Below, piece after piece: positions 1 to 64,000 of a stretch of 64,000 bases of DNA (the stretch's first letter is position 1; each line of letters begins with the position of its first letter). Source of the DNA: a bacterium BMS3Bbin08. GTDB taxonomy: Bacteria; Nitrospirota; Thermodesulfovibrionia; UBA6902; BMS3Bbin08. Where the stretch lies: contig BDTR01000032.1 of NCBI GenBank assembly GCA_002897775.1, positions 5,556-69,555 of the forward strand, read 5' to 3'. The translations under genes and the position numbers were made by a program. A model generated the notes under the pieces. The model saw only the letters and a list, made by a program, of their open reading frames with translations, had not been told where the DNA came from and did not search any database.

Positions 1-1575
1 CACGCTGCTGACGGATACGCGCGGGCAAGCGGAAAGGTTGGCGTGGCCCTTGTGACTTCGGGCCCCGGTGCCACCAATACTGTTACGGGTATTGCCAATG
101 CCTCAATGGATTCAGTGCCAATAGTTGTTTTTTGCGGGCAGGTGCCGACGATGTTGATAGGAAATGATGCTTTTCAGGAGGCTGACATTGTAGGGATCAC
201 ACGGCCGTGCACAAAGTACAACTATCTTGTGAAAGATGTGAAGGACCTGGCCCATACGGTCAGGGAAGCGTTTCATATAGCGTCCACAGGAAGACCGGGT
301 CCGGTTCTGATCGATCTGCCAAAGGATGTCTCGGCAGGAAAGGCTGATTTTGTATGGCCCAAAGACATAAGAATACAGAGCTACAACCCGACCTATGAAG
401 GCAACAGGCGGATGATAAAACAGGCCGCGAATGAAATGGTCCGCGCCAAAAAGCCTGTTATCATGGCTGGCGGCGGAGTGATAATCTCCGAGGCTTCAAA
501 AGAGCTTACAGAACTGGCCAAAGCTGTGAACGCGCCTGTTACAACAACACTTATGGGTCTTGGCTGTTTCCCGGGCACACACCGCCTTTCCATGGGAATG
601 CTGGGTATGCACGGAACGTATTGCGCCAATATGGCTGTTCAGAACTCTGACCTGCTGATCGGCATAGGGGTAAGGTTTGACGACCGTGTTACCGGAAGGA
701 CCAGTTCTTTCGCGCCTGACGCCAGGATAATTCATATCGACATTGACCCTACGTCAATAAGAAAAAACGTAAGGGTCGATACCCCTATTGTTGGAGATGT
801 GAAACGTGTATTAAAGGAAATGCTGAAGGACATTAAGCAGGATGCTGAAAAGAAACGCGGAACTGACTCAAAAAAGCCGTGGGTAAAGCAGGTAGACAGG
901 TGGCAGAAGGAAAGACCTCTTACTTACAGATATGACAAGAAGCTTATTAAGCCCGAGTTTGTAGTAGAAAAAATTTATGAGCTGTCAAAAGGTAACGCGA
1001 TCATCTGCACGGAAGTGGGGCAGAACCAGATGTGGGCCGCGCAATTTTATAAATATGATAAGCCCAGGAGATGGTTGTCTTCAGGCGGCCTGGGAACAAT
1101 GGGTTATGGGTTTCCCGCGGCAATAGGGGCACAGTTCGCGCGTCCCAATGATCTGGTGGTGGACATTGCAGGTGACGGGAGCATTCAGATGAACATACAG
1201 GAACTGGCAACAGCGGTTATCAATAAACTGCCTGTTAAGGTGGCCATTCTTAACAACGGGTATCTGGGCATGGTCCGGCAGTGGCAGGAGCTTTTTTACA
1301 GAGGGCGCTATTCGCATACTAATCTTGGGGGGGGGCCTGATTTTGTAAAGGTCGCGGAAGCATACGGCGCGATCGGTTTAAGGGCGACCCGGCCTGAAGA
1401 GGTTGAGCCTGTTCTTAAAAAGGCATTCAAGATAAAAGATAAGCCCGTGTTCATGGACTTTGTGGTTGACTGGAAGGAAAAGGTCTATCCAATGGTCCCG
1501 GCCGGGGCGGCGATAGATGAGATGCTTTTTGATGAAGAAGAAAAGCCTAAAAAGAAACGCAAGACAAAAAAATAA
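1..1575 (+). CDS. ilvB: acetolactate synthase large subunit (5' end lies outside window)
   Basis: Frame-1 translation from nt 1 ([30 protein letters not shown]...) is the ThDP-enzyme middle and C-terminal region. Followed by small subunit ilvN and ilvC. The ORF-track M at 43 is an internal GTG. Confidence 0.9.
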
Positions 1576-1577
1576 AA

Positions 1578-1650
1578 GTCATTAAGTCAATAAGTCACTA
1601 AGTAATTATGTATTGATTGACTAAATAACTTAATAACTCAATTACTTATT
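1578..1650. repeat. AT-rich spacer built from AAGTCATTA / TAATGACTT-type words (ilvB-ilvN spacer); family members also at 4021..4100, 16441..16512 and 49609..49680
   Basis: aagtcattaagtcaataagtcactaagtaatta...gactaaataacttaataactcaattactta read directly. The same 9-mer and its reverse complement recur in the other spacers. Confidence 0.7.
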
Positions 1651-1662
1651 TAGAGGGGTGAG

Positions 1663-2151
1663 ATGAGACATACGATATCCATACATGTTGAAAACAAATT
1701 CGGGGTGCTTTCAAGGGTTTCAGGACTTTTCAGCGGCAGGGGGTTTAATATAGAAAGCCTTTCTGTCGGTGAGACCACTGACCCGAAGGTGTCCTTAATG
1801 ACCATTGTAACAACAGGAGACGACCAGATAATCGAGCAGATAACCAAACAGCTCAACAAGCTTATTGATGTTATTAAGGTCATTGATTTCACAGGAATAG
1901 AGCACGTCGAGAGAGAAATGGTGATCGTTAAGATCACCCCTAAAAAGGACGACCGGGCCGAGGCCTTAAGGCTCGCTGAGATCTTCAGGGGCAGGATCGT
2001 GGATTCCGGACCAATGACATATACAGTCGAGATAACAGGTGACGAGAATAAAATAGAGGCTTTTGTGGAGATCATGAAGAACTTCGGCATCAAGGAGTTT
2101 GTTCGCACGGGTAAAGCGGCGATCGCCAGGGAAAGAATCAGAAAGACATAA
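1663..2151 (+). CDS. ilvN: acetolactate synthase small (regulatory) subunit, ACT domain
   Basis: 162 aa, MRHTISIHVENKFGVLSRVSGLFSGRGFNIESLSV... ACT-domain signature. RBS GAGGGGTGAG upstream. Position between ilvB and ilvC. Confidence 0.9.
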   Translation: MRHTISIHVENKFGVLSRVSGLFSGRGFNIESLSVGETTDPKVSLMTIVTTGDDQIIEQITKQLNKLIDVIKVIDFTGIEHVEREMVIVKITPKKDDRAEALRLAEIFRGRIVDSGPMTYTVEITGDENKIEAFVEIMKNFGIKEFVRTGKAAIARERIRKT

Positions 2152-2190
2152 AATCAATTGTCAATTGACAATTGTCAATTTTCAATTTAA

Positions 2191-3222
<1,032 letters not shown>

Positions 3223-3234
3223 ACAATCAGAGCA

Positions 3235-3269
3235 CCCCCACAGATTCGAAGCGAATCTGGACGCGGGGG
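3235..3269. repeat. GC-clamped hairpin directly after the ilvC stop (CCCCCA-cagattcgaagcgaatctg-GACGCGGGGG)
   Basis: 7-bp inner stem and 5-bp G/C outer clamp read directly. Shares CTGGACGCGGG with the hairpin after hemH. No T-run follows. Confidence 0.5.
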
Positions 3270-3390
3270 CGGGCACAGATTACAGACTTCGGCATTCAGA
3301 TAAAAAAACATAACAAAGGCAGAACTACTGCTCAGGGATGTATCTTTTTCAGTCTGGGTTCTGTGCTCTGGGTTCTGTGCTCTGGAGCCA

Positions 3391-4020
3391 ATGTTTAAAC
3401 TTGCTCCTGAAGGTTATCCCTTTATCACAATCTTCGCGGTATTGTCTGTGATCACCGCTGTTATCGGACCACCCTGGATGGTCGCTGTCCCATTAGTGTT
3501 AACGGCGTTCATGATCTATTTCTTCCGGGACCCAGACAGGGTGACAACCGAAAGCAGAGACCTGTTTTATGCGCCTGCAGACGGCAAGGTCATCCTTATA
3601 CAGGAAACCGAAGAGAACGAACTATTGAATAAACGAGCGCTTGAAGTGAGCATTTTCATGGATGTGTTTAATGTCCATGTCAACAGGGCTCCGTGCGCGG
3701 GAACAGTTAAAGAGGTTGAGCGCTATCCCGGCAGGTTCATAGCCGCTTTCAAACATGATGCTTCAATGGTGAATGAGCATATAACCATGCTGATGGAGAC
3801 CGAACATGGAGATGTTGTTGTAAGGCAGGTTGCCGGCCTCCTTGCCAGACGCGCTGTATGCAGGGTAAAACCAGGGGCGTCCCTTAAGCAGGGGCAAAGA
3901 TACGGCATCATAAAATTCAGCTCAAGGCTTGACGTGTTCCTGCCATTAAATACCAGGATTAAGGTAAAATTAAACGATAAAGTAAAAGCAGGGGAAAGCA
4001 TTCTGGGAATAATCGAATAA
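3391..4020 (+). CDS. psd: phosphatidylserine decarboxylase-related protein (short, archaeal-type proenzyme)
   Basis: 209 aa with N-terminal TM helices and a C-terminal GxS-type region. Adjacent to pssA. Family assignment from the length and architecture of the short Psd-like family. Confidence 0.65.
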   Translation: MFKLAPEGYPFITIFAVLSVITAVIGPPWMVAVPLVLTAFMIYFFRDPDRVTTESRDLFYAPADGKVILIQETEENELLNKRALEVSIFMDVFNVHVNRAPCAGTVKEVERYPGRFIAAFKHDASMVNEHITMLMETEHGDVVVRQVAGLLARRAVCRVKPGASLKQGQRYGIIKFSSRLDVFLPLNTRIKVKLNDKVKAGESILGIIE

Positions 4021-4100
4021 AGTAATAAGTTATTCAGTCACTTAGTCATTGAGTGATTAATAATGACTTAATAACGCAATAACTTAATAACTTGGCGTGC
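4021..4100. repeat. AT-rich word-repeat spacer (psd-pssA), same family
   Basis: agtaataagttattcagtcacttagtcattgagtgattaataatgacttaataacgcaataacttaataactt. Confidence 0.7.
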
Positions 4101-4101
4101 G

Positions 4102-4833
4102 ATGAGAAAAGGAATTTACTTATTACCCAATACACTGACACTGTGCGGGATGTTTTGCGGGTTTTACGCTATTCTCTCGGCACTTGACGGCAATTTTGTG
4201 CACGGCGCGTGGGCAATATTGATCGCGATCATCTTTGATGGACTTGACGGCTGGGTCGCGAGGCTGACCCACAGCACAACAAAATTCGGGATAGAGCTTG
4301 ACTCTCTTTCCGACCTTGTCGCGTTTGGAATCGCGCCTGCCGTGCTTATTTACAGCTGGGGGCTGAATTCTTTTGGCCGTATCGGCTGGGGCGCCGCGTT
4401 TTTCTACGTAATATGCGGGGCCTTAAGGCTTGCCCGTTTTAATGTGCAGATGGACACCGCGGAGAGCAAGGCATTTACAGGCATGCCCATTCCCGGAGCT
4501 GCCGGGATAACAGCCTGTATGGTTTTATTTTACACAGAGATCTGGGGCAGTCTGACAGGCAGGAACTATGTTGTGCTTTTACTGCCTTTTTTACTGGCGG
4601 CTCTTATGGTCAGCACATTCCGCTATCACGGTTTAAAGGAGATCGATTTTAAGAGGAGAAAACCATTCTGGCTTCTGGTCGCTATTGTGGCGGCCTTTGT
4701 TCTGGTTTTTATTAATCCTGAGATCGTGCTCTTTGTTTTTGGCATAATGTACATGTTATCCGGAATTATAGAGCACGTAAAGATCGTAAAAAAGAAGGAA
4801 CGCTTAGGGACCAGACAAAATGAGAACAGTTAA
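4102..4833 (+). CDS. pssA: CDP-diacylglycerol--serine O-phosphatidyltransferase (CDP-alcohol phosphatidyltransferase family)
   Basis: 243 aa multi-TM with the CDP-OH transferase motif DGLDGWVARL...GIELDSLSDLVAFG. Confidence 0.8.
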   Translation: MRKGIYLLPNTLTLCGMFCGFYAILSALDGNFVHGAWAILIAIIFDGLDGWVARLTHSTTKFGIELDSLSDLVAFGIAPAVLIYSWGLNSFGRIGWGAAFFYVICGALRLARFNVQMDTAESKAFTGMPIPGAAGITACMVLFYTEIWGSLTGRNYVVLLLPFLLAALMVSTFRYHGLKEIDFKRRKPFWLLVAIVAAFVLVFINPEIVLFVFGIMYMLSGIIEHVKIVKKKERLGTRQNENS

Positions 4834-6325
4834 GATATTCGATACAACTCTCAGGGACGGGGAACAGTCGCCTGGAGCGTCCATGAACGTGGATGAAAAG
4901 GTGCAGGTTGCAAAACAGCTTGCCCGCCTTGGCGTGGATATTATTGAGGCTGGTTTTGCATTCAGCTCTCCGGGTGATTTTGAAGCCATAAAGACCATTG
5001 GCGCGGAGGTGGAGGGTCCTGTGATCTGCAGTCTTGCCCGGGCAAAAGAAGATGATATAAAAAGAGCCTGGGAAGCGCTCAGGGATGTTCCGAAGAAAAG
5101 GATCCACACATTTCATTCGACCTCTGATATCCATCTTAAGCACCAGTTCCGCATAAGCCGTGAAGAGGCCTTAAAGAGGTCTGTGGAAATGGTCAGGTTC
5201 GCGCGGAGCCTTGTTGAAGATGTGGAATTTTCACCCATGGACGCGGCAAGGACAGATATCAGTTACCTCTGTGAGGTTATAGAGGCGGTGATTGACGCTG
5301 GCGCGTCAACGGTCAATATACCTGATACGGTCGGCTATAGCATTCCGAATGAATTCGGCGCTTTAATAAAGGATATCCATGGCAGGGTGAAAAACATTGA
5401 TAAGGCCGTGATCTCGGTTCACTGCCATAATGACCTCGGACTCGCGACGTCAAACTCTCTTGCCGCGGTGCTTAACGGAGCAGGCCAGATCGAATGCACT
5501 ATCAACGGGATCGGGGAGCGTGCCGGAAACTGTTCTATGGAAGAAGTCGTAATGGCGATGAGGACAAGGCGGGACCTCTTCAACGCTGATACTCACGTAA
5601 ACTCTGAGGAGATAATGCGCAGCAGCAGGCTTGTTACAAAGGTCACAGGCATCTCGGTTCAGCCGAACAAGGCTATCGTCGGCGCCAATGCCTTTGCTCA
5701 CGAGTCAGGTATCCATCAGGACGGCCTGTTAAAGGACAAGTCGACCTATGAGATCATCAAACCCGAGACAATAGGCCTTCACAAGACAAAGTTTGTTCTT
5801 GGCAAGCATTCCGGAAGGCATGCCTTCAGAACCAGGCTTGATGAGCTCGGCTATAAATTGGCTGACGATGAGATCAACAGCGCGTTTGAGAGGTTTAAAA
5901 AGATCGCGGACCAGAAAAAGGATATCTTTGATGAGGACATAGAGGCCCTTGTTTCTGAAGAGGTCGGGAAAACCCCTGAGATATACAGGCTCCTGGGATT
6001 AAAAGTGTCTTCAGGCCTCGATCAAAAACCCGCGGCTGAAATAAAGCTCAAGGTTGATAAAGAAGTTGTGGAAAAAACAGAACATGGTGACGGCCCGGTC
6101 GATGCTGTTTATAAAGCCATTGCTTTAATTACGGAAACAGAGAGCAGCCTCATCAAATATGAGGTCAAGAGCATAACCGGCGGGACTGACGCCCTTGGAG
6201 AGGTGATGGTATCTCTTGAAGAGGACGGCAGGTCGGTAAGAGGGCACGGCGCTGATACCGACATTATTGTTGCCTCTGCCCAGGCGTATATAAACGCTCT
6301 GAACAAGCTTGCCGCAAAAAAATAG
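4820..6325 (+). CDS. leuA: 2-isopropylmalate synthase
   Basis: 501 aa. N-terminus MRTVKIFDTTLRDGEQSPGASM (HMGL-like TIM barrel) plus a C-terminal LeuA regulatory domain. Overlaps the pssA stop by 14 nt. Confidence 0.9.
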   Translation: MRTVKIFDTTLRDGEQSPGASMNVDEKVQVAKQLARLGVDIIEAGFAFSSPGDFEAIKTIGAEVEGPVICSLARAKEDDIKRAWEALRDVPKKRIHTFHSTSDIHLKHQFRISREEALKRSVEMVRFARSLVEDVEFSPMDAARTDISYLCEVIEAVIDAGASTVNIPDTVGYSIPNEFGALIKDIHGRVKNIDKAVISVHCHNDLGLATSNSLAAVLNGAGQIECTINGIGERAGNCSMEEVVMAMRTRRDLFNADTHVNSEEIMRSSRLVTKVTGISVQPNKAIVGANAFAHESGIHQDGLLKDKSTYEIIKPETIGLHKTKFVLGKHSGRHAFRTRLDELGYKLADDEINSAFERFKKIADQKKDIFDEDIEALVSEEVGKTPEIYRLLGLKVSSGLDQKPAAEIKLKVDKEVVEKTEHGDGPVDAVYKAIALITETESSLIKYEVKSITGGTDALGEVMVSLEEDGRSVRGHGADTDIIVASAQAYINALNKLAAKK

Positions 6326-6380
6326 CGCTTAAGCAAGAGCCGTTTTTATCCTGTGAAAAGACCGCGATTTTGTCTCATTG

Positions 6381-6424
6381 GTTCACCCCGTGAGATAATC
6401 AGTTTTGCTATCTCACGGGGTGAA
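6381..6424. repeat. near-perfect 16-17 bp inverted repeat (GTTCACCCCGTGAGATA ... TATCTCACGGGGTGAA) in the leuA-leuC spacer
   Basis: Read directly. Stem 16-17 bp with an 11-nt loop and no downstream T-run. Confidence 0.6.
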
Positions 6425-6508
6425 TTGACTAATCTCAACAGCATCCTGTAATATGTCCAGTACATCTTTTTTTGAGAGAAAAACCCGGTTTTTTAATTTG
6501 GAGAAACC

Positions 6509-7786
6509 ATGAACATCACGGAAAAAATTCTTGCCGCACACCTGTCTGACCGGCAGGCGGGCTCAGGCAAAAAAGAGGTATCAGCCGGAGAGCTGATCAA
6601 CGCCAGGGTTGACCTTGTTCTTGCCAATGATATTACCGCGCCTATCTCAATTACCGAGTTTAAGAAAACCGGAGCAAAGGATGTATTTGATAAGAACAGG
6701 ATTGCTTTTATACCTGATCACTTTGCGCCTCAGAAAGACATAAAAGCTGCGGAACAGTGCAAGATGCTCAGGGAGTTTTCCAGGGAGTACGGTCTTGGGC
6801 TTTACTTTGAGGTTGGAAGAATGGGAGTTGAGCACGCGCTTCTTCCTGAAGAGGGCATTGTCGTGCCCGGAGACCTGGTCGTGGGGGCTGACAGCCATAC
6901 CTGCACCTACGGCGCGCTCGGGGCTTTTTCAACGGGCGTCGGCTCAACAGATGTGGCAGCGGCTATGGCAACGGGAGAGTGCTGGTTTAAGGTCCCTGAA
7001 TCAATGAAATTTATATATTACGGAAAGCTCAATAAATGGGTCAGCGGCAAGGACCTGATACTTCATACTATCGGGGATATCGGAGTGGACGGCGCGCTTT
7101 ACAGGGCAATGGAATTTGAGGGAGAAGTGATCAGGTCGCTTCCCATGCATTCGAGGCTCACAATGTGCAACATGGCAATAGAAGCCGGGGGGAAGAACGG
7201 GATCATTGTGCCCGATGAAATAACAGAGCAATATGCCAAAGGCAGAGCCAGGAGGGAATATACATTTTATACTTCTGACGAGGATGCGAAATACGCGGAG
7301 GTTAAAGAGTACGATTGTTCAAGTATCCCTCTTACTGTATCATGCCCGCACCTCCCGTCAAATACAAAGCCTGCCGCAGAGCTTTCCAATGTCGCGATCG
7401 ACCAGGTTGTTGTAGGCTCCTGCACGAACGGCAGAATAGAGGACATGAGAGAGGCGGCAGAGGTTATAAAAGGCAGAAAGGTAAACCCGAACGTAAGGAT
7501 GATAGTAATTCCCGCGACACAGAAGGTGTACCTTCAGGCTGTAACAGAAGGACTTGCCGAGATATTTGTGAACGCGGAGGCTGTTTTTTCAACCCCTACA
7601 TGCGGTCCGTGCCTCGGCGGGCATATGGGAGTCCTTGCGAAAGGCGAGCGGGCGATCGCGACAACAAACAGGAATTTTGTGGGCAGAATGGGGCACCCTG
7701 AAAGTGAAGTGTACCTTTCAAATCCCGCGGTTGCGGCGGCTTCCGCGATAAAGGGAAGGATAGCGACGCCTGAGGAAGTGATCTGA
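6509..7786 (+). CDS. leuC: 3-isopropylmalate dehydratase large subunit (aconitase family)
   Basis: 425 aa. Aconitase-family Fe-S ligand region ([10 protein letters not shown]..., PTCGPCLG). Followed by leuD. Confidence 0.88.
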
Positions 7787-8014
7787 CGGAAATTGCTTCA
7801 ATAAAACATGAGTGATTACATGAAGTATGGCTACGCAACAAATTGATAAATAAACTTTTTTGCTGTGATGTTGTTGCTGATTTGACAGAAGGTAAACTGG
7901 CAGAATTGGAACACCGGTGGATGTAGTATAACAAGACATGGAAAGCTGGTGAGCCATTAGTTGTTAGCTGTTAGTTATGAGCTATCAGCTATGAGCTATT
8001 TGGGAGGAGATAAA

Positions 8015-8533
8015 ATGATCCTTAAAGGTAAGGTCTGGCAGTTTGGAGATAATGTAGACACTGACGCGATAATCCCGGCGCGCTATCTTAATACATCAGA
8101 TCCCAAAGAACTTGCCAGGCATATAATGGAGGATGCTGACAAGGAATTCCCGGACAAGGTAAGCTCCGGAGATATAATAGTTGCGGGAAACAATTTCGGG
8201 TGCGGTTCTTCAAGAGAGCATGCCCCTATCGCGATAAAGGCAGCTGGTCTTCAGGCTGTTATTGCAAAGAGCTTTGCCAGGATATTCTACAGAAACTCGT
8301 TTAATATAGGGCTTCCCATCTTTGAGTCTGAAGAAGCGGCTGAGAAGATCAGCGCTGGAGATGAGATAGAAATAGACGCGGACAGGGGTGTTATCAAAAA
8401 CATCACTAAAGGCGAAGAATACACCGCAAAACCTATTCCTCCGTTCATGCAGGAATTGATCTCAGTAGGCGGTTTGATCGAATGGACAAAGGCCAAGATC
8501 AAAAAACAAGAAATTGAGAGGTTGAGAAGTTAA
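8015..8533 (+). CDS. leuD: 3-isopropylmalate dehydratase small subunit
   Basis: Start moved to the ATG at 8015 ([25 protein letters not shown]), 6 nt after GGAGGAG. Aconitase swivel-domain motifs. Confidence 0.88.
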
Positions 8534-8640
8534 GAGGCTGAGAACTGTTAAGCAAGACGTTGAGTTGTTGAGAAGTCGAGTTGTTGGGAACTACTTAACC
8601 ACTTAACTACTGTACTACTTAACGATTCACCTATTATTTT
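8505..8640. repeat. degenerate tandem copies of the leuD 3' end (gaggttgagaagttaa / gaggctgagaactgttaa / gttgagttgttgagaagtcgagttgttgggaac) followed by an acttaac word repeat
   Basis: Read directly. The spacer repeats the last codons and the stop of leuD. Confidence 0.6.
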
Positions 8641-8660
8641 ATCCAAACGGCTGGTTCTGT

Positions 8661-9578
8661 ATGATGCCTGACTCTTATGATTTTATAGCCGCCTATCTGA
8701 AACTTTCCAAAGAAGCTCTCAGGGTAAAGATACAAAGAGCCGAAGAAATACTTACAAGCTGTACCCTGTGTCCGCGCAGCTGCAAAGTCGACCGGACAGC
8801 CGGGGAAAAAGGTTTTTGCAAGACCGGCAGCAAACCACTTGTCTCAAGCTTTAATCCCCACTTTGGCGAGGAACGCCCGCTTGTGGGAGAGCGCGGCTCA
8901 GGAACCATTTTTTTCAGCCGATGCAACCTTGGCTGTCTTTTCTGTCAGAACTGGACGATAAGCCATAACGGCGAAGGCAGTATAATATCTTTTGATGCGT
9001 TAGCCGGCATGATGCTGTCCCTGCAGAATTCCGGCTGTCACAATATAAACCTTGTCACACCGACCCATCAGGTCCCCATGATACTGAGATCTTTGGAGAT
9101 TGCAAAAGATATGGGTTTGAAGGCTCCTATAGTGTATAACTGCGGGGGATATGAATCTATCGATACCCTGAAAATACTCGATGGAGTTGTTGATATATAT
9201 ATGCCGGATATCAAGTATTCAGACCCTGATGTTGCCCTGAAATATTCAAAAGCAAAGGATTACCCTCAGGTAGCAAAGGCGGCTGTAAAAGAGATGCACA
9301 GGCAGGTTGGGGACCTTGTCATGGATGAACGGGGCATTGCCTTAAGGGGACTGCTTGTAAGGCATCTTGTGCTGCCGGAGGGTCTTGCCGGCACAGAGGA
9401 AATAGTCAAATTTCTTGCTGAAGAGATATCGCCTGATACGTATACGAACATAATGGCGCAGTATTACCCCTGTTATCAGGCCGCCGGGCTTCCGCCTCTT
9501 GACAGGAGAACAACAGGCGAAGAATACATAAAGGCAGTAAAGGCGGCACAGCGCGCGGGGCTTAAAAGGCTTGACTGA
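8661..9578 (+). CDS. radical SAM protein, PflX/activating-enzyme-like
   Basis: 305 aa. N-terminal Cys cluster CTLCPRSCKVDR...GFCKTG and the radical-SAM CxxxCxxC motif RCNLGCLFCQNW. Confidence 0.7.
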   Translation: MMPDSYDFIAAYLKLSKEALRVKIQRAEEILTSCTLCPRSCKVDRTAGEKGFCKTGSKPLVSSFNPHFGEERPLVGERGSGTIFFSRCNLGCLFCQNWTISHNGEGSIISFDALAGMMLSLQNSGCHNINLVTPTHQVPMILRSLEIAKDMGLKAPIVYNCGGYESIDTLKILDGVVDIYMPDIKYSDPDVALKYSKAKDYPQVAKAAVKEMHRQVGDLVMDERGIALRGLLVRHLVLPEGLAGTEEIVKFLAEEISPDTYTNIMAQYYPCYQAAGLPPLDRRTTGEEYIKAVKAAQRAGLKRLD

Positions 9579-9695
9579 ATTTCCGGCGCGAGAAGAGAAA
9601 TTACTTTCTGTATGTTCTGTTTTGTGCTACTATTTTAGGTAGAAGTGTGTACCGGCCTGTATGCTCAATCGCAGGTGCAAAATAAAACAGGAGGT

Positions 9696-10043
9696 ATGAT
9701 TATGGAACAGAATGTTTTTCTTGTTATCAGCAGTGATGTGATGGGAAAGGATGAGGATATAGGCAGGGCGGTAATAAAGAATTTTTTTGAGACTGTAAAG
9801 GCTACAAAAGAAATACCCCATACTATCTTTTTTGTAAATGCCGGGGTAAAGCTTACGACTGTAAACGAGGAGACAATAGCCATTCTCAAGGACATTGCAG
9901 AACTGGGAACAGAAATGTACTCATGCGGCACATGTCTGAAACATTATGACCTTGAAGACAAGATAAATGTCGGCAACAGGGGCGCTTCTACCCAGGTGGT
10001 CGAGGCGCTTAATGATTTCAAAAAAGTAGTATGGGTAGGGTAG
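9696..10043 (+). CDS. DsrE/DsrF-like (YedF C-terminal-like) sulfur/selenium-relay family protein
   Basis: About 115 aa from the ATG at 9696 after AGGAGG. DsrE-like fold with conserved Cys (MYSCGTCLKHYD). Sits next to the selC-like tRNA and selD. Confidence 0.5.
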   Translation: MIMEQNVFLVISSDVMGKDEDIGRAVIKNFFETVKATKEIPHTIFFVNAGVKLTTVNEETIAILKDIAELGTEMYSCGTCLKHYDLEDKINVGNRGASTQVVEALNDFKKVVWVG

Positions 10044-10113
10044 TTCAACCCTTGCTCCTATCTTCCTGGTTCTCGCTTTTGCCCCGAATTCAAAGGCGCG
10101 TCATAATCAGAGG

Positions 10114-10242
10114 TCACTCTAACATCATAGCAGAGTGCCACGGGCTTGCCCGTGGGAATCTGCTAACCTTATTGCTTTTTACGTTCAGATAGAAATTGCA
10201 GCCTGTCCCGCAATATGTGCATGTAGTCCTGACCTTTTCCAT
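10114..10242 (-). pseudogene. 42-codon remnant of a molybdopterin oxidoreductase (formate-dehydrogenase-like) N-terminus
   Basis: Translation MEKVRTTCTYCGTGCNFYLNVKSNKV... carries the CxxCxxxC 4Fe-4S motif that opens Mo-bisPGD enzymes such as FdhF. It stops after 42 codons and nothing continues in any frame. Preceded by AAGGAG. The ORF-track call 10114..10326 is an upstream extension that overlaps the tRNA. Confidence 0.45.
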
Positions 10243-10270
10243 TTCATAATTCTCCTTTGTGTTTATAATC

Positions 10271-10367
10271 TGGAGAGGGGAAGTGGGAATTGAACCCACC
10301 AGGACATTTTCTGAATATCCTGTCACTGGTTTTGCAGACCAGGAGGAACACCAGTTCCATACCCCTC
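10271..10367 (-). tRNA. tRNA-Sec-like tRNA with Cys anticodon GCA and U73 (selC-like tRNA-Cys), 97 nt including CCA
   Basis: Manual fold of the reverse complement: 8-bp acceptor stem (GAGGGGUA/UUCCCCUC, one U.U), 6-bp D-stem (GGAAC/GUUCC plus terminal U.U) with 4-nt loop UGGU, 5-bp anticodon stem CUGGU/ACCAG with loop CUGCAAA (anticodon GCA), roughly 26-nt variable arm with a CAGGA/UCCUG stem, 5-bp T-stem GUGGG/CCCAC with loop UUCAAUU, discriminator U, encoded CCA. Confidence 0.75.
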
Positions 10368-10534
10368 ATACAATTAATGACTAACAGGTTTTTTGGCGCT
10401 ACTTCAGCGAAAATCCGTCTTGCACACGCTGACCTCTGTGACTGTAAACAATACGGTCCATCTCCTTTTTGTTTTTGAATGGCTTTAGGCTATCCCTGGA
10501 ACAGCCTTGAAGAATCGGAATATATAATATATTC

Positions 10535-10562
10535 TATAGGCATGTCAAATAGATTTATTTTA
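10535..10562 (+). promoter_or_regulatory. conserved 28-nt motif, copy 1 (TATAGGCATGTCAAATAGATTTATTTTA), about 115 nt upstream of the LysR gene
   Basis: 26/28 identical to 12694..12721, in the same orientation. Both lie in AT-rich promoter regions. Confidence 0.45.
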
Positions 10563-10676
10563 TTAACATTAGTTTATTGATAGATACAACCGATAGTTTG
10601 CAGGTCGGATTTAATCCGGGTTAAAATAAGTCGGCGCAATTCAGAGAAAATCAATCGCCATATTTGGAGCTAAGTT

Positions 10677-11564
10677 ATGGATATACAACATTTAAAGATA
10701 TTTATCTCAGTTTATAAAAACAGGGGTTTCTCAAAGGCGGCTGTAGAACTCCACCTAAGCCAACCGACTATCAGTGAACATATAAAAAATCTGGAGTTTG
10801 AGCTTGGCTGTAAACTCTTTGACAGAGTTGGGCGCACTATTATTCCGACTAGAGAGGCGGGTATCATATATCCAAAGGCATTACAAATAATAGAAGACCT
10901 TGAAAAACTAAGGGAAGAACTGTCTCATGCCGGAAGTAATATAAAAGGGCAACTGATTCTGGGAGCAAGCACCATCCCCGGTACATACATCCTGCCGGTC
11001 ATGGCATCGGAGTTTAAGAAGCTGTACCCCGAGGTCTCATTTGAAATAATAATAGAGGATTCAAGAAAGATTACTGATATGGTCTTAAATTATGATCTGA
11101 TACTCGGTGCAGTAGGGGCTGAAATGGAACCGGGGAAAATTAACTATCTGCCTTTTATAGAGGATGAGCTGATACTTGCAGCCGGTGAAAAAGTTATTCC
11201 AAAAAATACCATAAGTGTGAAGGGATTAAAAGATGTCCCGTTTATCTTGAGGGAAGAAGGATCCGGAACGCTTAAAACAATGGAGCGTTTTCTAAATAAA
11301 AAGGGGATAGATATCGGGGAATTAAATGTTGTTGCAGTGCTTGGCTCTACCGACTCAGTGAAACAGGCAATAAAGTCAGGACTTGGTGCGTCAATATTAT
11401 CGAGGATTGCTATTAAGGACGAGTTGACTTGCGGGGCATTGAAGGAGATAAGGATAAGAGGGCTGAAAATGAAAAGGAGCTTTTATCTGATTACTCATAA
11501 AAAACGTGCTTTACCGAATCCTTACAATGCATTTTACAACTATCTGAAAGATTCAAAGCGATAG
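10677..11564 (+). CDS. LysR-family transcriptional regulator
   Basis: 295 aa. N-terminal wHTH (FSKAAVELHLSQPTISEHIKNLE) plus a C-terminal LysR substrate-binding domain. Confidence 0.85.
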   Translation: MDIQHLKIFISVYKNRGFSKAAVELHLSQPTISEHIKNLEFELGCKLFDRVGRTIIPTREAGIIYPKALQIIEDLEKLREELSHAGSNIKGQLILGASTIPGTYILPVMASEFKKLYPEVSFEIIIEDSRKITDMVLNYDLILGAVGAEMEPGKINYLPFIEDELILAAGEKVIPKNTISVKGLKDVPFILREEGSGTLKTMERFLNKKGIDIGELNVVAVLGSTDSVKQAIKSGLGASILSRIAIKDELTCGALKEIRIRGLKMKRSFYLITHKKRALPNPYNAFYNYLKDSKR

Positions 11565-11600
11565 CTTTGCCCCTCACCCCATATCTCTCCCCAGGCTCTT

Positions 11601-12650
11601 TTAACTGATCTGTACACATGGTTGATTACCGCCTGCTACTTCACCAATTAAAACAGCAGACTCAATTCCTTCATTCTTCAATTTTTCTATTAGAATTGAT
11701 GCATGAGAGTTTTTGACTGAGAGGAGAAGCCCTCCTGAGGTCTGAGGATCAAAAAGCAATTCTTCTTCCTCTGAAGAGAGTTTTATCTTTATCTCTAAAA
11801 ATCCCTCGGACAATTCTCTGTTCGGTTTATTGCTGCCCGTGGTCACTCCCTTGCGATACATTTCTATGGCATTCGGGAAAATAGGCAGATTTCTATAAAA
11901 CAGGTTTATCTGCATTTTACTGCCCTTCGCAATCTCCAGTGCATGTCCGACAATACCAAAACCCGTTACATCAGTACATGAGTGAATGTCGAATTTCAAG
12001 GCTGTCTCAATGGCTTTACCATTAAGAAAAGCTATCCAGGGGAGCAGGGGCTCCAGTTTTTTAAAGGGCAGCTTTTTGGAGCGGCAGGCGTTGAAGAGCA
12101 CGCCGGTCCCCAGCGGTTTAGTAAGAATCAGTGCATCTCCCTCGCGAGCGTCGCAGTTGGTGAGTATCCGCTCAGGGTGAACTATCCCTGTAACCGCAAG
12201 GCCGTACTTCGGCTCATTGTCGTCAACCGAATGGCCTCCGGCCATGGAAGCGCCGGCTTCGATTACTTTATCACTTCCTCCGCGGAGTATCTCTTTTAAT
12301 ATTCCGATGTCAAGCTGCTTTGAAGGGAACATCACAACATTCAGGGCTGTAAGGGGTTTGCCGCCCATTGCGTAAACGTCGGAAAGAGAATTAGCTGCAG
12401 AAATCTGCCCAAACCAGTACGGATCATCCACCGGCGGAGTAATATAGTCGACAGTAGATATTACGGCAATATCAGGTGAAAGGCGGTATACAGCCGCATC
12501 ATCGCTGGTTTCGAAACCTACTAACAGGTCAGGATCATCCGGGGTTTGAATCGATCCGAGCGCAGCCGACAGAACTGTCGGGCCAATTTTTGCAGCTCAC
12601 CCGCAGGTTCTTGCGAGACCTGGTAAGGTTTTTTTCTTAAAAAAAGTCAT
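11601..12650 (-). CDS. selD: selenophosphate synthetase (selenide, water dikinase), selenoprotein form with in-frame UGA (Sec) at 12597-12599
   Basis: The ORF track begins at an internal GTG (12431). Extending upstream gives MTFFKKKTLPGLARTCG-U-AAKIGPTVLSAALG...DPDLLVGFETSDDAAVYRL, which aligns with E. coli SelD GAGCGCKISPKVLETIL...DPNLLVGNETRDDAAVY with U at catalytic Cys17. ATG at 12650 after a GAGG RBS. No other stops between. Confidence 0.88.
12566..12582 (-). promoter_or_regulatory. candidate bacterial SECIS hairpin (CCGACAG-UU-CUGUCGG) 15-33 nt downstream of the selD UGA
   Basis: 7-bp stem with G/U in the apical region, at the spacing bacterial SECIS elements occupy downstream of UGA. 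Confidence 0.5.
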
Positions 12651-12693
12651 ATAACCTCACATTTAATAATTTATCGAAATAGTAAATAATAAC

Positions 12694-12721
12694 TATAGGA
12701 ATGTCAAATAGATATATTTTA
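12694..12721 (+). promoter_or_regulatory. conserved 28-nt motif, copy 2 (TATAGGAATGTCAAATAGATATATTTTA) in the selD/nikR divergent promoter region
   Basis: 44 nt upstream of the selD start and about 160 nt upstream of nikR. Matches 10535..10562. Confidence 0.45.
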
Positions 12722-12882
12722 CAGAATGAGTATCATTTATAGAGAATGCCTATATTAGCACGAGAGTGCCGATATCATATTTTGACGGCAATGACTATAG
12801 ATAAGCATTTTCAATGTTGAAACTTGACAATACATCAATACTAATGATATTGTAGTGCTACTTTAATTGAAAAAGTAACACC

Positions 12883-13299
12883 ATGTCCACTGTAAGATTC
12901 GGCATATCACTTGAGAATTCCCTGCTTAAAGGGTTTGACAGCCTTATAAAGAAGAAGGGCTACGCGAGCAGGAGTGAAGCGATCAGGGATCTGATAAGGG
13001 ACAGCCTTGTAAAAGAAGAATGGGAGCATGGCAATAAGGACACGGTCGGGGCTATTTCAATTGTTTATTCGCACGGCACAAGGGAACTTAGCGATACACT
13101 GACCGATATCCAGCACAATTTCCATTCTTCAGTGGTTTCCTCTTTGCACGTTCACCTTGACCATCATAATTGCCTTGAGGTAATTATAGTCAGGGGAAAG
13201 GGCAGGGAGATCAAGAAAATAGCTGACAGGCTGATAGGCACAAGAGGCGTAAAGCACGGAAAGCTTTCTTTAACAACAACAGGGAAAGATCTGAAATAG
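12883..13299 (+). CDS. nikR: nickel-responsive transcriptional regulator NikR (RHH plus ACT-like metal-binding domain)
   Basis: 138 aa. N-terminal ribbon-helix-helix ([35 protein letters not shown]) and a C-terminal His/Cys-rich domain ([10 protein letters not shown]). Confidence 0.8.
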
Positions 13300-13347
13300 C
13301 CCCCGTTAGATTCTAACGAATCAGGACAAGGGGGATAATTTTTTATT
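13300..13347 (+). terminator. GC-clamped hairpin plus T-run (CCCCCG..GATTCTAACGAATC..GGGGG ATAATTTTTTATT) after nikR
   Basis: Stem and U-tract read directly. Shares CCCCGTTAGATTCT with the element after hemH. Could be an attenuator because the nik transporter genes follow on the same strand. Confidence 0.45.
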
Positions 13348-13460
13348 GCTTGGTAGCACAAATATAATAATAGTAACACTTTTCCGGAAGAGGAAGACGC
13401 AAGAGGGATTATTCAATCCCTGCGGGGACAGCATTTAAATCCAAATGAAGGAGGTCTGCT

Positions 13461-14498
13461 ATGCATATGGCAGATGCATTACTTTCGCCCGGCGTTGGAA
13501 CAACGTTCTGGGCAGGTTCGTTAGGGGTAATTGGTTACTGTGCGAAAAAACTGAGAGAAAATATAAATGAAAAAATGATTCCTTTGATGGGGATCCTGGC
13601 GGCATTTATATTTGCAGCCCAAATGATCAATTTTACAATTCCCGGTACCGGCTCAAGCGGCCACATCGGGGGTGGTATGATTCTTGTCATCATCCTGGGG
13701 CCCTATGCCGCGTTTATTGCCGTTGCTTCTGTGTTGACTGTCCAATGTCTTTTTTTTGCTGACGGGGGCATACTGGCGCTTGGATGTAACATATGGAACA
13801 TGGCCGTATATCCCTGTTTTATTGCTTACCCATTAATTTATGCGCCTCTCACCAAAGGAAATAAAACCCCGGGTAGGATCATGATCGCGTCAATATTGAG
13901 TGTTGTGGTCGCGTTGGAGTTTGGCGCGCTTTCCGTAGTTCTTCAAACGATGTTTTCAGGCAAGACAGAACTTCCCTTTACTACTTTTTTAGTTTTGATG
14001 CTTCCAATTCATTTCGCGATTGCCATCGGGGAGGGTTTTATAACGGGTGGTTTTGTAAATTATATCAGGGTTATAAAGCCTGAGGTTCTTGATGTAGTTG
14101 AAGGTTCCAGGGCATTTTCTGTTAAGAAAGTTCTTGTCAGTATTGGGATAGTTGCAATTATTACAGGTGGGATGCTGTCGTGGTTCGCTTCGACACATCC
14201 TGACGGACTTGAATGGTCCATAGAGAGGGTGTATGGGAAAGCAGTGCTTCCAGGGTACGAGACAGGGATTATTCCGGATTTGAGAGATATTCAGGAAAAG
14301 ACAGCAATTTTACCTGATTATAATTTTCCCGCTGGTAAGGAGGAAAAATCTGAGGGAGCTGCTGACTCCTGGCCAGCGGTTAACGCTGGAACTTCATTTT
14401 CCGGTATAATTGGCAGCCTGATGGTTCTTGGATTGGTTTTTATCCTTGGATTTGGTATAAATGCAGTGAAGAGTAAACGGCGAAACATGGTAATATGA
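13461..14498 (+). CDS. nikMN: ECF-type Ni/Co transporter substrate component, CbiM/NikM fused to a CbiN/NikN-like C-terminal segment
   Basis: 345 aa. CbiM-type N-terminus MHMADALLSPGVG and a multi-TM body. The C-terminal extension carries the PDGLEW motif. RBS AAGGAGG. Followed by Q and O components. Confidence 0.72.
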   Translation: MHMADALLSPGVGTTFWAGSLGVIGYCAKKLRENINEKMIPLMGILAAFIFAAQMINFTIPGTGSSGHIGGGMILVIILGPYAAFIAVASVLTVQCLFFADGGILALGCNIWNMAVYPCFIAYPLIYAPLTKGNKTPGRIMIASILSVVVALEFGALSVVLQTMFSGKTELPFTTFLVLMLPIHFAIAIGEGFITGGFVNYIRVIKPEVLDVVEGSRAFSVKKVLVSIGIVAIITGGMLSWFASTHPDGLEWSIERVYGKAVLPGYETGIIPDLRDIQEKTAILPDYNFPAGKEEKSEGAADSWPAVNAGTSFSGIIGSLMVLGLVFILGFGINAVKSKRRNMVI

Positions 14499-14570
14499 AA
14501 TGAATTTTGTGATCCGCTATAAGGTAATCGTTATTCGTATTAACTTATAGCTGATAACTGTCTTAATTTT

Positions 14571-15377
14571 ATGCCTTCTTTTGATAAAGAATATTTCAAT
14601 CTGGGTTATCTTGACACGTTGTCATATAAGGATACGTTTGTTCATAGGCTGGACCCGAGAATAAAACTGGTTACAACCTTTATCTTTATTTTGTTTGTAG
14701 TTTCGTTTCCAAAATATGAGATCCTTAAAATGTTGCCGTTCTTTTTTTTTCCTGTTTTTATCCTGTCAGTCGGTGAGATCCCGCTGAAATTTATCTTAAA
14801 GAAACTCCTTATTGCTTCGCCATTTGCTCTATTTGTGGGAATTTTTAATCCGTTCTTTGATACGGCGGCAATGTATAATTTTTACGGGATCCCGATCTCT
14901 GGTGGATGGGTGTCATATCTTTCTATTATAATAAAATTCATTTTGACCGTTACTGCCGCGTTACTCCTGGTTGCCACAACGTCGTTTCCTGGCGTCTGCT
15001 TAGCTCTTAAAAAACTAAAAGTTCCAAATGTATTTGTTGTTCAGCTCCTTTTTCTATACAGATACATGTTTGTTCTTACAGCAGAGACTATGCGAATAAT
15101 CCGAGCCAGGAACATGAGGTCATTCGGAAAGAAGGGGCGGGGTATGAAGACGCTTATCAGTATTATTGGAGTGCTTTTTGTGAGGACGGTAGAGCGTTCC
15201 GAAAGAATATACCAGGCGATGTGTTCAAGGGGGTTTGACGGTGAAATCAGACTTTTAACGAGTTATAAAATCGGGTTTGTTGATATTTCATTTGCTATCA
15301 CAGCAATTACTGTTTTTATTATATTCAGAGGATATGATGTAACAAAAACCCTCGGGGAATTAATAACTAAAACTTAA
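14571..15377 (+). CDS. nikQ: ECF transporter transmembrane (T) component CbiQ/NikQ
   Basis: 268 aa, multi-TM, CbiQ-like region including the RSFGKKGRG stretch. Confidence 0.72.
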   Translation: MPSFDKEYFNLGYLDTLSYKDTFVHRLDPRIKLVTTFIFILFVVSFPKYEILKMLPFFFFPVFILSVGEIPLKFILKKLLIASPFALFVGIFNPFFDTAAMYNFYGIPISGGWVSYLSIIIKFILTVTAALLLVATTSFPGVCLALKKLKVPNVFVVQLLFLYRYMFVLTAETMRIIRARNMRSFGKKGRGMKTLISIIGVLFVRTVERSERIYQAMCSRGFDGEIRLLTSYKIGFVDISFAITAITVFIIFRGYDVTKTLGELITKT

Positions 15378-15400
15378 AAATAAATCTGTAATTATTAATT

Positions 15401-16135
15401 ATGAGTCATCACATTATAGATTTTAAAAATGTCCATTTTAATTATCCTGACGGCACTGAGGCGTTAAAAGGCGTTACCTTCAGGATTACACATGGAGAGT
15501 CAGTCGGCATTGTAGGTGCCAATGGTGCCGGCAAGTCAACTCTGATTTTCCATATGAATGGTTATCTTCTACCTACAAAAGGGGCAATAATAATCGGCGA
15601 TGTCCAGTTGGGTAAAACTACACGAAATGAAATCAGGAAAAAAGTTGGAGTGGTTTTCCAGGATCCTGATGATCAGCTTTTTATGCCGACTGTTTTTGAT
15701 GATGTTTCCTTTGGTCCTTTGAACATGGGATTGACCAAAAATAGAGTTATAGAAAGGGTTACTGAGGCCTTAAACACGGTAGGTTGTTATGAATTAAAGG
15801 ACCGCCCGCCCCACCATCTTTCCTCGGGGCAGAAACGCGCTGTTTCCATAGCAACTGTTATAGCGATGCAGCCTGATATTCTTGTAATGGATGAACCTGC
15901 GGCAAGCCTGGACCCCAGATCACGCCGGCAGCTTATAGAACTCCTTAAGGAGTTCAAACATACAAAAATTATCGCTTCTCATGATCTTGATCTTATATTG
16001 GAAGTTTGCAAGAGATGTATTGTAATTGCTGATGGGAAGGTGCGCGCTGACGGGCTTACTGAAGAACTGCTTATGGATGAGAAATTACTTATTGAGAACA
16101 GCCTTGAGCTCCCGCTTTCTTTAAAAGGCAGATGA
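15401..16135 (+). CDS. nikO: ECF transporter ATPase CbiO/NikO
   Basis: 244 aa. Walker A GANGAGKST, signature LSSGQKR, Walker B ILVMDEP. Confidence 0.82.
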   Translation: MSHHIIDFKNVHFNYPDGTEALKGVTFRITHGESVGIVGANGAGKSTLIFHMNGYLLPTKGAIIIGDVQLGKTTRNEIRKKVGVVFQDPDDQLFMPTVFDDVSFGPLNMGLTKNRVIERVTEALNTVGCYELKDRPPHHLSSGQKRAVSIATVIAMQPDILVMDEPAASLDPRSRRQLIELLKEFKHTKIIASHDLDLILEVCKRCIVIADGKVRADGLTEELLMDEKLLIENSLELPLSLKGR

Positions 16136-16223
16136 GCGCAAACAAAGGAGTACAGATGAATTTTTTAGATTATAATAAGAAGGGAAGTAGATAAGTTGGC
16201 GCTCTCTACTATATTTAAAAACG

Positions 16224-16424
16224 ATGACTGAACTGGAAAAACTAAAACACCTTCTTCAGCACTGGATGGAGCATAATGAGGCTCATGTGAAGACTTACAG
16301 CGAATGGGCGTCAAAGGCCGAATCCTTAGGTGAGAAGGAACTGGCCGATATCCTGGAACAAATCGCGGCAGAAACCAAAAAGCAGGAAGAGTTGTTCCTG
16401 CGGGCGAGTAAGATTATTGGATAA
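16224..16424 (+). CDS. small helical hypothetical protein (66 aa)
   Basis: An ORF with a plausible start downstream of nikO. No recognisable motifs. Confidence 0.3.
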   Translation: MTELEKLKHLLQHWMEHNEAHVKTYSEWASKAESLGEKELADILEQIAAETKKQEELFLRASKIIG

Positions 16425-16440
16425 ATAGTGGCGCCGCCCC

Positions 16441-16512
16441 TCTAACCAGGTAATTGAGTTATTAAGTTACTATGTCATTAAATACACAATGACTAAATGA
16501 CTTACTGACTTA
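16441..16512. repeat. AT-rich word-repeat spacer (upstream of hemW), same family
   Basis: ggtaattgagttattaagttactatgtcattaaatacacaatgactaaatgacttactgacttaatgactttta. Confidence 0.7.
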
Positions 16513-17745
16513 ATGACTTTTATTATGCACAATTCATTATACGTCCATATCCCTTTCTGTCTGAAAAGATGTGTCTACTGCGACTTTGTATCCGGGATTT
16601 ATGACCCTCAAAAAGAAACCGCTTATATTAAAGCCCTGAAACAGGAAATAGTGAACATTCCTGATAATGTCTCTTTTGAAACGCTGTATATAGGCGGCGG
16701 CACGCCTACCGCGCTTTCAACAGGTTCTTTGAATGACCTGATCGCGCATATTTTTGAACAGTGTAAGTTCACTATAGATCATGAGGCAACAATAGAGGCC
16801 AACCCCGGAACTGTTGATATCAGGAAGTTAAAAGCGATCCTCTCTTCAGGGGTAAACCCCGAACTACCACAGGGGTACCAGCGGCTTCGCCGCGAGGCGA
16901 GCGGGGCGAACAGGATAAGCATAGGTGTCCAGTCTTTTAATGACGATGAGCTTAAAACTCTTGGCAGACTGCACACGGCTGAAGAGGCAGAAAAGGCGGG
17001 TTCTCTTGCAAAAGAAGCGGGGTTTAAAAACATAGGCATTGATCTTATTTACGGTATTCCGGGTCAGAGTGTTAACTCATGGATAAAGACGCTTGAGAAA
17101 GCAGTACAGCTTGAGCCAGACCACATTTCCACATATGAGCTGACCGTAGAGAGCGGCACACTGCTTTATGATCATATAGAAAAAGGCAGGCTGCAGGGGC
17201 CTGAAGAGGAAAAGATCATTGAGATGTATAACCATACAATTGACTTTTTAACCGCAAAAGGGTTTGTTCATTATGAGATATCCAATTTTTCCATGCCGGG
17301 GTATTTCTGCAGGCATAATCTTAATTACTGGGACAGGGGTGAGTATTACGGAGCCGGCCTGGGAGCCCACTCTTTTATTAACGGCAAAAGGTCATACAAT
17401 ACAGGTGATCTTGAGCATTACATACAGTCACTTTCAAAAAATGAGCTGCCTGTAGAAGGTTCAGAAGTCATAACCGCGGATAAGGCGCTGTTAGAGACTT
17501 TTTTTCTTGGTTTAAGGAAAACAGAAGGGATAAACCTGGAAAAACTGTCCGCGTCTTATGGTGAGGACATACAAAAGGTCTATGAGAAACAGATAAGAGA
17601 GCTTCAGCGGGCTGGATTGATAGAAACATATAGTTCATCCCGAGGTTTCGGGACAAGCCGTGTAACCAGTTCAGGAAATAATCGCATGAGGCTGACAAGG
17701 CAGGGGATCCTTCTTTCAAATGAGGTTTTTATCAGATTTATGTGA
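16513..17745 (+). CDS. hemW: radical SAM heme chaperone HemW / HemN-like coproporphyrinogen oxidase family protein
   Basis: 410 aa. Radical-SAM motif HIPFCLKRCVYCDF, a HemN-type body and the HemW-like C-terminal domain. Contains an internal insertion of about 22 aa. Confidence 0.72.
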   Translation: MTFIMHNSLYVHIPFCLKRCVYCDFVSGIYDPQKETAYIKALKQEIVNIPDNVSFETLYIGGGTPTALSTGSLNDLIAHIFEQCKFTIDHEATIEANPGTVDIRKLKAILSSGVNPELPQGYQRLRREASGANRISIGVQSFNDDELKTLGRLHTAEEAEKAGSLAKEAGFKNIGIDLIYGIPGQSVNSWIKTLEKAVQLEPDHISTYELTVESGTLLYDHIEKGRLQGPEEEKIIEMYNHTIDFLTAKGFVHYEISNFSMPGYFCRHNLNYWDRGEYYGAGLGAHSFINGKRSYNTGDLEHYIQSLSKNELPVEGSEVITADKALLETFFLGLRKTEGINLEKLSASYGEDIQKVYEKQIRELQRAGLIETYSSSRGFGTSRVTSSGNNRMRLTRQGILLSNEVFIRFM

Positions 17746-17845
17746 TCGCGCATTCAGCATAAGATATATCAAATATCTGTTCGCTTCCAGGCGTATAACC
17801 AATTGTTTTTCTTGTTTTTTTAACCTTTATATGTGAAAATTACTG

Positions 17846-18922
17846 ATGCCCTCTAAATTCGAACCAAAATGGATCGCCTGGGAAATAACCCGCAGGTGCA
17901 ATCTTAAATGTATCCACTGCCGTTCTTCTTCTGAGGCTGTGGTGGCGCAGCATCCTGACTTTTCCCTGCAGGAGGCCTTTAGAATTATTGATGACATTGC
18001 AGGCTACGCAAAGCCTGTTATTGTTCTTTCCGGAGGAGAGCCTCTGTTAAGAAAAGATTTTTTTGATATCGCGCAGTACGGAACACAAAAGGGTCTGAGA
18101 ATGTGTCTTGCCACGAACGGGACCCTGGTTAATGATGATGTTTGCGAGAAGATAAAAGAGTCCGGTATCAGGATGGTGTCCCTCAGCCTTGACGGGTCTG
18201 TGGCAGAAGTTCACGATGATTTCAGAAGCCAGAAGGGAGCATTCGCAAGCACGATAAAAGCGGCGGAATTATTCAAAAAACATAATATAGAATTTCTCAT
18301 TAATTCGTCTTTCACAAAACGTAATCAGAAGGAAATTCCAAAGGTTTACAAACTGGCCAAAGAGCTTGGCGCGACCGCGTGGTACATGTTCATGATCGTT
18401 CCGACCGGCAGGGGTGAAGAGATAATGAGCGAGCTTATTTCCAAAGAGGACTACGAGGACATACTTGAGTGGCATTACGAGATGGAGAAAAAAGAAGACG
18501 ATATTCTTGTTAGGCCCACCTGCGCGCCGCATTATTACAGGATCATCCTTCAGAAATCAAAGGAACAGGGAGAAAAGTTTGAACGCAGGTCTTTGAAGTT
18601 CTCCACCGGGGGCGCCAAAGGGTGTATCGCGGGCCAGCTTATCGCTTTGATCGATGTTGACGGGAATGTTCTGCCGTGCAGTTACTTCCCCAAATCAGCA
18701 GGCAATGTAAAGGAAAAATCTTTTAAGGATATATGGGAAAACTCAGAGCTTTTTAAGGAATTAAGGGATTTCAAAAAGTATAAGGGGAAGTGCGGTTCAT
18801 GTGAATATATAAATGTCTGCGGCGGCTGCAGGGCAAGATCATACTCTGTGTACGGCGACTATCTTGAAGAGGAGCCGTTCTGCACGTATGTACCACGCAG
18901 ATTAGCGCAGACTAAAAAATAA
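17846..18922 (+). CDS. radical SAM / SPASM-domain protein, AhbD/NirJ-like (putative anaerobic heme synthase, i.e. coproheme decarboxylase)
   Basis: 358 aa. CxxxCxxC motif ([12 protein letters not shown]) and a C-terminal SPASM Cys cluster ([17 protein letters not shown]). Sits among hemW, hemE, hemH and hemY. Confidence 0.62.
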
Positions 18923-18927
18923 CGCAG

Positions 18928-19116
18928 ATGATCACAGAAAAAAACACAGATAAAAACAAAAATTATATTTATGAAGATTTGACTTATAAAATAATAGGTG
19001 CAATTTATAACGTTCACCAAGAGTTGGGGAATGTACACAAAGAAAGTATTTATCATAAAGCCCTTGCAATAGAACTATCTGAGATAGGAACTCCTTGTCT
19101 TACGGAGGTAAAATGA
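18928..19116 (+). pseudogene. N-terminal fragment of a GxxExxY-family protein (62 aa of a family normally about 125 aa)
   Basis: Carries the GxxExxY signature (LTYKIIGAIYNVHQELGNVHKESIYHKALAIEL). It ends at the ATGA overlap with the hemE start and the C-terminal half is absent. Confidence 0.5.
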
Positions 19117-20156
19117 ACGATACATTTCTGAAAGCATGCAGGGGCGAGGCTGTTCCATACACTCCTGTGTGGATCATGAGGCAGGCAGGAAGATATTTGA
19201 AACAGTATCAGAAAATCAGAAAGAAGGTTGATTTCCTTACTCTTTGCAAGACCCCTGAGCTTGCGGCAGAGGTAACTATCCAGCCGATCGACGCACTTGG
19301 CGTTGACGCAGCGATCCTGTTCTCGGATATACTCATCCCTGTTGAAGCAATGGGCATGAAACTTAAATTCCTGGAAAAGAAGGGTCCGGTGCTTACGCCA
19401 CCTGTACGGAACGAAACTGCGCTTAAAAAACTGTCAGTACCACAGCCTGAGACTGATATGGGCTTTGTAATGGAGACCATAAAAATTTTACGGAAGGAAC
19501 TTGCGACCAGAGTTCCTTTGATAGGATTTTCAGGCGCACCTTTTACCACAGCCACTTATATGATTGAGGGCGGCACGTCAAAGAACTTCCTTCACACTAA
19601 GAGAATGATCTTCGAATCTCCGGCTTTGTACGCGTCTCTGATGAGTAAAGTAACCACGACTGTTCTTGAATATCTTAAAGCCCAGATAAAGGCCGGCGCT
19701 CAGGCTGTACAGCTTTTTGATACGTGGGCGGGGATATTCTCACCTTTGGACTACAGGGAGTATGTGTTTCCTTATGTCAGGGAGGTTATTAAGTCCCTGA
19801 AAAGCTGGCAGGCGGCTGAAAACATTCGTGTGCCGGTTATTTATTTTGTGGGCTCATGCAGTGGTCTGCTTGAAGAGATGAGAACATGCGGGGCTGACGT
19901 GATAGGAATTGACTGGAGAATTAATATTGATGACGCGATAAAACGGCTTGATAGTGATCTTTCAGTGCAGGGGAATCTTGATCCGTGCGCTTTGTTCATG
20001 CCGAAAGAAAAGATTCAGTACCGCGTAAAGGACATCCTGAAAAGAGCCTCCAGCGCGCGAGGACATATTTTTAATTTGGGTCATGGTGTTTTGCCTGAAA
20101 CTTCAGCAGAGAATGTAGCCTCAATGGTGGAGATGGTGCACAGCTTCAGCAGGTAA
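19113..20156 (+). CDS. hemE: uroporphyrinogen decarboxylase
   Basis: Begins MNDTFLKACRGEAVPYTPVWIMRQAGRYL, the canonical HemE N-terminus. ATG at 19113 after GGAGGT. Confidence 0.9.
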   Translation: MNDTFLKACRGEAVPYTPVWIMRQAGRYLKQYQKIRKKVDFLTLCKTPELAAEVTIQPIDALGVDAAILFSDILIPVEAMGMKLKFLEKKGPVLTPPVRNETALKKLSVPQPETDMGFVMETIKILRKELATRVPLIGFSGAPFTTATYMIEGGTSKNFLHTKRMIFESPALYASLMSKVTTTVLEYLKAQIKAGAQAVQLFDTWAGIFSPLDYREYVFPYVREVIKSLKSWQAAENIRVPVIYFVGSCSGLLEEMRTCGADVIGIDWRINIDDAIKRLDSDLSVQGNLDPCALFMPKEKIQYRVKDILKRASSARGHIFNLGHGVLPETSAENVASMVEMVHSFSR

Positions 20157-20232
20157 TATACCTAAAAATGTTAGAATAAAAAATTATGAGACCTGTGAAG
20201 GGCTTTTGGGAATTATCTCAATAAGGTAATGC

Positions 20233-22758
20233 ATGATAGAGCTCGGAACTGCCATTAAAGAAACACTGGACCTCGTAAAAGACGGTATCCTGTTTATAGA
20301 CAGGGAGTTCTCGGTAGTTTTTATTAATAAGGCCGCGGCAAAGCTGTTCGGCAAAAAAGAGCAGGATATTGTAGGACAGAACTGTGCCGCTATATTCCTT
20401 GAATCTTCACGGCCTGATCAAACCACTCCTTCCTTTCAATGTCCCTGCAGCGAGGTTCTGAAGACCGGGAATGCCATTTCCACTTTGTACCGCCTTTTCA
20501 CACCTGGGGCCGCGGAAAAAATTCTCCAGATAACCGCCTCGCCGGTTATTAATGAGAACGGGGAAACTATCCAGGTGCTCGAGATCATAAGGGATGTAAC
20601 GTCAGAGAAAAAGTCTGAGGAAGCGCTTCGTCAAAGCGAAGAAAAATTCAAATCACTCTCAGAAGAATCGCCGAACATGATCTATATAAACAAAAAAGGA
20701 CGAATTGTCTACGTAAATAGAATCTGTGAAGAAATAATGGGTTATACAAAAGAGGAATTTTATTCGGACCAGTTTGATTTTATGTGCCTGATCGCGCCGG
20801 AGTCTAAGGACATTGTAAAAGAGAACTTCAGCAGGCATATGAGAGGCGAAGAAATTACTTCCTATGGGTATAATCTTGTAACAAAAGGCGGCAGTGTATT
20901 AAATGCTATACATAATGCAAAGCTAATTAACTTCGAAGGGGAGAAAGCAATTCTCGGGATAGTAACAGATGTAACCGACCGCAAGCTTGCTGAGGGGAAG
21001 CTAAGAATAGCTATTACAACAGCTGAAGAAGAAAAGCTGAAATCAGAGGCAATTATTGCCAGTGTCGGTGATGCTCTGGGTATTGTTGATACCAACTTTA
21101 AAATTGTATATCAGAACCTGGTAAGCAAGAAAATGTTTGGTGATTTTTTTGGCCAATACTGTTATGAGGCATATCAGGGAAAAGACCAAGTCTGCGAAGG
21201 ATGCCCTGTATTCAAGGCCATGAAAGAGAACAAGATCCAGAGAGTAGAAAGAACCAGGTATACTGACGCCGGGACAATGTTCCTGGAGATCACGGCATCA
21301 CCTATGATAGATTCAGAAGGGAAAATCATAGGGGGTGTTGAAGTTGTCAGGGACATTACCGACCGCAAGAAGACTGAAGAGGATGTTCTTCATTATGGAG
21401 AGCGCCTGAGACTCTTACGAGAGATCGACCATGCCATAATTACTGCTCAGACAACTGATAAGATCGTTCGAGTGGCCCTAAACCATATCAAGGAGCTGGT
21501 GCCATGCATTCGGGCAAGTATTGTTTTGTTTGATTTCCAGACCGATCAGGCGGAACTGCTTGTTCTCTATTCTAAAGGCGAGACCCAGATTAAAGAGGGT
21601 GAAATTATCCAGATGAAAGAGTTCGGCGTCGATGAAAGTCTTCACTTCGGGGAAGTTCATGTTATTGAGGACTTAAAGACCCTTTCTAATCCATCGCGTG
21701 TTGACCGGCAACTGATCAAGGAAGGGGTGCGCTCATGCATAAATGTACCTATTATTCACCTTGATGAACTAATAGGTACTATTAATGTATGCAAAGATGC
21801 TCCTTCTGCCTTTACCTCAGAAGACGTTACAATTGCCAGTGAAGTCGCTGATCTTCTCGCAGTCACTATCCAGAGTAAGCGGGCTGATCAGGAGTTGAGA
21901 GAATCCGAAAAGAAGTACCGAGACCTCGCGGACAATGCCCTTGTAGGAATATATAAAAGTAATCTCAAGGGTGATATTCTTTATGTAAATGATGCGCTCT
22001 TAAAGATGAGTGAGTTTGAATCACTTGAGGAGATAATATCTTCGGGTCAACTGAGATTATACAGAAACCCAAAAGACAGAGAAAATTTTGTTGCAAAGCT
22101 TAAGGCAGACGGCAAAGTTGAAAACTTTGAAACCGAGATGCTTACAAAGACTGGCAAAGTAAAAAGAATACTTAAGACTTCAACACTTCGTGGAGAGATC
22201 ATATCAGGAATGATGATGGATGTTACAGAACTCAGACAGGCTGAGACAGCTGTCAAGGAATCAGAGGTATTTCTCGCTTCGATCCTTGAGGGCATTAAAG
22301 ACGGAGTGGTTGTTTTGGACAGAGAGTTTAAGATACTTTTTACAAACAAAGCTTATATAGAGCAATCCGTCTGTTCGTCCAAAGAAGTAAAAGGCAGATA
22401 TTGTTATGAGGTATCTTATGATCGGAATGAGCCCTGTTATCTTAAAGGTCGGGAGGGCACTGTAAAAAATGTGTTTGACAGCGGAATAAGCAGCAGAGAC
22501 ATCCGGCGAAAAGGCGAGCGATTTATGGAAATGACGGTATATCCGTTGAAGAACTCCGCTGGAGAAGTTACATCTGTTGTAGAGATAAGAAGAGATGTTA
22601 CAAGAAATATCCAGATGGACGAAGAACTAAAGGAAAGGGTTAGAGAGCTGGAGGAGTTCTATGATATGGCTGTCGGCAGAGAACTGAAAATGAAACAGCT
22701 TAAGGAAAATGTAGAAGCATTAAAAGAAGAACTTAAGAAAAACAAAAAAATAAGCTGA
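20233..22758 (+). CDS. multi-PAS/GAF sensor protein without a recognisable output domain, ending in a coiled coil
   Basis: 841 aa. At least four PAS-like modules and a GAF-like segment. Repeated Cys motifs (FQCPCSEV, CYEAYQGKDQVCEGCPVF, CYEVSYDRNEPCYLKG). No HisKA/HATPase, GGDEF or HTH. Confidence 0.7.
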   Translation: MIELGTAIKETLDLVKDGILFIDREFSVVFINKAAAKLFGKKEQDIVGQNCAAIFLESSRPDQTTPSFQCPCSEVLKTGNAISTLYRLFTPGAAEKILQITASPVINENGETIQVLEIIRDVTSEKKSEEALRQSEEKFKSLSEESPNMIYINKKGRIVYVNRICEEIMGYTKEEFYSDQFDFMCLIAPESKDIVKENFSRHMRGEEITSYGYNLVTKGGSVLNAIHNAKLINFEGEKAILGIVTDVTDRKLAEGKLRIAITTAEEEKLKSEAIIASVGDALGIVDTNFKIVYQNLVSKKMFGDFFGQYCYEAYQGKDQVCEGCPVFKAMKENKIQRVERTRYTDAGTMFLEITASPMIDSEGKIIGGVEVVRDITDRKKTEEDVLHYGERLRLLREIDHAIITAQTTDKIVRVALNHIKELVPCIRASIVLFDFQTDQAELLVLYSKGETQIKEGEIIQMKEFGVDESLHFGEVHVIEDLKTLSNPSRVDRQLIKEGVRSCINVPIIHLDELIGTINVCKDAPSAFTSEDVTIASEVADLLAVTIQSKRADQELRESEKKYRDLADNALVGIYKSNLKGDILYVNDALLKMSEFESLEEIISSGQLRLYRNPKDRENFVAKLKADGKVENFETEMLTKTGKVKRILKTSTLRGEIISGMMMDVTELRQAETAVKESEVFLASILEGIKDGVVVLDREFKILFTNKAYIEQSVCSSKEVKGRYCYEVSYDRNEPCYLKGREGTVKNVFDSGISSRDIRRKGERFMEMTVYPLKNSAGEVTSVVEIRRDVTRNIQMDEELKERVRELEEFYDMAVGRELKMKQLKENVEALKEELKKNKKIS

Positions 22759-22825
22759 TGTGTAAGTTGAATCATTAATTGGCGGCCTTCCTGAATTGTG
22801 CGGGTAGAGTGGCCCGGATACTACT

Positions 22826-23893
22826 TTGAGGGAGAATAACGGGAAAAGCATAGGTGTTGTTTTACTGAACCTCGGCGGACCGGATTCTTTAAGTTCCGTG
22901 CGTCCCTTCCTGTATAATCTGTTTTCTGACAGGGGCATTATCAGGCTCGGTCCTTCCTTTCTGCAGAAATCCATTGCATGGCTGATATCAGGGTACCGTT
23001 CGAAAAAATCAGAAGAAATGTACAGCCTGATAGGAGGCAAATCTCCAATATTTGAGATTACAACGGCCCAGGCTGAAGCGCTTGAGAAAGCACTAAATAC
23101 AGAAGTTGAGAAGATAGGAAGTTTGGAAGATAAGATATCCTCAACATCTCAGCCTCTCAATTTCTTAACTTCCTCTTTCAAGGTGTATGTGGGTATGCGC
23201 TACTGGTATCCATATATAAGCGACACAGTTGATAAGATTCGTAGTGATGGTATTGAACAAGTGGTTGTGTTAAGCCTTTACCCCCACTATTCAAAGGCAA
23301 CGACAGGTTCTTCAGTTGCCGAGTTTAAACGCGTGATTTCACGATTCACGATTCCCTCCAAACAGCCGGCGGGCAGGCACGATTCACGATTCACGGTCAA
23401 ATATATTGATCAGTGGTATGATTTTCCCCTGTATATTGACGCGCTTTCAGATCGTATTGCAGAGGGGATGTCAAAATTCAAAGGAAAGACTTTTGATATT
23501 CTATACAGCGCGCACAGTCTTCCTGAAAGCTTCATCAAACAGGGAGACCCGTACCTCGATCATATCAAATCAACCATAAAGGCAGTTAACCCGTCAATCG
23601 GCAAGTGGCATCTTTCTTTCCAGAGCAGGAGCGGGCCGGTCAAATGGTTACAGCCTGACACGGAAGAGACTATAATCAGGCTTGCAAAGGGCGGCGTCAA
23701 GAATTTACTGGTAGTGCCGATAAGTTTTGTATCTGACCATATAGAAACCCTCTATGAAATAGATATTTACTATAAAAAGATCGCAAAGAGTTATGGTATA
23801 AATTTAAAGAGATGTGAATCATTAAATTTATCCGAAAAATTCATAAACGCTCTTAAAGAGTTGGTACTGGAAAAACTAAAGGAGTCGGAATGA
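22826..23893 (+). CDS. hemH: ferrochelatase (proto- or coproporphyrin ferrochelatase)
   Basis: 355 aa. Opens GVVLLNLGGPDSL and ends with the ferrochelatase C-terminal core. Contains a short internal tandem duplication (SRFTIPSKQPAGRHDSRFTV). Confidence 0.85.
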   Translation: MRENNGKSIGVVLLNLGGPDSLSSVRPFLYNLFSDRGIIRLGPSFLQKSIAWLISGYRSKKSEEMYSLIGGKSPIFEITTAQAEALEKALNTEVEKIGSLEDKISSTSQPLNFLTSSFKVYVGMRYWYPYISDTVDKIRSDGIEQVVVLSLYPHYSKATTGSSVAEFKRVISRFTIPSKQPAGRHDSRFTVKYIDQWYDFPLYIDALSDRIAEGMSKFKGKTFDILYSAHSLPESFIKQGDPYLDHIKSTIKAVNPSIGKWHLSFQSRSGPVKWLQPDTEETIIRLAKGGVKNLLVVPISFVSDHIETLYEIDIYYKKIAKSYGINLKRCESLNLSEKFINALKELVLEKLKESE

Positions 23894-23911
23894 TCCCCGT
23901 TAGATTCTGCA

Positions 23912-23946
23912 CCCGCAGTTTTGTTGCAACAAAAACTGGACGCGGG
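23912..23946. repeat. GC-clamped near-palindromic hairpin after hemH (CCCGC-AGTTTTGTTGCAACAAAAACT-GGACGCGGG)
   Basis: Read directly. Preceded by CCCCGTTAGATTCT, which also follows nikR. Shares CTGGACGCGGG with the element after ilvC. Confidence 0.5.
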
Positions 23947-23993
23947 TGTAACAAAAAGCATCTGGACAACGGGGCAGGCGGAAAGAGGAAAAC

Positions 23994-25370
23994 ATGAAGA
24001 AGGTTGTAGTTGTTGGCGGCGGCATATCCGGTCTGACCGTTGCTTACGCGCTTCTTGGCCGCGGGGATCTTGAAATTTCAGTTCTGGAGTCAGACTCAAG
24101 GCCCGGCGGCAAGATCTGGAGTGACAGAACAGAAGGATTCCTTTGTGAAAAGGGTACTAACGGCTTTCTTGATAATAAGCCGGGAACCCTTGAATTATGT
24201 AAAAGTCTGAGCCTGGAGCCCGTCCGGAGCAATGAGAACGCCAGGAAACGGTTTATTTATTCCAATAAAAGACTTAATGAAATGTCCGGCTCTCCAATGG
24301 CATTTTTAAGATCAGGACTTCTCTCGTGGCGCGGAAAACTAAGAATGTTATACGAGCTTTTTGCCCCGCAGGGGCCGGAGGATGAGACAGTAGCTGATTT
24401 TGTAATACGCCGTCTTGGAAAAGAGGGGCTTGATAAGCTTATTGACCCTATGTGTTCGGGCGTGTACGCCGGGGATCCCTACAGGATGAGTATTAAGAGC
24501 TGTTTCCCCAGGATAAAGGAGCTTGAGCAGCAGTACGGCAGTCTTATAAAGGCACTGATCAAGATACAGAGAACAAGAAAAAAAACAGGCGGACCAAAAG
24601 CGGGTCCGGCTATGGGCGGCAATCTTACCTCTTTTTACAACGGAGCTGACGCTATTACGAACGCGCTGGCGGAAAGACTGGGAGAACGGCTCAAACTCGG
24701 TGTCTCTGTACAGGGTATTGCCCGTCTCGGCGGGGAAAAGGGGAATTCGTATCAGCTTCACACCTCTGAAGGTATAGTCGATGCGGACATAGTGGTACTC
24801 GCGTTACCGGCTTACGCGACATCCGGTATACTGAAAGATTTTGATGCACGGCTTTCCAAAGCCCTGCTTGAGATCCCGTATCCGCCGGTATCGATCGTTT
24901 GTTTTGGATATAAAAAAGAAAAAGTCCAGCATTCTTTGAAGGGGTTCGGGTTCCTGGTCCCGCGCAGGGAAGGACTGAAGGTGCTTGGTACACTCTGGGA
25001 TTCAAGTATATTTCCTAACAGGGCCCCGGAAGGACATGTGCTCTTAAGAAGTATGGTGGGCGGAGCGCAGTCACCTGACTCTGCAATGCTGGATGATAAT
25101 AAACTGGTAAGCACTGTATTTGATGAGCTGAGGCCGATAGTTTCTTTAAAGGCAGAACCTGATATGGTGAGGATCTACAGGTGGGAGAGGGCGATCCCTC
25201 AGTATCTGATCGGTCACGACGAGAAATTGAAACTTATGGATGAGCGTCTCAGATCTCATCAGGGTTTATATATTACAGGCAACGCGTACAGGGGTGTGAG
25301 TATGAGCGATTGTATCGTAAACGGTTATAAGATCGCTGATGCAATTTTGTCAAAGATCCAGGATCATTAA
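23994..25370 (+). CDS. hemY: protoporphyrinogen/coproporphyrinogen III oxidase (HemY/CgoX-type FAD amine oxidase)
   Basis: 458 aa. FAD dinucleotide-binding N-terminus VVVVGGGISGLTVAY and a HemY-like body. Confidence 0.8.
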   Translation: MKKVVVVGGGISGLTVAYALLGRGDLEISVLESDSRPGGKIWSDRTEGFLCEKGTNGFLDNKPGTLELCKSLSLEPVRSNENARKRFIYSNKRLNEMSGSPMAFLRSGLLSWRGKLRMLYELFAPQGPEDETVADFVIRRLGKEGLDKLIDPMCSGVYAGDPYRMSIKSCFPRIKELEQQYGSLIKALIKIQRTRKKTGGPKAGPAMGGNLTSFYNGADAITNALAERLGERLKLGVSVQGIARLGGEKGNSYQLHTSEGIVDADIVVLALPAYATSGILKDFDARLSKALLEIPYPPVSIVCFGYKKEKVQHSLKGFGFLVPRREGLKVLGTLWDSSIFPNRAPEGHVLLRSMVGGAQSPDSAMLDDNKLVSTVFDELRPIVSLKAEPDMVRIYRWERAIPQYLIGHDEKLKLMDERLRSHQGLYITGNAYRGVSMSDCIVNGYKIADAILSKIQDH

Positions 25371-25944
25371 CCCCTCTTTTCCCCTGTCATTATTCACTGC
25401 ATTTCTATAATATTATTTAATGTGTAATGTTAGGAAATCTAGCCTAACCATTTATTAATAAAAGATAAACACAGTTAGAAGAACTTCGCCCTTCTAAACT
25501 TGCCTGACCTGTTTGCATATCTACACCATGTAAACCCGCCATACAACAAGGCGGGTAAACCAGCAGGCAGGCGGCAGACAGGAAGCGGGGCTTTCTAACG
25601 GGGCAAATATTCCTCACTTTTCTGACCATATGAAATCCTCTGTCGACAAACCAAAAACCCGTTATTATCGCAAAGTGTAACATTTGTATTGTGCCGAAGA
25701 GTTCCGCTTCAGTTCTCTTGATATCGTTCCTTATGTTTCGACCTGGCGCCCTGGCGATCTCTACAACCCCCTTCGCCCTCCCAGTGCATTTTTGCTATTA
25801 CTTCCCGTTCGTTCATGTTAATATGATTATATCGTTTTTCCATAAACACTCAGGATAGCATCTCCCTTTCTGCTCTCCCAGGTGTTGCACTTCATTATTG
25901 AACTGGCGAAAAATATATAATTAAAATCGTTTTAAGAAATTTCA

Positions 25945-27309
25945 ATGCAGGAAGTTCATAACATAGATCTAGGCGCTGTACTTCCAATATGGAGCTTGCT
26001 GCCTTTTATCGGCATGCTGCTTTCCATTGCCCTGTTTCCTCTTTTTGCTCCAAAGTTCTGGCATGATCATTTTGACAAGGTCTCGGTCTTTTGGGCGCTT
26101 GTCATAATCGTTCCGTTTTTATTTGTGTATAAATGGCTTGCTGTCCATGAGTTTCTTTATGTAGTTCTTGCTGACTATATCCCTTTTATCATACTTCTGG
26201 CTTCCCTCTATACGGTCTCAGGCGGGATTCTGCTCAAGGGCACGCCGCTTGGCACGCCTTTGGTCAATACATGCATGCTTGCAATAGGGACTGTTATTGC
26301 TTCCTGGATGGGGACCACGGGTGCCTCAATGCTGCTTATACGTCCATTCCTCAGGGCAAACAGACATAGAGAGAAAAGGACGTTCATGGTTGTTTTTTTT
26401 ATTTTCCTGATCGCAAATGTCGGGGGCTCACTTACTCCATTGGGAGATCCCCCTCTTTTTCTTGGTTTCCTCCGCGGGGTTCCGTTTTTCTGGACCTTTA
26501 ACCTTTTTCCACAAATGGCTATGGCTGCAATAATCCTGCTGGCGCTATATTTTGTTTTTGACCTGTATTTTTACAGGAAAGAGGGAGTTAAAAAACAAAA
26601 CAATGAGGAGAGCAGGGAACCGCTGAAAATAGAGGGCGGGCATAATATCTTTTTTTTGCTGGCGATAATGGGTGCTGTTTTGATGAGCGGCATGGTTAAA
26701 ATGGGTGAAGTAAGTATTTTGGGTGTTCACCTGACGTTTCAGGATATGTTAAGAGACGCTGTGCTTATTTTTATAGTGATCTTATCCATGGCTACAACAA
26801 GGAGAGAAGTGCGTGAAGACAACGGGTTTACATGGTTTCCAATGAAAGAGGTGGCAATACTTTTTGCCGGTATATTTTTGACCATGGTTCCCTGCCTGAA
26901 GATGCTGCAGGCAGGCACAAAAGGCGAACTTTCTTTCCTGGTTGAAAACATGCAGGAGCCTGTCCATTATTTCTGGATTACCGGATCATTATCCGCTTTT
27001 CTTGATAATGCCCCCACGTACCTTACATTTTTAAGTACACTCCTTGGGAAATTTTATCCCGGAGTTGAGGGACAGGAGGCAGTGCTGCTTCTGATCAGGG
27101 AGAATGGAATTTACCTTAAGGCAATATCAGTTTCAGCGGTGTTCTTCGGAGCAAGTACGTATATAGGTAATGCCCCGAACTTTATGGTTCGCTCCATTGC
27201 TGAGGAGACAGGCACCGAGATGCCGAGTTTTTTCGGTTATCAATTGAAATATTCTTTACCTATACTAATTCCTGTTTTCGCACTAATTGCCTGGCTATTC
27301 TATTTATAA
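25945..27309 (+). CDS. NhaD/ArsB-superfamily ion transporter (putative Na+/H+ antiporter NhaD)
   Basis: 454 aa with 10-12 predicted TM helices and an NhaD-like N-terminal region. Confidence 0.55.
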   Translation: MQEVHNIDLGAVLPIWSLLPFIGMLLSIALFPLFAPKFWHDHFDKVSVFWALVIIVPFLFVYKWLAVHEFLYVVLADYIPFIILLASLYTVSGGILLKGTPLGTPLVNTCMLAIGTVIASWMGTTGASMLLIRPFLRANRHREKRTFMVVFFIFLIANVGGSLTPLGDPPLFLGFLRGVPFFWTFNLFPQMAMAAIILLALYFVFDLYFYRKEGVKKQNNEESREPLKIEGGHNIFFLLAIMGAVLMSGMVKMGEVSILGVHLTFQDMLRDAVLIFIVILSMATTRREVREDNGFTWFPMKEVAILFAGIFLTMVPCLKMLQAGTKGELSFLVENMQEPVHYFWITGSLSAFLDNAPTYLTFLSTLLGKFYPGVEGQEAVLLLIRENGIYLKAISVSAVFFGASTYIGNAPNFMVRSIAEETGTEMPSFFGYQLKYSLPILIPVFALIAWLFYL

Positions 27310-27368
27310 TAAGAAATGTCAGGTATGCGGATAAAAAAAATAAAACATAAATTTAAACGGAGAATATT

Positions 27369-28250
27369 ATGCCAGTAGAAAAAATACTTTTCCCAACAAA
27401 ATTCAGAGAGCTTTCTTTTGATTCTCTTGAGACACTATTAGTGCTTAAAAAAGCGGGTCTCAGGGAAGTTATCCTGTTGCATGTTATATCAAGAGAAGAG
27501 GTCGGTTTTGTGCCTTTCGGCGGCTATTTAAAGAAGGAAGAGGAAAAGAGAAGACAGGAGGCAACGATAAGGTTTGAAGACTGGCAGAAAACTCTTTCAG
27601 AAAATGGTATAGACGCACATATTAAAATAGTTGTCGGAGAACCTGTTTATGAGATCCTGAAAAACGCAGAAAATGAAAGGGTTGATCTGATAGTTGTGGG
27701 CAGGAAGAAAAGAATAGAGGGGGGGGCTTTTGTGGGTTCTTATACGCATAAGATTATAACCCGCAGCAAGGTCCCCACGCTCGTAAGTAAATATATGGTT
27801 CAGTTCCAGTGGGACGATGCAATGCTGACAAAAACAAATGACAGACTTTTCGAGGTTCCTTTGGTGACTGTTGACTGGACAGAGAGGACGCAGAGGTTGC
27901 TGGGGTTTCTTATGTCATTGAAGGGGATCGTGCGAAAGGCTTTTATCTTTTACAATTTTACTGTTGACAGTTCAAAAGATAAGACAGAGGTTGCACGCGT
28001 TAAGGCGGAAAGTTCCGCCAGGCTTGAGAAGTACTGTGAAAAACTCAGGTCGTCAGGTATTGAGGCGGAAGCGCACCTTGGCTCCGGAGGAATGCTCGAT
28101 GAAATGATTCGTGTTTCACGTGAGAGAAAAGCAAGTATGATAATGATCGGGAACACGTCAGAAGAGCGGTTTTTAAAAAATATGTTAGATAGAAGTCTTT
28201 CTTATCAGGTAGCAAAGCTGTCCGAGCTGCCTACCTTACTTGTGCCTTAG
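27369..28250 (+). CDS. tandem universal stress protein (2x UspA domain)
   Basis: 293 aa with two USP-like halves. Confidence 0.6.
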   Translation: MPVEKILFPTKFRELSFDSLETLLVLKKAGLREVILLHVISREEVGFVPFGGYLKKEEEKRRQEATIRFEDWQKTLSENGIDAHIKIVVGEPVYEILKNAENERVDLIVVGRKKRIEGGAFVGSYTHKIITRSKVPTLVSKYMVQFQWDDAMLTKTNDRLFEVPLVTVDWTERTQRLLGFLMSLKGIVRKAFIFYNFTVDSSKDKTEVARVKAESSARLEKYCEKLRSSGIEAEAHLGSGGMLDEMIRVSRERKASMIMIGNTSEERFLKNMLDRSLSYQVAKLSELPTLLVP

Positions 28251-28616
28251 CTCCCTCTCCGCCTTTCTGACGGACTGTTTAAGGTCATTGACCTTAAATG
28301 GTTTTGTGATAAAATCAAAAGCGCCCTTATTAATGGCCTCTTTTGCTATTGACTTTCTTCCGTATCCGGTAATAATGATCACCTTGACACTCGGGTTTTT
28401 CCCCCTGGCGATCTTTAACAGCTTCAGCCCGTCAACACCTTCCATCTTCAGGTCAGTAATGATAATGTCAAAAGTTTTTTTATCAAGCTCCATGATCGCG
28501 GACGCGCTTCTGGTAAAGGCCTCGACCTCGTATCCCTCTTTTTTAAACAGCCGTTTAAGTCTTTTCCCGACGATCGGCTCGTCATCCACGACCATAAGGT
28601 TTAATTTATTTTCCAC
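28236..28616 (-). CDS. single-domain response regulator (CheY-like receiver)
   Basis: 126 aa. MVVDDEPIVGKRL...DIIITDLKMEGVDG...KVIIITGYG...AFDFITKPF. A paralog of 35214..35603 and 46035..46403. Confidence 0.85.
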   Translation of the reverse strand: MENKLNLMVVDDEPIVGKRLKRLFKKEGYEVEAFTRSASAIMELDKKTFDIIITDLKMEGVDGLKLLKIARGKNPSVKVIIITGYGRKSIAKEAINKGAFDFITKPFKVNDLKQSVRKAERELRHK

Positions 28617-30385
28617 TATCCTGTTTTTCCCTGTTCCATGTTAGGTACTTCACCTGACGCTGCGGTCCGGCCTCTCTCGCCGTAAAGCGGAAATTTTACC
28701 GTGAAGGTTGTGCCAATTCCTTCCTCGCTTTCGACTTCTATTTCCCCACCATGCTCCTTTATGAGGCTCTGGCTGACCGACAATCCGAGGCCAGTGCCCT
28801 GGCCAACAGGCTTTGTGGTAAAAAAGGGTTCAAATATGTCCTTCAGTTTGTCAGGAGAGATACCTGGCCCTGTGTCGCAGATGTTTATATGCACATTTTT
28901 ATTTTCCTCGTCTGCCTCGATGCTTACGGTCAGAGTGCCTCTGTCTTTCATTGCCTGTATGGCGTTAATAAATATGTTAACAAAGACCTGTTCCAGCTTG
29001 CTGAGATTACCCCTTACAAAAATTTCCTTTTCAGGGACATCAAGGTGCAGATTTATATTGTTGACCCTTAGCTGGTTGGCTATAAGATTTACCGATCCTT
29101 TTACAATACCTGCTATGTCCTGTTTCTCCATGACCGTAGAACGCCTTGCCCTGGCAAAGTCAAGCAGGTCTTCCACAATGTGGTGGGCACGCTCACTCTG
29201 GGAGAATATATCCTGTACATAGCCTTTTAGCTCATCAGGGTCAAGTTCCTCCAGGTCTTCCAGCATTGTCTCGGCGGTTAAAGAAATATTATTTAAAGGA
29301 TTGTTTAATTCATGAGCAACCCCGGATACAAGGAGTCCTATTGAGGCGCGTTTTTCCGACTCAACAAGTTGAGCCTGTTTTTCACGCAGAAGTTCCAGGC
29401 TTTTTTCCAGCGACTCATGGGTCAGTTGAAGATGATCCAGCATTGTATTGAAAGAGACGGCAAGGGAGAAGGTTTCATCATGTTCTTTGAGAGGCGCCCT
29501 GAGAGTTATATCACCCTCTGAGATTCTCTTTGTGATCTCAGAGAGCCTTTTTATAGGAGTGACAATATAGGTGGCGGTTTTATAGACAAACAGTGGACCT
29601 AATGTGCAAAGCAGGGCGAGTGCTATGAGAAGATGCCGTTTTGTAAGCTTTACAAATGAACTGATCTTTTCTCTTTCACGGATAGCTATTTCTTTTGTGT
29701 TCTTTTCAAATTTATCGCCTATGATCTGTATATCGTCTTCCATCGAGCTGTTTTGACTGTAAATCTTAAAAAGGTCCTTCATGGTCTGAATGTAAGGAGA
29801 GCATTCGTTACAGAAGGGGATTATGGATGTTAATTGAGAGAGCCCGCTGTTGAGTTCAAGGAAGGATTTTTTGTCATGAAACAGCATATAATTTTTTTCC
29901 AGAAGCCTGAGATGCAGAATAAAGCTTGTTGTGAGTTCTTTGGCATGACCGCCTTTTGACACAAATGTTTCCAGTTTTCTTCCCTCAGCCCTTACTTTTT
30001 CAGTAAACTCTCTTGCCACAAGGTACTTGTCATAAAGACTGTCAATAAGATCCGAATATTTGCCGATAGAATTCTGGAACTCCAGGAAATCTGTTTTGCC
30101 TATTTCTTTAGTGGTTTTCGGACTTATGGATGTTGCTGAATCAGACAGGTTGGAAATTGCATTGTGAAGGTTTTTGAGAGATTCTTCATTTTTATAATAA
30201 AGAAAATTTCTTTCGTTTCGCCGGACTTCAAGTACAAGTTCTTTAAGGTCATCGCCTATTTGAACATAGCCCTGCCTGTTTTCGACGTCAGTTATATATT
30301 TGTAAGTAAGGACGTTGCCTAAAATCGCAATGCAGGAAGGTATTGCAATGCCGATAATCATTTTATGCCAGATTTTCAGTTTCAT
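28616..30385 (-). CDS. sensor histidine kinase (2 TM; periplasmic sensor domain, HAMP, HisKA, HATPase_c)
   Basis: 589 aa. H-box GVAHELNNPLNN and N/G1/G2 boxes (DTGPGIS, GQGTGLGLS). N-terminal MKLKIWHKMIIGIAIPS. Near-identical in HAMP/HisKA to the kinase at 44321. Confidence 0.85.
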   Translation of the reverse strand: MKLKIWHKMIIGIAIPSCIAILGNVLTYKYITDVENRQGYVQIGDDLKELVLEVRRNERNFLYYKNEESLKNLHNAISNLSDSATSISPKTTKEIGKTDFLEFQNSIGKYSDLIDSLYDKYLVAREFTEKVRAEGRKLETFVSKGGHAKELTTSFILHLRLLEKNYMLFHDKKSFLELNSGLSQLTSIIPFCNECSPYIQTMKDLFKIYSQNSSMEDDIQIIGDKFEKNTKEIAIREREKISSFVKLTKRHLLIALALLCTLGPLFVYKTATYIVTPIKRLSEITKRISEGDITLRAPLKEHDETFSLAVSFNTMLDHLQLTHESLEKSLELLREKQAQLVESEKRASIGLLVSGVAHELNNPLNNISLTAETMLEDLEELDPDELKGYVQDIFSQSERAHHIVEDLLDFARARRSTVMEKQDIAGIVKGSVNLIANQLRVNNINLHLDVPEKEIFVRGNLSKLEQVFVNIFINAIQAMKDRGTLTVSIEADEENKNVHINICDTGPGISPDKLKDIFEPFFTTKPVGQGTGLGLSVSQSLIKEHGGEIEVESEEGIGTTFTVKFPLYGERGRTAASGEVPNMEQGKTG

Positions 30386-30652
30386 CGATGCTTTTAACTA
30401 GGCGATTATAAATTAATAATGCGGGATAGATAAAACATGTCACGTACTAAGATACAATATTTGCGGAAATTTAATCAAAATGATGCATTTTGAAACTGTT
30501 TTGTCAGAGTTTTGAGTTATTATAATTTTATCTTACATCCTTATAAAAAAAACAAAACGTTATCTGATTGACATAGGGCTTGTGATTTTTCTAATATTGT
30601 GATTAGCCTGAATACAGTCTGTTCTGTTGATGTCTGATAAAGGAGGAGCGAG

Positions 30653-31276
30653 TTGAGCAAAATAATTTTGATAGACGAAAAATGGGATTTTAATTCTCCA
30701 ATCTCCCGGTATGCGTTAAAAATGGCAAAAGGCTCTGATACTGAGATAGTCGGTGTCTGTCTTACTGGTGATGCCGGGGATGAAACAAGCAGGGCCCAGG
30801 CGGTGTTAAGCGGCGTTAAGCAGAAATTTGCTTCTGAAGGTATTGATTTTAGTTCATACATAATAGGCCCTGACCCGGATGCATTTATGAAAAGGATAGA
30901 CAGTCTGATGCCCGCCAGCCTTGTTATTCTGGGAGATATAACGTTTTCAGATGAAATGATCAGGGGCGGAGCGAATATTGATGCCATCAAGTCAAAATTT
31001 CAGTGTCCGGTTGCCACTGTCGATGCGATAACTCTGTCTCAGGAAGAGAAAAGGACCGCAGAGGGCATAAACTGGGGCAGGTGGATAATATATGCGATAG
31101 GTTCTGTATTAATGTACGCTGTGTTTTTCCCTAAAATAGAAGCGCTGAACAAGAAGATATTCATGGCGGAGACTGTTCTTGGCGGGCTTGCTATCATGGT
31201 TGTTGTTGCTGTACACGCGTGGATATGGGGCAATACAACCACTATCTTACCTAAATTATTCAAGCTTGAAAAATAA
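30653..31276 (+). CDS. membrane-anchored protein with an N-terminal USP-like alpha/beta domain and two C-terminal TM helices
   Basis: 207 aa. The USP-like assignment is tentative and rests on the fold-like pattern only. Confidence 0.4.
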   Translation: MSKIILIDEKWDFNSPISRYALKMAKGSDTEIVGVCLTGDAGDETSRAQAVLSGVKQKFASEGIDFSSYIIGPDPDAFMKRIDSLMPASLVILGDITFSDEMIRGGANIDAIKSKFQCPVATVDAITLSQEEKRTAEGINWGRWIIYAIGSVLMYAVFFPKIEALNKKIFMAETVLGGLAIMVVVAVHAWIWGNTTTILPKLFKLEK

Positions 31277-31299
31277 TAACTATGGAGGATTAATATGAA

Positions 31300-32364
31300 A
31301 TGCATGATGTAGCTGCCCAGGCAATAGACAAACTGACTGTTGTAAGCCAGATATTCGGTACAAGCCCCTGGATCATGCTCGGAGTCATATTGCTCGGTTT
31401 CATGGGAGGAACATTGTCCGGTTTTATCGGTTCGGGAGGAGCTTTTCTGATGACTCCCGGAATGATGAACCTTGGTGTACCAGGAGTTATGGCGGTTGCC
31501 GCCAATATTACCCATAAGTTCGGCAAGGCTATGATGGGCTCAAAAAAGCACGGGGAGCTCGGGCATGTGGACAGGAAATTAGGTATTTATCTGCTTATAA
31601 CGGCCTGTATCGGCATAAGGGCCGCGGTGGTGGTAAACGGGTACTTTTTTGAGAAACTGGGCTCGGCTGGTTCAGGCCTTTATGTAAGCGCTTTTTTTGT
31701 TATTACTCTAAGTATCATAGGTTATTCATTGCTTAAGGACGCCTTAAGGTCACAAAGAGAGCCGGGTGCAGGGCCTTCTGACAAGCTTCTTAATTTATCC
31801 AGAAAATTCCAGTTTAAACCTTTGATACATTTCAAGATAGCCGATGTGGAGGTTTCTTTTGTTGTCCTTCTGTTTGTAGGATTGGCTATAGGTTATATGG
31901 CGGGAACAATCGGGGTCGGAGGTTTTATCGGGGTTCCGGCTATGATCTACGTCTTTGGTGTCCCGACTGTTGTGGCCGCGGGAACCGAGTTGTTTCTTGC
32001 TATGTTCATGGGGGCATGGGGCGCTTTCAACTACGGTATGCAGGGTTATGTTGACCTAAGGCTGGTCCTGCTTCTTTATGCGGGGTCTCTGGTAGGTATA
32101 TATTTTGGTGCAGTCGGTACTCACCTGGTAAAAGAGCTTTATATCCGCATGGTAACAGCAGTACTTATTCTCTTATGTGTTGTCTCACGCGCACTGGCAA
32201 TCCCTGAATACTTACAGCAATTAAATCTGCTCAAAATGGGAGAAGGCTCTGCCTCGATGTTTGAGATTGGCAGTAAGATTTTCCTTTTTGGAAGCGGAAT
32301 TATAGCGACATTTTTGGTTTTATACTGGACATTCAAAGCAAAAGCAAAAGAGAAAAAGGCTTAA
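31300..32364 (+). CDS. TauE/SafE (DUF81) family anion exporter-like permease
   Basis: 354 aa. Two 4-TM halves with Gly-rich motifs (GSGGAFLMTPGMM; IGVGGFIGVPAMIY). Confidence 0.7.
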   Translation: MHDVAAQAIDKLTVVSQIFGTSPWIMLGVILLGFMGGTLSGFIGSGGAFLMTPGMMNLGVPGVMAVAANITHKFGKAMMGSKKHGELGHVDRKLGIYLLITACIGIRAAVVVNGYFFEKLGSAGSGLYVSAFFVITLSIIGYSLLKDALRSQREPGAGPSDKLLNLSRKFQFKPLIHFKIADVEVSFVVLLFVGLAIGYMAGTIGVGGFIGVPAMIYVFGVPTVVAAGTELFLAMFMGAWGAFNYGMQGYVDLRLVLLLYAGSLVGIYFGAVGTHLVKELYIRMVTAVLILLCVVSRALAIPEYLQQLNLLKMGEGSASMFEIGSKIFLFGSGIIATFLVLYWTFKAKAKEKKA

Positions 32365-32425
32365 AAGCCGGTTTTTCCAGCGGGTCTATGAAGATACCCG
32401 CAAATCGTTTAAGGAGGAATAATTA

Positions 32426-32854
32426 ATGGACATGTATAAGAAAATAGTAGTGGCAGTGGACGGCTCTGAGGTGAGCAAGAACGCTTTCAGACACGCTGTT
32501 GAACTGACGAGGCAGAATAACGGAACACTTACTGTTATTCATATCGTCCCGCAGATCGAAACCCTGGACATAGAGACCTTTAAACCTGAGAGCCTTCGCA
32601 AAGGGATGATGCAGGAAGGTGAAAAAATACTCTCAGAGGTCAGGGAACTTGCCGGCAAGAGCGGAATTACGGTCCAGGCCAGTGTGGAGGAAGGAGTTCC
32701 TTTTGAAAAAATATGCGAGGTCGCGGATAAGTCCGATGCAGACCTTATAGTCATGGGAAGCCATGGCCGTAGCGGGATCGGGAAAGTGCTTATCGGAAGT
32801 GTTACAGAAAGAGTCATCAGCAGAACCAGCTGTCCTGTGCTTGTGGTGAAATAA
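32426..32854 (+). CDS. universal stress protein UspA
   Basis: 142 aa. USP ATP-binding motif VMGSHGRSGIGKVLIGSVTERV. Confidence 0.8.
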   Translation: MDMYKKIVVAVDGSEVSKNAFRHAVELTRQNNGTLTVIHIVPQIETLDIETFKPESLRKGMMQEGEKILSEVRELAGKSGITVQASVEEGVPFEKICEVADKSDADLIVMGSHGRSGIGKVLIGSVTERVISRTSCPVLVVK

Positions 32855-32870
32855 ACATTGAAAAAAAGAG

Positions 32871-33362
32871 ATGCTTAAAAGAGGCGATGAGTCCTTTCTG
32901 AAAGATGCCTTTAAAAAGGTTTCACTGGTAACAGCCACAGTTATAGCAGGTTTTTTCTTAAGCGCTGTCCTGGTTGAGTGGATAAAAAGTTCACATGCCC
33001 CTTTTCAGGGTTTTGCAAATTACGAATGGGTCCCCCGGTTAAATACATTTCTTTACCTGATGACGATGTTCAATATTCTTGTGATAAGATATGCTGTAAT
33101 GAGGATCTATATCGCACCCGGACCCGGACCCGATGACTTTAAAGCAGTTGTCAGGCGTTTATACAGGGCTGATATTGCGGCTATGCTGCTCTCAGGACTG
33201 CCCTGTATTTACGGTCTTGTACTTTTTCTACTGGCCGGCGACCATGTAGATTTCTACCTTTTATTCGCATTGACGGTTATTTACGGGACGATCTATTTCC
33301 CAAGATATACAAAATGGGTATCTATAGTTGAGGAAAAGGAAATTAATATAAAAGCGGTTTAA
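32871..33362 (+). CDS. hypothetical 4-TM membrane protein
   Basis: 163 aa with hydrophobic helices and no recognised motif. Sits between a USP gene and the second TauE gene. Confidence 0.4.
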   Translation: MLKRGDESFLKDAFKKVSLVTATVIAGFFLSAVLVEWIKSSHAPFQGFANYEWVPRLNTFLYLMTMFNILVIRYAVMRIYIAPGPGPDDFKAVVRRLYRADIAAMLLSGLPCIYGLVLFLLAGDHVDFYLLFALTVIYGTIYFPRYTKWVSIVEEKEINIKAV

Positions 33363-33379
33363 AAGGAGGATTAACTGGG

Positions 33380-34324
33380 ATGCATTTTTATCTGCCGATT
33401 GCTTTAACTAGTATCAGCCTGCCTCTTGTGTTGGGGCTTGGACTTGTGGTTGGGCTGCTTTCAGGTCTTTTTGGCGTCGGGGGGGGGTTTTTAATGACCC
33501 CGCTTTTGATTATGATAGGTATTCCCCCGACAGTTGCCGCTGCTACGGACTCGCTCCAGATCGTTGGGGCTTCCACATCCGGTACATTTGCTCACTGGAG
33601 ACTCGGCAATGTTGATTTTAAAATGGGCATGTACCTGCTGATAGGGGGGTTCGTCGGCGGCCTTGCCGGAGTACAACTCATCAAGGTTCTCAGATTAATG
33701 GGTAACGCGGATTTTGTAATAAAAATAACGTATGTCCTTATGCTGGGAATTGTAGGCAGCTATATGTTTGTTGAAAGTTTGAACGCCCTTAAGAGGGCGA
33801 GACGCGCGAAACAGTCACAGACGACTGTCAAGACCAGTACAAAGAGCAGGAAGGAATCCGGATTTATAAAATTCATGAAGGGCCTCCCGTTTCAGACCAG
33901 GTTTAACAAATCAGGTGTAACCCATTCAGCCCTGCTGGTAGTGTTTCTTGGCATGTTTGTCGGTGTTCTTGCCGCTATTATGGGCGTGGGTGGCGGGTTT
34001 CTGATGGTCCCGGTCATGATATACCTTTTGAGAATGCCGATGCATGTAGTTGTGGGAACCAGCCTGTTCCAGATACTTTTCACCTGTATTGAGGTATCTT
34101 TTCTGCAGTCATATATAAACCATACAGTTGATTTTATACTGGCAATACTGCTTCTGGCGGGGTCTACCTTCGGGGCTCAGATAGGCACTAAACTCGGGAA
34201 AAAGCTCCATGGCGACCAGTTGAAGATACTGCTTGCCATGATCGTTCTTGTGGTTACCGCAAAAATAATGCTTGACCTGTTAATTGAACCCTCTGTGCTT
34301 CTTTCGCTTAAAGGAGGGCATTAG
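33380..34324 (+). CDS. TauE/SafE (DUF81) family permease, second paralog
   Basis: 314 aa. GLFGVGGGFLMTPLLIM and IMGVGGGFLMVPVMIY motifs. RBS AAGGAGGA. Confidence 0.7.
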   Translation: MHFYLPIALTSISLPLVLGLGLVVGLLSGLFGVGGGFLMTPLLIMIGIPPTVAAATDSLQIVGASTSGTFAHWRLGNVDFKMGMYLLIGGFVGGLAGVQLIKVLRLMGNADFVIKITYVLMLGIVGSYMFVESLNALKRARRAKQSQTTVKTSTKSRKESGFIKFMKGLPFQTRFNKSGVTHSALLVVFLGMFVGVLAAIMGVGGGFLMVPVMIYLLRMPMHVVVGTSLFQILFTCIEVSFLQSYINHTVDFILAILLLAGSTFGAQIGTKLGKKLHGDQLKILLAMIVLVVTAKIMLDLLIEPSVLLSLKGGH

Positions 34325-34325
34325 A

Positions 34326-35108
34326 ATGAGAATTATAAAAGGGTTTAATATTAAGGCACTGCTTCTGGCAGGCTGTTTAATGTTGATTCCGGTTCCTGAC
34401 GCGTTTTCTGTTACTTTCAAAGTTTCTCCTGAACACATTGCCGTCGATTCTCTTTACCACGGGAGCAGGGTGTCGATAACCGGTGAAGTCGGGGCGGACG
34501 AAGAGGTTATTGTAAAGGTGACCTCAGAGGAACATAAGGTCGATCTGCGCAAAAAGGGTAAAAAGATGGGCCTGTTGTGGATGAATGTGGGAGAGTTGGA
34601 AATAGAGCCTGTATCCGATGTTTATCTTTTGTTTTCAACGCGTGATATCAATGAAATATTGAATCCGGAACAGCAGAACAGTTATGTAATAGGATACGGC
34701 TCCCTGAAGAAAATAGTGAGTTTAGTCCCTGTATCGGATGAAGCTGAAAAAGAAAAATGGTTTGATGAATTTATTAAATTCAAAGAGAATGACAATATAT
34801 ACGGCGTGTTCCCCGGAACCATAGATGTTATTTCATCCGGTGAAGAGAAAAAATTCAAGATCGATGTGGACTGGCCTTATCAGGCCCCGCCTCAGGAATA
34901 CAAGGTCAGCGCGTACACGGTGAAAAACGGTTTGATATCAGGCGAATCAAACGCCACGCTTATTGTTGAGAAAACGGGCGCACTCAGGTTTCTATCGGAA
35001 ATGGCTTTCAATAAGGCCGCGGTTTATGGAGTTGTCTCAATATTTATAGCCATATTTGCCGGGTTCATTGTAAGCATGGTCTTTAAAGGAGGCGGAGGCG
35101 GACACTAA
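34326..35108 (+). CDS. exported hypothetical protein with signal peptide and a C-terminal TM anchor plus a Gly tail
   Basis: Start moved to the ATG at 34326 (MRIIKGFNIKALLLAGCLMLIPVPDAFS) after AGGAGGG. Ends in a hydrophobic helix and GGGGGH. Confidence 0.5.
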   Translation: MRIIKGFNIKALLLAGCLMLIPVPDAFSVTFKVSPEHIAVDSLYHGSRVSITGEVGADEEVIVKVTSEEHKVDLRKKGKKMGLLWMNVGELEIEPVSDVYLLFSTRDINEILNPEQQNSYVIGYGSLKKIVSLVPVSDEAEKEKWFDEFIKFKENDNIYGVFPGTIDVISSGEEKKFKIDVDWPYQAPPQEYKVSAYTVKNGLISGESNATLIVEKTGALRFLSEMAFNKAAVYGVVSIFIAIFAGFIVSMVFKGGGGGH

Positions 35109-35213
35109 CGCTCAGGGTAGACTATAAACAGGATACTTATAATCGGGGAACTGGAGATGTTATAATACCAGAGTTGAGGTATTGATACAGGTGTTTTTGT
35201 CAGCGGATCGGTC

Positions 35214-35603
35214 ATGGAAAAAGGAAAATATCTAATGATGGTGGTGGATGACGAACCCATAGTGGGAAAACGTCTGAAACAGATCTTCGAGAAAGCCGGC
35301 TATAATACGGAAGTATTTACAGGGGGCCGCTCAGCCCTTGAGGATCTGAAGAAAAAAAAATACGACATCGTTGTTACAGACCTGAGAATGGACGATGTGG
35401 ACGGCATAAAGATACTTGAGGAGGCAAGAGAGAAAAACCCGGACATTAAAGTAATAATTATTACCGCGTACGCGGAGATGGAAACTGCCAAAGAGGCCTT
35501 TAAAAAAGGGGCCTTTGATTTTATCGCCAAGCCTTTTAAAATAGACGAACTCAAGCAGGTAATAGCAAGGGCGGAAAAAGAACTTGCCAAGTCCAGGGAA
35601 TAA
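35214..35603 (+). CDS. single-domain response regulator (receiver), paralog
   Basis: 129 aa. MVVDDEPIVGKRLKQIF...DIVVTDLRMDDVDG...KVIIITAYA...AFDFIAKPF. Confidence 0.85.
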   Translation: MEKGKYLMMVVDDEPIVGKRLKQIFEKAGYNTEVFTGGRSALEDLKKKKYDIVVTDLRMDDVDGIKILEEAREKNPDIKVIIITAYAEMETAKEAFKKGAFDFIAKPFKIDELKQVIARAEKELAKSRE

Positions 35604-35811
35604 AAGGATCTTCTACCTGTCTTGTCCCCTCCCGCAGTTATTAATTATAATGTATATGAAAGCTGTTTTTTCGACTACCGTTCCTTACCACAGGGTGACC
35701 CGCTTAAAAGGAGTTGTGGTGTCATGATACGGCCCGCTTCTGATATCTTAAATTTTCCGAAGCTTTGAAAAAGAATACTATGAAGTTTATAATGAATTAG
35801 GAATAAAAGCC

Positions 35812-38469
35812 ATGTTCGGGAAGATAAGGAATTTTTTTAAAAAGAAACCGCAAAGGGTAGATAGGAAATTGCCTTTCAGGGAGGTTTTCAGCCGCTTCCG
35901 CCAAGTGCTTGACAGCAATAATCTCGCCCTTCAGATCATGGCGGATATGGGAGACAAGATGGGCGGTGATTATATATTTGACATAAACTACATAAAGAGC
36001 GCGTACGCGAAATTTGCCGACGCTGTCTTTAAATCCATCTACAACCTGAATGCGCTTGCGCAGAACAGGTACTTATATCTGCATGGGACTTATGAGAAGA
36101 TCAATTCCCAGATAAACAGGATATTGCAGGGCAAACCGGTCGCCGAAGCGCTTGAGCCTGTGCTTTTCTACAAGGACATTTCATGGGAATTCGCCGACGC
36201 AGTAGGCGGGAAAAACTCCGCTATAGCCACAATGTACAACAATCTTAAAATTAATGTGCCAGAAGGTTTCGCCATCACGACAGGCGCGTTCAAAAGGTTT
36301 GTCGAATATAACGGTATAGAAGAGAAGATCGAGGACCTGAAGCAGAAATACAAAAAGGCGTCGCAGCGGTCCCGGAAAGATGACATAATGACAACCGCAA
36401 CATTTGCGGAGGCCGGTGAACATGAGACCGCAAAAGAAATCGTGAGCGGTGTCGATTACATGAACGAGTCTTTTTTACAGGACATCCGGGAACTGTTCCT
36501 GAAGGGAGACATCCCTGCTGATATATCGGAAATTATAGAAGCTACCCTCGAGACGATGAAGATAAATCATGAAGGACCTTTATTTTTAGCGGTAAGAAGC
36601 AGCGCCGAAGAGGAGGATACCGAATTTTCCTTTGCTGGCCAGTTTGAAACTGAACTCAATGTGCCGGCTGAAAGGAAACCTGTTGAGGAGGCATATCGGA
36701 AAGTCCTTGCGAGTCTTTATTCGCGGAAAGCCATGGCCTATAAAGAACATATTATGCCCGAAGACAATTTGATTAATATGAGTGTCGGGTGTATGAAAAT
36801 GGTAAACGCCTCTGCAAGCGGCGTAATGAACACTATCGACCCCACTAATCTGAATAATGACGTAATCATAATAAATGCCAACTGGGGGCTGGGTAAGACG
36901 GTGGTTGATGGTTCTGTTGACGCTGACCACTTTATTATCTCGAAAGATGAGACTTACAGGGTCATTGACAGCAGGACAGGGAAAAAGAACGTCATGATAT
37001 CAGCGGACCCAAAAGGGGGGGTCAGCGAAATGGTGATATCCCCGGAAGAAGGGGAAAAACAGTGTCTCAACGAAGAACAGCTAAAAAAGCTCGCACATTA
37101 TGCAGTTACAATAGAGCATTATTTTAAAAAGCCACAGGATATAGAATGGGCTATTGACAGGAAGGGCGATATATTTATTGTTCAGTCAAGGCCGTTAAGG
37201 GTTTCGTCCAAGATACGGGCAGGGTCCAGGAACATATCTTGCAAGCTCGATAAATACGATGTAATTATGGAAGGCAAGGGCGTCATAGCCCAGCGCGGCA
37301 TCGGCTCTGGGAAGGTATTTGTGCTTAAAAGTCTGGATGACCTGAAAGACTTCGTAGCCGGTTCCATACTTGTGGCCAGGCATGATTCGTCACATTTTAT
37401 CAGAGTCATGCCCAAGGCGTCCGCGATTATTACCGACATGGGGACACCTACGAGCCACATGGCTAATATTGCCAGGGAGTTCCAGGTTCCGACAATAGTA
37501 AATACCGGCGACGGGACCACGGTCCTGAATCACGGGGAGGAAATCACGGTAGACGCCGATGACAACAGGATATATAAAGGGATAATCCAGGAACTGATGA
37601 AGTACAGGATATCATCGGACATCGATCTGAAGGGTACAAAGGAGTTCAGGCTTCTCAAGAAAATGCTCAGATATATAACACCTTTAAACCTGATCGACCC
37701 GTTACTGGAAAATTTCACACCGGAGGGCTGCAAAACCTTTCACGATATAATCAGGTTTATTCATGAAAAAGCCATCGCCGAGCTTGTCAATGTAAAGCGT
37801 TACGAGGGAAATATGTTAAAGGATAACGTAGCTATTAAACTCGATGTGAGCATACCGACAGGCATATTCATCATAGATATCGGCGGGGGGCTGGACCTCG
37901 TGAGCGGGAGCAGCATGGCGTCTTTTGATGAGATCACTTCTATCCCTTTTAAGTCAATCATGAGTGGAATGATGCATCCGGGAGTTTGGCACTCTGATTC
38001 CGTCTCAATGAGGGTCAATGATTTTATGTCGAGCATGATGAAGATGCCTGACATATCATCAATGCGTTACCTCGGCGATAACATCGCGGTAATTTCCCGT
38101 GAATATGTCAATATGAGCCTTAGGTTCGGCTATCACTTTAACATGCTTGACTGCTATTGCAGTGAAAATGTCAGGGACAACCATATCTACTTCCGGTTTG
38201 TCGGGGGAGCTACAGACATTTCCAAAAGGTCAAGGCGCGCAGAACTTCTGGCGATCATTCTCAAGGAATTCAACCTGATAGTGAATCTAAAGGGCGACCT
38301 GATTATAGGCCGCACCGGAAATGTGAGCCGGGCGGAAATGGAGGAGATTCTCGACAAACTCGGCAGGCTAATAGCCTATACCCGCCAGCTTGATGCCCTT
38401 CTCGATGATGATGAGACCGTTAACAGGTACGCCAGGCAATTCCTTGAAGAGAACTATACATTGGATTAG
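35812..38469 (+). CDS. PEP synthase / pyruvate-phosphate dikinase-like phosphotransferase: N-terminal unknown domain, PPDK_N ATP-grasp, swivel phospho-His domain, C-terminal unknown domain; no PEP/pyruvate TIM barrel
   Basis: 885 aa. ATP-grasp region (AVRSSAEEEDTEFSFAGQFETELNV). Mobile domain with the catalytic His (GTPTSHMANIAREFQVPTIV). N- and C-terminal regions about 130 and 300 aa long, homologous to those of the next gene. Confidence 0.72.
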   Translation: MFGKIRNFFKKKPQRVDRKLPFREVFSRFRQVLDSNNLALQIMADMGDKMGGDYIFDINYIKSAYAKFADAVFKSIYNLNALAQNRYLYLHGTYEKINSQINRILQGKPVAEALEPVLFYKDISWEFADAVGGKNSAIATMYNNLKINVPEGFAITTGAFKRFVEYNGIEEKIEDLKQKYKKASQRSRKDDIMTTATFAEAGEHETAKEIVSGVDYMNESFLQDIRELFLKGDIPADISEIIEATLETMKINHEGPLFLAVRSSAEEEDTEFSFAGQFETELNVPAERKPVEEAYRKVLASLYSRKAMAYKEHIMPEDNLINMSVGCMKMVNASASGVMNTIDPTNLNNDVIIINANWGLGKTVVDGSVDADHFIISKDETYRVIDSRTGKKNVMISADPKGGVSEMVISPEEGEKQCLNEEQLKKLAHYAVTIEHYFKKPQDIEWAIDRKGDIFIVQSRPLRVSSKIRAGSRNISCKLDKYDVIMEGKGVIAQRGIGSGKVFVLKSLDDLKDFVAGSILVARHDSSHFIRVMPKASAIITDMGTPTSHMANIAREFQVPTIVNTGDGTTVLNHGEEITVDADDNRIYKGIIQELMKYRISSDIDLKGTKEFRLLKKMLRYITPLNLIDPLLENFTPEGCKTFHDIIRFIHEKAIAELVNVKRYEGNMLKDNVAIKLDVSIPTGIFIIDIGGGLDLVSGSSMASFDEITSIPFKSIMSGMMHPGVWHSDSVSMRVNDFMSSMMKMPDISSMRYLGDNIAVISREYVNMSLRFGYHFNMLDCYCSENVRDNHIYFRFVGGATDISKRSRRAELLAIILKEFNLIVNLKGDLIIGRTGNVSRAEMEEILDKLGRLIAYTRQLDALLDDDETVNRYARQFLEENYTLD

Positions 38470-38528
38470 AGGATCGATAGGTCGACACCGTAAAAGTTAC
38501 GGTCTGATATTTTTGAGCCGGAGATAAC

Positions 38529-41129
38529 ATGGGCATTGATTCAATTATTAAAAAAACCGGAAATTTTTTAAAAAAATTCGACGGTATTCTGCATGGAAAG
38601 AGCAAGACATCTGAACTGGACCTTTTGATCCCCGGTGAGAATTATTTCAGGCTGAGGAGCAGGTATTACAGCTACAAGAGCCTTCTTTTAAAAAATAACG
38701 AGCTTCTGGATTCCCTGTCCGAAGTTGAAGAAGGTCTCGAATCAAAGACCCTGACTATTCAGAACTTCAGGGCGCATGTGGCGCGCATTTTCGATACGGC
38801 ATTCGGTTTTATTCAGAGCCTGAACGACATGGCTGACAATCGTTACCAGTATCTTTATGAAGTGCTGGAGCGAATCAGAGAAACAGCCCAGAGCCACTTT
38901 AAGAAAGAAACCGGGGGGAAAGCTTCGGACCTTGTTATCCCCATAGATAAAATAACGGCTGAACATTTCAAGGACGTCGGTGGTAAGGCGGGAAACCTCG
39001 GAGAGATAAGAAATATGTTAAGGCTGCCATCACCCGGGGGGTTTTCAATTACTGTACGGGCGTACAGGGAATTCATGTCTTACAATAACCTTGAGCAGGA
39101 GATTAACAGGCTCTCCGGCTCGGTGGACATGAACGACACTGCCGGGCTCGAAAATGTCTCCGAGGCGGTCCGGAAGTTGATCATGGGATCCCGGGTGCCG
39201 CCCGTGATAGAGGAAGCAATTGATGAAGAAGTGGGAAGGTTTGGAAAAGAGAAAAGCTTCTCTGTGAGGTCAAGCGCAGTCGGTGAAGACGGCAAGATAT
39301 CTTTCGCAGGACAATTCACAAGCGTTCTGAATGTGGGCGCGGGAGATATTACAAGCGCTTACAAAGAAGTGATAACGAGTAAATACGGAAGAAGGGCGGT
39401 ATTCTACCGGCAGGCAAAGGGAATAAAAGATAAAGATATTCCGATGGCTGTGCTTGTTCTTGAGATGATAGATTCGAAGTCGTCAGGGGTTCTTTATACT
39501 TTGAACCCAGGATATCCTGAAAGAGACGAGACCATAATCAGCTCGGTATGGGGACAGGGACAATACGCGGTCGGCGGAAAGATATCCCCGGACATGTTCA
39601 TACTTGACCGGCGAGACAATGGTAAAATCATAAGCAGTGTTGTGCCCGGGAAGAGTGTACAGCTTGCCATGAAACCGGACGGGGGAATGGAAGAGTTGCC
39701 GGTCCCGGAACGAGACCGTAATACGGCGAGTATTTCAGAAAGCAATATAAAAGAACTTTATCATTTTAGCCGAGTAATTGAAAGGCATTTCGGCGAACCG
39801 CAGGACATAGAGTGGACGGTCGATAAAAAGGGACTCATTCAGATACTCCAGACACGGCCCCTTCATATCAGGAGGGTCATACAGCCCTCGGCTCCTGACA
39901 CATTCGCCAAGAGGAAGGTCATGCTTTCACAGGGGGAAACGGCAAGCCGTGGAATCGCCTCGGGGCCGGTTTTTATCGTTGACAAATTCAGCCAGATAAA
40001 TGATTTCCCCCCGGGTGCCGTATTGATAGCGAGGAACTCGTCAAATGAATTTGTAAAGCTGATGCGTTCAGCCTCAGCCGTAGTTATAGAGACGGGCAGT
40101 ATTACAAGTCATCTTGCTACAGTGGCAAGAGAGTTTAATGTTCCGACGGTAGTCAACGTCAGGAATGTCCGGCAGATATTGAGAAACGAAAGGTCGGTTA
40201 CCGTAGACGCAAACTCCGGGCGGATTTACAGGGGGATGATCGAGGGTGTCGCCCGTCCCGTGCCGGATACCCGCGTTGCGGAAAACGTCTCTGCCGACGA
40301 AGGCATTATAAGGACGGTGATGAAATACATAACGCCCTTGAACCTTGTCACTCTCGATGAAAGCGAGATAACTCCGGAGGAATTCAAGACCGTGCACGAT
40401 ATAATAAGATACGTGCACGAGGTCTCCGTCAAGGAGATGTTTCGCATAGGAGAGCTTACCGAGGGGGAGGGTTCCACCCAGCAGCTTGTTTCAGACCTGA
40501 TTCCCATGTATTTCTATATTATTGATCTTGACGGCGGCGTTGTGGATGAAGCCAAATTCCTGAAAAAAATAGGCCCTGAACATATTACGTCGATCCCGTT
40601 AAAGGCGCTGTGGAAAGGCATGACCCATGAAGGGGTCAGGTGGTCGGGCCCTGTTGATATTGACATGGGAGGCCTTGCTTCGGTTATGGCCAGGTCTTTT
40701 GTGCGTACAGGTGTCACTGAAAAAGGGGGAAAGGCCTATGTTATTGTCACTGATCAGTATCTGAACCTGAGCGTAAAACTTGCATATCACTTTAGCGTGT
40801 TTGACGTCTTCTGCGGGGAGAGCTATATCAATAATTATATAAATTTCCGTTTTCAGGGAGGAGGCGCCAGCGCGGACGGAAGAATGCGGCGCGCCATGTT
40901 CCTCAGAGAGGTACTTGAATCTCTGGACTTCAGGGTGGAAGTCAAGGATGACATGGTCATTGCTGATATGAAAGGGGCGTCCAGGCAGGAGACAGAGGAA
41001 AGGCTGGATGTGCTGGGGCGATTGCTCGGCTGTTCAAGACAGCTTGATATGGCGATAAACAGTATGGAGGCAAAGGACTGGTATGTCAGGGCATTTTTAG
41101 AAGGCAATTATTCATTTGAACACAAATAA
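38529..41129 (+). CDS. PEP synthase-like phosphotransferase, tandem paralog (same four-part architecture)
   Basis: 866 aa. ATP-grasp (SVRSSAVGEDGKISFAGQFTSVLNV). Swivel His (GSITSHLATVAREFNVPTVV). Shared N-terminal motif NRYQYLY and a shared C-terminal domain. Confidence 0.72.
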   Translation: MGIDSIIKKTGNFLKKFDGILHGKSKTSELDLLIPGENYFRLRSRYYSYKSLLLKNNELLDSLSEVEEGLESKTLTIQNFRAHVARIFDTAFGFIQSLNDMADNRYQYLYEVLERIRETAQSHFKKETGGKASDLVIPIDKITAEHFKDVGGKAGNLGEIRNMLRLPSPGGFSITVRAYREFMSYNNLEQEINRLSGSVDMNDTAGLENVSEAVRKLIMGSRVPPVIEEAIDEEVGRFGKEKSFSVRSSAVGEDGKISFAGQFTSVLNVGAGDITSAYKEVITSKYGRRAVFYRQAKGIKDKDIPMAVLVLEMIDSKSSGVLYTLNPGYPERDETIISSVWGQGQYAVGGKISPDMFILDRRDNGKIISSVVPGKSVQLAMKPDGGMEELPVPERDRNTASISESNIKELYHFSRVIERHFGEPQDIEWTVDKKGLIQILQTRPLHIRRVIQPSAPDTFAKRKVMLSQGETASRGIASGPVFIVDKFSQINDFPPGAVLIARNSSNEFVKLMRSASAVVIETGSITSHLATVAREFNVPTVVNVRNVRQILRNERSVTVDANSGRIYRGMIEGVARPVPDTRVAENVSADEGIIRTVMKYITPLNLVTLDESEITPEEFKTVHDIIRYVHEVSVKEMFRIGELTEGEGSTQQLVSDLIPMYFYIIDLDGGVVDEAKFLKKIGPEHITSIPLKALWKGMTHEGVRWSGPVDIDMGGLASVMARSFVRTGVTEKGGKAYVIVTDQYLNLSVKLAYHFSVFDVFCGESYINNYINFRFQGGGASADGRMRRAMFLREVLESLDFRVEVKDDMVIADMKGASRQETEERLDVLGRLLGCSRQLDMAINSMEAKDWYVRAFLEGNYSFEHK

Positions 41130-41199
41130 ACATAAAAGTGTTTCCAGCGGTCGACGTTAGAAGATTCCTGTGGATCCGGAAACCCCGGATTAAACACAT

Positions 41200-42840
41200 A
41201 TGCTTAAAGCAAAGTTTGACAGGTTGATTAAAAACGCGGTCATAACCGATCAGGCGCTGGATGACGCGATAAAAGAGTCGGAGCGTTCGGGTAGCCATAT
41301 CGAAGAAACTCTGATGCGCAAGGGCATACCGAAACATGAAATATTAATATGCCTGTCAGAATATTACGGGTGCCCTTTCGTGGAATACGAAGAAGATATT
41401 ATGGTGTCACGAAATATCACAATGGGCCTTGATATGCAAAAGCTGAAAAGTGACCTCTGGTTCCCCCTTTCCGCCAGAAATGGCCGGGCTGAGGTGATAG
41501 TTTCTGATCCGGAAAACCGCGCCGTTGCCGATGATGTTAAAAAGGGCCTTAATGTTGATAGAATCAAATTTTTTCTCGCTCTCCCTTCCGACATAGTCAG
41601 AATAATCGAGAACAACCAGGACGTGAATCCAGGTTTTTCCGCCGAGGCAGGGAGGACCCCCCTTGCCATGGTCAGGACATTTCTCGCGGAGAGGCGTTCA
41701 CTTCTGGCCTGCATCAGGACGTCTCTGGCCAAGGCAAGGACGGGCCTTGCCTTTATCCGCACCGGCATTGCCTTTATTACCGTTGCCCTTGTCCTGTTCC
41801 GGCTTTTCGGCATCGGATATTTGACAATTCTTGAAGCGGTGCTTTTGCTGGCGGGTCTCTTCATGGCGGTTGACGGATTTCTATGGTATATCCCGGCCAG
41901 GCAAAGAGGGAAAAGAATATTTGATTGCAATTGCACGGAACTGACATGGGGAACGAGTGTGCTTACTATTTCAAACATATTGGAGAGCCCTTCTTTTGAG
42001 CGTTCCGGTATTGTGGAGGGGGCAACAAAGCTTCGAAAAGATTGGAGGGGTCTTTCTCCTGTTATGAGGCGGAGGTTCCTTGCCTGTGACAGAACGGACC
42101 TTGCCGAAGAAAGGACGTCTCTCGCCTGTTACAGGACAATGATGGCACGTGCGCGTACAGGGCTCGCATTCACACGAACGGGAATCGCCTTCATAGGTAT
42201 AGGCATCGCTTTGCTGAGACAGTTTCATGCGGGTGTGTGGACTATGTTTGATGCCCTGCTTATTATTATGGGCTTTGCTATGGTGACGGAGGGTTTTTAC
42301 TGGTATTTCCCGGGCCGTAGGGCAGGCGGTAAAGGTTTTGCGTCGGTCAGGAATGTCTATCGCAAACGCAGCATCTGGGAAATTGTCTTTCCCCCTGTTC
42401 ACAGAGATCCCGGCTCTGAGGATGACAGTTATCCTCACATTCCGGTGACACGATCTCAGTCCCCCGGGATATGGGGCACTACAGGCCTTGCCCTTGAACG
42501 TACTCTCCTTGCGGAAAGGCGCAATGTAATGGCGCGGCTGCGTACTGTAATGGCCCGCTCAAGGACGGGGCTGGCTTTTGTACGGACAGGGATGAGTATC
42601 TCTGCCGTGGGCGCCGGTCTTCTGGTATATTTCGGCGTCGGACTTCTTACATGGACGATATTTGATTCCGTTCTTATTTTAAGCGGGCTGGCGCTGGTTG
42701 TGGACGGTCTTTACTGGCATATCCCGGCGGACAAAATAAGGAGGCAGTTTCCGTACTGTTTCGGTGATATGGAAATTACCTTGCCTGATTACGGCAGGCC
42801 TGCCCGTTACTGGAAAAAAGTGGTTTTCAATCATGACTGA
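41200..42840 (+). CDS. membrane protein: N-terminal T2SS-E N-terminal-like (GSPII_E_N) cytoplasmic domain plus three DUF202/YidH-like repeats
   Basis: 546 aa. The N-terminal domain of about 150 aa resembles the GspE/PilB N1 regulatory domain. Three repeats of the ERxxLAxxRTxLAxxRTGLAFxRTG motif, each followed by two TM helices. Confidence 0.55.
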   Translation: MLKAKFDRLIKNAVITDQALDDAIKESERSGSHIEETLMRKGIPKHEILICLSEYYGCPFVEYEEDIMVSRNITMGLDMQKLKSDLWFPLSARNGRAEVIVSDPENRAVADDVKKGLNVDRIKFFLALPSDIVRIIENNQDVNPGFSAEAGRTPLAMVRTFLAERRSLLACIRTSLAKARTGLAFIRTGIAFITVALVLFRLFGIGYLTILEAVLLLAGLFMAVDGFLWYIPARQRGKRIFDCNCTELTWGTSVLTISNILESPSFERSGIVEGATKLRKDWRGLSPVMRRRFLACDRTDLAEERTSLACYRTMMARARTGLAFTRTGIAFIGIGIALLRQFHAGVWTMFDALLIIMGFAMVTEGFYWYFPGRRAGGKGFASVRNVYRKRSIWEIVFPPVHRDPGSEDDSYPHIPVTRSQSPGIWGTTGLALERTLLAERRNVMARLRTVMARSRTGLAFVRTGMSISAVGAGLLVYFGVGLLTWTIFDSVLILSGLALVVDGLYWHIPADKIRRQFPYCFGDMEITLPDYGRPARYWKKVVFNHD

Positions 42841-44086
42841 ATACGATCGCGCTGAAAATAGTTCTGACATTTCAATGGACGGGGACCGTCCGGCAACTGG
42901 CGTGGGGAGATATCGTCTGTTGGCAGACTGGGGTGTTATAGCTGAGGATAAACTCCGTGAAGCCAATGATTCAGCTGTTGCCAGAGGGTTGGCGCTGGAA
43001 ACGGTGCTCACAAGAGATTATCATGTTCCCCGTCATGCCCTTTTAAAGGCGCTCTCGGAGTTGTACCGCTGTCCTTATGTCGAATATGACGAGAGGCTGC
43101 CGATTCCCCCGGAACTCATATCCGGACTTGACGGAGACAGGCTCTCTCTCAGCAGATGGTTTCCGATCATCAAAGATGGAGACACGGCTGTAATAGCGGT
43201 GAATGATCCCTGTGACCGGGCTGTTTTAAGCGAGATAAAGGAATTCATCGGAGCTAAAAAGTACGAGATCCGGGTGGCGCTTGAAGACGATATTCAATGG
43301 TTTATCCGGGATTTTCTGCATACAAAACCTGGATATCTCATCGGGACAGAGAGGACAGGTCTTGCCTTTTGGCGTAATACAATGGCCCATTGGAGAACGA
43401 GGCTCGCCTGTTACAGGAATGATCTCGCCAGGGCCAGAACCAATCTTGCGTTCCTGAGATGGGGGCTGGGAACTGTAGCTCTCTCTGATGCGCTTATGCG
43501 CGCACAGAAATTCCATGTGCCGGTCTATCTTTACTGGGGCATGATGCTCACCGGATTTTCCCTGGTAATATTCGGCCTGTTCGGGTATACGAAAATCAGG
43601 AGGGCAAGAATGTCTCCTCCGGGACAGCAGACCCTTGTTGAGGTAACATCAGCCGTACTGAATTTCCTCGAGAATTATCATTTTATCGAAAACACCGGCA
43701 CAGTAGTGCACACAAAGCAAACAATGCTCGCGCGACTCGGCGATTTCCTTGCCGGTCACTGTACGATTCTCTATCCTTTGCCGGCCAGCAGGGAACGCAC
43801 ACAGTTGGCCCGCGAAAGGAATGTCCTTGCGGGCCAGCGGACAGTGGCCGCTTGCTATCGGACCATCTATGCCCGGGCGAGGACAGGACTTGCATTTATA
43901 AGGACCGGCGTTTCATTCTTGGGCCTCGCCCTTGGTCTTATCAGCTATTTCGGCTTCAGTTTACTGACCATATTCGATTTGATGCTCATAGTCGGGGGGG
44001 TATTGTTTGTGGTGGATGGTGCACTGTGGTATCTGCCGGTGAGAAAGGAACAGGCTGAGACCCCGAGATGTCCTGTGCCTACATAA
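42833..44086 (+). CDS. membrane protein paralog: T2SS-E N-terminal-like domain plus two DUF202/YidH-like repeats
   Basis: Start placed at the ATG at 42833 inside ATGACTGA, which overlaps the upstream stop. 417 aa. The N-terminal domain is homologous to the upstream gene (CPYVEYDERLPIPPELISGLD...). Two ER..RTGLAF repeats. The ORF-track start at 42764 would overlap the upstream gene by 77 nt. Confidence 0.55.
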   Translation: MTEYDRAENSSDISMDGDRPATGVGRYRLLADWGVIAEDKLREANDSAVARGLALETVLTRDYHVPRHALLKALSELYRCPYVEYDERLPIPPELISGLDGDRLSLSRWFPIIKDGDTAVIAVNDPCDRAVLSEIKEFIGAKKYEIRVALEDDIQWFIRDFLHTKPGYLIGTERTGLAFWRNTMAHWRTRLACYRNDLARARTNLAFLRWGLGTVALSDALMRAQKFHVPVYLYWGMMLTGFSLVIFGLFGYTKIRRARMSPPGQQTLVEVTSAVLNFLENYHFIENTGTVVHTKQTMLARLGDFLAGHCTILYPLPASRERTQLARERNVLAGQRTVAACYRTIYARARTGLAFIRTGVSFLGLALGLISYFGFSLLTIFDLMLIVGGVLFVVDGALWYLPVRKEQAETPRCPVPT

Positions 44087-44320
44087 AACAACCGTTTGTT
44101 CAAGAACCGTGTACAAAATTATTGCTTCTAATGCTTTTGACAATGAGCCGTCAATAGCAGAGGTTTTTCTGCTTTCTTAGCCGGGTCTTATTTTGACAAG
44201 GCTCACGTTTGCAGATCTTGTTGATAGTGTGGATGTGTTTTTTAATTATTGTGAACTTCAAGAATGTGATGTTTTTGATGTACAATATAAAATCTTATCC
44301 CTGGAACGTGAAGTGAGAAA

Positions 44321-46048
44321 ATGCAATTAAAAATCTGGCATAAAATGATTATCGGCATAGCCATCCCTTCCTTAATTGCCGTTCTGGGTGGATTTCTGAC
44401 CTACATATACATAAATAATGTTACTAACAGGCAGCGTTTTGTCGAGATCGCGGACGACCTGAAAGAAAGCGCTTTAGAAATCAGACGAAACGAAAAAAAC
44501 TTTCTCCATTACAAGAATGCCGAGAGTCTGAAGAATCTCGATATCGCGGTCTCGGCTTTCACCGCGTCGATCAGGGATATTTCATCGGTGGCCATTGAAG
44601 AAATAGGGAAAGAAGATTTCTCGGTACTTAATGAGACGATCCAAACATACCGGGATCTCATGAATGACCTGTACAAAAGTTATCGACGGGAATCCGAGGT
44701 CACCGAAAAGGTGAGAGCAGAGGGCAGAAAACTGGAAGATTTTGTGGCAAAGGGGGAACATGCATCTGATCTTACGACAAACTTCGTTTTTAATTTAAGG
44801 CTCATGGAAAAAAATTATATGCTTTTTCGTGATAATAAATCCTACGATGAGTTAGAACTCAAGCTCGGGGAATTAGGGAATTTTATCCCTTTCTGTGAAG
44901 AGTGCTTCCCTTACACAACGGCAATACAGACCCTTATGGATACTTATAAAAAAAGCAATTCGATAGTAAGCGATTTGCAGGTCATGGGAAACAAACTTGA
45001 AGAAACGACAGGGAAAATAGCTGACCGTGAAAGGTTGATGATAAAGTCTTTTCTTGCGCATACCCAGCGTCTTATTCTAATAGCATTTGCCCTGCTGAGT
45101 ATATTAGGCCCTTTATTTATATATAAGACCGCGAAAATAATAGTCGCCCCGATTAACAGGCTTGCCGCGATCACGCAAAAAATAGCCGAGGGAGACTTAT
45201 CTCTTAGAGCGCCCCTCAAGGAACACGACGAAACCTACTCACTGGCCGTGTCTTTCAATACAATGCTTGACCATCTTCAGCTTACTCACGAGTCTCTTGG
45301 GAGAAGCCTGGAGCTACTGCGTGAAAAGCAGGCCCAGCTTGTGGAAGCTGGAAAACTCGCGTCCCTCGGGGTTCTTACCGCCGGAGTGGCGCACGAGTTG
45401 ACAAACCCGCTCAATAATATATCCATGGTTGCCCAGACATATATCGAGCTCTATGACAATCTTCCCAGGGACAAACGGATCGGCTTTATGGAAACGGTGG
45501 AAAAAGAGACCGAGAGGACAAGAAAGATCGTCAATAATCTTTTGAGTTTCTCCAAACCGAAGAAAGCCAACCTGAAGGAAGCTTATGTCAATGTCATAAT
45601 ATTGAACGCCCTGGATTTCATGCAAAACATGATCCACGTTTCCAATATAGATACCAAATTAAACCTTGGGGATAATCTTCCCCACATTCTCATCGATGAA
45701 TCCCAGATAATTCAGGTGTTGATAAACCTTATAACAAATGCTGTTCATGCAATGCCTCCCGGCGGGTTATTGACCCTCTCAACAGGGCCTGGAAAAGAGA
45801 ATTTTATCGAGATCAAGGTGAAAGATACGGGGAAGGGCATTCCCCCCGAGTATTTGGGTCACATTTTTGATCCTTTTTTCAGCACAAAGGGAGTTGAAGG
45901 GACAGGTCTCGGACTATCGGTAAGTTATGGTATAATAAAAACCCATAAAGGGAACATCACTGTAGAAAGTACGGTCGGAGAGGGTACTGTTTTTACCATT
46001 GAACTGCCCGTATATAAAGGAGAAGGAATCAATCATGGAAAGCTATAG
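44321..46048 (+). CDS. sensor histidine kinase, paralog of 28616..30385
   Basis: 575 aa. Same N-terminus MQLKIWHKMIIGIAIPS and the sensor motif RRNEKNFLHYKN. Near-identical HAMP/HisKA stretch LRAPLKEHDETYSLAVSFNTMLDHLQLTHESL...GVAHELTNPLNN. Confidence 0.85.
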   Translation: MQLKIWHKMIIGIAIPSLIAVLGGFLTYIYINNVTNRQRFVEIADDLKESALEIRRNEKNFLHYKNAESLKNLDIAVSAFTASIRDISSVAIEEIGKEDFSVLNETIQTYRDLMNDLYKSYRRESEVTEKVRAEGRKLEDFVAKGEHASDLTTNFVFNLRLMEKNYMLFRDNKSYDELELKLGELGNFIPFCEECFPYTTAIQTLMDTYKKSNSIVSDLQVMGNKLEETTGKIADRERLMIKSFLAHTQRLILIAFALLSILGPLFIYKTAKIIVAPINRLAAITQKIAEGDLSLRAPLKEHDETYSLAVSFNTMLDHLQLTHESLGRSLELLREKQAQLVEAGKLASLGVLTAGVAHELTNPLNNISMVAQTYIELYDNLPRDKRIGFMETVEKETERTRKIVNNLLSFSKPKKANLKEAYVNVIILNALDFMQNMIHVSNIDTKLNLGDNLPHILIDESQIIQVLINLITNAVHAMPPGGLLTLSTGPGKENFIEIKVKDTGKGIPPEYLGHIFDPFFSTKGVEGTGLGLSVSYGIIKTHKGNITVESTVGEGTVFTIELPVYKGEGINHGKL

Positions 46049-46403
46049 GATTATGGTTATTGACGATGAAAAGGTTGTCGGAGATATGGCGAGGATGACT
46101 CTTGAACAGGAAGGTTATACGGTAGAGACCTTTTTAAGCGCGGAACCCGCGCTGGAGAGATTAAAGGAAGAGAAATTCAACGTAGTCGTCACAGACTATA
46201 AGATGAAAGGCATTGACGGTATGGAGGTCCTCAGGATTGTAAAGGAGCTATATCCGGAAACGGTAGTAATAATGATCACGGCATTTGCCAACCTGGATGC
46301 CGCGATAGAAGCACTGCGCTCGGATGTCCATGACTTTTTTCCGAAACCCGTCAAAATAAAGGAATTGAAAGCCTCCATCAAACGCGCATTAAGTAAGGAC
46401 TGA
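46035..46403 (+). CDS. single-domain response regulator (receiver), overlaps the kinase stop by 14 nt
   Basis: Start at ATG 46035 (MESYRIMVIDDEKVVGD...) after AAGGAGAAGG. VVVTDYKMKGIDG...VVIMITAF...DFFPKP. Confidence 0.85.
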   Translation: MESYRIMVIDDEKVVGDMARMTLEQEGYTVETFLSAEPALERLKEEKFNVVVTDYKMKGIDGMEVLRIVKELYPETVVIMITAFANLDAAIEALRSDVHDFFPKPVKIKELKASIKRALSKD

Positions 46404-46572
46404 AAAGAGACAAATTACCTTTACTATACGGGAAGCTTTTGACCCGTAAGACGATACCCGTGGGCATTTCGGGCTTTTCTATTTTCCTCCGGAAGTCAAA
46501 AACAAGTTCGAAATTGTTACAGTAAATAAAATTGCGGAAGCGGTTTACAGGTACTTGCGGCGAATCCGGGAT

Positions 46573-46896
46573 TTACAACAGGGTTTTCAGGAACTCCCTG
46601 TATTCCAAAGGCGGTTCTGTTATCTGCATTCCAATGCTCAATGTTGAATGCGTTGTGGCTTTATAAAACCACTTGACCTTGCAGTTTAGAATGAGCTTCT
46701 CTCCTGAAGGAAGACGGAATTTAAGCTTGACAGGTTTTTCACGGGCAATGCCCGGATCGATTCCAGGGGTCGCGTGCAGAATTATAAATATACCCTCTTC
46801 TGAGACGTTTGCTATTATTCCGGTATAATTCCCATTATCCATGACAAGCTCGGCCTCTGAGCTTATAACCGTTCTCTGGAAACGTCTCTGTTTCAT
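46573..46896 (-). CDS. PilZ-domain protein (putative c-di-GMP receptor)
   Basis: 107 aa. QRRFQR (RxxxR) and NVSEEG (D/NxSxxG) motifs. Confidence 0.6.
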   Translation of the reverse strand: MKQRRFQRTVISSEAELVMDNGNYTGIIANVSEEGIFIILHATPGIDPGIAREKPVKLKFRLPSGEKLILNCKVKWFYKATTHSTLSIGMQITEPPLEYREFLKTLL

Positions 46897-46956
46897 GCTG
46901 TTTTATTTTATAGTTTCAGTCCCGCATATTCAAATTAAAAACATAATGTCCCCGGC

Positions 46957-48240
46957 TTATATCTCTTCCAGAGCGTTTGCCATCCTGCTTCCTTCCTCTT
47001 CATTTACAAAAAAAAGTAAAACAGCTCCGGAAATGAATAGCACTATAATGGACAGTATGCCAACGCGGGGATCACCAAAGACCACGCCAATCCAGCCCAT
47101 TAATATCGGTCCTATTACCGCCGCGAATTTTCCGAGCATGTTGTAAAAACCGAAGAATTCTGCTGATTTGTTTTGAGGTATGATACGTGTAAAGAACGAA
47201 CGGCTAAGCGACTGCACACCTCCCTGCACAAGCCCTATTGATACAGCAAGTGCATAGAACTCTGTAACATTAGTCATAAAAAATGCCCATATAGTTACAG
47301 CAATATAGACAAAGATTCCAATAAAGATCCCTGTCTTTGGCCCAAACTTCTCTCCAATTTTCCCAAAGGCTATGGCAGACGGGAAACCTACGAACTGTGT
47401 GATCAGCAGAGCGACTATTAACGCGTTTGCGTCAAAACCGAGTGACAGACCATAGTCTACAGCCATGCGGACGATGGTATCAACACCATCAATATAAAGC
47501 CAGTATCCAAGCAGGAACAGAAACACAACGCGCAAACGCCGGACCTCAGCGAATGTTGCGCGAAACTGCCGGAAACCTCCGGCAACGGCGTGCCACCCTC
47601 TTGATCTATCCCTGACCGCGGGTTCTTTCACAAAGAGAAATAATGGAACAGAGAATACTGCCCACCATATTGCCACCAGGATAAATGATAGCCGCACTGC
47701 CTCGCTCTGACCGGATAATCCAAAAAATCCGGGGTTAAGCGTCATGGCCACGTTCAGGGCAAAGAGCAGACCACCGCCGAGATAACCAAAGGCGAACCCC
47801 AAAGCAGATACAAAGTCCACCTTGTTGCGGCCGGAAACATTAATGAGCAATGAGTCATAGAAGATATTCCCGCCGGAAAAACCGATTATACCGAATACAT
47901 ATAAAAGTACCGCAAGGGGCCAGTCTCCTTTTGAGACAAAGTAGAGCGCGCCTGTCATCACTATCCCCATTGATGTGAAGAACAAAAGGAACTTTTTCTT
48001 TGAGCCTCCTCTGTCCGCGATCGCGCCGAGTATAGGCGCCAGCGCTACAATTACCAGGCTCGCGAAAGAGTTCGCGGCGCCCAGTCTGAACGTACTTAAA
48101 GTCGCGTTAGCGTCAGGACCCCAGTATTGCTTGAAAAAAACAGGAAAAAAGCCCGCCATTACTGTTGTGGCGAACGCTGAATTGGCCCAATCGTAAAACG
48201 CCCAGGATATGGTTTTTTTTCTGTCACGCTCGTGTTCCAT
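46957..48240 (-). CDS. MFS transporter
   Basis: 427 aa, 12 TM. MFS loop motif (GAIADRGGSKKK). Confidence 0.8.
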   Translation of the reverse strand: MEHERDRKKTISWAFYDWANSAFATTVMAGFFPVFFKQYWGPDANATLSTFRLGAANSFASLVIVALAPILGAIADRGGSKKKFLLFFTSMGIVMTGALYFVSKGDWPLAVLLYVFGIIGFSGGNIFYDSLLINVSGRNKVDFVSALGFAFGYLGGGLLFALNVAMTLNPGFFGLSGQSEAVRLSFILVAIWWAVFSVPLFLFVKEPAVRDRSRGWHAVAGGFRQFRATFAEVRRLRVVFLFLLGYWLYIDGVDTIVRMAVDYGLSLGFDANALIVALLITQFVGFPSAIAFGKIGEKFGPKTGIFIGIFVYIAVTIWAFFMTNVTEFYALAVSIGLVQGGVQSLSRSFFTRIIPQNKSAEFFGFYNMLGKFAAVIGPILMGWIGVVFGDPRVGILSIIVLFISGAVLLFFVNEEEGSRMANALEEI

Positions 48241-48315
48241 GGTTGTTTTAAAAATAATAAGAAAGTTCTGCCTTAGCGGGTGGATAACGTTTTCTCCGGA
48301 TGATTCAAGTACAAA

Positions 48316-48591
48316 TCATTTGGTGACCATGTCAGCCATCATCGGTCCGAGCATGTCCTTTACCATGTCGGTAAAATCATCTGCTCTTATTAATGAGATA
48401 CAGCCGACCTTGTCGTCCTTTCCCCACGTTATAACGATCAGTTTGTCACCGGGCTTAATATTCGCTTTTTCCCTTAATTCCTTCGGGAGTATCATCTGCC
48501 CCCTCTCGTCTATGCTTATTACTGATTCCACATTGCAGCAACTCACTGCCTTATTCGACGGATGACAGCCGCCCTTGCTCTTCTTAGCCAT
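48316..48591 (-). CDS. AbrB/MazE/SpoVT-family DNA-binding protein with a Cys-rich N-terminal extension
   Basis: 91 aa. Swapped-hairpin motif IDERGQMILPKELREKANIKPGDKL. N-terminus GGCHPSNKAVSCCNV. Confidence 0.6.
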   Translation of the reverse strand: MAKKSKGGCHPSNKAVSCCNVESVISIDERGQMILPKELREKANIKPGDKLIVITWGKDDKVGCISLIRADDFTDMVKDMLGPMMADMVTK

Positions 48592-48834
48592 GTCTACCCC
48601 TTCAGATTATTTAATTTTTTCAGTATTTACTGAATATTCTGATTTTACGGTAGCTCATAAAAGAGGTGGTGTCAAGTGTTTTTTTATTGACGATTGACGA
48701 ATAACAATACGCAGTTTGAACGGTTTGAGCAGCCTGCCCCGCTCGCCTCGCGGCGAAGCAGCTGGTACCCTTTAGTGGTTTACGGGGGTTTATGCAATTT
48801 GAACCAAAAACTTAGGATAGTCAACTTTGATATA

Positions 48835-49608
48835 ATGGTAGTCATGATGAACGGGTTTAGAGTTGTGATAATTGTTCTGTGCGCGGTCTTAATGTCGTCT
48901 TTTTCCGCGTTCGCCCAGAAAGGGCTTGATGTGCGGGAGATAGTTGACAAGGTCGACAAACTCTACCGGAGCGATACAAGCCGGAGTGAAGTGGAGATGA
49001 CAGTTGTATCGGAGCACTGGGAGCGGACGTTTACCATGAATATCTGGACAGAAGGCATGGACAGGACATTCATCTATATTACAGGCCCCAGGAAGGACGC
49101 CGGCATTTCGACTCTCCGCATTGGAAGCGAGATGTGGAATTATTTGCCAAAGATCAACAAGGTGATGAAGGTGCCTCCGTCAATGATGATGAGTTCATGG
49201 ATGGGTTCGGACTTTACAAACGACGACCTTGTAAAAGAAAGCTCAATGATCAAGGACTATAACTTAAGATTTATAACACCGGCTGACGCAGAGACTGATA
49301 ACTATTATATTGAGCTGATACCCAAAAAAGATATTCCAATTGTTTGGACAAAGATTATTCTTATAGTGCGGAAGAAAGACTACATACCCATTGAGCAGTC
49401 CTATTTTGACGAAAAGGGGCGGAAAATGAGAATAATGACTTTTAGTGAAATAAAGAAATTCGGCAGCAGAAGCCTGCCTTCCGTATTGGAGATGAGACCT
49501 TTGAACAAGCCCAAAAAAAAGACGGTTATACGTTATAAGGATCTGGGATTTGATGTAAAACTGAAACCGGACGTATTTACGTTGCGGAATCTGCAAAAAA
49601 AACGGTGA
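48835..49608 (+). CDS. LolA-like outer-membrane lipoprotein-sorting family protein (periplasmic, signal peptide)
   Basis: Start placed at the ATG at 48835 (MVVMMNGFRVVIIVLCAVLMSSFSAFAQKG). LolA-like beta-barrel region. Followed by two FtsX permeases and an ABC ATPase. Confidence 0.55.
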   Translation: MVVMMNGFRVVIIVLCAVLMSSFSAFAQKGLDVREIVDKVDKLYRSDTSRSEVEMTVVSEHWERTFTMNIWTEGMDRTFIYITGPRKDAGISTLRIGSEMWNYLPKINKVMKVPPSMMMSSWMGSDFTNDDLVKESSMIKDYNLRFITPADAETDNYYIELIPKKDIPIVWTKIILIVRKKDYIPIEQSYFDEKGRKMRIMTFSEIKKFGSRSLPSVLEMRPLNKPKKKTVIRYKDLGFDVKLKPDVFTLRNLQKKR

Positions 49609-49680
49609 AGTTATTGAGTAATTAAGTTATTAAGTCATTTTACTTAATGACTCGCTGACAGAATGACTTAATGACTATTT
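49609..49680. repeat. AT-rich word-repeat spacer (LolA-like to FtsX), same family
   Basis: agttattgagtaattaagttattaagtcattttacttaatgactcgctgacagaatgacttaatgactattt. Confidence 0.7.
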
Positions 49681-50905
49681 GGTTGAAGTGATCATTCTAA
49701 AGATAGCGTTCAGAAATATATTCCGCCATAAAAAGCGTTCCGCTCTTACGGGTCTGATGATGGCCGGAGGGTGTGCATTGTTCGCGCTTTCCATAGGAAT
49801 GGTTGACGGAGGATACGGCAATCTCATCGACATGTTCACGCGTGACCACACCGGGCATATTCAGGTGCATAAAAAAGGGTATCTTGATAAGCCTTCGATA
49901 TATAGTACCATCGATAACCCTGATTCCGTCGGCAAAAAGATACAGTCGGTCGCTCATGTCCAGTCATGGGCGCCCAGGGTTTATACTCCTGCGCTTGCTT
50001 TTGCGGGCAAAAAAACAACCAATGTCCGGGTCGTCGGCATAGATCCGATCAGAGAGGCAAGAACAACACGGATAAAATACAAAGTTGACATAGGGCGGTT
50101 CATCTCCGAAGCGCCTTTAAATGAGGCGGTAATAAGTGACAGGCTCGCGCGGCTCCTTAAAATCGATCTCAATGGAGAAATAGCCCTGATCACTCAGGGC
50201 GCGGACGGTTCCATAGCAAACGAACTGTTCACTGTTGTCGGTATTACAGGTAAGTCCGGGGAAACGTCGGGAACCTCAACATGTTACATGCATATAAAAA
50301 CCGCTCAGGACTTTCTTTCGCTTGGAGGCGGGGTACATGAGATAGCGGTTGTGCTTACAGATCAGGCGCTTACAATGAAGACGGTAGGGTTGATAAAAAG
50401 CGCTCTTCAGGATCCGTCCCTTGAAGTTGATCCGTGGCAGGTGGTTGAGAGCCAGTTTTACAGGGCAATGAAGGCGGACATCAAGGGTAGCTGGTATACC
50501 ATAGTGATCTTTACGATAATCATTGCCGTAGGAGTGCTGAACACAGTACTTATGATAATACTTGAAAGGACCCGGGAGTTCGGGGTCTTAAAGGCGCTCG
50601 GTACGAGACCGCTTCAGATATTTATGCTTATTGTGTATGAGACGGTCTTTCTTGCGGTACTGAGTATAATTATCGGTACTGCAGTTGGAATGTCCGCCAA
50701 CTGGTGGTTCCATGAATACGGGATAACCCTTGCAAACCCTATTGAATACGGCGGCTACTTTTTTGACACAATAACAGCAAAGATAACGCTCCGGTCCCTG
50801 GTCCTGCCGGCCATGATTATTTTTGGCACTGCTTTGATCGTAAGCATATGGCCTGCCATAAGGGCTGCACGAATAATACCTGTAAAGGCAATGAGGTCAA
50901 ATTAA
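49679..50905 (+). CDS. ABC transporter permease, FtsX/LolC/MacB family
   Basis: 408 aa. N-terminal TM, large periplasmic domain and a C-terminal three-TM FtsX domain. Confidence 0.8.
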   Translation: MVEVIILKIAFRNIFRHKKRSALTGLMMAGGCALFALSIGMVDGGYGNLIDMFTRDHTGHIQVHKKGYLDKPSIYSTIDNPDSVGKKIQSVAHVQSWAPRVYTPALAFAGKKTTNVRVVGIDPIREARTTRIKYKVDIGRFISEAPLNEAVISDRLARLLKIDLNGEIALITQGADGSIANELFTVVGITGKSGETSGTSTCYMHIKTAQDFLSLGGGVHEIAVVLTDQALTMKTVGLIKSALQDPSLEVDPWQVVESQFYRAMKADIKGSWYTIVIFTIIIAVGVLNTVLMIILERTREFGVLKALGTRPLQIFMLIVYETVFLAVLSIIIGTAVGMSANWWFHEYGITLANPIEYGGYFFDTITAKITLRSLVLPAMIIFGTALIVSIWPAIRAARIIPVKAMRSN

Positions 50906-50908
50906 CCT

Positions 50909-52135
50909 ATGAAACTGCTCTTAAAGCTTGCATGGAGGAACGTGCTCAGGAACAAAAGAAGAACGGTGCTGGCCGGGCTGGCGGTTGGCATTGCATTGGC
51001 TTCCATGATATTTATAGACGGCCTTTATATCGGCATGCTGGAGAGCATGATAAGAACAGCAACAGACACATTCCTCGGGCAGGGGCAGATACACGCGGAA
51101 GGTTTCCGCGATACGCTTGAGGTGGAGAAGACCATTCACAATCCAGAAGAACTTATGAAGTCTCTTGATTCAGAAGAGATTCTGGCCGGCTTTTCAGAGC
51201 GCACTGTTTCGATCGCCATGCTGAGTTCCGCGGCCGGAGTGAACTCTGTTGTGCTTTATGGAATAAATCCTGAAAGGGAAAGGCGCATATCCATGATAGA
51301 CGAGGCAATAAAAAAAGGAGACTACATTGCTTCTGATAATGCCGGGCAGATACTCATAGGCTCGAAAATAGCTGAAATACTTGAGGTCGGAACAGGGGAC
51401 AGACTGGTGCTTACGACCGCGCAGGCCGGTACAGGCGAACTTTCTCAGGATCTGTTCAGGGTAACAGGTATTTTTCATATGGACATAAGGAAGATGGACA
51501 GCGGAATGGCATTTATAAATATCGATCGTTCACGTGACCTGCTTGCCCTTGGACAGGGTATCCATGAGATAGCGCTAAAGTTTAAGAATATTGACGACTC
51601 GGGTGACCGTTCGCTCGCCTTCTGGAGAAAATACTCCACAGACGGCAATGAAGCGATCGGATGGAGGGACCTGATCCCTCAGCTGGACGGTATTATTGAT
51701 ATGACAAAAATATCAACTGTTATAACGTCTTTTCTGGTGTTTTGTATTGTAGCCGTGATAATAATGCACGCTCTTTTTATGTCCCTGTATGAAAGGATGT
51801 TCGAGTTCGGCATTCTCAGGGCATTGGGGACAAGGCCGGTGAACATGGCTCTCATCATTTTTTTTGAATCAGCGGCGCTTTCATTAATAAGCATTGTTAT
51901 GGGCCTGGGCCTGGCCTTTGTTTTTATGCAGGTTTTTTCAGTGTACGGCATCAATTATAAAGGTATTGAGTTCGCGGGTGTTACAATAACCGAGTTGATG
52001 TACCCGGTGATGACCGTGAAGCAGTTCACGCTCTATCCTTTTTTAATATTTATATTTTCCCTGGTCGCGGCGATCTATCCGGCTGTTTTCGCGGCTAAGA
52101 TGACCCCGGCAAGGGCGATGCGGAGAAGCATGTAA
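50909..52135 (+). CDS. ABC transporter permease, FtsX family (second)
   Basis: 408 aa, same architecture. Confidence 0.8.
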   Translation: MKLLLKLAWRNVLRNKRRTVLAGLAVGIALASMIFIDGLYIGMLESMIRTATDTFLGQGQIHAEGFRDTLEVEKTIHNPEELMKSLDSEEILAGFSERTVSIAMLSSAAGVNSVVLYGINPERERRISMIDEAIKKGDYIASDNAGQILIGSKIAEILEVGTGDRLVLTTAQAGTGELSQDLFRVTGIFHMDIRKMDSGMAFINIDRSRDLLALGQGIHEIALKFKNIDDSGDRSLAFWRKYSTDGNEAIGWRDLIPQLDGIIDMTKISTVITSFLVFCIVAVIIMHALFMSLYERMFEFGILRALGTRPVNMALIIFFESAALSLISIVMGLGLAFVFMQVFSVYGINYKGIEFAGVTITELMYPVMTVKQFTLYPFLIFIFSLVAAIYPAVFAAKMTPARAMRRSM

Positions 52136-52231
52136 TTAAAAGAAGTAGAGAGTAACGAGTAGCGGGAAAAAAATAAAATCTAATAATAAAGATGTACAGT
52201 AAAACAATCTTGCTACTCTCTACTTATTTGA
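52135..52231. repeat. 19-nt motif TTAAAAGAAGTAGAGAGTA with an inverted copy (TACTCTCTACTT) 60 nt downstream; a second direct copy at 52941..52961 flanks the ABC ATPase gene
   Basis: Direct copies at 52135..52155 and 52941..52961, inverted copy at about 52217..52229, read directly. Confidence 0.65.
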
Positions 52232-52245
52232 CTAAAGGAGGAATA

Positions 52246-52938
52246 ATGTCTGAAGCGGTAATAGAAATACAGGGCGTGTCAAAGATCTACCGGGCAGATG
52301 AAGTAGAAGTGCACGCGGTCAGGTCGTTAAATCTGACAATTAATGCGGGTGAGTTCACTGCGATTGCCGGACCGTCAGGTTCGGGTAAAACAACATTGCT
52401 TAATGTAATGAGCGGTCTTGACACACCGACCGCCGGCCGTGTGCTCCTGGCCGGTAAATACATAAGTGAAATGAAAGGCAGTGAGCTTTCTGATTTCAGG
52501 CGAGACCATATAGGTTTTATATTTCAGTCATATAACCTCATACCGGTTCTTACGGTAAAGGAGAACATCGAATACATAATGCTGCTTCAGGGTATTGGTG
52601 AAGATGAAAGACGCGACCGTGTTGCATCCATATTAAAGCGGGTCGGGCTTGAGGGAATGGAGGGCAGACTGCCCAAACAGCTCTCAGGCGGACAGCAGCA
52701 GAGGGTCGCTGTTGCAAGGGCAATGGTATCAAGGCCTGACATAATACTTGCTGACGAGCCTACAGCCAACCTTGACTCGCATACCGGCGCGTCACTTCTG
52801 GATATGATGCGCGAGCTTAATGAAAAAAGCGGCATGACCTTTGTGTTTTCCACTCATGACAACATGATCATGCAGAGGGCAAGGAGACTGGTGCTTTTAA
52901 AAGACGGCGAAATAGACAGGGACGAAGTGAGAGGATGA
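52246..52938 (+). CDS. ABC transporter ATP-binding protein (LolD/MacB-type)
   Basis: Start at ATG 52246 (MSEAVIEIQGVSKIY) after AAGGAGG. Walker A GPSGSGKTT, signature LSGGQQQR, Walker B ILADEPT. Confidence 0.88.
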   Translation: MSEAVIEIQGVSKIYRADEVEVHAVRSLNLTINAGEFTAIAGPSGSGKTTLLNVMSGLDTPTAGRVLLAGKYISEMKGSELSDFRRDHIGFIFQSYNLIPVLTVKENIEYIMLLQGIGEDERRDRVASILKRVGLEGMEGRLPKQLSGGQQQRVAVARAMVSRPDIILADEPTANLDSHTGASLLDMMRELNEKSGMTFVFSTHDNMIMQRARRLVLLKDGEIDRDEVRG

Positions 52939-52969
52939 AGTTAAAAGAAGTAGAGAGTAGAGAGAAAAA

Positions 52970-53019
52970 ATGTAAAATGTAAAATGTAAAATCTAAAATG
53001 TAAAATTTGAAATGTAAAA
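52970..53019. repeat. heptamer microsatellite (ATGTAAA) with about seven degenerate copies
   Basis: aatgtaaaatgtaaaatgtaaaatctaaaatgtaaaatttgaaatgtaaaatc read directly. Lies in the spacer between the ABC ATPase and the outer-membrane-protein gene. Confidence 0.75.
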
Positions 53020-53046
53020 TCTCGCTACTTACGTAAGGAATGAAGG

Positions 53047-54276
53047 ATGAAGGACTATAGACGACTGACGAGCATGTTGAGAACTTTTCTCCTGTTTTTT
53101 TTAATTCTTACTTCCACTCTTCTGTTATTCCGGGCTTCAGCTTTTGCTGATGAGACCGGTGTCAAAGCGACCGGTTATGCCCGGAATTTTTTTATACTGA
53201 CAAACCTGGGCGATGATATGGCATTTGACGCCCTGTCCCGGTTAAGGCTCAGGCTTAATGTCAAACCGTCTGAATCTTCTTATTTTGAGGTCGCGTACGA
53301 ATTAGTTCCAGGGTTCAGGGATGGGGACATCAGCTCTGCGTATGTCCCGGGCCCGGCGCTTTTTTCTTACCGGGCCGTTGACCTGGATGAGAACATATAT
53401 CCCCCTGACAAAAACTCAGGCAGTGACTTTGTGCTTGCCCAGAATCTTGACAGGCTGTTACTGACTCTGAGCACCTCTGCCCTTGATATATCCATAGGCC
53501 GTCAGTCCATTGCGTTCGGCTCTGCTCGTGTTATTAACCCCACGGACATAATCGCTCCTTTTGTCTATAACACTATTGCGAAAGAAGAACTTGTCGGTGC
53601 TGATGCCTTAAGAGTAAAAACACCGCTATCCGAGATGGGAGAGCTGGACATGGGAATAGTGTTTGGAGATGATTTTGAGCCTGACAAGAGTGCTGGTTTT
53701 ATTCGCTTAAAAACATACCAGGTTCAAACTGACATCGCTTTCATGGTAATGGTGTTCAGGAAAAACATTCTTGTTGGTATTGACCTGGCACGCTCAATAG
53801 GAGGTGCGGGCGCGTGGTTTGAAGCAGCGCAGGTATTTGCACAGGGGGCATCAGGGGAAAACTACCTGAGGCTGTCAGTTGGCGCTGACTACAGTTTTAC
53901 AGACGGACTTTATACTTATATTGAGTATCATTACAGCGGCGCCGGCACCGGCAGTCCTGAGAACTATTTTAACGCTATTGCTGAAACCGCCTTTACTGAC
54001 GGCGCGGTGTACCTTCTCGGCAGGCATTATATAGCGCCCGGGCTTACTTATGAGATCACCCCGCTTCTTGTTTTTAGTGCTCAAGCCCTTGTGAATGTAG
54101 AGGACTGGTCCGCGCTTGGCTCAACAGGGTTTGAGTATAACGCGGCAGAGGATGTTTACGTGAATCTGGGAGCGTATGTCGGGCTGGGGCAGGAGTCTGA
54201 TGATCCCACCCGTCCTGAGAACGAGTTCGGACTTTATCCGGATGTGTATTACACTGCATTGAACTTCTATTTTTAA
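53047..54276 (+). CDS. putative outer-membrane beta-barrel protein (signal peptide, C-terminal aromatic residue)
   Basis: 409 aa. Signal peptide, alternating amphipathic strands and a C-terminal ...YTALNFYF. Confidence 0.5.
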   Translation: MKDYRRLTSMLRTFLLFFLILTSTLLLFRASAFADETGVKATGYARNFFILTNLGDDMAFDALSRLRLRLNVKPSESSYFEVAYELVPGFRDGDISSAYVPGPALFSYRAVDLDENIYPPDKNSGSDFVLAQNLDRLLLTLSTSALDISIGRQSIAFGSARVINPTDIIAPFVYNTIAKEELVGADALRVKTPLSEMGELDMGIVFGDDFEPDKSAGFIRLKTYQVQTDIAFMVMVFRKNILVGIDLARSIGGAGAWFEAAQVFAQGASGENYLRLSVGADYSFTDGLYTYIEYHYSGAGTGSPENYFNAIAETAFTDGAVYLLGRHYIAPGLTYEITPLLVFSAQALVNVEDWSALGSTGFEYNAAEDVYVNLGAYVGLGQESDDPTRPENEFGLYPDVYYTALNFYF

Positions 54277-54334
54277 CCTTCCGTCTGTTACTTATCACCG
54301 CCTTTTATATCTAAAGTAAATCATTGAACATTAA

Positions 54335-54619
54335 CTATAACACTTTAATTTTAATCAAAAGAATTCCTCGAAGCTTGCTGCGGGGTAGTTCATTGGATTG
54401 TACTTCATAAGATTTTTCTCCGACAGCAACTTCAAAGTAGAGGTCCTGAGTCTCTGGATCAATGAGAATAAGACTGCCTGACTCTGTGTCCAGGAGTCTG
54501 GTCGCTGCCTCGATGACTTTTGTTTTTATCGTGTATGGATCAAGAGTCGAATTTATAAGCGCCGTCATTTCCACAAGCGTGTTCAGCTGCTGGAGTTTTT
54601 TATTCTGGGGGTCGAGCAT
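54335..54619 (-). pseudogene. GAF-domain N-terminal fragment (94 aa)
   Basis: Looks like the start of a GAF domain (LQQLNTLVEMTALINSTLD...GSLILID). It ends abruptly and no continuation is found in other frames. Confidence 0.35.
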
Positions 54620-54782
54620 TTAATATATCCGATGCGTCGTTTCCTTAAGGATTCAGCCGCCTCAGAGTGAGGAGCTACTCTACTATTATATATATATAGC
54701 GAAAACATGCAAATAGAGGCTTGGCCCGCTCTATTCCCTGCTAACGGCTCAATTCCCTGGAGGGGGCTATATCATCCTTTTT

Positions 54783-55043
54783 GTGAGGGTGTCTGATCTG
54801 TCATCAATACCCTGGCCTTGTAAGGCTGGAGAAAAGGATAAAGAACTGGAATATTTCCATAAGGACATAGCAAAGAAAGAGATCAGCATCGCGTGCAGTG
54901 AATGTCATTCTTTAGACGGTATAATGGATTACGAAAAGCTGGGTTTTGACGAGAAAAAGGCCAGGCAGCTTAAGACCATAAATATCAAAGGACTGATAAC
55001 CAAGTATGATATTTTCTATCTTCCCCAAATGCTGTACCACTGA
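54783..55043 (+). CDS. small CxxCH-containing c-type cytochrome-like ORF, possibly a fragment
   Basis: 86 aa. Single heme-binding motif IACSECHS. No signal peptide is evident from the GTG start. Confidence 0.3.
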   Translation: MRVSDLSSIPWPCKAGEKDKELEYFHKDIAKKEISIACSECHSLDGIMDYEKLGFDEKKARQLKTINIKGLITKYDIFYLPQMLYH

Positions 55044-55290
55044 TCTGCGCGTAATTCAGATTTTTTTAAAAGGGTTGCCCTTAGTTTTGAAATATGGATA
55101 AAATATGATAGGATTAAAACAGGTTATCCGCCTACGCACAGATCAAAGTATAGAGGCTTCGGCGGATTTCGCTATTGGCGGATAACCATCCGAAGCCTTG
55201 GCGCAGGAGGGTATTCAGGAAGGTACCACGGGCCTGCCTGCCGGTAGGCGGGCTTGCCCGTAGGGTTCCATGATTTAATAAAAGGGGGGC

Positions 55291-56181
55291 ATGATGAAGA
55301 TATTACTTACGACAGACGGTTCGGAGAACTCGGACGGAGCAGCGAAGTTTTTGAACAAACTCCAGTTTACTGCTGATGATGAGATTTCCATTTTCTATGT
55401 TATAGGCTGGGTTCCGATTTTAAGCGAATGGGAAGCTCTGTTCCCTGACTTCCAGGTGATGCGTAAGGATGTCGCTCCCAAAGTCCTTGAATCTTGTGAA
55501 AATATTTTAAAGACAGCTAAAGCAAAAGTAAGCAGTTCTTTTATGGAAGGCTATCCTGACAAATCCATAATTGATACTGCTGAAGACACGGGTGTTGACC
55601 TTGTTGTCATGGGGGCAAGGGGGAAAAGAGGTGTCGGCTCTTATATTGTAGGGAGTGTGACCAGGCTGGTTACGATCAATTCGCGCAAGCCTGTTCTTGT
55701 GATAAGGCCTTTGCAGTGGGGAATCTCCGGCAGCATAAAGATACTTTTTGCTACAGACGGGTCTGAACATTCTGATGCAATGGCAAAGTTGATTGCTTCA
55801 ATGCCTTTTCCTGATGATACGGAAATAACGGTCCTTAATGTTATACCTTCTCCGTTTGAGGACATACCGGAAAGATTTGCCATGGAGATCAATGACAGGA
55901 TCAAGAGAGCTGTGGCTGACGCAAGGACCAGGGAATTTAAAGAGTCAGGAGAGATAATTGAAAAAACCTGTCAACTTCTCAGTAATAAATACTCCAGGAT
56001 AGAAGATATGGCAAAGATCGGCGACCCCTCTGCAGAGATACTGAAAACAGCAGAGGCACTGAAAACCAATATCATCGCTGTCGGCAGCAGCGGAAGGAGA
56101 GGCATAAGGGGTGTTCTGGGCAGCGTATCAAGGCACATCCTGAACAGCTCCGCCTGTTCTGTTCTTATCGGTAAAAGCTGA
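55291..56181 (+). CDS. tandem universal stress protein (2x UspA)
   Basis: 296 aa. Two USP halves, each carrying a G-x2-G-x9-G(S/T) motif (VMGARGKRGVGSYIVGSVT; VGSSGRRGIRGVLGSVS). Confidence 0.75.
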   Translation: MMKILLTTDGSENSDGAAKFLNKLQFTADDEISIFYVIGWVPILSEWEALFPDFQVMRKDVAPKVLESCENILKTAKAKVSSSFMEGYPDKSIIDTAEDTGVDLVVMGARGKRGVGSYIVGSVTRLVTINSRKPVLVIRPLQWGISGSIKILFATDGSEHSDAMAKLIASMPFPDDTEITVLNVIPSPFEDIPERFAMEINDRIKRAVADARTREFKESGEIIEKTCQLLSNKYSRIEDMAKIGDPSAEILKTAEALKTNIIAVGSSGRRGIRGVLGSVSRHILNSSACSVLIGKS

Positions 56182-56249
56182 GTTGCGCTTTTTCCCCGAT
56201 CTTGACCTCTGCAGTATAAAATTGACCTGCATCCGTAGTTGTTTGACAG

Positions 56250-56666
56250 TTAGAACTTTATGACTTCGATGCCGTCTTCTCTTGTATTGTTTTCCAGTGT
56301 CCAGAAACGGGCGTGTCCGTGTGAGAGCCTTAGGAGCTTGAATTTCGGGTCATCAGCCGTAAACCCTTTAAGATAGTCTCTTTCGTTGATGAGTTGCTGT
56401 TTTTTTGCGGGGTCATCTATGACCTCGATCTTACCTGCAATGCGCATCATTTTACTGAAGTCCTGAGTGCAATAGCAGAGTTCAACCTTCGGATTTTTCA
56501 TCAATTGCCGGAAGACATTCTTGGTCGACGCGGTTGTGAAGTAGATGCTGTTATCGTCAAACAGAACTGTCAGGAACGCCCTTACACGCGGCTGGTCATC
56601 ATCCATTGTAGCAATACCGCATACCGGGTTCTCTCTCGCAAAGCTTATAACATCGTTGATAGACAT
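56250..56666 (-). CDS. pyridoxamine 5'-phosphate oxidase-like FMN-binding split-barrel family protein
   Basis: Start placed at ATG 56666 (MSINDVISFARENPV...) after GGGAGGT. PNPOx-like fold pattern. Confidence 0.6.
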   Translation of the reverse strand: MSINDVISFARENPVCGIATMDDDQPRVRAFLTVLFDDNSIYFTTASTKNVFRQLMKNPKVELCYCTQDFSKMMRIAGKIEVIDDPAKKQQLINERDYLKGFTADDPKFKLLRLSHGHARFWTLENNTREDGIEVIKF

Positions 56667-56775
56667 TGTTACCTCCCTTTTACCGCAGTCTTGAATTCCG
56701 GATCTTTCTGTCAGCTGCAGTATGAAGACAGAATAAATTTTTCTTTTCAAATACCTTTTTGATAAAAGTCCCTCC

Positions 56776-56931
56776 TTATTCGGTATATATTTTCTGGACT
56801 ATATCCCTGAACCAGGGCGGCTTTGCGAGTATCACATATATAAGGACCACCTCAAGGATCGGGACAGGGATCACCACATCCACTATACCCAGCAGGAGCA
56901 GGCCTATAATGTATTTTGTCTTAATGCTCAC
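56776..56931 (-). CDS. candidate 51-aa small membrane protein (GTG start), missed by the 60-aa ORF cutoff
   Basis: VSIKTKYIIGLLLLGIVDVVIPVPILEVVLIYVILAKPPWFRDIVQKIYTE. One long hydrophobic helix, purine-rich stretch upstream. Confidence 0.25.
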   Translation of the reverse strand: MSIKTKYIIGLLLLGIVDVVIPVPILEVVLIYVILAKPPWFRDIVQKIYTE

Positions 56932-57106
56932 GAATGAAATTTCTCTTTCTTCCGTTTTTACCGGTTTCTCCCATTATATCAAACGCTGCTGCCGGATTTA
57001 ACTGAAATTTGTTTTCCTGATTAAACCTTTTTCTGTTTCATGAATCTAATAAACTAAAAGCTGATAAAGGCCTTGTCAGAACTGAAACCAGCCATATAAG
57101 GAGGAG

Positions 57107-57439
57107 TTGACAATGAAAAAGAACATGGCATTAATAGCAGTACTGGCAATGATCCTGTTTACGACCCCCGCAATAGCAGGCAACACCTATGACCCGGGCG
57201 TTAACAAAAGACAGCGGGTCCAGCGCCACAGGATAGTTGACGGCGTTAAAAGCGGGGAACTGAACCGCAGGGAGGCATTCAGGCTCTCAAAAGAACAGGC
57301 GCATATAGCCGGGAAAGAGAGAGCTTTTAAATCCGACGGCACTCTTACAAAAAGAGAAAGAATTAACCTCCAACGCAGCCTTGACCGCTCAGGCAGGCAT
57401 ATTTTCAGGGAAAAGCACGACCGTCAGCACAGGCGCTAG
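57107..57439 (+). CDS. secreted basic hypothetical protein (signal peptide)
   Basis: 110 aa. Signal peptide MKKNMALIAVLAMILFTTPAIAG, highly basic mature part. RBS AGGAGT. Confidence 0.5.
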   Translation: MTMKKNMALIAVLAMILFTTPAIAGNTYDPGVNKRQRVQRHRIVDGVKSGELNRREAFRLSKEQAHIAGKERAFKSDGTLTKRERINLQRSLDRSGRHIFREKHDRQHRR

Positions 57440-57620
57440 TTGGGTTGAACGCTCAGATACGCGAGACTGCAGCAGGGGGAGAGATATGGACCATCGGCAG
57501 GTTCTTTTTCTCCCCCTGCTCCATGACTTCTCTTGACTTTGGCGGATGAATGTCCTATGTTTATGAGAAAGAAAAGATTTTTTCACGGACTATAAATCTT
57601 TATCATAAAAGGAGAGAGAA

Positions 57621-58277
57621 ATGAACAGGTTCATCTCATTATGTCTTATGGGCCTGCTGGCATTAACAACGGCGTGCGCTACCCCACAGACCAAGACACA
57701 AAAAGGCGCTGCATACGGAGCAGGGGGGGGCGCTGTGGCAGGGGCGATCGCCGGAGCGTTGATCGCGAAAGACACTGAAGGCGCACTTATTGGCGCTGCG
57801 ATAGGCGCGGCAGTGGGCGGTCTTGCGGGTGCCGGGGTCGGCAAAATGATGGACAATCAGGAAAGAGATCTTCGTCAGGCGCTTGCTGATTCAGAGGCGG
57901 CGGCTGTCCGCAGGGAGGGAAATCTCCTTACGGTCAGCCTAAAGGGAAATGTTACATTTGATTTTGACTCGGCCGTCGTAAAACCAGGGCTTTATTCAGA
58001 GATATACAAGATCGCGGATGCGCTTAACAGGTACCCCCGGACCTTAAGCAGTGTGGAAGGCCATACCGACAGTATAGGATCGGAATCCTATAATGTGGAC
58101 CTGTCAACGAGGCGGGCGACCGCAGTGAAAGATCTGCTTTTACAAAGAGGCGTTGCTCCCCACAGAGTTGAAGCAGTAGGCTATGGAGAGTCTATGCCTG
58201 TGGCTACGAATGAGACCGAGGCAGGCCGCCTTCAGAACAGGAGAGTGGAGATAAAGATCGCGCCTTCGAATTATTAA
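57621..58277 (+). CDS. OmpA-family lipoprotein with a glycine-zipper N-terminal region
   Basis: 218 aa. Lipobox LTTAC, Gly-zipper (GAAYGAGGGAVAGAIAGALIA), and an OmpA C-terminal domain (EGHTDSIGSESYNVDLSTRRA...NRRVEI). Confidence 0.8.
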   Translation: MNRFISLCLMGLLALTTACATPQTKTQKGAAYGAGGGAVAGAIAGALIAKDTEGALIGAAIGAAVGGLAGAGVGKMMDNQERDLRQALADSEAAAVRREGNLLTVSLKGNVTFDFDSAVVKPGLYSEIYKIADALNRYPRTLSSVEGHTDSIGSESYNVDLSTRRATAVKDLLLQRGVAPHRVEAVGYGESMPVATNETEAGRLQNRRVEIKIAPSNY

Positions 58278-58462
58278 GGCATTCCTGACATTAGTGTTTC
58301 CCCTGGAAACACAACGCAGGGATTTATCTATTATTAATATTCGTTCACTAACCCCATAACAAGTCTGCGACTTGTAGACTACGGGGTGCACGTTCACTGA
58401 ACGTTCAGGATTCCCTGTGGTCTTGCCACAGGGAAGATCAATAGCCCGGGCCTGTCCGGTTT

Positions 58463-58720
58463 TTATTCCCTGTTTTCTTCAAATTTTTTGAGAAGGACTT
58501 TTTTCTTTATCCGGCCATGCAGTGCTGAGCCGTCTTTGAACTCAAACACGGGTATGTCAAATCTGTAGAGCTCATAAAGCTCGTCATCAGAGTCGATCGC
58601 GACCTTGTTCACTTTGACATCGTACTTTTCAGTAACACCGTTCAGCATTTCCTCGGCAGTATCGCACAACCAGCAGCCGGCTTTATAATAAAAGGTCAAT
58701 CTGACCACGTTCTTTTCCAC
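58463..58720 (-). CDS. glutaredoxin-like / thioredoxin-fold small protein (CWLC active site)
   Basis: 85 aa. A CxxC motif (CWLC) in a short thioredoxin-fold-sized protein. Confidence 0.6.
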   Translation of the reverse strand: MEKNVVRLTFYYKAGCWLCDTAEEMLNGVTEKYDVKVNKVAIDSDDELYELYRFDIPVFEFKDGSALHGRIKKKVLLKKFEENRE

Positions 58721-58813
58721 CTATATTCGCATATGAGGATAACATTAAGTCGCAATGAGAGGCAGGAAACACATTCTCATCAGCCGGTAATGTCCTGGAT
58801 CAGGCCGTTACCG

Positions 58814-59386
58814 CTATTCTTTAAAACCCAGGAAAGCGAGGAACTCGTTTTTTCCGCCTTTTTCAGCCCGTTTGTTCCACTTCGTGAGTTTTCTCTCGAA
58901 AGAGTCGGTCTCAATAACATCCTGTACCGCATAGTTCAGGATCTTTTTAAGCGGTTTTTGCTTGCCATAGGTATACTTACAGCTGACAGACTTGTCCAGG
59001 ATGATGTCCCTTATGTTTATTTCGTCCAGCTTGTTCTCTTCAGTGATCGTCAGTTCAAGAGGGTATGTACGGCATAATATCGGTCTGGCCTCGTAAACAG
59101 TGCATTGCCGGTCCTTTGAAAGGAATATGCAGCGTTCGTCAAGTTTCCTTAATCCCATGATACGTTTTCCATATGACAGATATATCAGGTCTTCTTCTAT
59201 CTCGTCCTGGTCGATGAAGTCTGAGCACGTATACAGTTTTACGAGGTTGCGGGCCGGTTTGCCGGTGTGTTTGACCAGCCTGCGCAGATCGTGGTGAGTG
59301 ACCGTGGCGATCGGATCTGAGCAGCACGTGCCGCATTGCGCGCAATGAACCTTTAATAACTTTTTTAACCGTTCGTTCTTTTTCAT
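58814..59386 (-). CDS. YkgJ-family cysteine-cluster (CxxCxxCC) protein
   Basis: 190 aa. CAQCGTCCSD motif plus a second Cys cluster (CIFLSKDRQC...ILCRTYP). Confidence 0.7.
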   Translation of the reverse strand: MKKNERLKKLLKVHCAQCGTCCSDPIATVTHHDLRRLVKHTGKPARNLVKLYTCSDFIDQDEIEEDLIYLSYGKRIMGLRKLDERCIFLSKDRQCTVYEARPILCRTYPLELTITEENKLDEINIRDIILDKSVSCKYTYGKQKPLKKILNYAVQDVIETDSFERKLTKWNKRAEKGGKNEFLAFLGFKE

Positions 59387-59504
59387 AGTCTTCTCCTGTT
59401 CATAATATAGTGAACTACACTTAATCCGTTACTGAGGGCCAGAGATAAATGGAGGTTGTACCCCGCGGATCTCTCACTGCATAATTGTAACTTTTTGCGG
59501 TATC

Positions 59505-60347
59505 TTAACGCCATTCATTCGGAACAGCGTTCTTGCTGGCATAAACCCAAAGTCTGTCATAAAGGTCCTGGGCTTCTTTATACTGCGTGTCAGCAAAATC
59601 CTTTAGCTGTCTGAGTTTTTTTGAATCATCTTTCTGTGTGTCAAGATACTTCCTGTATTCCTTCCATGATGATCTCATCGATTTAAACTTTTGAAATGTC
59701 ATCCTCCACCATGTCTCATCATGTCCGCCAGGCATCCTGGGGTCCGGCGGAAGCTCCTCAAGCACAACCACGTGTTTCCCTGTATCGATCCTTATGGAGT
59801 AATTTGCCATAAAGTCCATTCCGATCAGTCCCTCGAAATCGTCAGAGATCGCCGGTGATACAACTGTCGGAACAAAATTATCTCTGGCTTCGCCTACCTG
59901 CACGCTATCTATAATAGTGTAGACAGCGGGGATCAGACCGCCTATGCCGCCGACTGTGACCCACAGTTTATCCCCGCCCCTTTTAAAAATACCGAGTTTT
60001 TCCGCCAGGCTCCGGGAGATATGCATACCGGGGGCTCCTGTATCAAGGAGCATCGGCACTGTATAGCGGCGGTTGAACGTCACAGGGATAATGATCCTCC
60101 TGGCTGTTCCTTCATACGCCTTGTATGGGATCACGTAACGTTTGAGTTCCTGTTCGTCCTGTCTGTCGTAGGCTGAGCTTCTGTCTAAACCATCGTTACC
60201 GGCGTGTGACGAACCAGAGGGGTATGTATATTTTTCAAGGTCCCCGTCTCCGAAACTTCGGACCTTGTTTTGACCGCCGTCATTTCCCGCAAAAGCAGGG
60301 GGCAGGGCAAGTGTAAATATCAGTACGGTTAATATAAGTTTATTCAT
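59505..60347 (-). CDS. secreted retropepsin-like (clan AA) aspartyl protease domain protein
   Basis: 280 aa. Signal peptide, the catalytic motif LLDTGAPGMHIS, and a second hydrophobic-Gly region. Confidence 0.6.
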   Translation of the reverse strand: MNKLILTVLIFTLALPPAFAGNDGGQNKVRSFGDGDLEKYTYPSGSSHAGNDGLDRSSAYDRQDEQELKRYVIPYKAYEGTARRIIIPVTFNRRYTVPMLLDTGAPGMHISRSLAEKLGIFKRGGDKLWVTVGGIGGLIPAVYTIIDSVQVGEARDNFVPTVVSPAISDDFEGLIGMDFMANYSIRIDTGKHVVVLEELPPDPRMPGGHDETWWRMTFQKFKSMRSSWKEYRKYLDTQKDDSKKLRQLKDFADTQYKEAQDLYDRLWVYASKNAVPNEWR

Positions 60348-60449
60348 GTGGTTCTAATTATAACAGGCTTACGTTGCAGTTCTTCAGGTGTTTTTCTTTG
60401 CAGTGTAATAAGCCCTGTGGAATACCCGGTATGGGCCCAAATATTTTTT

Positions 60450-60629
60450 CTATGCCATTTCGACTGAGATCAGGATATATTCATCCTTCTTTTTAAAATA
60501 CATGACAGCTCTTCCGTCTTCATTTTCGTAGACAATAACGTCGTTACCGAATTCTTTTACCATCTTTAACTTCATCTTCTGTGTCCTTACCAGCTTTCCG
60601 CCTTCTATGATCTGTACTTCAGCGTACAT
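60450..60629 (-). CDS. unannotated 59-aa hypothetical protein with a strong RBS
   Basis: MYAEVQIIEGGKLVRTQKMKLKMVKEFGNDVIVYENEDGRAVMYFKKKDEYILISVEMA. AAAAAGGAGG lies 5 nt upstream of the ATG. One codon under the ORF-track cutoff. Confidence 0.4.
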   Translation of the reverse strand: MYAEVQIIEGGKLVRTQKMKLKMVKEFGNDVIVYENEDGRAVMYFKKKDEYILISVEMA

Positions 60630-60785
60630 ATAGCCTCCTTTTTAAAACAGTTGAGAAGCAATTTGCCGACATGTTTCTTATTCAATTATATCAGACGTGA
60701 ATTCCTGTTGACCAGCAGGGTTATATTCCGGAGGGCAGGGCGTGTCTGAAGTTTGTGCCTAACGCGCAAGTTTGAAAAATAAGGG

Positions 60786-62423
60786 TTACGCCATCTTCTT
60801 GTTTATTTTCTGTTCGTACATCAGCCTGTCTGCCTGGATCAGCAGTTCATCTATCGTATACGGGCACCTGCCTTTATGATGTACTATACCTACACTTATG
60901 ACCAGCTTGTAGCCGCGGTCTTGTCTTCCGGCGTTATAGGTCTCAAGCTGCCGCATGAAACGATCATTAAGCATCCGGGCATTTTTATCGGTCAGTTCGA
61001 TCGGAAAGACCACGAATTCATCGCCGCCTATCCGGGCGATTATGTCAGACTCCCTGAAGACCTGCTTGAGGATGTTAGCGGTCTCGATCAAAGCCCGGTC
61101 ACCTTCCTTATGTCCGAATTTATCATTGATCCACTTCATCCCGTCCAGGTCGGCGTACAGCATTAGCACGCCTTTGTTAAGCCGGTTGGCGATCTTTAAC
61201 TGTTGGGAAGATAAGGTAAGAAATCCCCGCCTGTTGTAAAGGCCGGTCAGTTCATCAGTAAGGCTGAGTGAGCGCAGTTCCTCCTCCAGCTTATGACGCT
61301 TGGTGAAGTCCCTTACAATATGAACGACTCCGATTATGTTGTTGTCTTTATCAAACCGGGGCAGAGCCTTTATCTCAATGTATTTGTTCAGGTTTGGTTC
61401 GAACAGTTCAGTGGTGGATGGTATGCCGGTTTTTAAGGTCTGGCAGCTGGGGCAGCCTTCAGGCGGGCAGGTTGTGCCGTGGTAGGACAGGTAGCATTTC
61501 TGGCTTAAGAGCGTCTTAAAGGACTTGCCGAGCATTGTTTCAGCTGCCTTGTTGGCGCGTATGATATTAAAGTCAGAGTCATGGACGGTTATCGCTTCGT
61601 TGATAATGTCGAAAGTCTCTTCCCATTCTTTTTTCGCATTAATGATCATCTCCTGCAGCTTTTTATGCTCGGTTATATCCCGGAAAACCAGGACAACACC
61701 TGTGATATTGCCCTTTTCATCCCTGATCGGCGCGCCGCTGTCATCTATCGGTCTTTTGGCGCCGTCCCTGGCTATCAGTATCGTTTGATCAGTCAGGCCG
61801 ACAACCGTTCTTTCCCGGAGCACTTTTTTTACCGGACTTTCAGCTCTTTCCCCTGTTTCTTCGTTTATGATATTAAACACTTCTTCGATCGTTTTTCCTT
61901 TGGCCTCTTCCTGTTTCCAGCCGGTCAGCTTTTCGGCAACAGGATTTATGAACATTATCCGGCCGTCCATATCAGTGGCGATCATTGCGTCACCAATGCT
62001 TTTAAGTACGGTGGAAAGCCATTCCTGGCTTTCCTTAACTTTTTTCTCCATCCCGTGTTTATAAAGAGCCGTCTCTATGACGCTGTATAATTCCCTGTCC
62101 TCGAAAGGTTTGATAAGGTAACCAAAAGGCTCTGTGACCTTTGCGCGGGAGAGGGTATCGTCGTCCGCGTACGCGGTAAGATATATTACTGGTATGTTCA
62201 ATTTTGCGCGTATCTGGCCGGCAACATCGATACCGTTCATTTCTCCCTGCAGCACAATATCCATAAGAACCAGGTCCGGCCTGAACTTTGTCGCCTTTTT
62301 AATGGCCTCTTCTCCTCTGGATACAACCGCCGGCACCTTGTAACCCATGCCCTGGAGGCTCATTTTTATGTCCTCAGCCACGATACTTTCATCTTCAACG
62401 ATCATGATCTGTTTTTTAGCCAT
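60786..62423 (-). CDS. response regulator receiver, two PAS domains, GGDEF diguanylate cyclase
   Basis: 545 aa. Receiver (IMIVEDESIV...LVLMDIVLQGEMNG), PAS modules, and the GGDEF active site RIGGDEFVV. Confidence 0.85.
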   Translation of the reverse strand: MAKKQIMIVEDESIVAEDIKMSLQGMGYKVPAVVSRGEEAIKKATKFRPDLVLMDIVLQGEMNGIDVAGQIRAKLNIPVIYLTAYADDDTLSRAKVTEPFGYLIKPFEDRELYSVIETALYKHGMEKKVKESQEWLSTVLKSIGDAMIATDMDGRIMFINPVAEKLTGWKQEEAKGKTIEEVFNIINEETGERAESPVKKVLRERTVVGLTDQTILIARDGAKRPIDDSGAPIRDEKGNITGVVLVFRDITEHKKLQEMIINAKKEWEETFDIINEAITVHDSDFNIIRANKAAETMLGKSFKTLLSQKCYLSYHGTTCPPEGCPSCQTLKTGIPSTTELFEPNLNKYIEIKALPRFDKDNNIIGVVHIVRDFTKRHKLEEELRSLSLTDELTGLYNRRGFLTLSSQQLKIANRLNKGVLMLYADLDGMKWINDKFGHKEGDRALIETANILKQVFRESDIIARIGGDEFVVFPIELTDKNARMLNDRFMRQLETYNAGRQDRGYKLVISVGIVHHKGRCPYTIDELLIQADRLMYEQKINKKMA

Positions 62424-62655
62424 TATCCTGTGATCCCTCTTTGTAAATGGAACAGGGAATGCGAATACTTAACCCCGGATGCCTATCAATTTCTTAATAT
62501 ATTCTATCATAATAAGCAATCACGGTTGATGTTAAATAGAGGGGAAATATCGCATCAGAGACCTTTACCACCTGCGGGTCGAAATGCGGGCCTGAGTTCT
62601 CGATTATTTCCTTCCTTGCGTCAAAGGGTGACTGAGCCTGTCAATAACCGCTTGT

Positions 62656-63999
62656 TTAAACCTTCAGGTTCAGTGTCGGCAGTCCTATTCTCTGCCTGCT
62701 GTTTTCGCCTTTGAACAGGTCGGTCATTCTTCCTGGTATATCGCCTCTTTCCCCTTTATGCCGTGCCTGTAGTTTCGCGGGCCGGGATCGACTCGTACCG
62801 AGCAGGCTGGCGGCGTGCTGAACAGTATGTTTGCCAAAGCGTGCAGATAGTTTATCTACGGTATGATAAATTTTAGACATTTTCTCTATTCTTGCCGTAT
62901 CATCGAACAGGGAGAACTGGATTCGGCTGTCAGGCATCAGGCCGCCGAGCACAACACCGGTCAGACGATAGGGCATGCCGGGCTGATAGACATGGCGAAA
63001 GCCTTGCCGTAACGGGTCGAACAGTTCGGCGGGGTAGGCAGTGGAACGGTTTAATTTAAGCTCAATGCCGATATCCCTGAAATCTTTTTTCCTGAGAAAT
63101 ATAATAAGCCGTGTTGCCGTAAGCTTATGCCGCCGTGCCTTGATGCAGGCATTCTCCAGGTTTTTGGAAAGCTGGGCAAAGACGAATGCTTCCTCAGTTG
63201 AGGGCGGGGTGAATGTTCTTGTCTTGCTTATCGACTGATAACTGCTCTTTGATTCGGTTACAACCGGGTAAACGCTTTTACCGTTCAGCTCGCTCCAGAT
63301 CTCCTGATATGGTTTGGACAGGTGTTTCCTGATAAACCCTTCATCTTTCCTTGCGAGCTCCAACGCGGTGGTTATTCCCAGTTTCCTTAGAAATGCCGCT
63401 GTATTCGGCCCTATGCCCCAGACCTTTTCCAGAGGCAGTTTATCCAGGTAAAGATGTATATCTCTTCCGGGTATCACTGTAAGTCCGCGCGGTTTGTTAT
63501 GATTTGAGCCTATCTTGCTGAGGACCTTTGTGAGGCTTATTCCCGCGGATACAGTGATCCCGAGCTCGCCTTTTATTGTTTTCTGGATCTCACCGGCGAT
63601 CCTGCTGTAAGGTCCGTGAAAGCTCCTTCTCAGGCCTGTAAGGTCGATAAAAGCCTCGTCTATGGAGTATTCCTCCACATCAGGGGAGAAGCGCCTTAGT
63701 ATATCGAACATCCGCACAGAGAACAGGCTGTAGGTCTCGTAATCAGAAGGAATGAGTATAACGTCAGGGCAGACCTTCTTTGCCTCGAAAAGTCTCATGC
63801 CTCTTTTGATCCCCCTGGCCTTTGCTTCGTAACTGGCGGCAGTAACTATTCCGCGCTCCCTGCCTGTGATAACAGGTTTTCCCCTGAGCTTCGGGTTGAT
63901 TGCCTGTTCACAGGATGCAAAAAAGGCGTCGGCATCCACGTGAAGGATGGCGCCTGGCCAGGAATGTATGGTTAAAGGCTGACTGGTCATTTTCCTCAT
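62656..63999 (-). CDS. Y-family DNA polymerase (UmuC/DinB-like); the start sits at the window edge and may extend beyond it
   Basis: 447 aa. N-terminus LHVDADAFFASCEQAINPKLRGKPVIT...YSIDEAFIDLTG, the Y-family palm signature. Confidence 0.8.
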   Translation of the reverse strand: MRKMTSQPLTIHSWPGAILHVDADAFFASCEQAINPKLRGKPVITGRERGIVTAASYEAKARGIKRGMRLFEAKKVCPDVILIPSDYETYSLFSVRMFDILRRFSPDVEEYSIDEAFIDLTGLRRSFHGPYSRIAGEIQKTIKGELGITVSAGISLTKVLSKIGSNHNKPRGLTVIPGRDIHLYLDKLPLEKVWGIGPNTAAFLRKLGITTALELARKDEGFIRKHLSKPYQEIWSELNGKSVYPVVTESKSSYQSISKTRTFTPPSTEEAFVFAQLSKNLENACIKARRHKLTATRLIIFLRKKDFRDIGIELKLNRSTAYPAELFDPLRQGFRHVYQPGMPYRLTGVVLGGLMPDSRIQFSLFDDTARIEKMSKIYHTVDKLSARFGKHTVQHAASLLGTSRSRPAKLQARHKGERGDIPGRMTDLFKGENSRQRIGLPTLNLKV

Positions 64000-64000
64000 T

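Follow-up and report, generated by a model that had tools for sequence, protein, structure and literature searches.

A conserved bacterial gene pair joining MshEN-like domains to arginine-striped DUF202-type membrane modules, with a possible role as an anion conduit

Introduction

Functional knowledge of the DUF202 family comes only from the eukaryotic polyphosphate channel. VTC is the only known coupled polyphosphate polymerase-translocase, and DUF202 is its channel domain. The channel is a heteropentamer of DUF202 subunits with TM1 around the pore; the ring consists of three Vtc1 chains, Vtc3 or Vtc2, and Vtc4, which also carries DUF202. In Vtc1, TM1 carries Lys24 and Arg31 at a distance of seven residues, and these create the positive rings of the pore vestibule; TM3 contributes to the contacts between subunits. 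DUF202 proteins are common among bacteria, and our literature search found no study establishing a function for any bacterial member. The single-domain bacterial member YidH of Escherichia coli was an unconfirmed hit in a D-alanine export screen.

The MshEN (GSPII) domain is found at the N-terminus of the secretion and pilus ATPases MshE, PilB, PilF, and GspE (XpsE). According to the accessible part of the 2016 MshEN paper, c-di-GMP-binding members have two tandem 24-residue motifs, RLGxx(L/V/I)(L/V/I)xxG(L/V/I)(L/V/I)xxxxLxxxLxxQ, with 5 residues between them. The fusion partners named in that part are ATPase, glycosyltransferase, and "other", and DUF202 attachment is not mentioned there.

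A third related system is the "nitrate cluster" of Desulfovibrio, DVU0251-DVU0245 / Dde_0597-Dde_0605, which controls nitrate sensitivity (Korte et al., 2014; PMC4001038). It includes a TauE protein, a HAMP histidine kinase, a receiver, and a PPDK_N/mobile-His protein, and its authors suggested that the effect reflects thiosulfate uptake. Here, we describe a locus and compare it with all three systems.

Results and Discussion

A conserved overlapping gene pair

The window is a 64,000-nucleotide stretch of contig BDTR01000032.1 from BMS3Bbin08, an uncultured sulfur-cycle bacterium. Two adjoining genes, here called A and B, lie where the initial annotation had placed their open reading frames:

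41200..42840, plus strand: gene A, 546 aa; MshEN-like domain, then three DUF202-type hairpin modules (open reading frame and Pfam)
42833..44086, plus strand: gene B, 417 aa; MshEN-like domain, then two DUF202-type hairpin modules
42833..42840, plus strand: overlap of the A stop and the B start, ATGACTGA, 8 nt

The frame of gene B is open from 42764, has an ATG at 42833, and ends at 44086. The junction reads ...caatcATGACTGAat..., with the ATG of B at 42833-42835 and the TGA of A at 42838-42840, and the start of B is therefore inside the last codons of A. The annotated start of the second gene within ATGACTGA is thus borne out, and about 25 related loci also have an ATG or GTG overlapping the last codons of A, at −13, −10, −7, or −3 from the A stop. 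The exact start of gene B is uncertain because its first ~20 residues are not conserved; it is called as 417 aa in three assemblies.

A search for this architecture in other genomes recovered the pair in 30 related loci from several phyla. A adjoins B in all of them (one A is cut by a contig end), and every full-length pair keeps three modules in A and two in B, that is, five modules per A:B pair. These pairs come from Nitrospirota, Desulfobacterota, Dissulfuribacterales, and Proteobacteria MAGs. One related locus has two A paralogues ahead of B. Protein A has a 100% identical counterpart in a Nitrospirae MAG and more than 1000 homologues. The constant adjacency and the conserved stop/start overlap fit a fixed 1:1 co-production of A and B.

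The two open reading frames overlap in different frames and B resembles a shortened A, as might be expected if they were one gene broken by a frameshift or a functionless chance repeat. The conservation data refute this reading, and we consider its probability negligible. The two-gene order recurs in all 30 loci, with the frame offset and overlapping start in about 25; the A and B families are each 60-75% identical across their full length; and three independent assemblies agree on the same two genes. Our literature search turned up no characterised protein with the MshEN-DUF202 architecture, in line with the initial annotation, which knew of none.

N-terminal MshEN-like domains

Both proteins open with a domain of the MshEN family:

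41200..41619, plus strand: A residues 1-140, cytoplasmic MshEN/GSPII fold (helical bundle and alpha/beta subdomain), c-di-GMP motif degenerate (PilF match, Foldseek)
42896..43327, plus strand: B residues 22-165, MshEN/GSPII-like domain (Pfam 48.1 bits; PilF/PilB N-domains in the PDB)

The Pfam MshEN model (PF05157, cut-off 23.1 bits) matches A with 38.8 bits and B with 48.1 bits, both above threshold. With phmmer against the PDB, the A domain matches the Thermus PilF GSPII domains (E 5e-16), and a PDB sequence search with B finds the N-domains of PilF and PilB. In the AlphaFold monomer model of A (pLDDT 80, pTM 0.72; pLDDT 72 for B), residues 1-140 show the GSPII fold with its N-terminal helical bundle and alpha/beta subdomain, and Foldseek gives target-normalised TM-scores of 0.64-0.73 to the N-domains of PilF-GSPIIB, MshE, and XpsE (8pdk, 5htl, 2d28). 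The closest solved relative of the A domain is the c-di-GMP-bound PilF GSPII-B domain, and the PilB(N)-PilZ complex is also a structural neighbour. The CP(F/Y)VEY segment where the two subdomains join is conserved in secretion/pilus ATPase N-domains and in A/B (CPFVEYEE and CPYVEYDE). Pfam, PDB sequence matches, and Foldseek thus agree with the proposal that the proteins begin with a GspE/PilB N1-like domain carrying CP(F/Y)VEY(E/D).

The fold, the Pfam family, and the N-terminal position are common to A/B and the N-domains of MshE, PilB, PilF, and GspE (XpsE). In the secretion/pilus ATPases, however, an ATPase domain follows MshEN, whereas membrane modules take its place in A/B. Neither Pfam nor NCBIfam gave a family match to a secretion-ATPase domain (T2SSE, Walker motifs) in A or B, and TIGR02538 covers model positions 4-138 only, at 26-30 bits against a cut-off of 675. 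The tandem c-di-GMP motif is also not conserved. The RLG triads read A-K-F and H-I-E in A, and Ala4, Ser27, Glu35, and Tyr55 stand at PilF Lys167, Gln190, Gly198, and Gln218, with Ser27 and Tyr55 at the two Gln positions. In B, the motif spacing is altered and Glu56 occupies the motif-II Gly position; almost all members of the A family, and all of the B family, have a Glu here. The NCBIfam c-di-GMP motif model (NF053729, cut-off 38) scores A at 21.7 bits, below cut-off, and gives no match for B. Judging from these substitutions, the MshEN domain of A/B is not likely to sense c-di-GMP. In A/B, this fold has lost its c-di-GMP motif and is linked to a membrane module, a new context for it.

DUF202-type modules and the arginine stripe

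The remainder of each protein is built from tandem hairpin modules, and A ends in a conserved tail:

41644..41907, plus strand: module A1, residues 149-236; Arg heptads R152-R187 run into TM1, then a turn and TM2 ending WYxP; helices 152-203 and 209-237
42061..42324, plus strand: module A2, residues 288-375; Arg heptads R291-R326, TM hairpin; helices 287-342 and 348-386
42469..42735, plus strand: module A3, residues 424-512; Arg heptads R434-R462, TM hairpin; helices 422-478 and 483-516
42736..42837, plus strand: conserved C-terminal tail of A (QFPYCFGDMEI..PDYG..W..VVF), predicted disordered, pLDDT 30-37
43343..43606, plus strand: module B1, residues 171-258; Arg heptads R174-R209; helices 173-224 and 231-259
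43787..44050, plus strand: module B2, residues 319-406; Arg heptads R322-R357, TM hairpin; helices 319-373 and 379-408

Pfam DUF202 (PF02656, cut-off 23.4 bits) matches A with 46.5 bits over three stretches, the best being 312-362 in A2. B scores 18.8 bits over two stretches, below the cut-off, and many B homologues carry PF02656. The five modules align with one another almost gaplessly at 30-52% identity, B1 being the most divergent, with a weakly hydrophobic first helix. The annotated three and two copies of a DUF202/YidH motif with TM hairpins are therefore supported, by the Pfam score for A and by the gapless alignment of the B modules to those of A. The motif itself, RTGLAF at A180, A319, A455, and B350 and RTNLAF at B202, is present and repeated as described. 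However, it is only part of a longer, exact arginine heptad stripe, which is much longer still in single-module relatives.

Each module pairs a long helix of ~55 residues with a subsequent return helix. On the long helix, which merges into the first membrane helix, 5-6 Arg residues recur at an exact spacing of 7 (consensus R-T-x-L-A-x-x). The five modules together have 29 Arg at this spacing. The lag-7 autocorrelation is 16 in A against ~4 at other lags; a run of at least four Arg at spacing 7 occurs in 3.6% of A shuffles, and A has three runs of 5-6. The repeat in A is far beyond chance. The pattern is conserved in the more than 1000 homologues, and in every module the Arg of each heptad hardly varies across five to six turns. 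In the AlphaFold monomers, each of the five modules has its Arg-heptad segment and TM1 in one unbroken helix, 52-57 residues long. Some relatives have a single module with a very long (R-T-x-L-A-x-x)n stalk and are genuine DUF202 proteins, which makes the stripe part of the structural make-up of the DUF202 family. For these relatives, homo-oligomers are plausible. In another relative, P0296, a hairpin module is fused to a receiver domain.

The A/B modules and the VTC ring belong to the same Pfam family and have an E/x-R-T-x-L-(A/S)-W motif where the pore-lining helix begins. A profile of the A/B modules finds yeast Vtc1 chains weakly (E 1.5-3, not significant alone). This alignment places "AraRTgLAFiRtG" on Vtc1 "ANERTFLSWLNFT" and the penultimate heptad Arg on Vtc1 Arg31. 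The basic residues one heptad apart that line the cytoplasmic vestibule in Vtc1 (Lys24 and Arg31) correspond to a stripe extended to 5-6 heptads in A/B. VTC assembles five DUF202 units from unlike subunits, whereas A/B hold 3+2 modules in tandem within two polypeptides. YidH shares the family and the ERTxLAWxRT motif (two heptads) but is one ~115-aa module with three membrane helices and no cytoplasmic domain. Each A/B module has two membrane helices, in contrast to three in Vtc1 and canonical DUF202; no third hydrophobic helix precedes the next module in the sequences or the AlphaFold models. The packing must therefore differ from that of VTC. A/B are bacterial and have an MshEN-like N-terminal domain, whereas VTC is eukaryotic and has an SPX and a catalytic tunnel domain; no Pfam or NCBIfam match to SPX or to the triphosphate-tunnel domain was found in A, B, or the neighbouring genes.

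The layout of A/B may be compared with that of CorA-type pentameric 2-TM channels: a cytoplasmic alpha/beta domain, a very long stalk helix that extends as the TM1 lining the pore, and, after a short outer loop, a returning TM2. CorA conducts cations and has a GMN loop; the long helix of A/B is instead Arg-lined. No sequence or fold match between CorA and A/B was found, and Foldseek with the A model gave no channel-like match for the membrane part.

The tail of A, in which Gln516, Pro518, Tyr519, Cys520, Glu525, Pro529, Tyr531, Gly532, Trp538, and Phe543 are invariant across the family, is possibly a docking motif.

Neighbouring genes

The pair is embedded in a cluster of genes on the same strand:

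31300..35108, plus strand: TauE permease, Usp, a 163-aa protein without family match, second TauE, and Alph_Pro_TM
35214..35603, plus strand: second receiver-only response regulator, directly upstream of the dikinase genes; 43% identical to the downstream regulator
35812..38469, plus strand: dikinase-like protein 1, 885 aa; N-terminal coil, PPDK_N ATP-grasp, swivel phospho-His domain (TSH 547-549), and family-specific C-terminal domain of ~290 aa
38529..41129, plus strand: dikinase-like protein 2, 866 aa, paralogue of protein 1; TSH 526-528; C-terminal regions 32% identical
44321..46048, plus strand: membrane histidine kinase (sensor region, HAMP, HisKA, HATPase_c), directly after B in most related loci
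46035..46403, plus strand: receiver-only response regulator, 122 aa; its start overlaps the kinase stop by 14 nt

Dikinase-like proteins 1 and 2 match PF01326 (1e-84 and 6e-83) and PF00391 (2e-18 and 8e-19), and Pfam gave no match to PEP-utilizers_C, the PEP/pyruvate-binding TIM barrel. The PRK06464 scores, 351 and 337 bits, fall short of the 598 cut-off, and the matches reach only to about position 470 of the 798 in the model. The C-terminal 290 aa are conserved and Arg/His-rich, and have no Pfam or PDB match. A link of A/B to this upstream PpsA-like pair had been suggested; it is real but partial, since an orthologue follows the receiver gene in ~14 of 30 loci and most related loci have only one such gene. 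The tie to the HAMP histidine kinase and the receiver-only regulator is tighter. The 122-aa regulator, 70-88% identical across related loci, is the most conserved gene of the cluster. Many Nitrospirota relatives have the order Usp-like, TauE, Alph_Pro_TM, tandem USP, and then A. In some genomes, A/B stand alone beside housekeeping genes, without the kinase, regulator, or dikinase-like gene.

All four gene types of the Desulfovibrio nitrate cluster lie within 31300-46403 here, by composition against Table 3 of PMC4001038. The kinase-regulator-dikinase order is common to both, as is a PPDK_N and mobile-His protein without the PEP/pyruvate barrel, and a Desulfovibrionaceae MAG has homologues of the receiver and of the dikinase-like protein with its special C-terminal domain. 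In contrast, the published gene table contains no MshEN-DUF202 protein, and the PtxB-like protein and phosphatase of the nitrate cluster are absent at the A/B locus. Through the A/B family, a kinase/receiver/dikinase-like module conserved in sulfate reducers is connected with further membrane components. Loss of the compositionally matching module gives nitrate-resistant Desulfovibrio, which is relevant to oil-field souring control.

Proposed function of the A:B pair

We propose that a 1:1 complex of A and B forms a pseudo-pentameric, Arg-lined anion conduit resembling the five DUF202 subunits of VTC and subject to regulation, and we give this reading a probability of roughly 0.4. A and B would be paralogous inner-membrane proteins whose coupled production leads to 1:1 assembly, bringing five DUF202-type modules together. 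In each module, the long helix with one Arg per heptad would continue as TM1, and the second helix would return to the cytoplasm. By homology with VTC, the five long helices may ring a central, strongly electropositive funnel and pore that binds and passes an anion. Because the models are monomers, the pentamer-like assembly is proposed from the module count and from homology. Candidate anions are a sulfur oxyanion such as thiosulfate or sulfite, from the genomic context, and a phosphate polymer, from homology. The sulfur-oxyanion link is indirect because the published nitrate-cluster table lacks A/B and A/B stand alone near housekeeping genes in some genomes. The two cytoplasmic MshEN-like domains, having lost the c-di-GMP signature, could gate the funnel or dock partners, and the pore might be under the control of its genetic neighbours, namely the HAMP kinase, the CheY-like regulator, and the phospho-His dikinase-like enzymes. 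Against a conduit, a helix whose surface is hydrophobic apart from a narrow Arg/Thr stripe could instead rest along the membrane plane or bind acidic partners, the first helix of B1 is poorly hydrophobic, and one locus has two A paralogues before B.

A/B may instead be a membrane signalling scaffold, with anchored MshEN-like docking domains and Arg-striped helices as rigid or lipid-binding stalks. Such a scaffold would bring in or control the receiver, the dikinase-like enzyme, or the TauE permease, in the way that GspE/PilB N-domains dock to GspL or PilZ. MshEN/GSPII N-domains are known docking modules, with PilB(N)-PilZ and the XpsE N-domain as structural neighbours here. The C-terminal tails of A and B, conserved yet disordered, resemble docking peptides, and the tight synteny with kinase, regulator, and dikinase-like gene and the receiver fusion in P0296 also point this way. 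However, a scaffold does not account for the exact 3+2 count or the near-invariant Arg per heptad, and in some genomes its presumed partners are missing; we consider it possible but unlikely. As for c-di-GMP receptors, whose MshEN domains would bind the messenger, as those of MshE and PilF-GSPIIB do, and so switch the membrane part, the family membership, the c-di-GMP-bound closest relative, the weak motif match in A, and a PilZ gene downstream on the other strand are suggestive. The replaced PilF positions, the Glu at the motif-II Gly, and the sub-threshold or absent NF053729 matches argue against such receptors, and the PilZ gene is not conserved in related loci, leaving them little chance.

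We also judge improbable a bacterial translocase for polyphosphate or another linear polyanion, like the VTC ring, which phospho-histidine of the dikinase-like proteins would feed or energise. The role of DUF202 in VTC, the long electropositive conduit that five modules with 5-6 Arg rings would make, and the retained catalytic TSH histidine and conserved Arg/His-rich C-terminal domain of the dikinase-like proteins are in its favour. However, the SPX and triphosphate-tunnel domains are missing, many loci lack the dikinase-like gene, the Pfam and PDB searches gave no tie of its C-terminal domain to polyphosphate, and no polyphosphate gene lies beside the A/B cluster. The boldest form, very improbable in our estimate, would make A:B the first bacterial counterpart of the VTC ring, a hetero-dimeric, pseudo-pentameric conduit lined by ~29 Arg and threading polyphosphate or a polysulfur oxyanion over the inner membrane, with the dikinases and their unique C-terminal domain as coupled polymerase or energiser. 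If true, sulfur-cycling anaerobes would have a new way of depositing polyanions outside the cytoplasm.

The A/B family is a natural experiment, with five DUF202 modules in two polypeptides, an exaggerated Arg stripe, and an attached regulatory domain. If the pseudo-pentameric conduit is correct, the stoichiometry and pore-lining face of bacterial DUF202 become directly testable, and the VTC channel principle would extend to bacteria.

Promoter and terminator signals

The best sigma-70-like promoter match of the cluster lies ahead of the dikinase genes:

35765..35793, plus strand: TTGAAA-17-TATAAT, upstream of dikinase gene 1 (consensus match only)

The intergenic gaps before 46403 contain no strong plus-strand terminator-like site. 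One weak terminator-like site is located between the two dikinase genes, at 38487-38503.

A conserved, coupled gene pair

Genes A and B overlap on the plus strand. Each encodes an N-terminal MshEN/GSPII domain followed by membrane hairpin modules of the DUF202 type, three in A and two in B.

41200..42840, plus strand: gene A, ORF of 546 aa
42833..44086, plus strand: gene B, ORF of 417 aa (mechanical ORF from 42764, ATG at 42833)

The initial annotation placed the start of B inside the stop region of A, and the junction caatcATGACTGAat is exactly as it described: the ATG of B lies at 42833 and the TGA of A at 42838-42840, giving an 8-nt overlap. Identical DNA with the same two gene calls is found in three independent public assemblies, including the Nitrospirae MAG GCA_002897755.1 (contig BDTC01000060). 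Among contigs sampled at one genome per species, A is followed by B in 30 of 30 loci (one A is cut by the contig end), which belong to Nitrospirota, Desulfobacterota, Dissulfuribacterales and a few Gammaproteobacteria and Burkholderiales MAGs. The module count is three plus two in every full-length pair, the exceptions being frameshifted or truncated assemblies. An ATG or GTG overlaps the last codons of A (at −13, −10, −7 or −3) in about 25 loci. A single broken gene is ruled out by the A-B order, the 3+2 count and the conserved overlapping start, and the 30 loci hold two genes instead of fragments of one. Judged by these start positions, the coupled translation proposed for the pair is a conserved trait. 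One Nitrospirota MAG (L007) carries two tandem A-type paralogues (8269-9900 and 10001-11698), about 60% identical to the A of the window, before a single B.

More than 1000 homologues were retrieved for A and more than 1000 for B. The best 120 are all full-length, about 59-75% identical and mostly from Nitrospirota (Thermodesulfovibrionales, Dissulfurispiraceae), and their database names are just "DUF202 domain-containing", "YidH" or "type II secretion protein". The family is compact, since only 425 representatives match in a library clustered at 50% identity. The claim that no protein of MshEN-DUF202 architecture has been characterised agrees with the literature searched, in which no description was found; that on YidH yielded an unconfirmed hit in a D-alanine export screen and nothing else useful. 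The A/B family is uncharacterised and made of known domains.

Arginine-heptad hairpin modules

Three stretches of A match DUF202 (PF02656) in Pfam at 46.5 bits (cut-off 23.4), whereas two stretches of B match below the cut-off at 18.8 bits, in line with the copy numbers first proposed. The five modules can be aligned with a single two-residue indel, at 30-52% identity, and B1 is the outlier.

Modules and their heptad arginines (residue numbers within each protein)
A149-236, module A1: Arg 152/159/166/173/180/187
A288-375, module A2: Arg 291/298/305/312/319/326
A424-512, module A3: Arg 434/441/448/455/462
B171-258, module B1: Arg 174/181/188/195/202/209
B319-406, module B2: Arg 322/329/336/343/350/357

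The motif ER-x2-LA-x2-RT..., initially read as the DUF202 signature, is present, but it is enclosed by an exact heptad repeat, R-T-x-(L/M)-A-x-x, and is better described as a stripe of heptad-spaced arginines on a DUF202 variant with two helices. The modules contain 29 arginines at a spacing of seven. Arginine autocorrelation in A is 16 at lag 7 versus about 4 at other lags, and even a single run of four arginines at this spacing occurs in only 3.6% of shuffles of A. In the AlphaFold models, the arginine heptads merge with the following hydrophobic stretch into a single uninterrupted helix, 52-57 residues long in all five modules; the chain then turns tightly into a return helix of 29-39 residues that ends in W-Y-x-P. 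Canonical DUF202 (Vtc1) has three membrane helices, whereas each A/B module is predicted to have two, with both ends cytoplasmic, which makes tandem repetition possible.

The heptad arginines, the RTGLAF turn region, the C-terminal tails and two acidic residues per return helix (among them E212/D225, D351/E364, D489/D502 and D382/D395) are invariant or nearly so in the A and B families. The conserved tails are predicted to be disordered and contain cysteine (A 513-546, QFPYCFGDMEI...PDYG...W; B 403-417, PVRKEQAE.PRCPVP); together with C243 of A, they could be docking, redox or metal sites.

The arginine stripe appears to be a general, undescribed elaboration of bacterial DUF202, because it also occurs in single-module, receiver-fused and MshEN plus one-module relatives. 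In the representative library, seven proteins (P0317, P0306, P0312, P0338, P0347, P0354 and P0378) have one hairpin module after (R-T-x-L-A-x-x)n, with up to about 25 heptads, and P0317, P0306, P0312 and P0347 all exceed the DUF202 threshold. Such a repeat would form a very long stalk, coiled-coil-like and striped with arginine, of which we found no description in the literature searched. P0313 combines MshEN with one module. P0296 and P0308 join an arginine-heptad hairpin to a C-terminal response-regulator receiver domain (Pfam), which independently supports a functional link of the hairpin module with receiver proteins.

A degenerate MshEN domain

The assignment of a T2SS-E N-terminal-like domain holds for both proteins. 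A and B match MshEN (PF05157) at 38.8 and 48.1 bits (cut-off 23.1), and sequence searches of the PDB matched their N-terminal 140-165 residues to GSPII domains of Thermus PilF (E 5e-16 for A). Target TM-scores of 0.64-0.73 were obtained when the AlphaFold model of A (pLDDT 80, pTM 0.72) was superposed on PilF-GSPIIB, MshE-N and XpsE-N. No ATPase domain follows in A or B, and the PilB equivalog model aligned at its first 138 positions alone.

The reading of this fold needs a correction as regards c-di-GMP. The c-di-GMP-binding signature is RLGxxLLxxGLLxxxxLxxxLxxQ in two copies. A4, S27, E35 and Y55 of A align with K167, Q190, G198 and Q218 of the c-di-GMP-binding PilF GSPII-B; deposited PilF structures carry mutations at three of these, K167, Q190 and Q218. 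At the position of the motif-II glycine, glutamate is conserved to at least 90% among A proteins and without exception among B proteins (E56). The NCBI c-di-GMP motif model scored 21.7 bits for A (cut-off 38) and gave no match for B. We rejected c-di-GMP sensing as the primary reading, as the motif residues are replaced family-wide. By its residues the domain is best described as a degenerate MshEN and is probably not a c-di-GMP sensor.

A structural neighbour of PilB(N)-PilZ type suggested a tie to the PilZ gene on the opposite strand just after the cluster; this was rejected, with the PilZ family recurring in 0 of the 30 related loci.

46573..46896, minus strand: stand-alone PilZ protein, 107 aa (PF07238, 8e-13)

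Gene neighbourhood and dikinase-like proteins

The gene order in the window is TauE, Usp, a 163-aa protein, TauE, Alph_Pro_TM, receiver, two dikinase-like genes (DK1, DK2), A, B, HAMP histidine kinase and receiver. Relatives usually show the order (Usp-like, TauE, Alph_Pro_TM, tandem USP) A, B, kinase, receiver and dikinase-like. The suggested co-occurrence with PpsA-like genes is real but partial, at about 14 of the 30 loci, and A-B is found alone in a few genomes. The receiver is the best conserved gene of the cluster (70-88% identical across loci). Its start in the window overlaps the kinase stop by 14 nt (46035..46048), a length shared by the A-B overlap in most relatives.

35812..38469: DK1; conserved C-terminal domain at 37582..38466
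38529..41129: DK2; conserved C-terminal domain at 40221..41126

Both proteins comprise an N-terminal coil, a PPDK_N ATP-grasp domain and a swivel domain that carries the catalytic histidine (TSH), and neither has the PEP/pyruvate barrel. They probably act as ATP-driven phospho-His transferases. The C-terminal domain of about 290 aa matched no Pfam family, and single-sequence and profile searches of the PDB yielded just E 0.18 over 30 residues. Its homologues are named only "pyruvate, water dikinase" or hypothetical. It contains invariant His, Asp and Arg residues, including HDIxRFxHE and GYHFN..DCYCS...NHIYFRFxGGATD..RSRR, and has the look of a catalytic or substrate domain still to be characterised.

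Three loci (L003, L006, L025) have genes for an ArnT/PMT-like membrane glycosyltransferase and a canonical YidH-type DUF202 protein (132 aa, HMANERTFLAWIRTG) downstream of the dikinase-like gene. Beyond the cluster in the window lie a MazE-like antitoxin gene (about 48316..48591, minus strand), then TP_0789-like lipoprotein and MacB/FtsX-type ABC transporter genes (48835..52800, plus strand), apparently unrelated to it. PADLOC gave no match to anti-phage defence for A, B or the dikinase-like proteins.

Comparison with VTC and proposed function

Vtc1 and Vtc4 have DUF202 as their membrane domain. In the yeast VTC structure, five DUF202 subunits (three Vtc1, Vtc3 and Vtc4) surround a pore lined by TM1; K24 and R31 of Vtc1 form two basic rings, one heptad apart, in the cytoplasmic vestibule, and there is also an E30-R83 inter-subunit lock. 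A profile of the A/B modules matched Vtc1 chains weakly (E 1.5-3), with "ARaRTgLAFiRTG" over "ANERTFLSWLNFT". This places the penultimate heptad arginine at R31, so that the A/B family would lengthen the basic stripe of VTC, from two turns to five or six. What this analysis chiefly adds is the invariant sum of five modules, which suggests a 1:1 A:B complex that would mimic the VTC pentamer. The structural models cover A and B as monomers, and Foldseek gave no channel-like match for the membrane part; the A/B modules also lack the third helix, which in VTC forms part of the subunit interface.

Our preferred reading, at a probability of roughly 0.4, is that A and B would form a coupled 1:1 pseudo-pentameric, arginine-lined anion conduit controlled by the adjoining two-component and phospho-His proteins. 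The main rival, unlikely in our judgement, is a non-conducting signalling scaffold. VTC is a polyphosphate polymerase-translocase; for A/B, we consider a polyphosphate translocase coupled to the dikinase-like enzymes very improbable.

For the anion conduit, a candidate substrate class comes from the Desulfovibrio "nitrate cluster" (DVU0251-0245 / Dde_0597-0605; Korte et al., 2014, PMC4001038). This cluster encodes a TauE-like permease, a hypothetical protein, a PtxB-like protein, a HAMP histidine kinase, a receiver-only regulator, a PPDK_N/mobile-domain protein and a phosphatase. Transposon insertions in its genes conferred strong nitrate resistance, and the authors proposed thiosulfate uptake with leakage of nitrate (PMC4001038). 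No later work on it was found in the literature searched. The cluster shares its gene set and its order of kinase, receiver and dikinase with the flanks of A/B; A and B themselves are not listed in the published cluster, and the link, drawn from gene descriptions, is one of composition. By this analogy, it points to sulfur oxyanions as candidate substrates, in agreement with the occurrence of A/B in sulfate-reducing and sulfur-disproportionating taxa.

A Desulfovibrionaceae MAG (L034, 1-4295) encodes a dikinase-like protein, a receiver (44% identical) and a second dikinase-like protein. The latter is 32% identical to DK1 (BLASTP, 6e-75), with the coil, His domain and C-terminal domain aligned and the ATP-grasp core unaligned. 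Its precomputed Pfam matches are PEP-utilizers alone, with no PPDK_N, and it could be a degenerate paralogue, comparable to the DK1/DK2 pair of the window.
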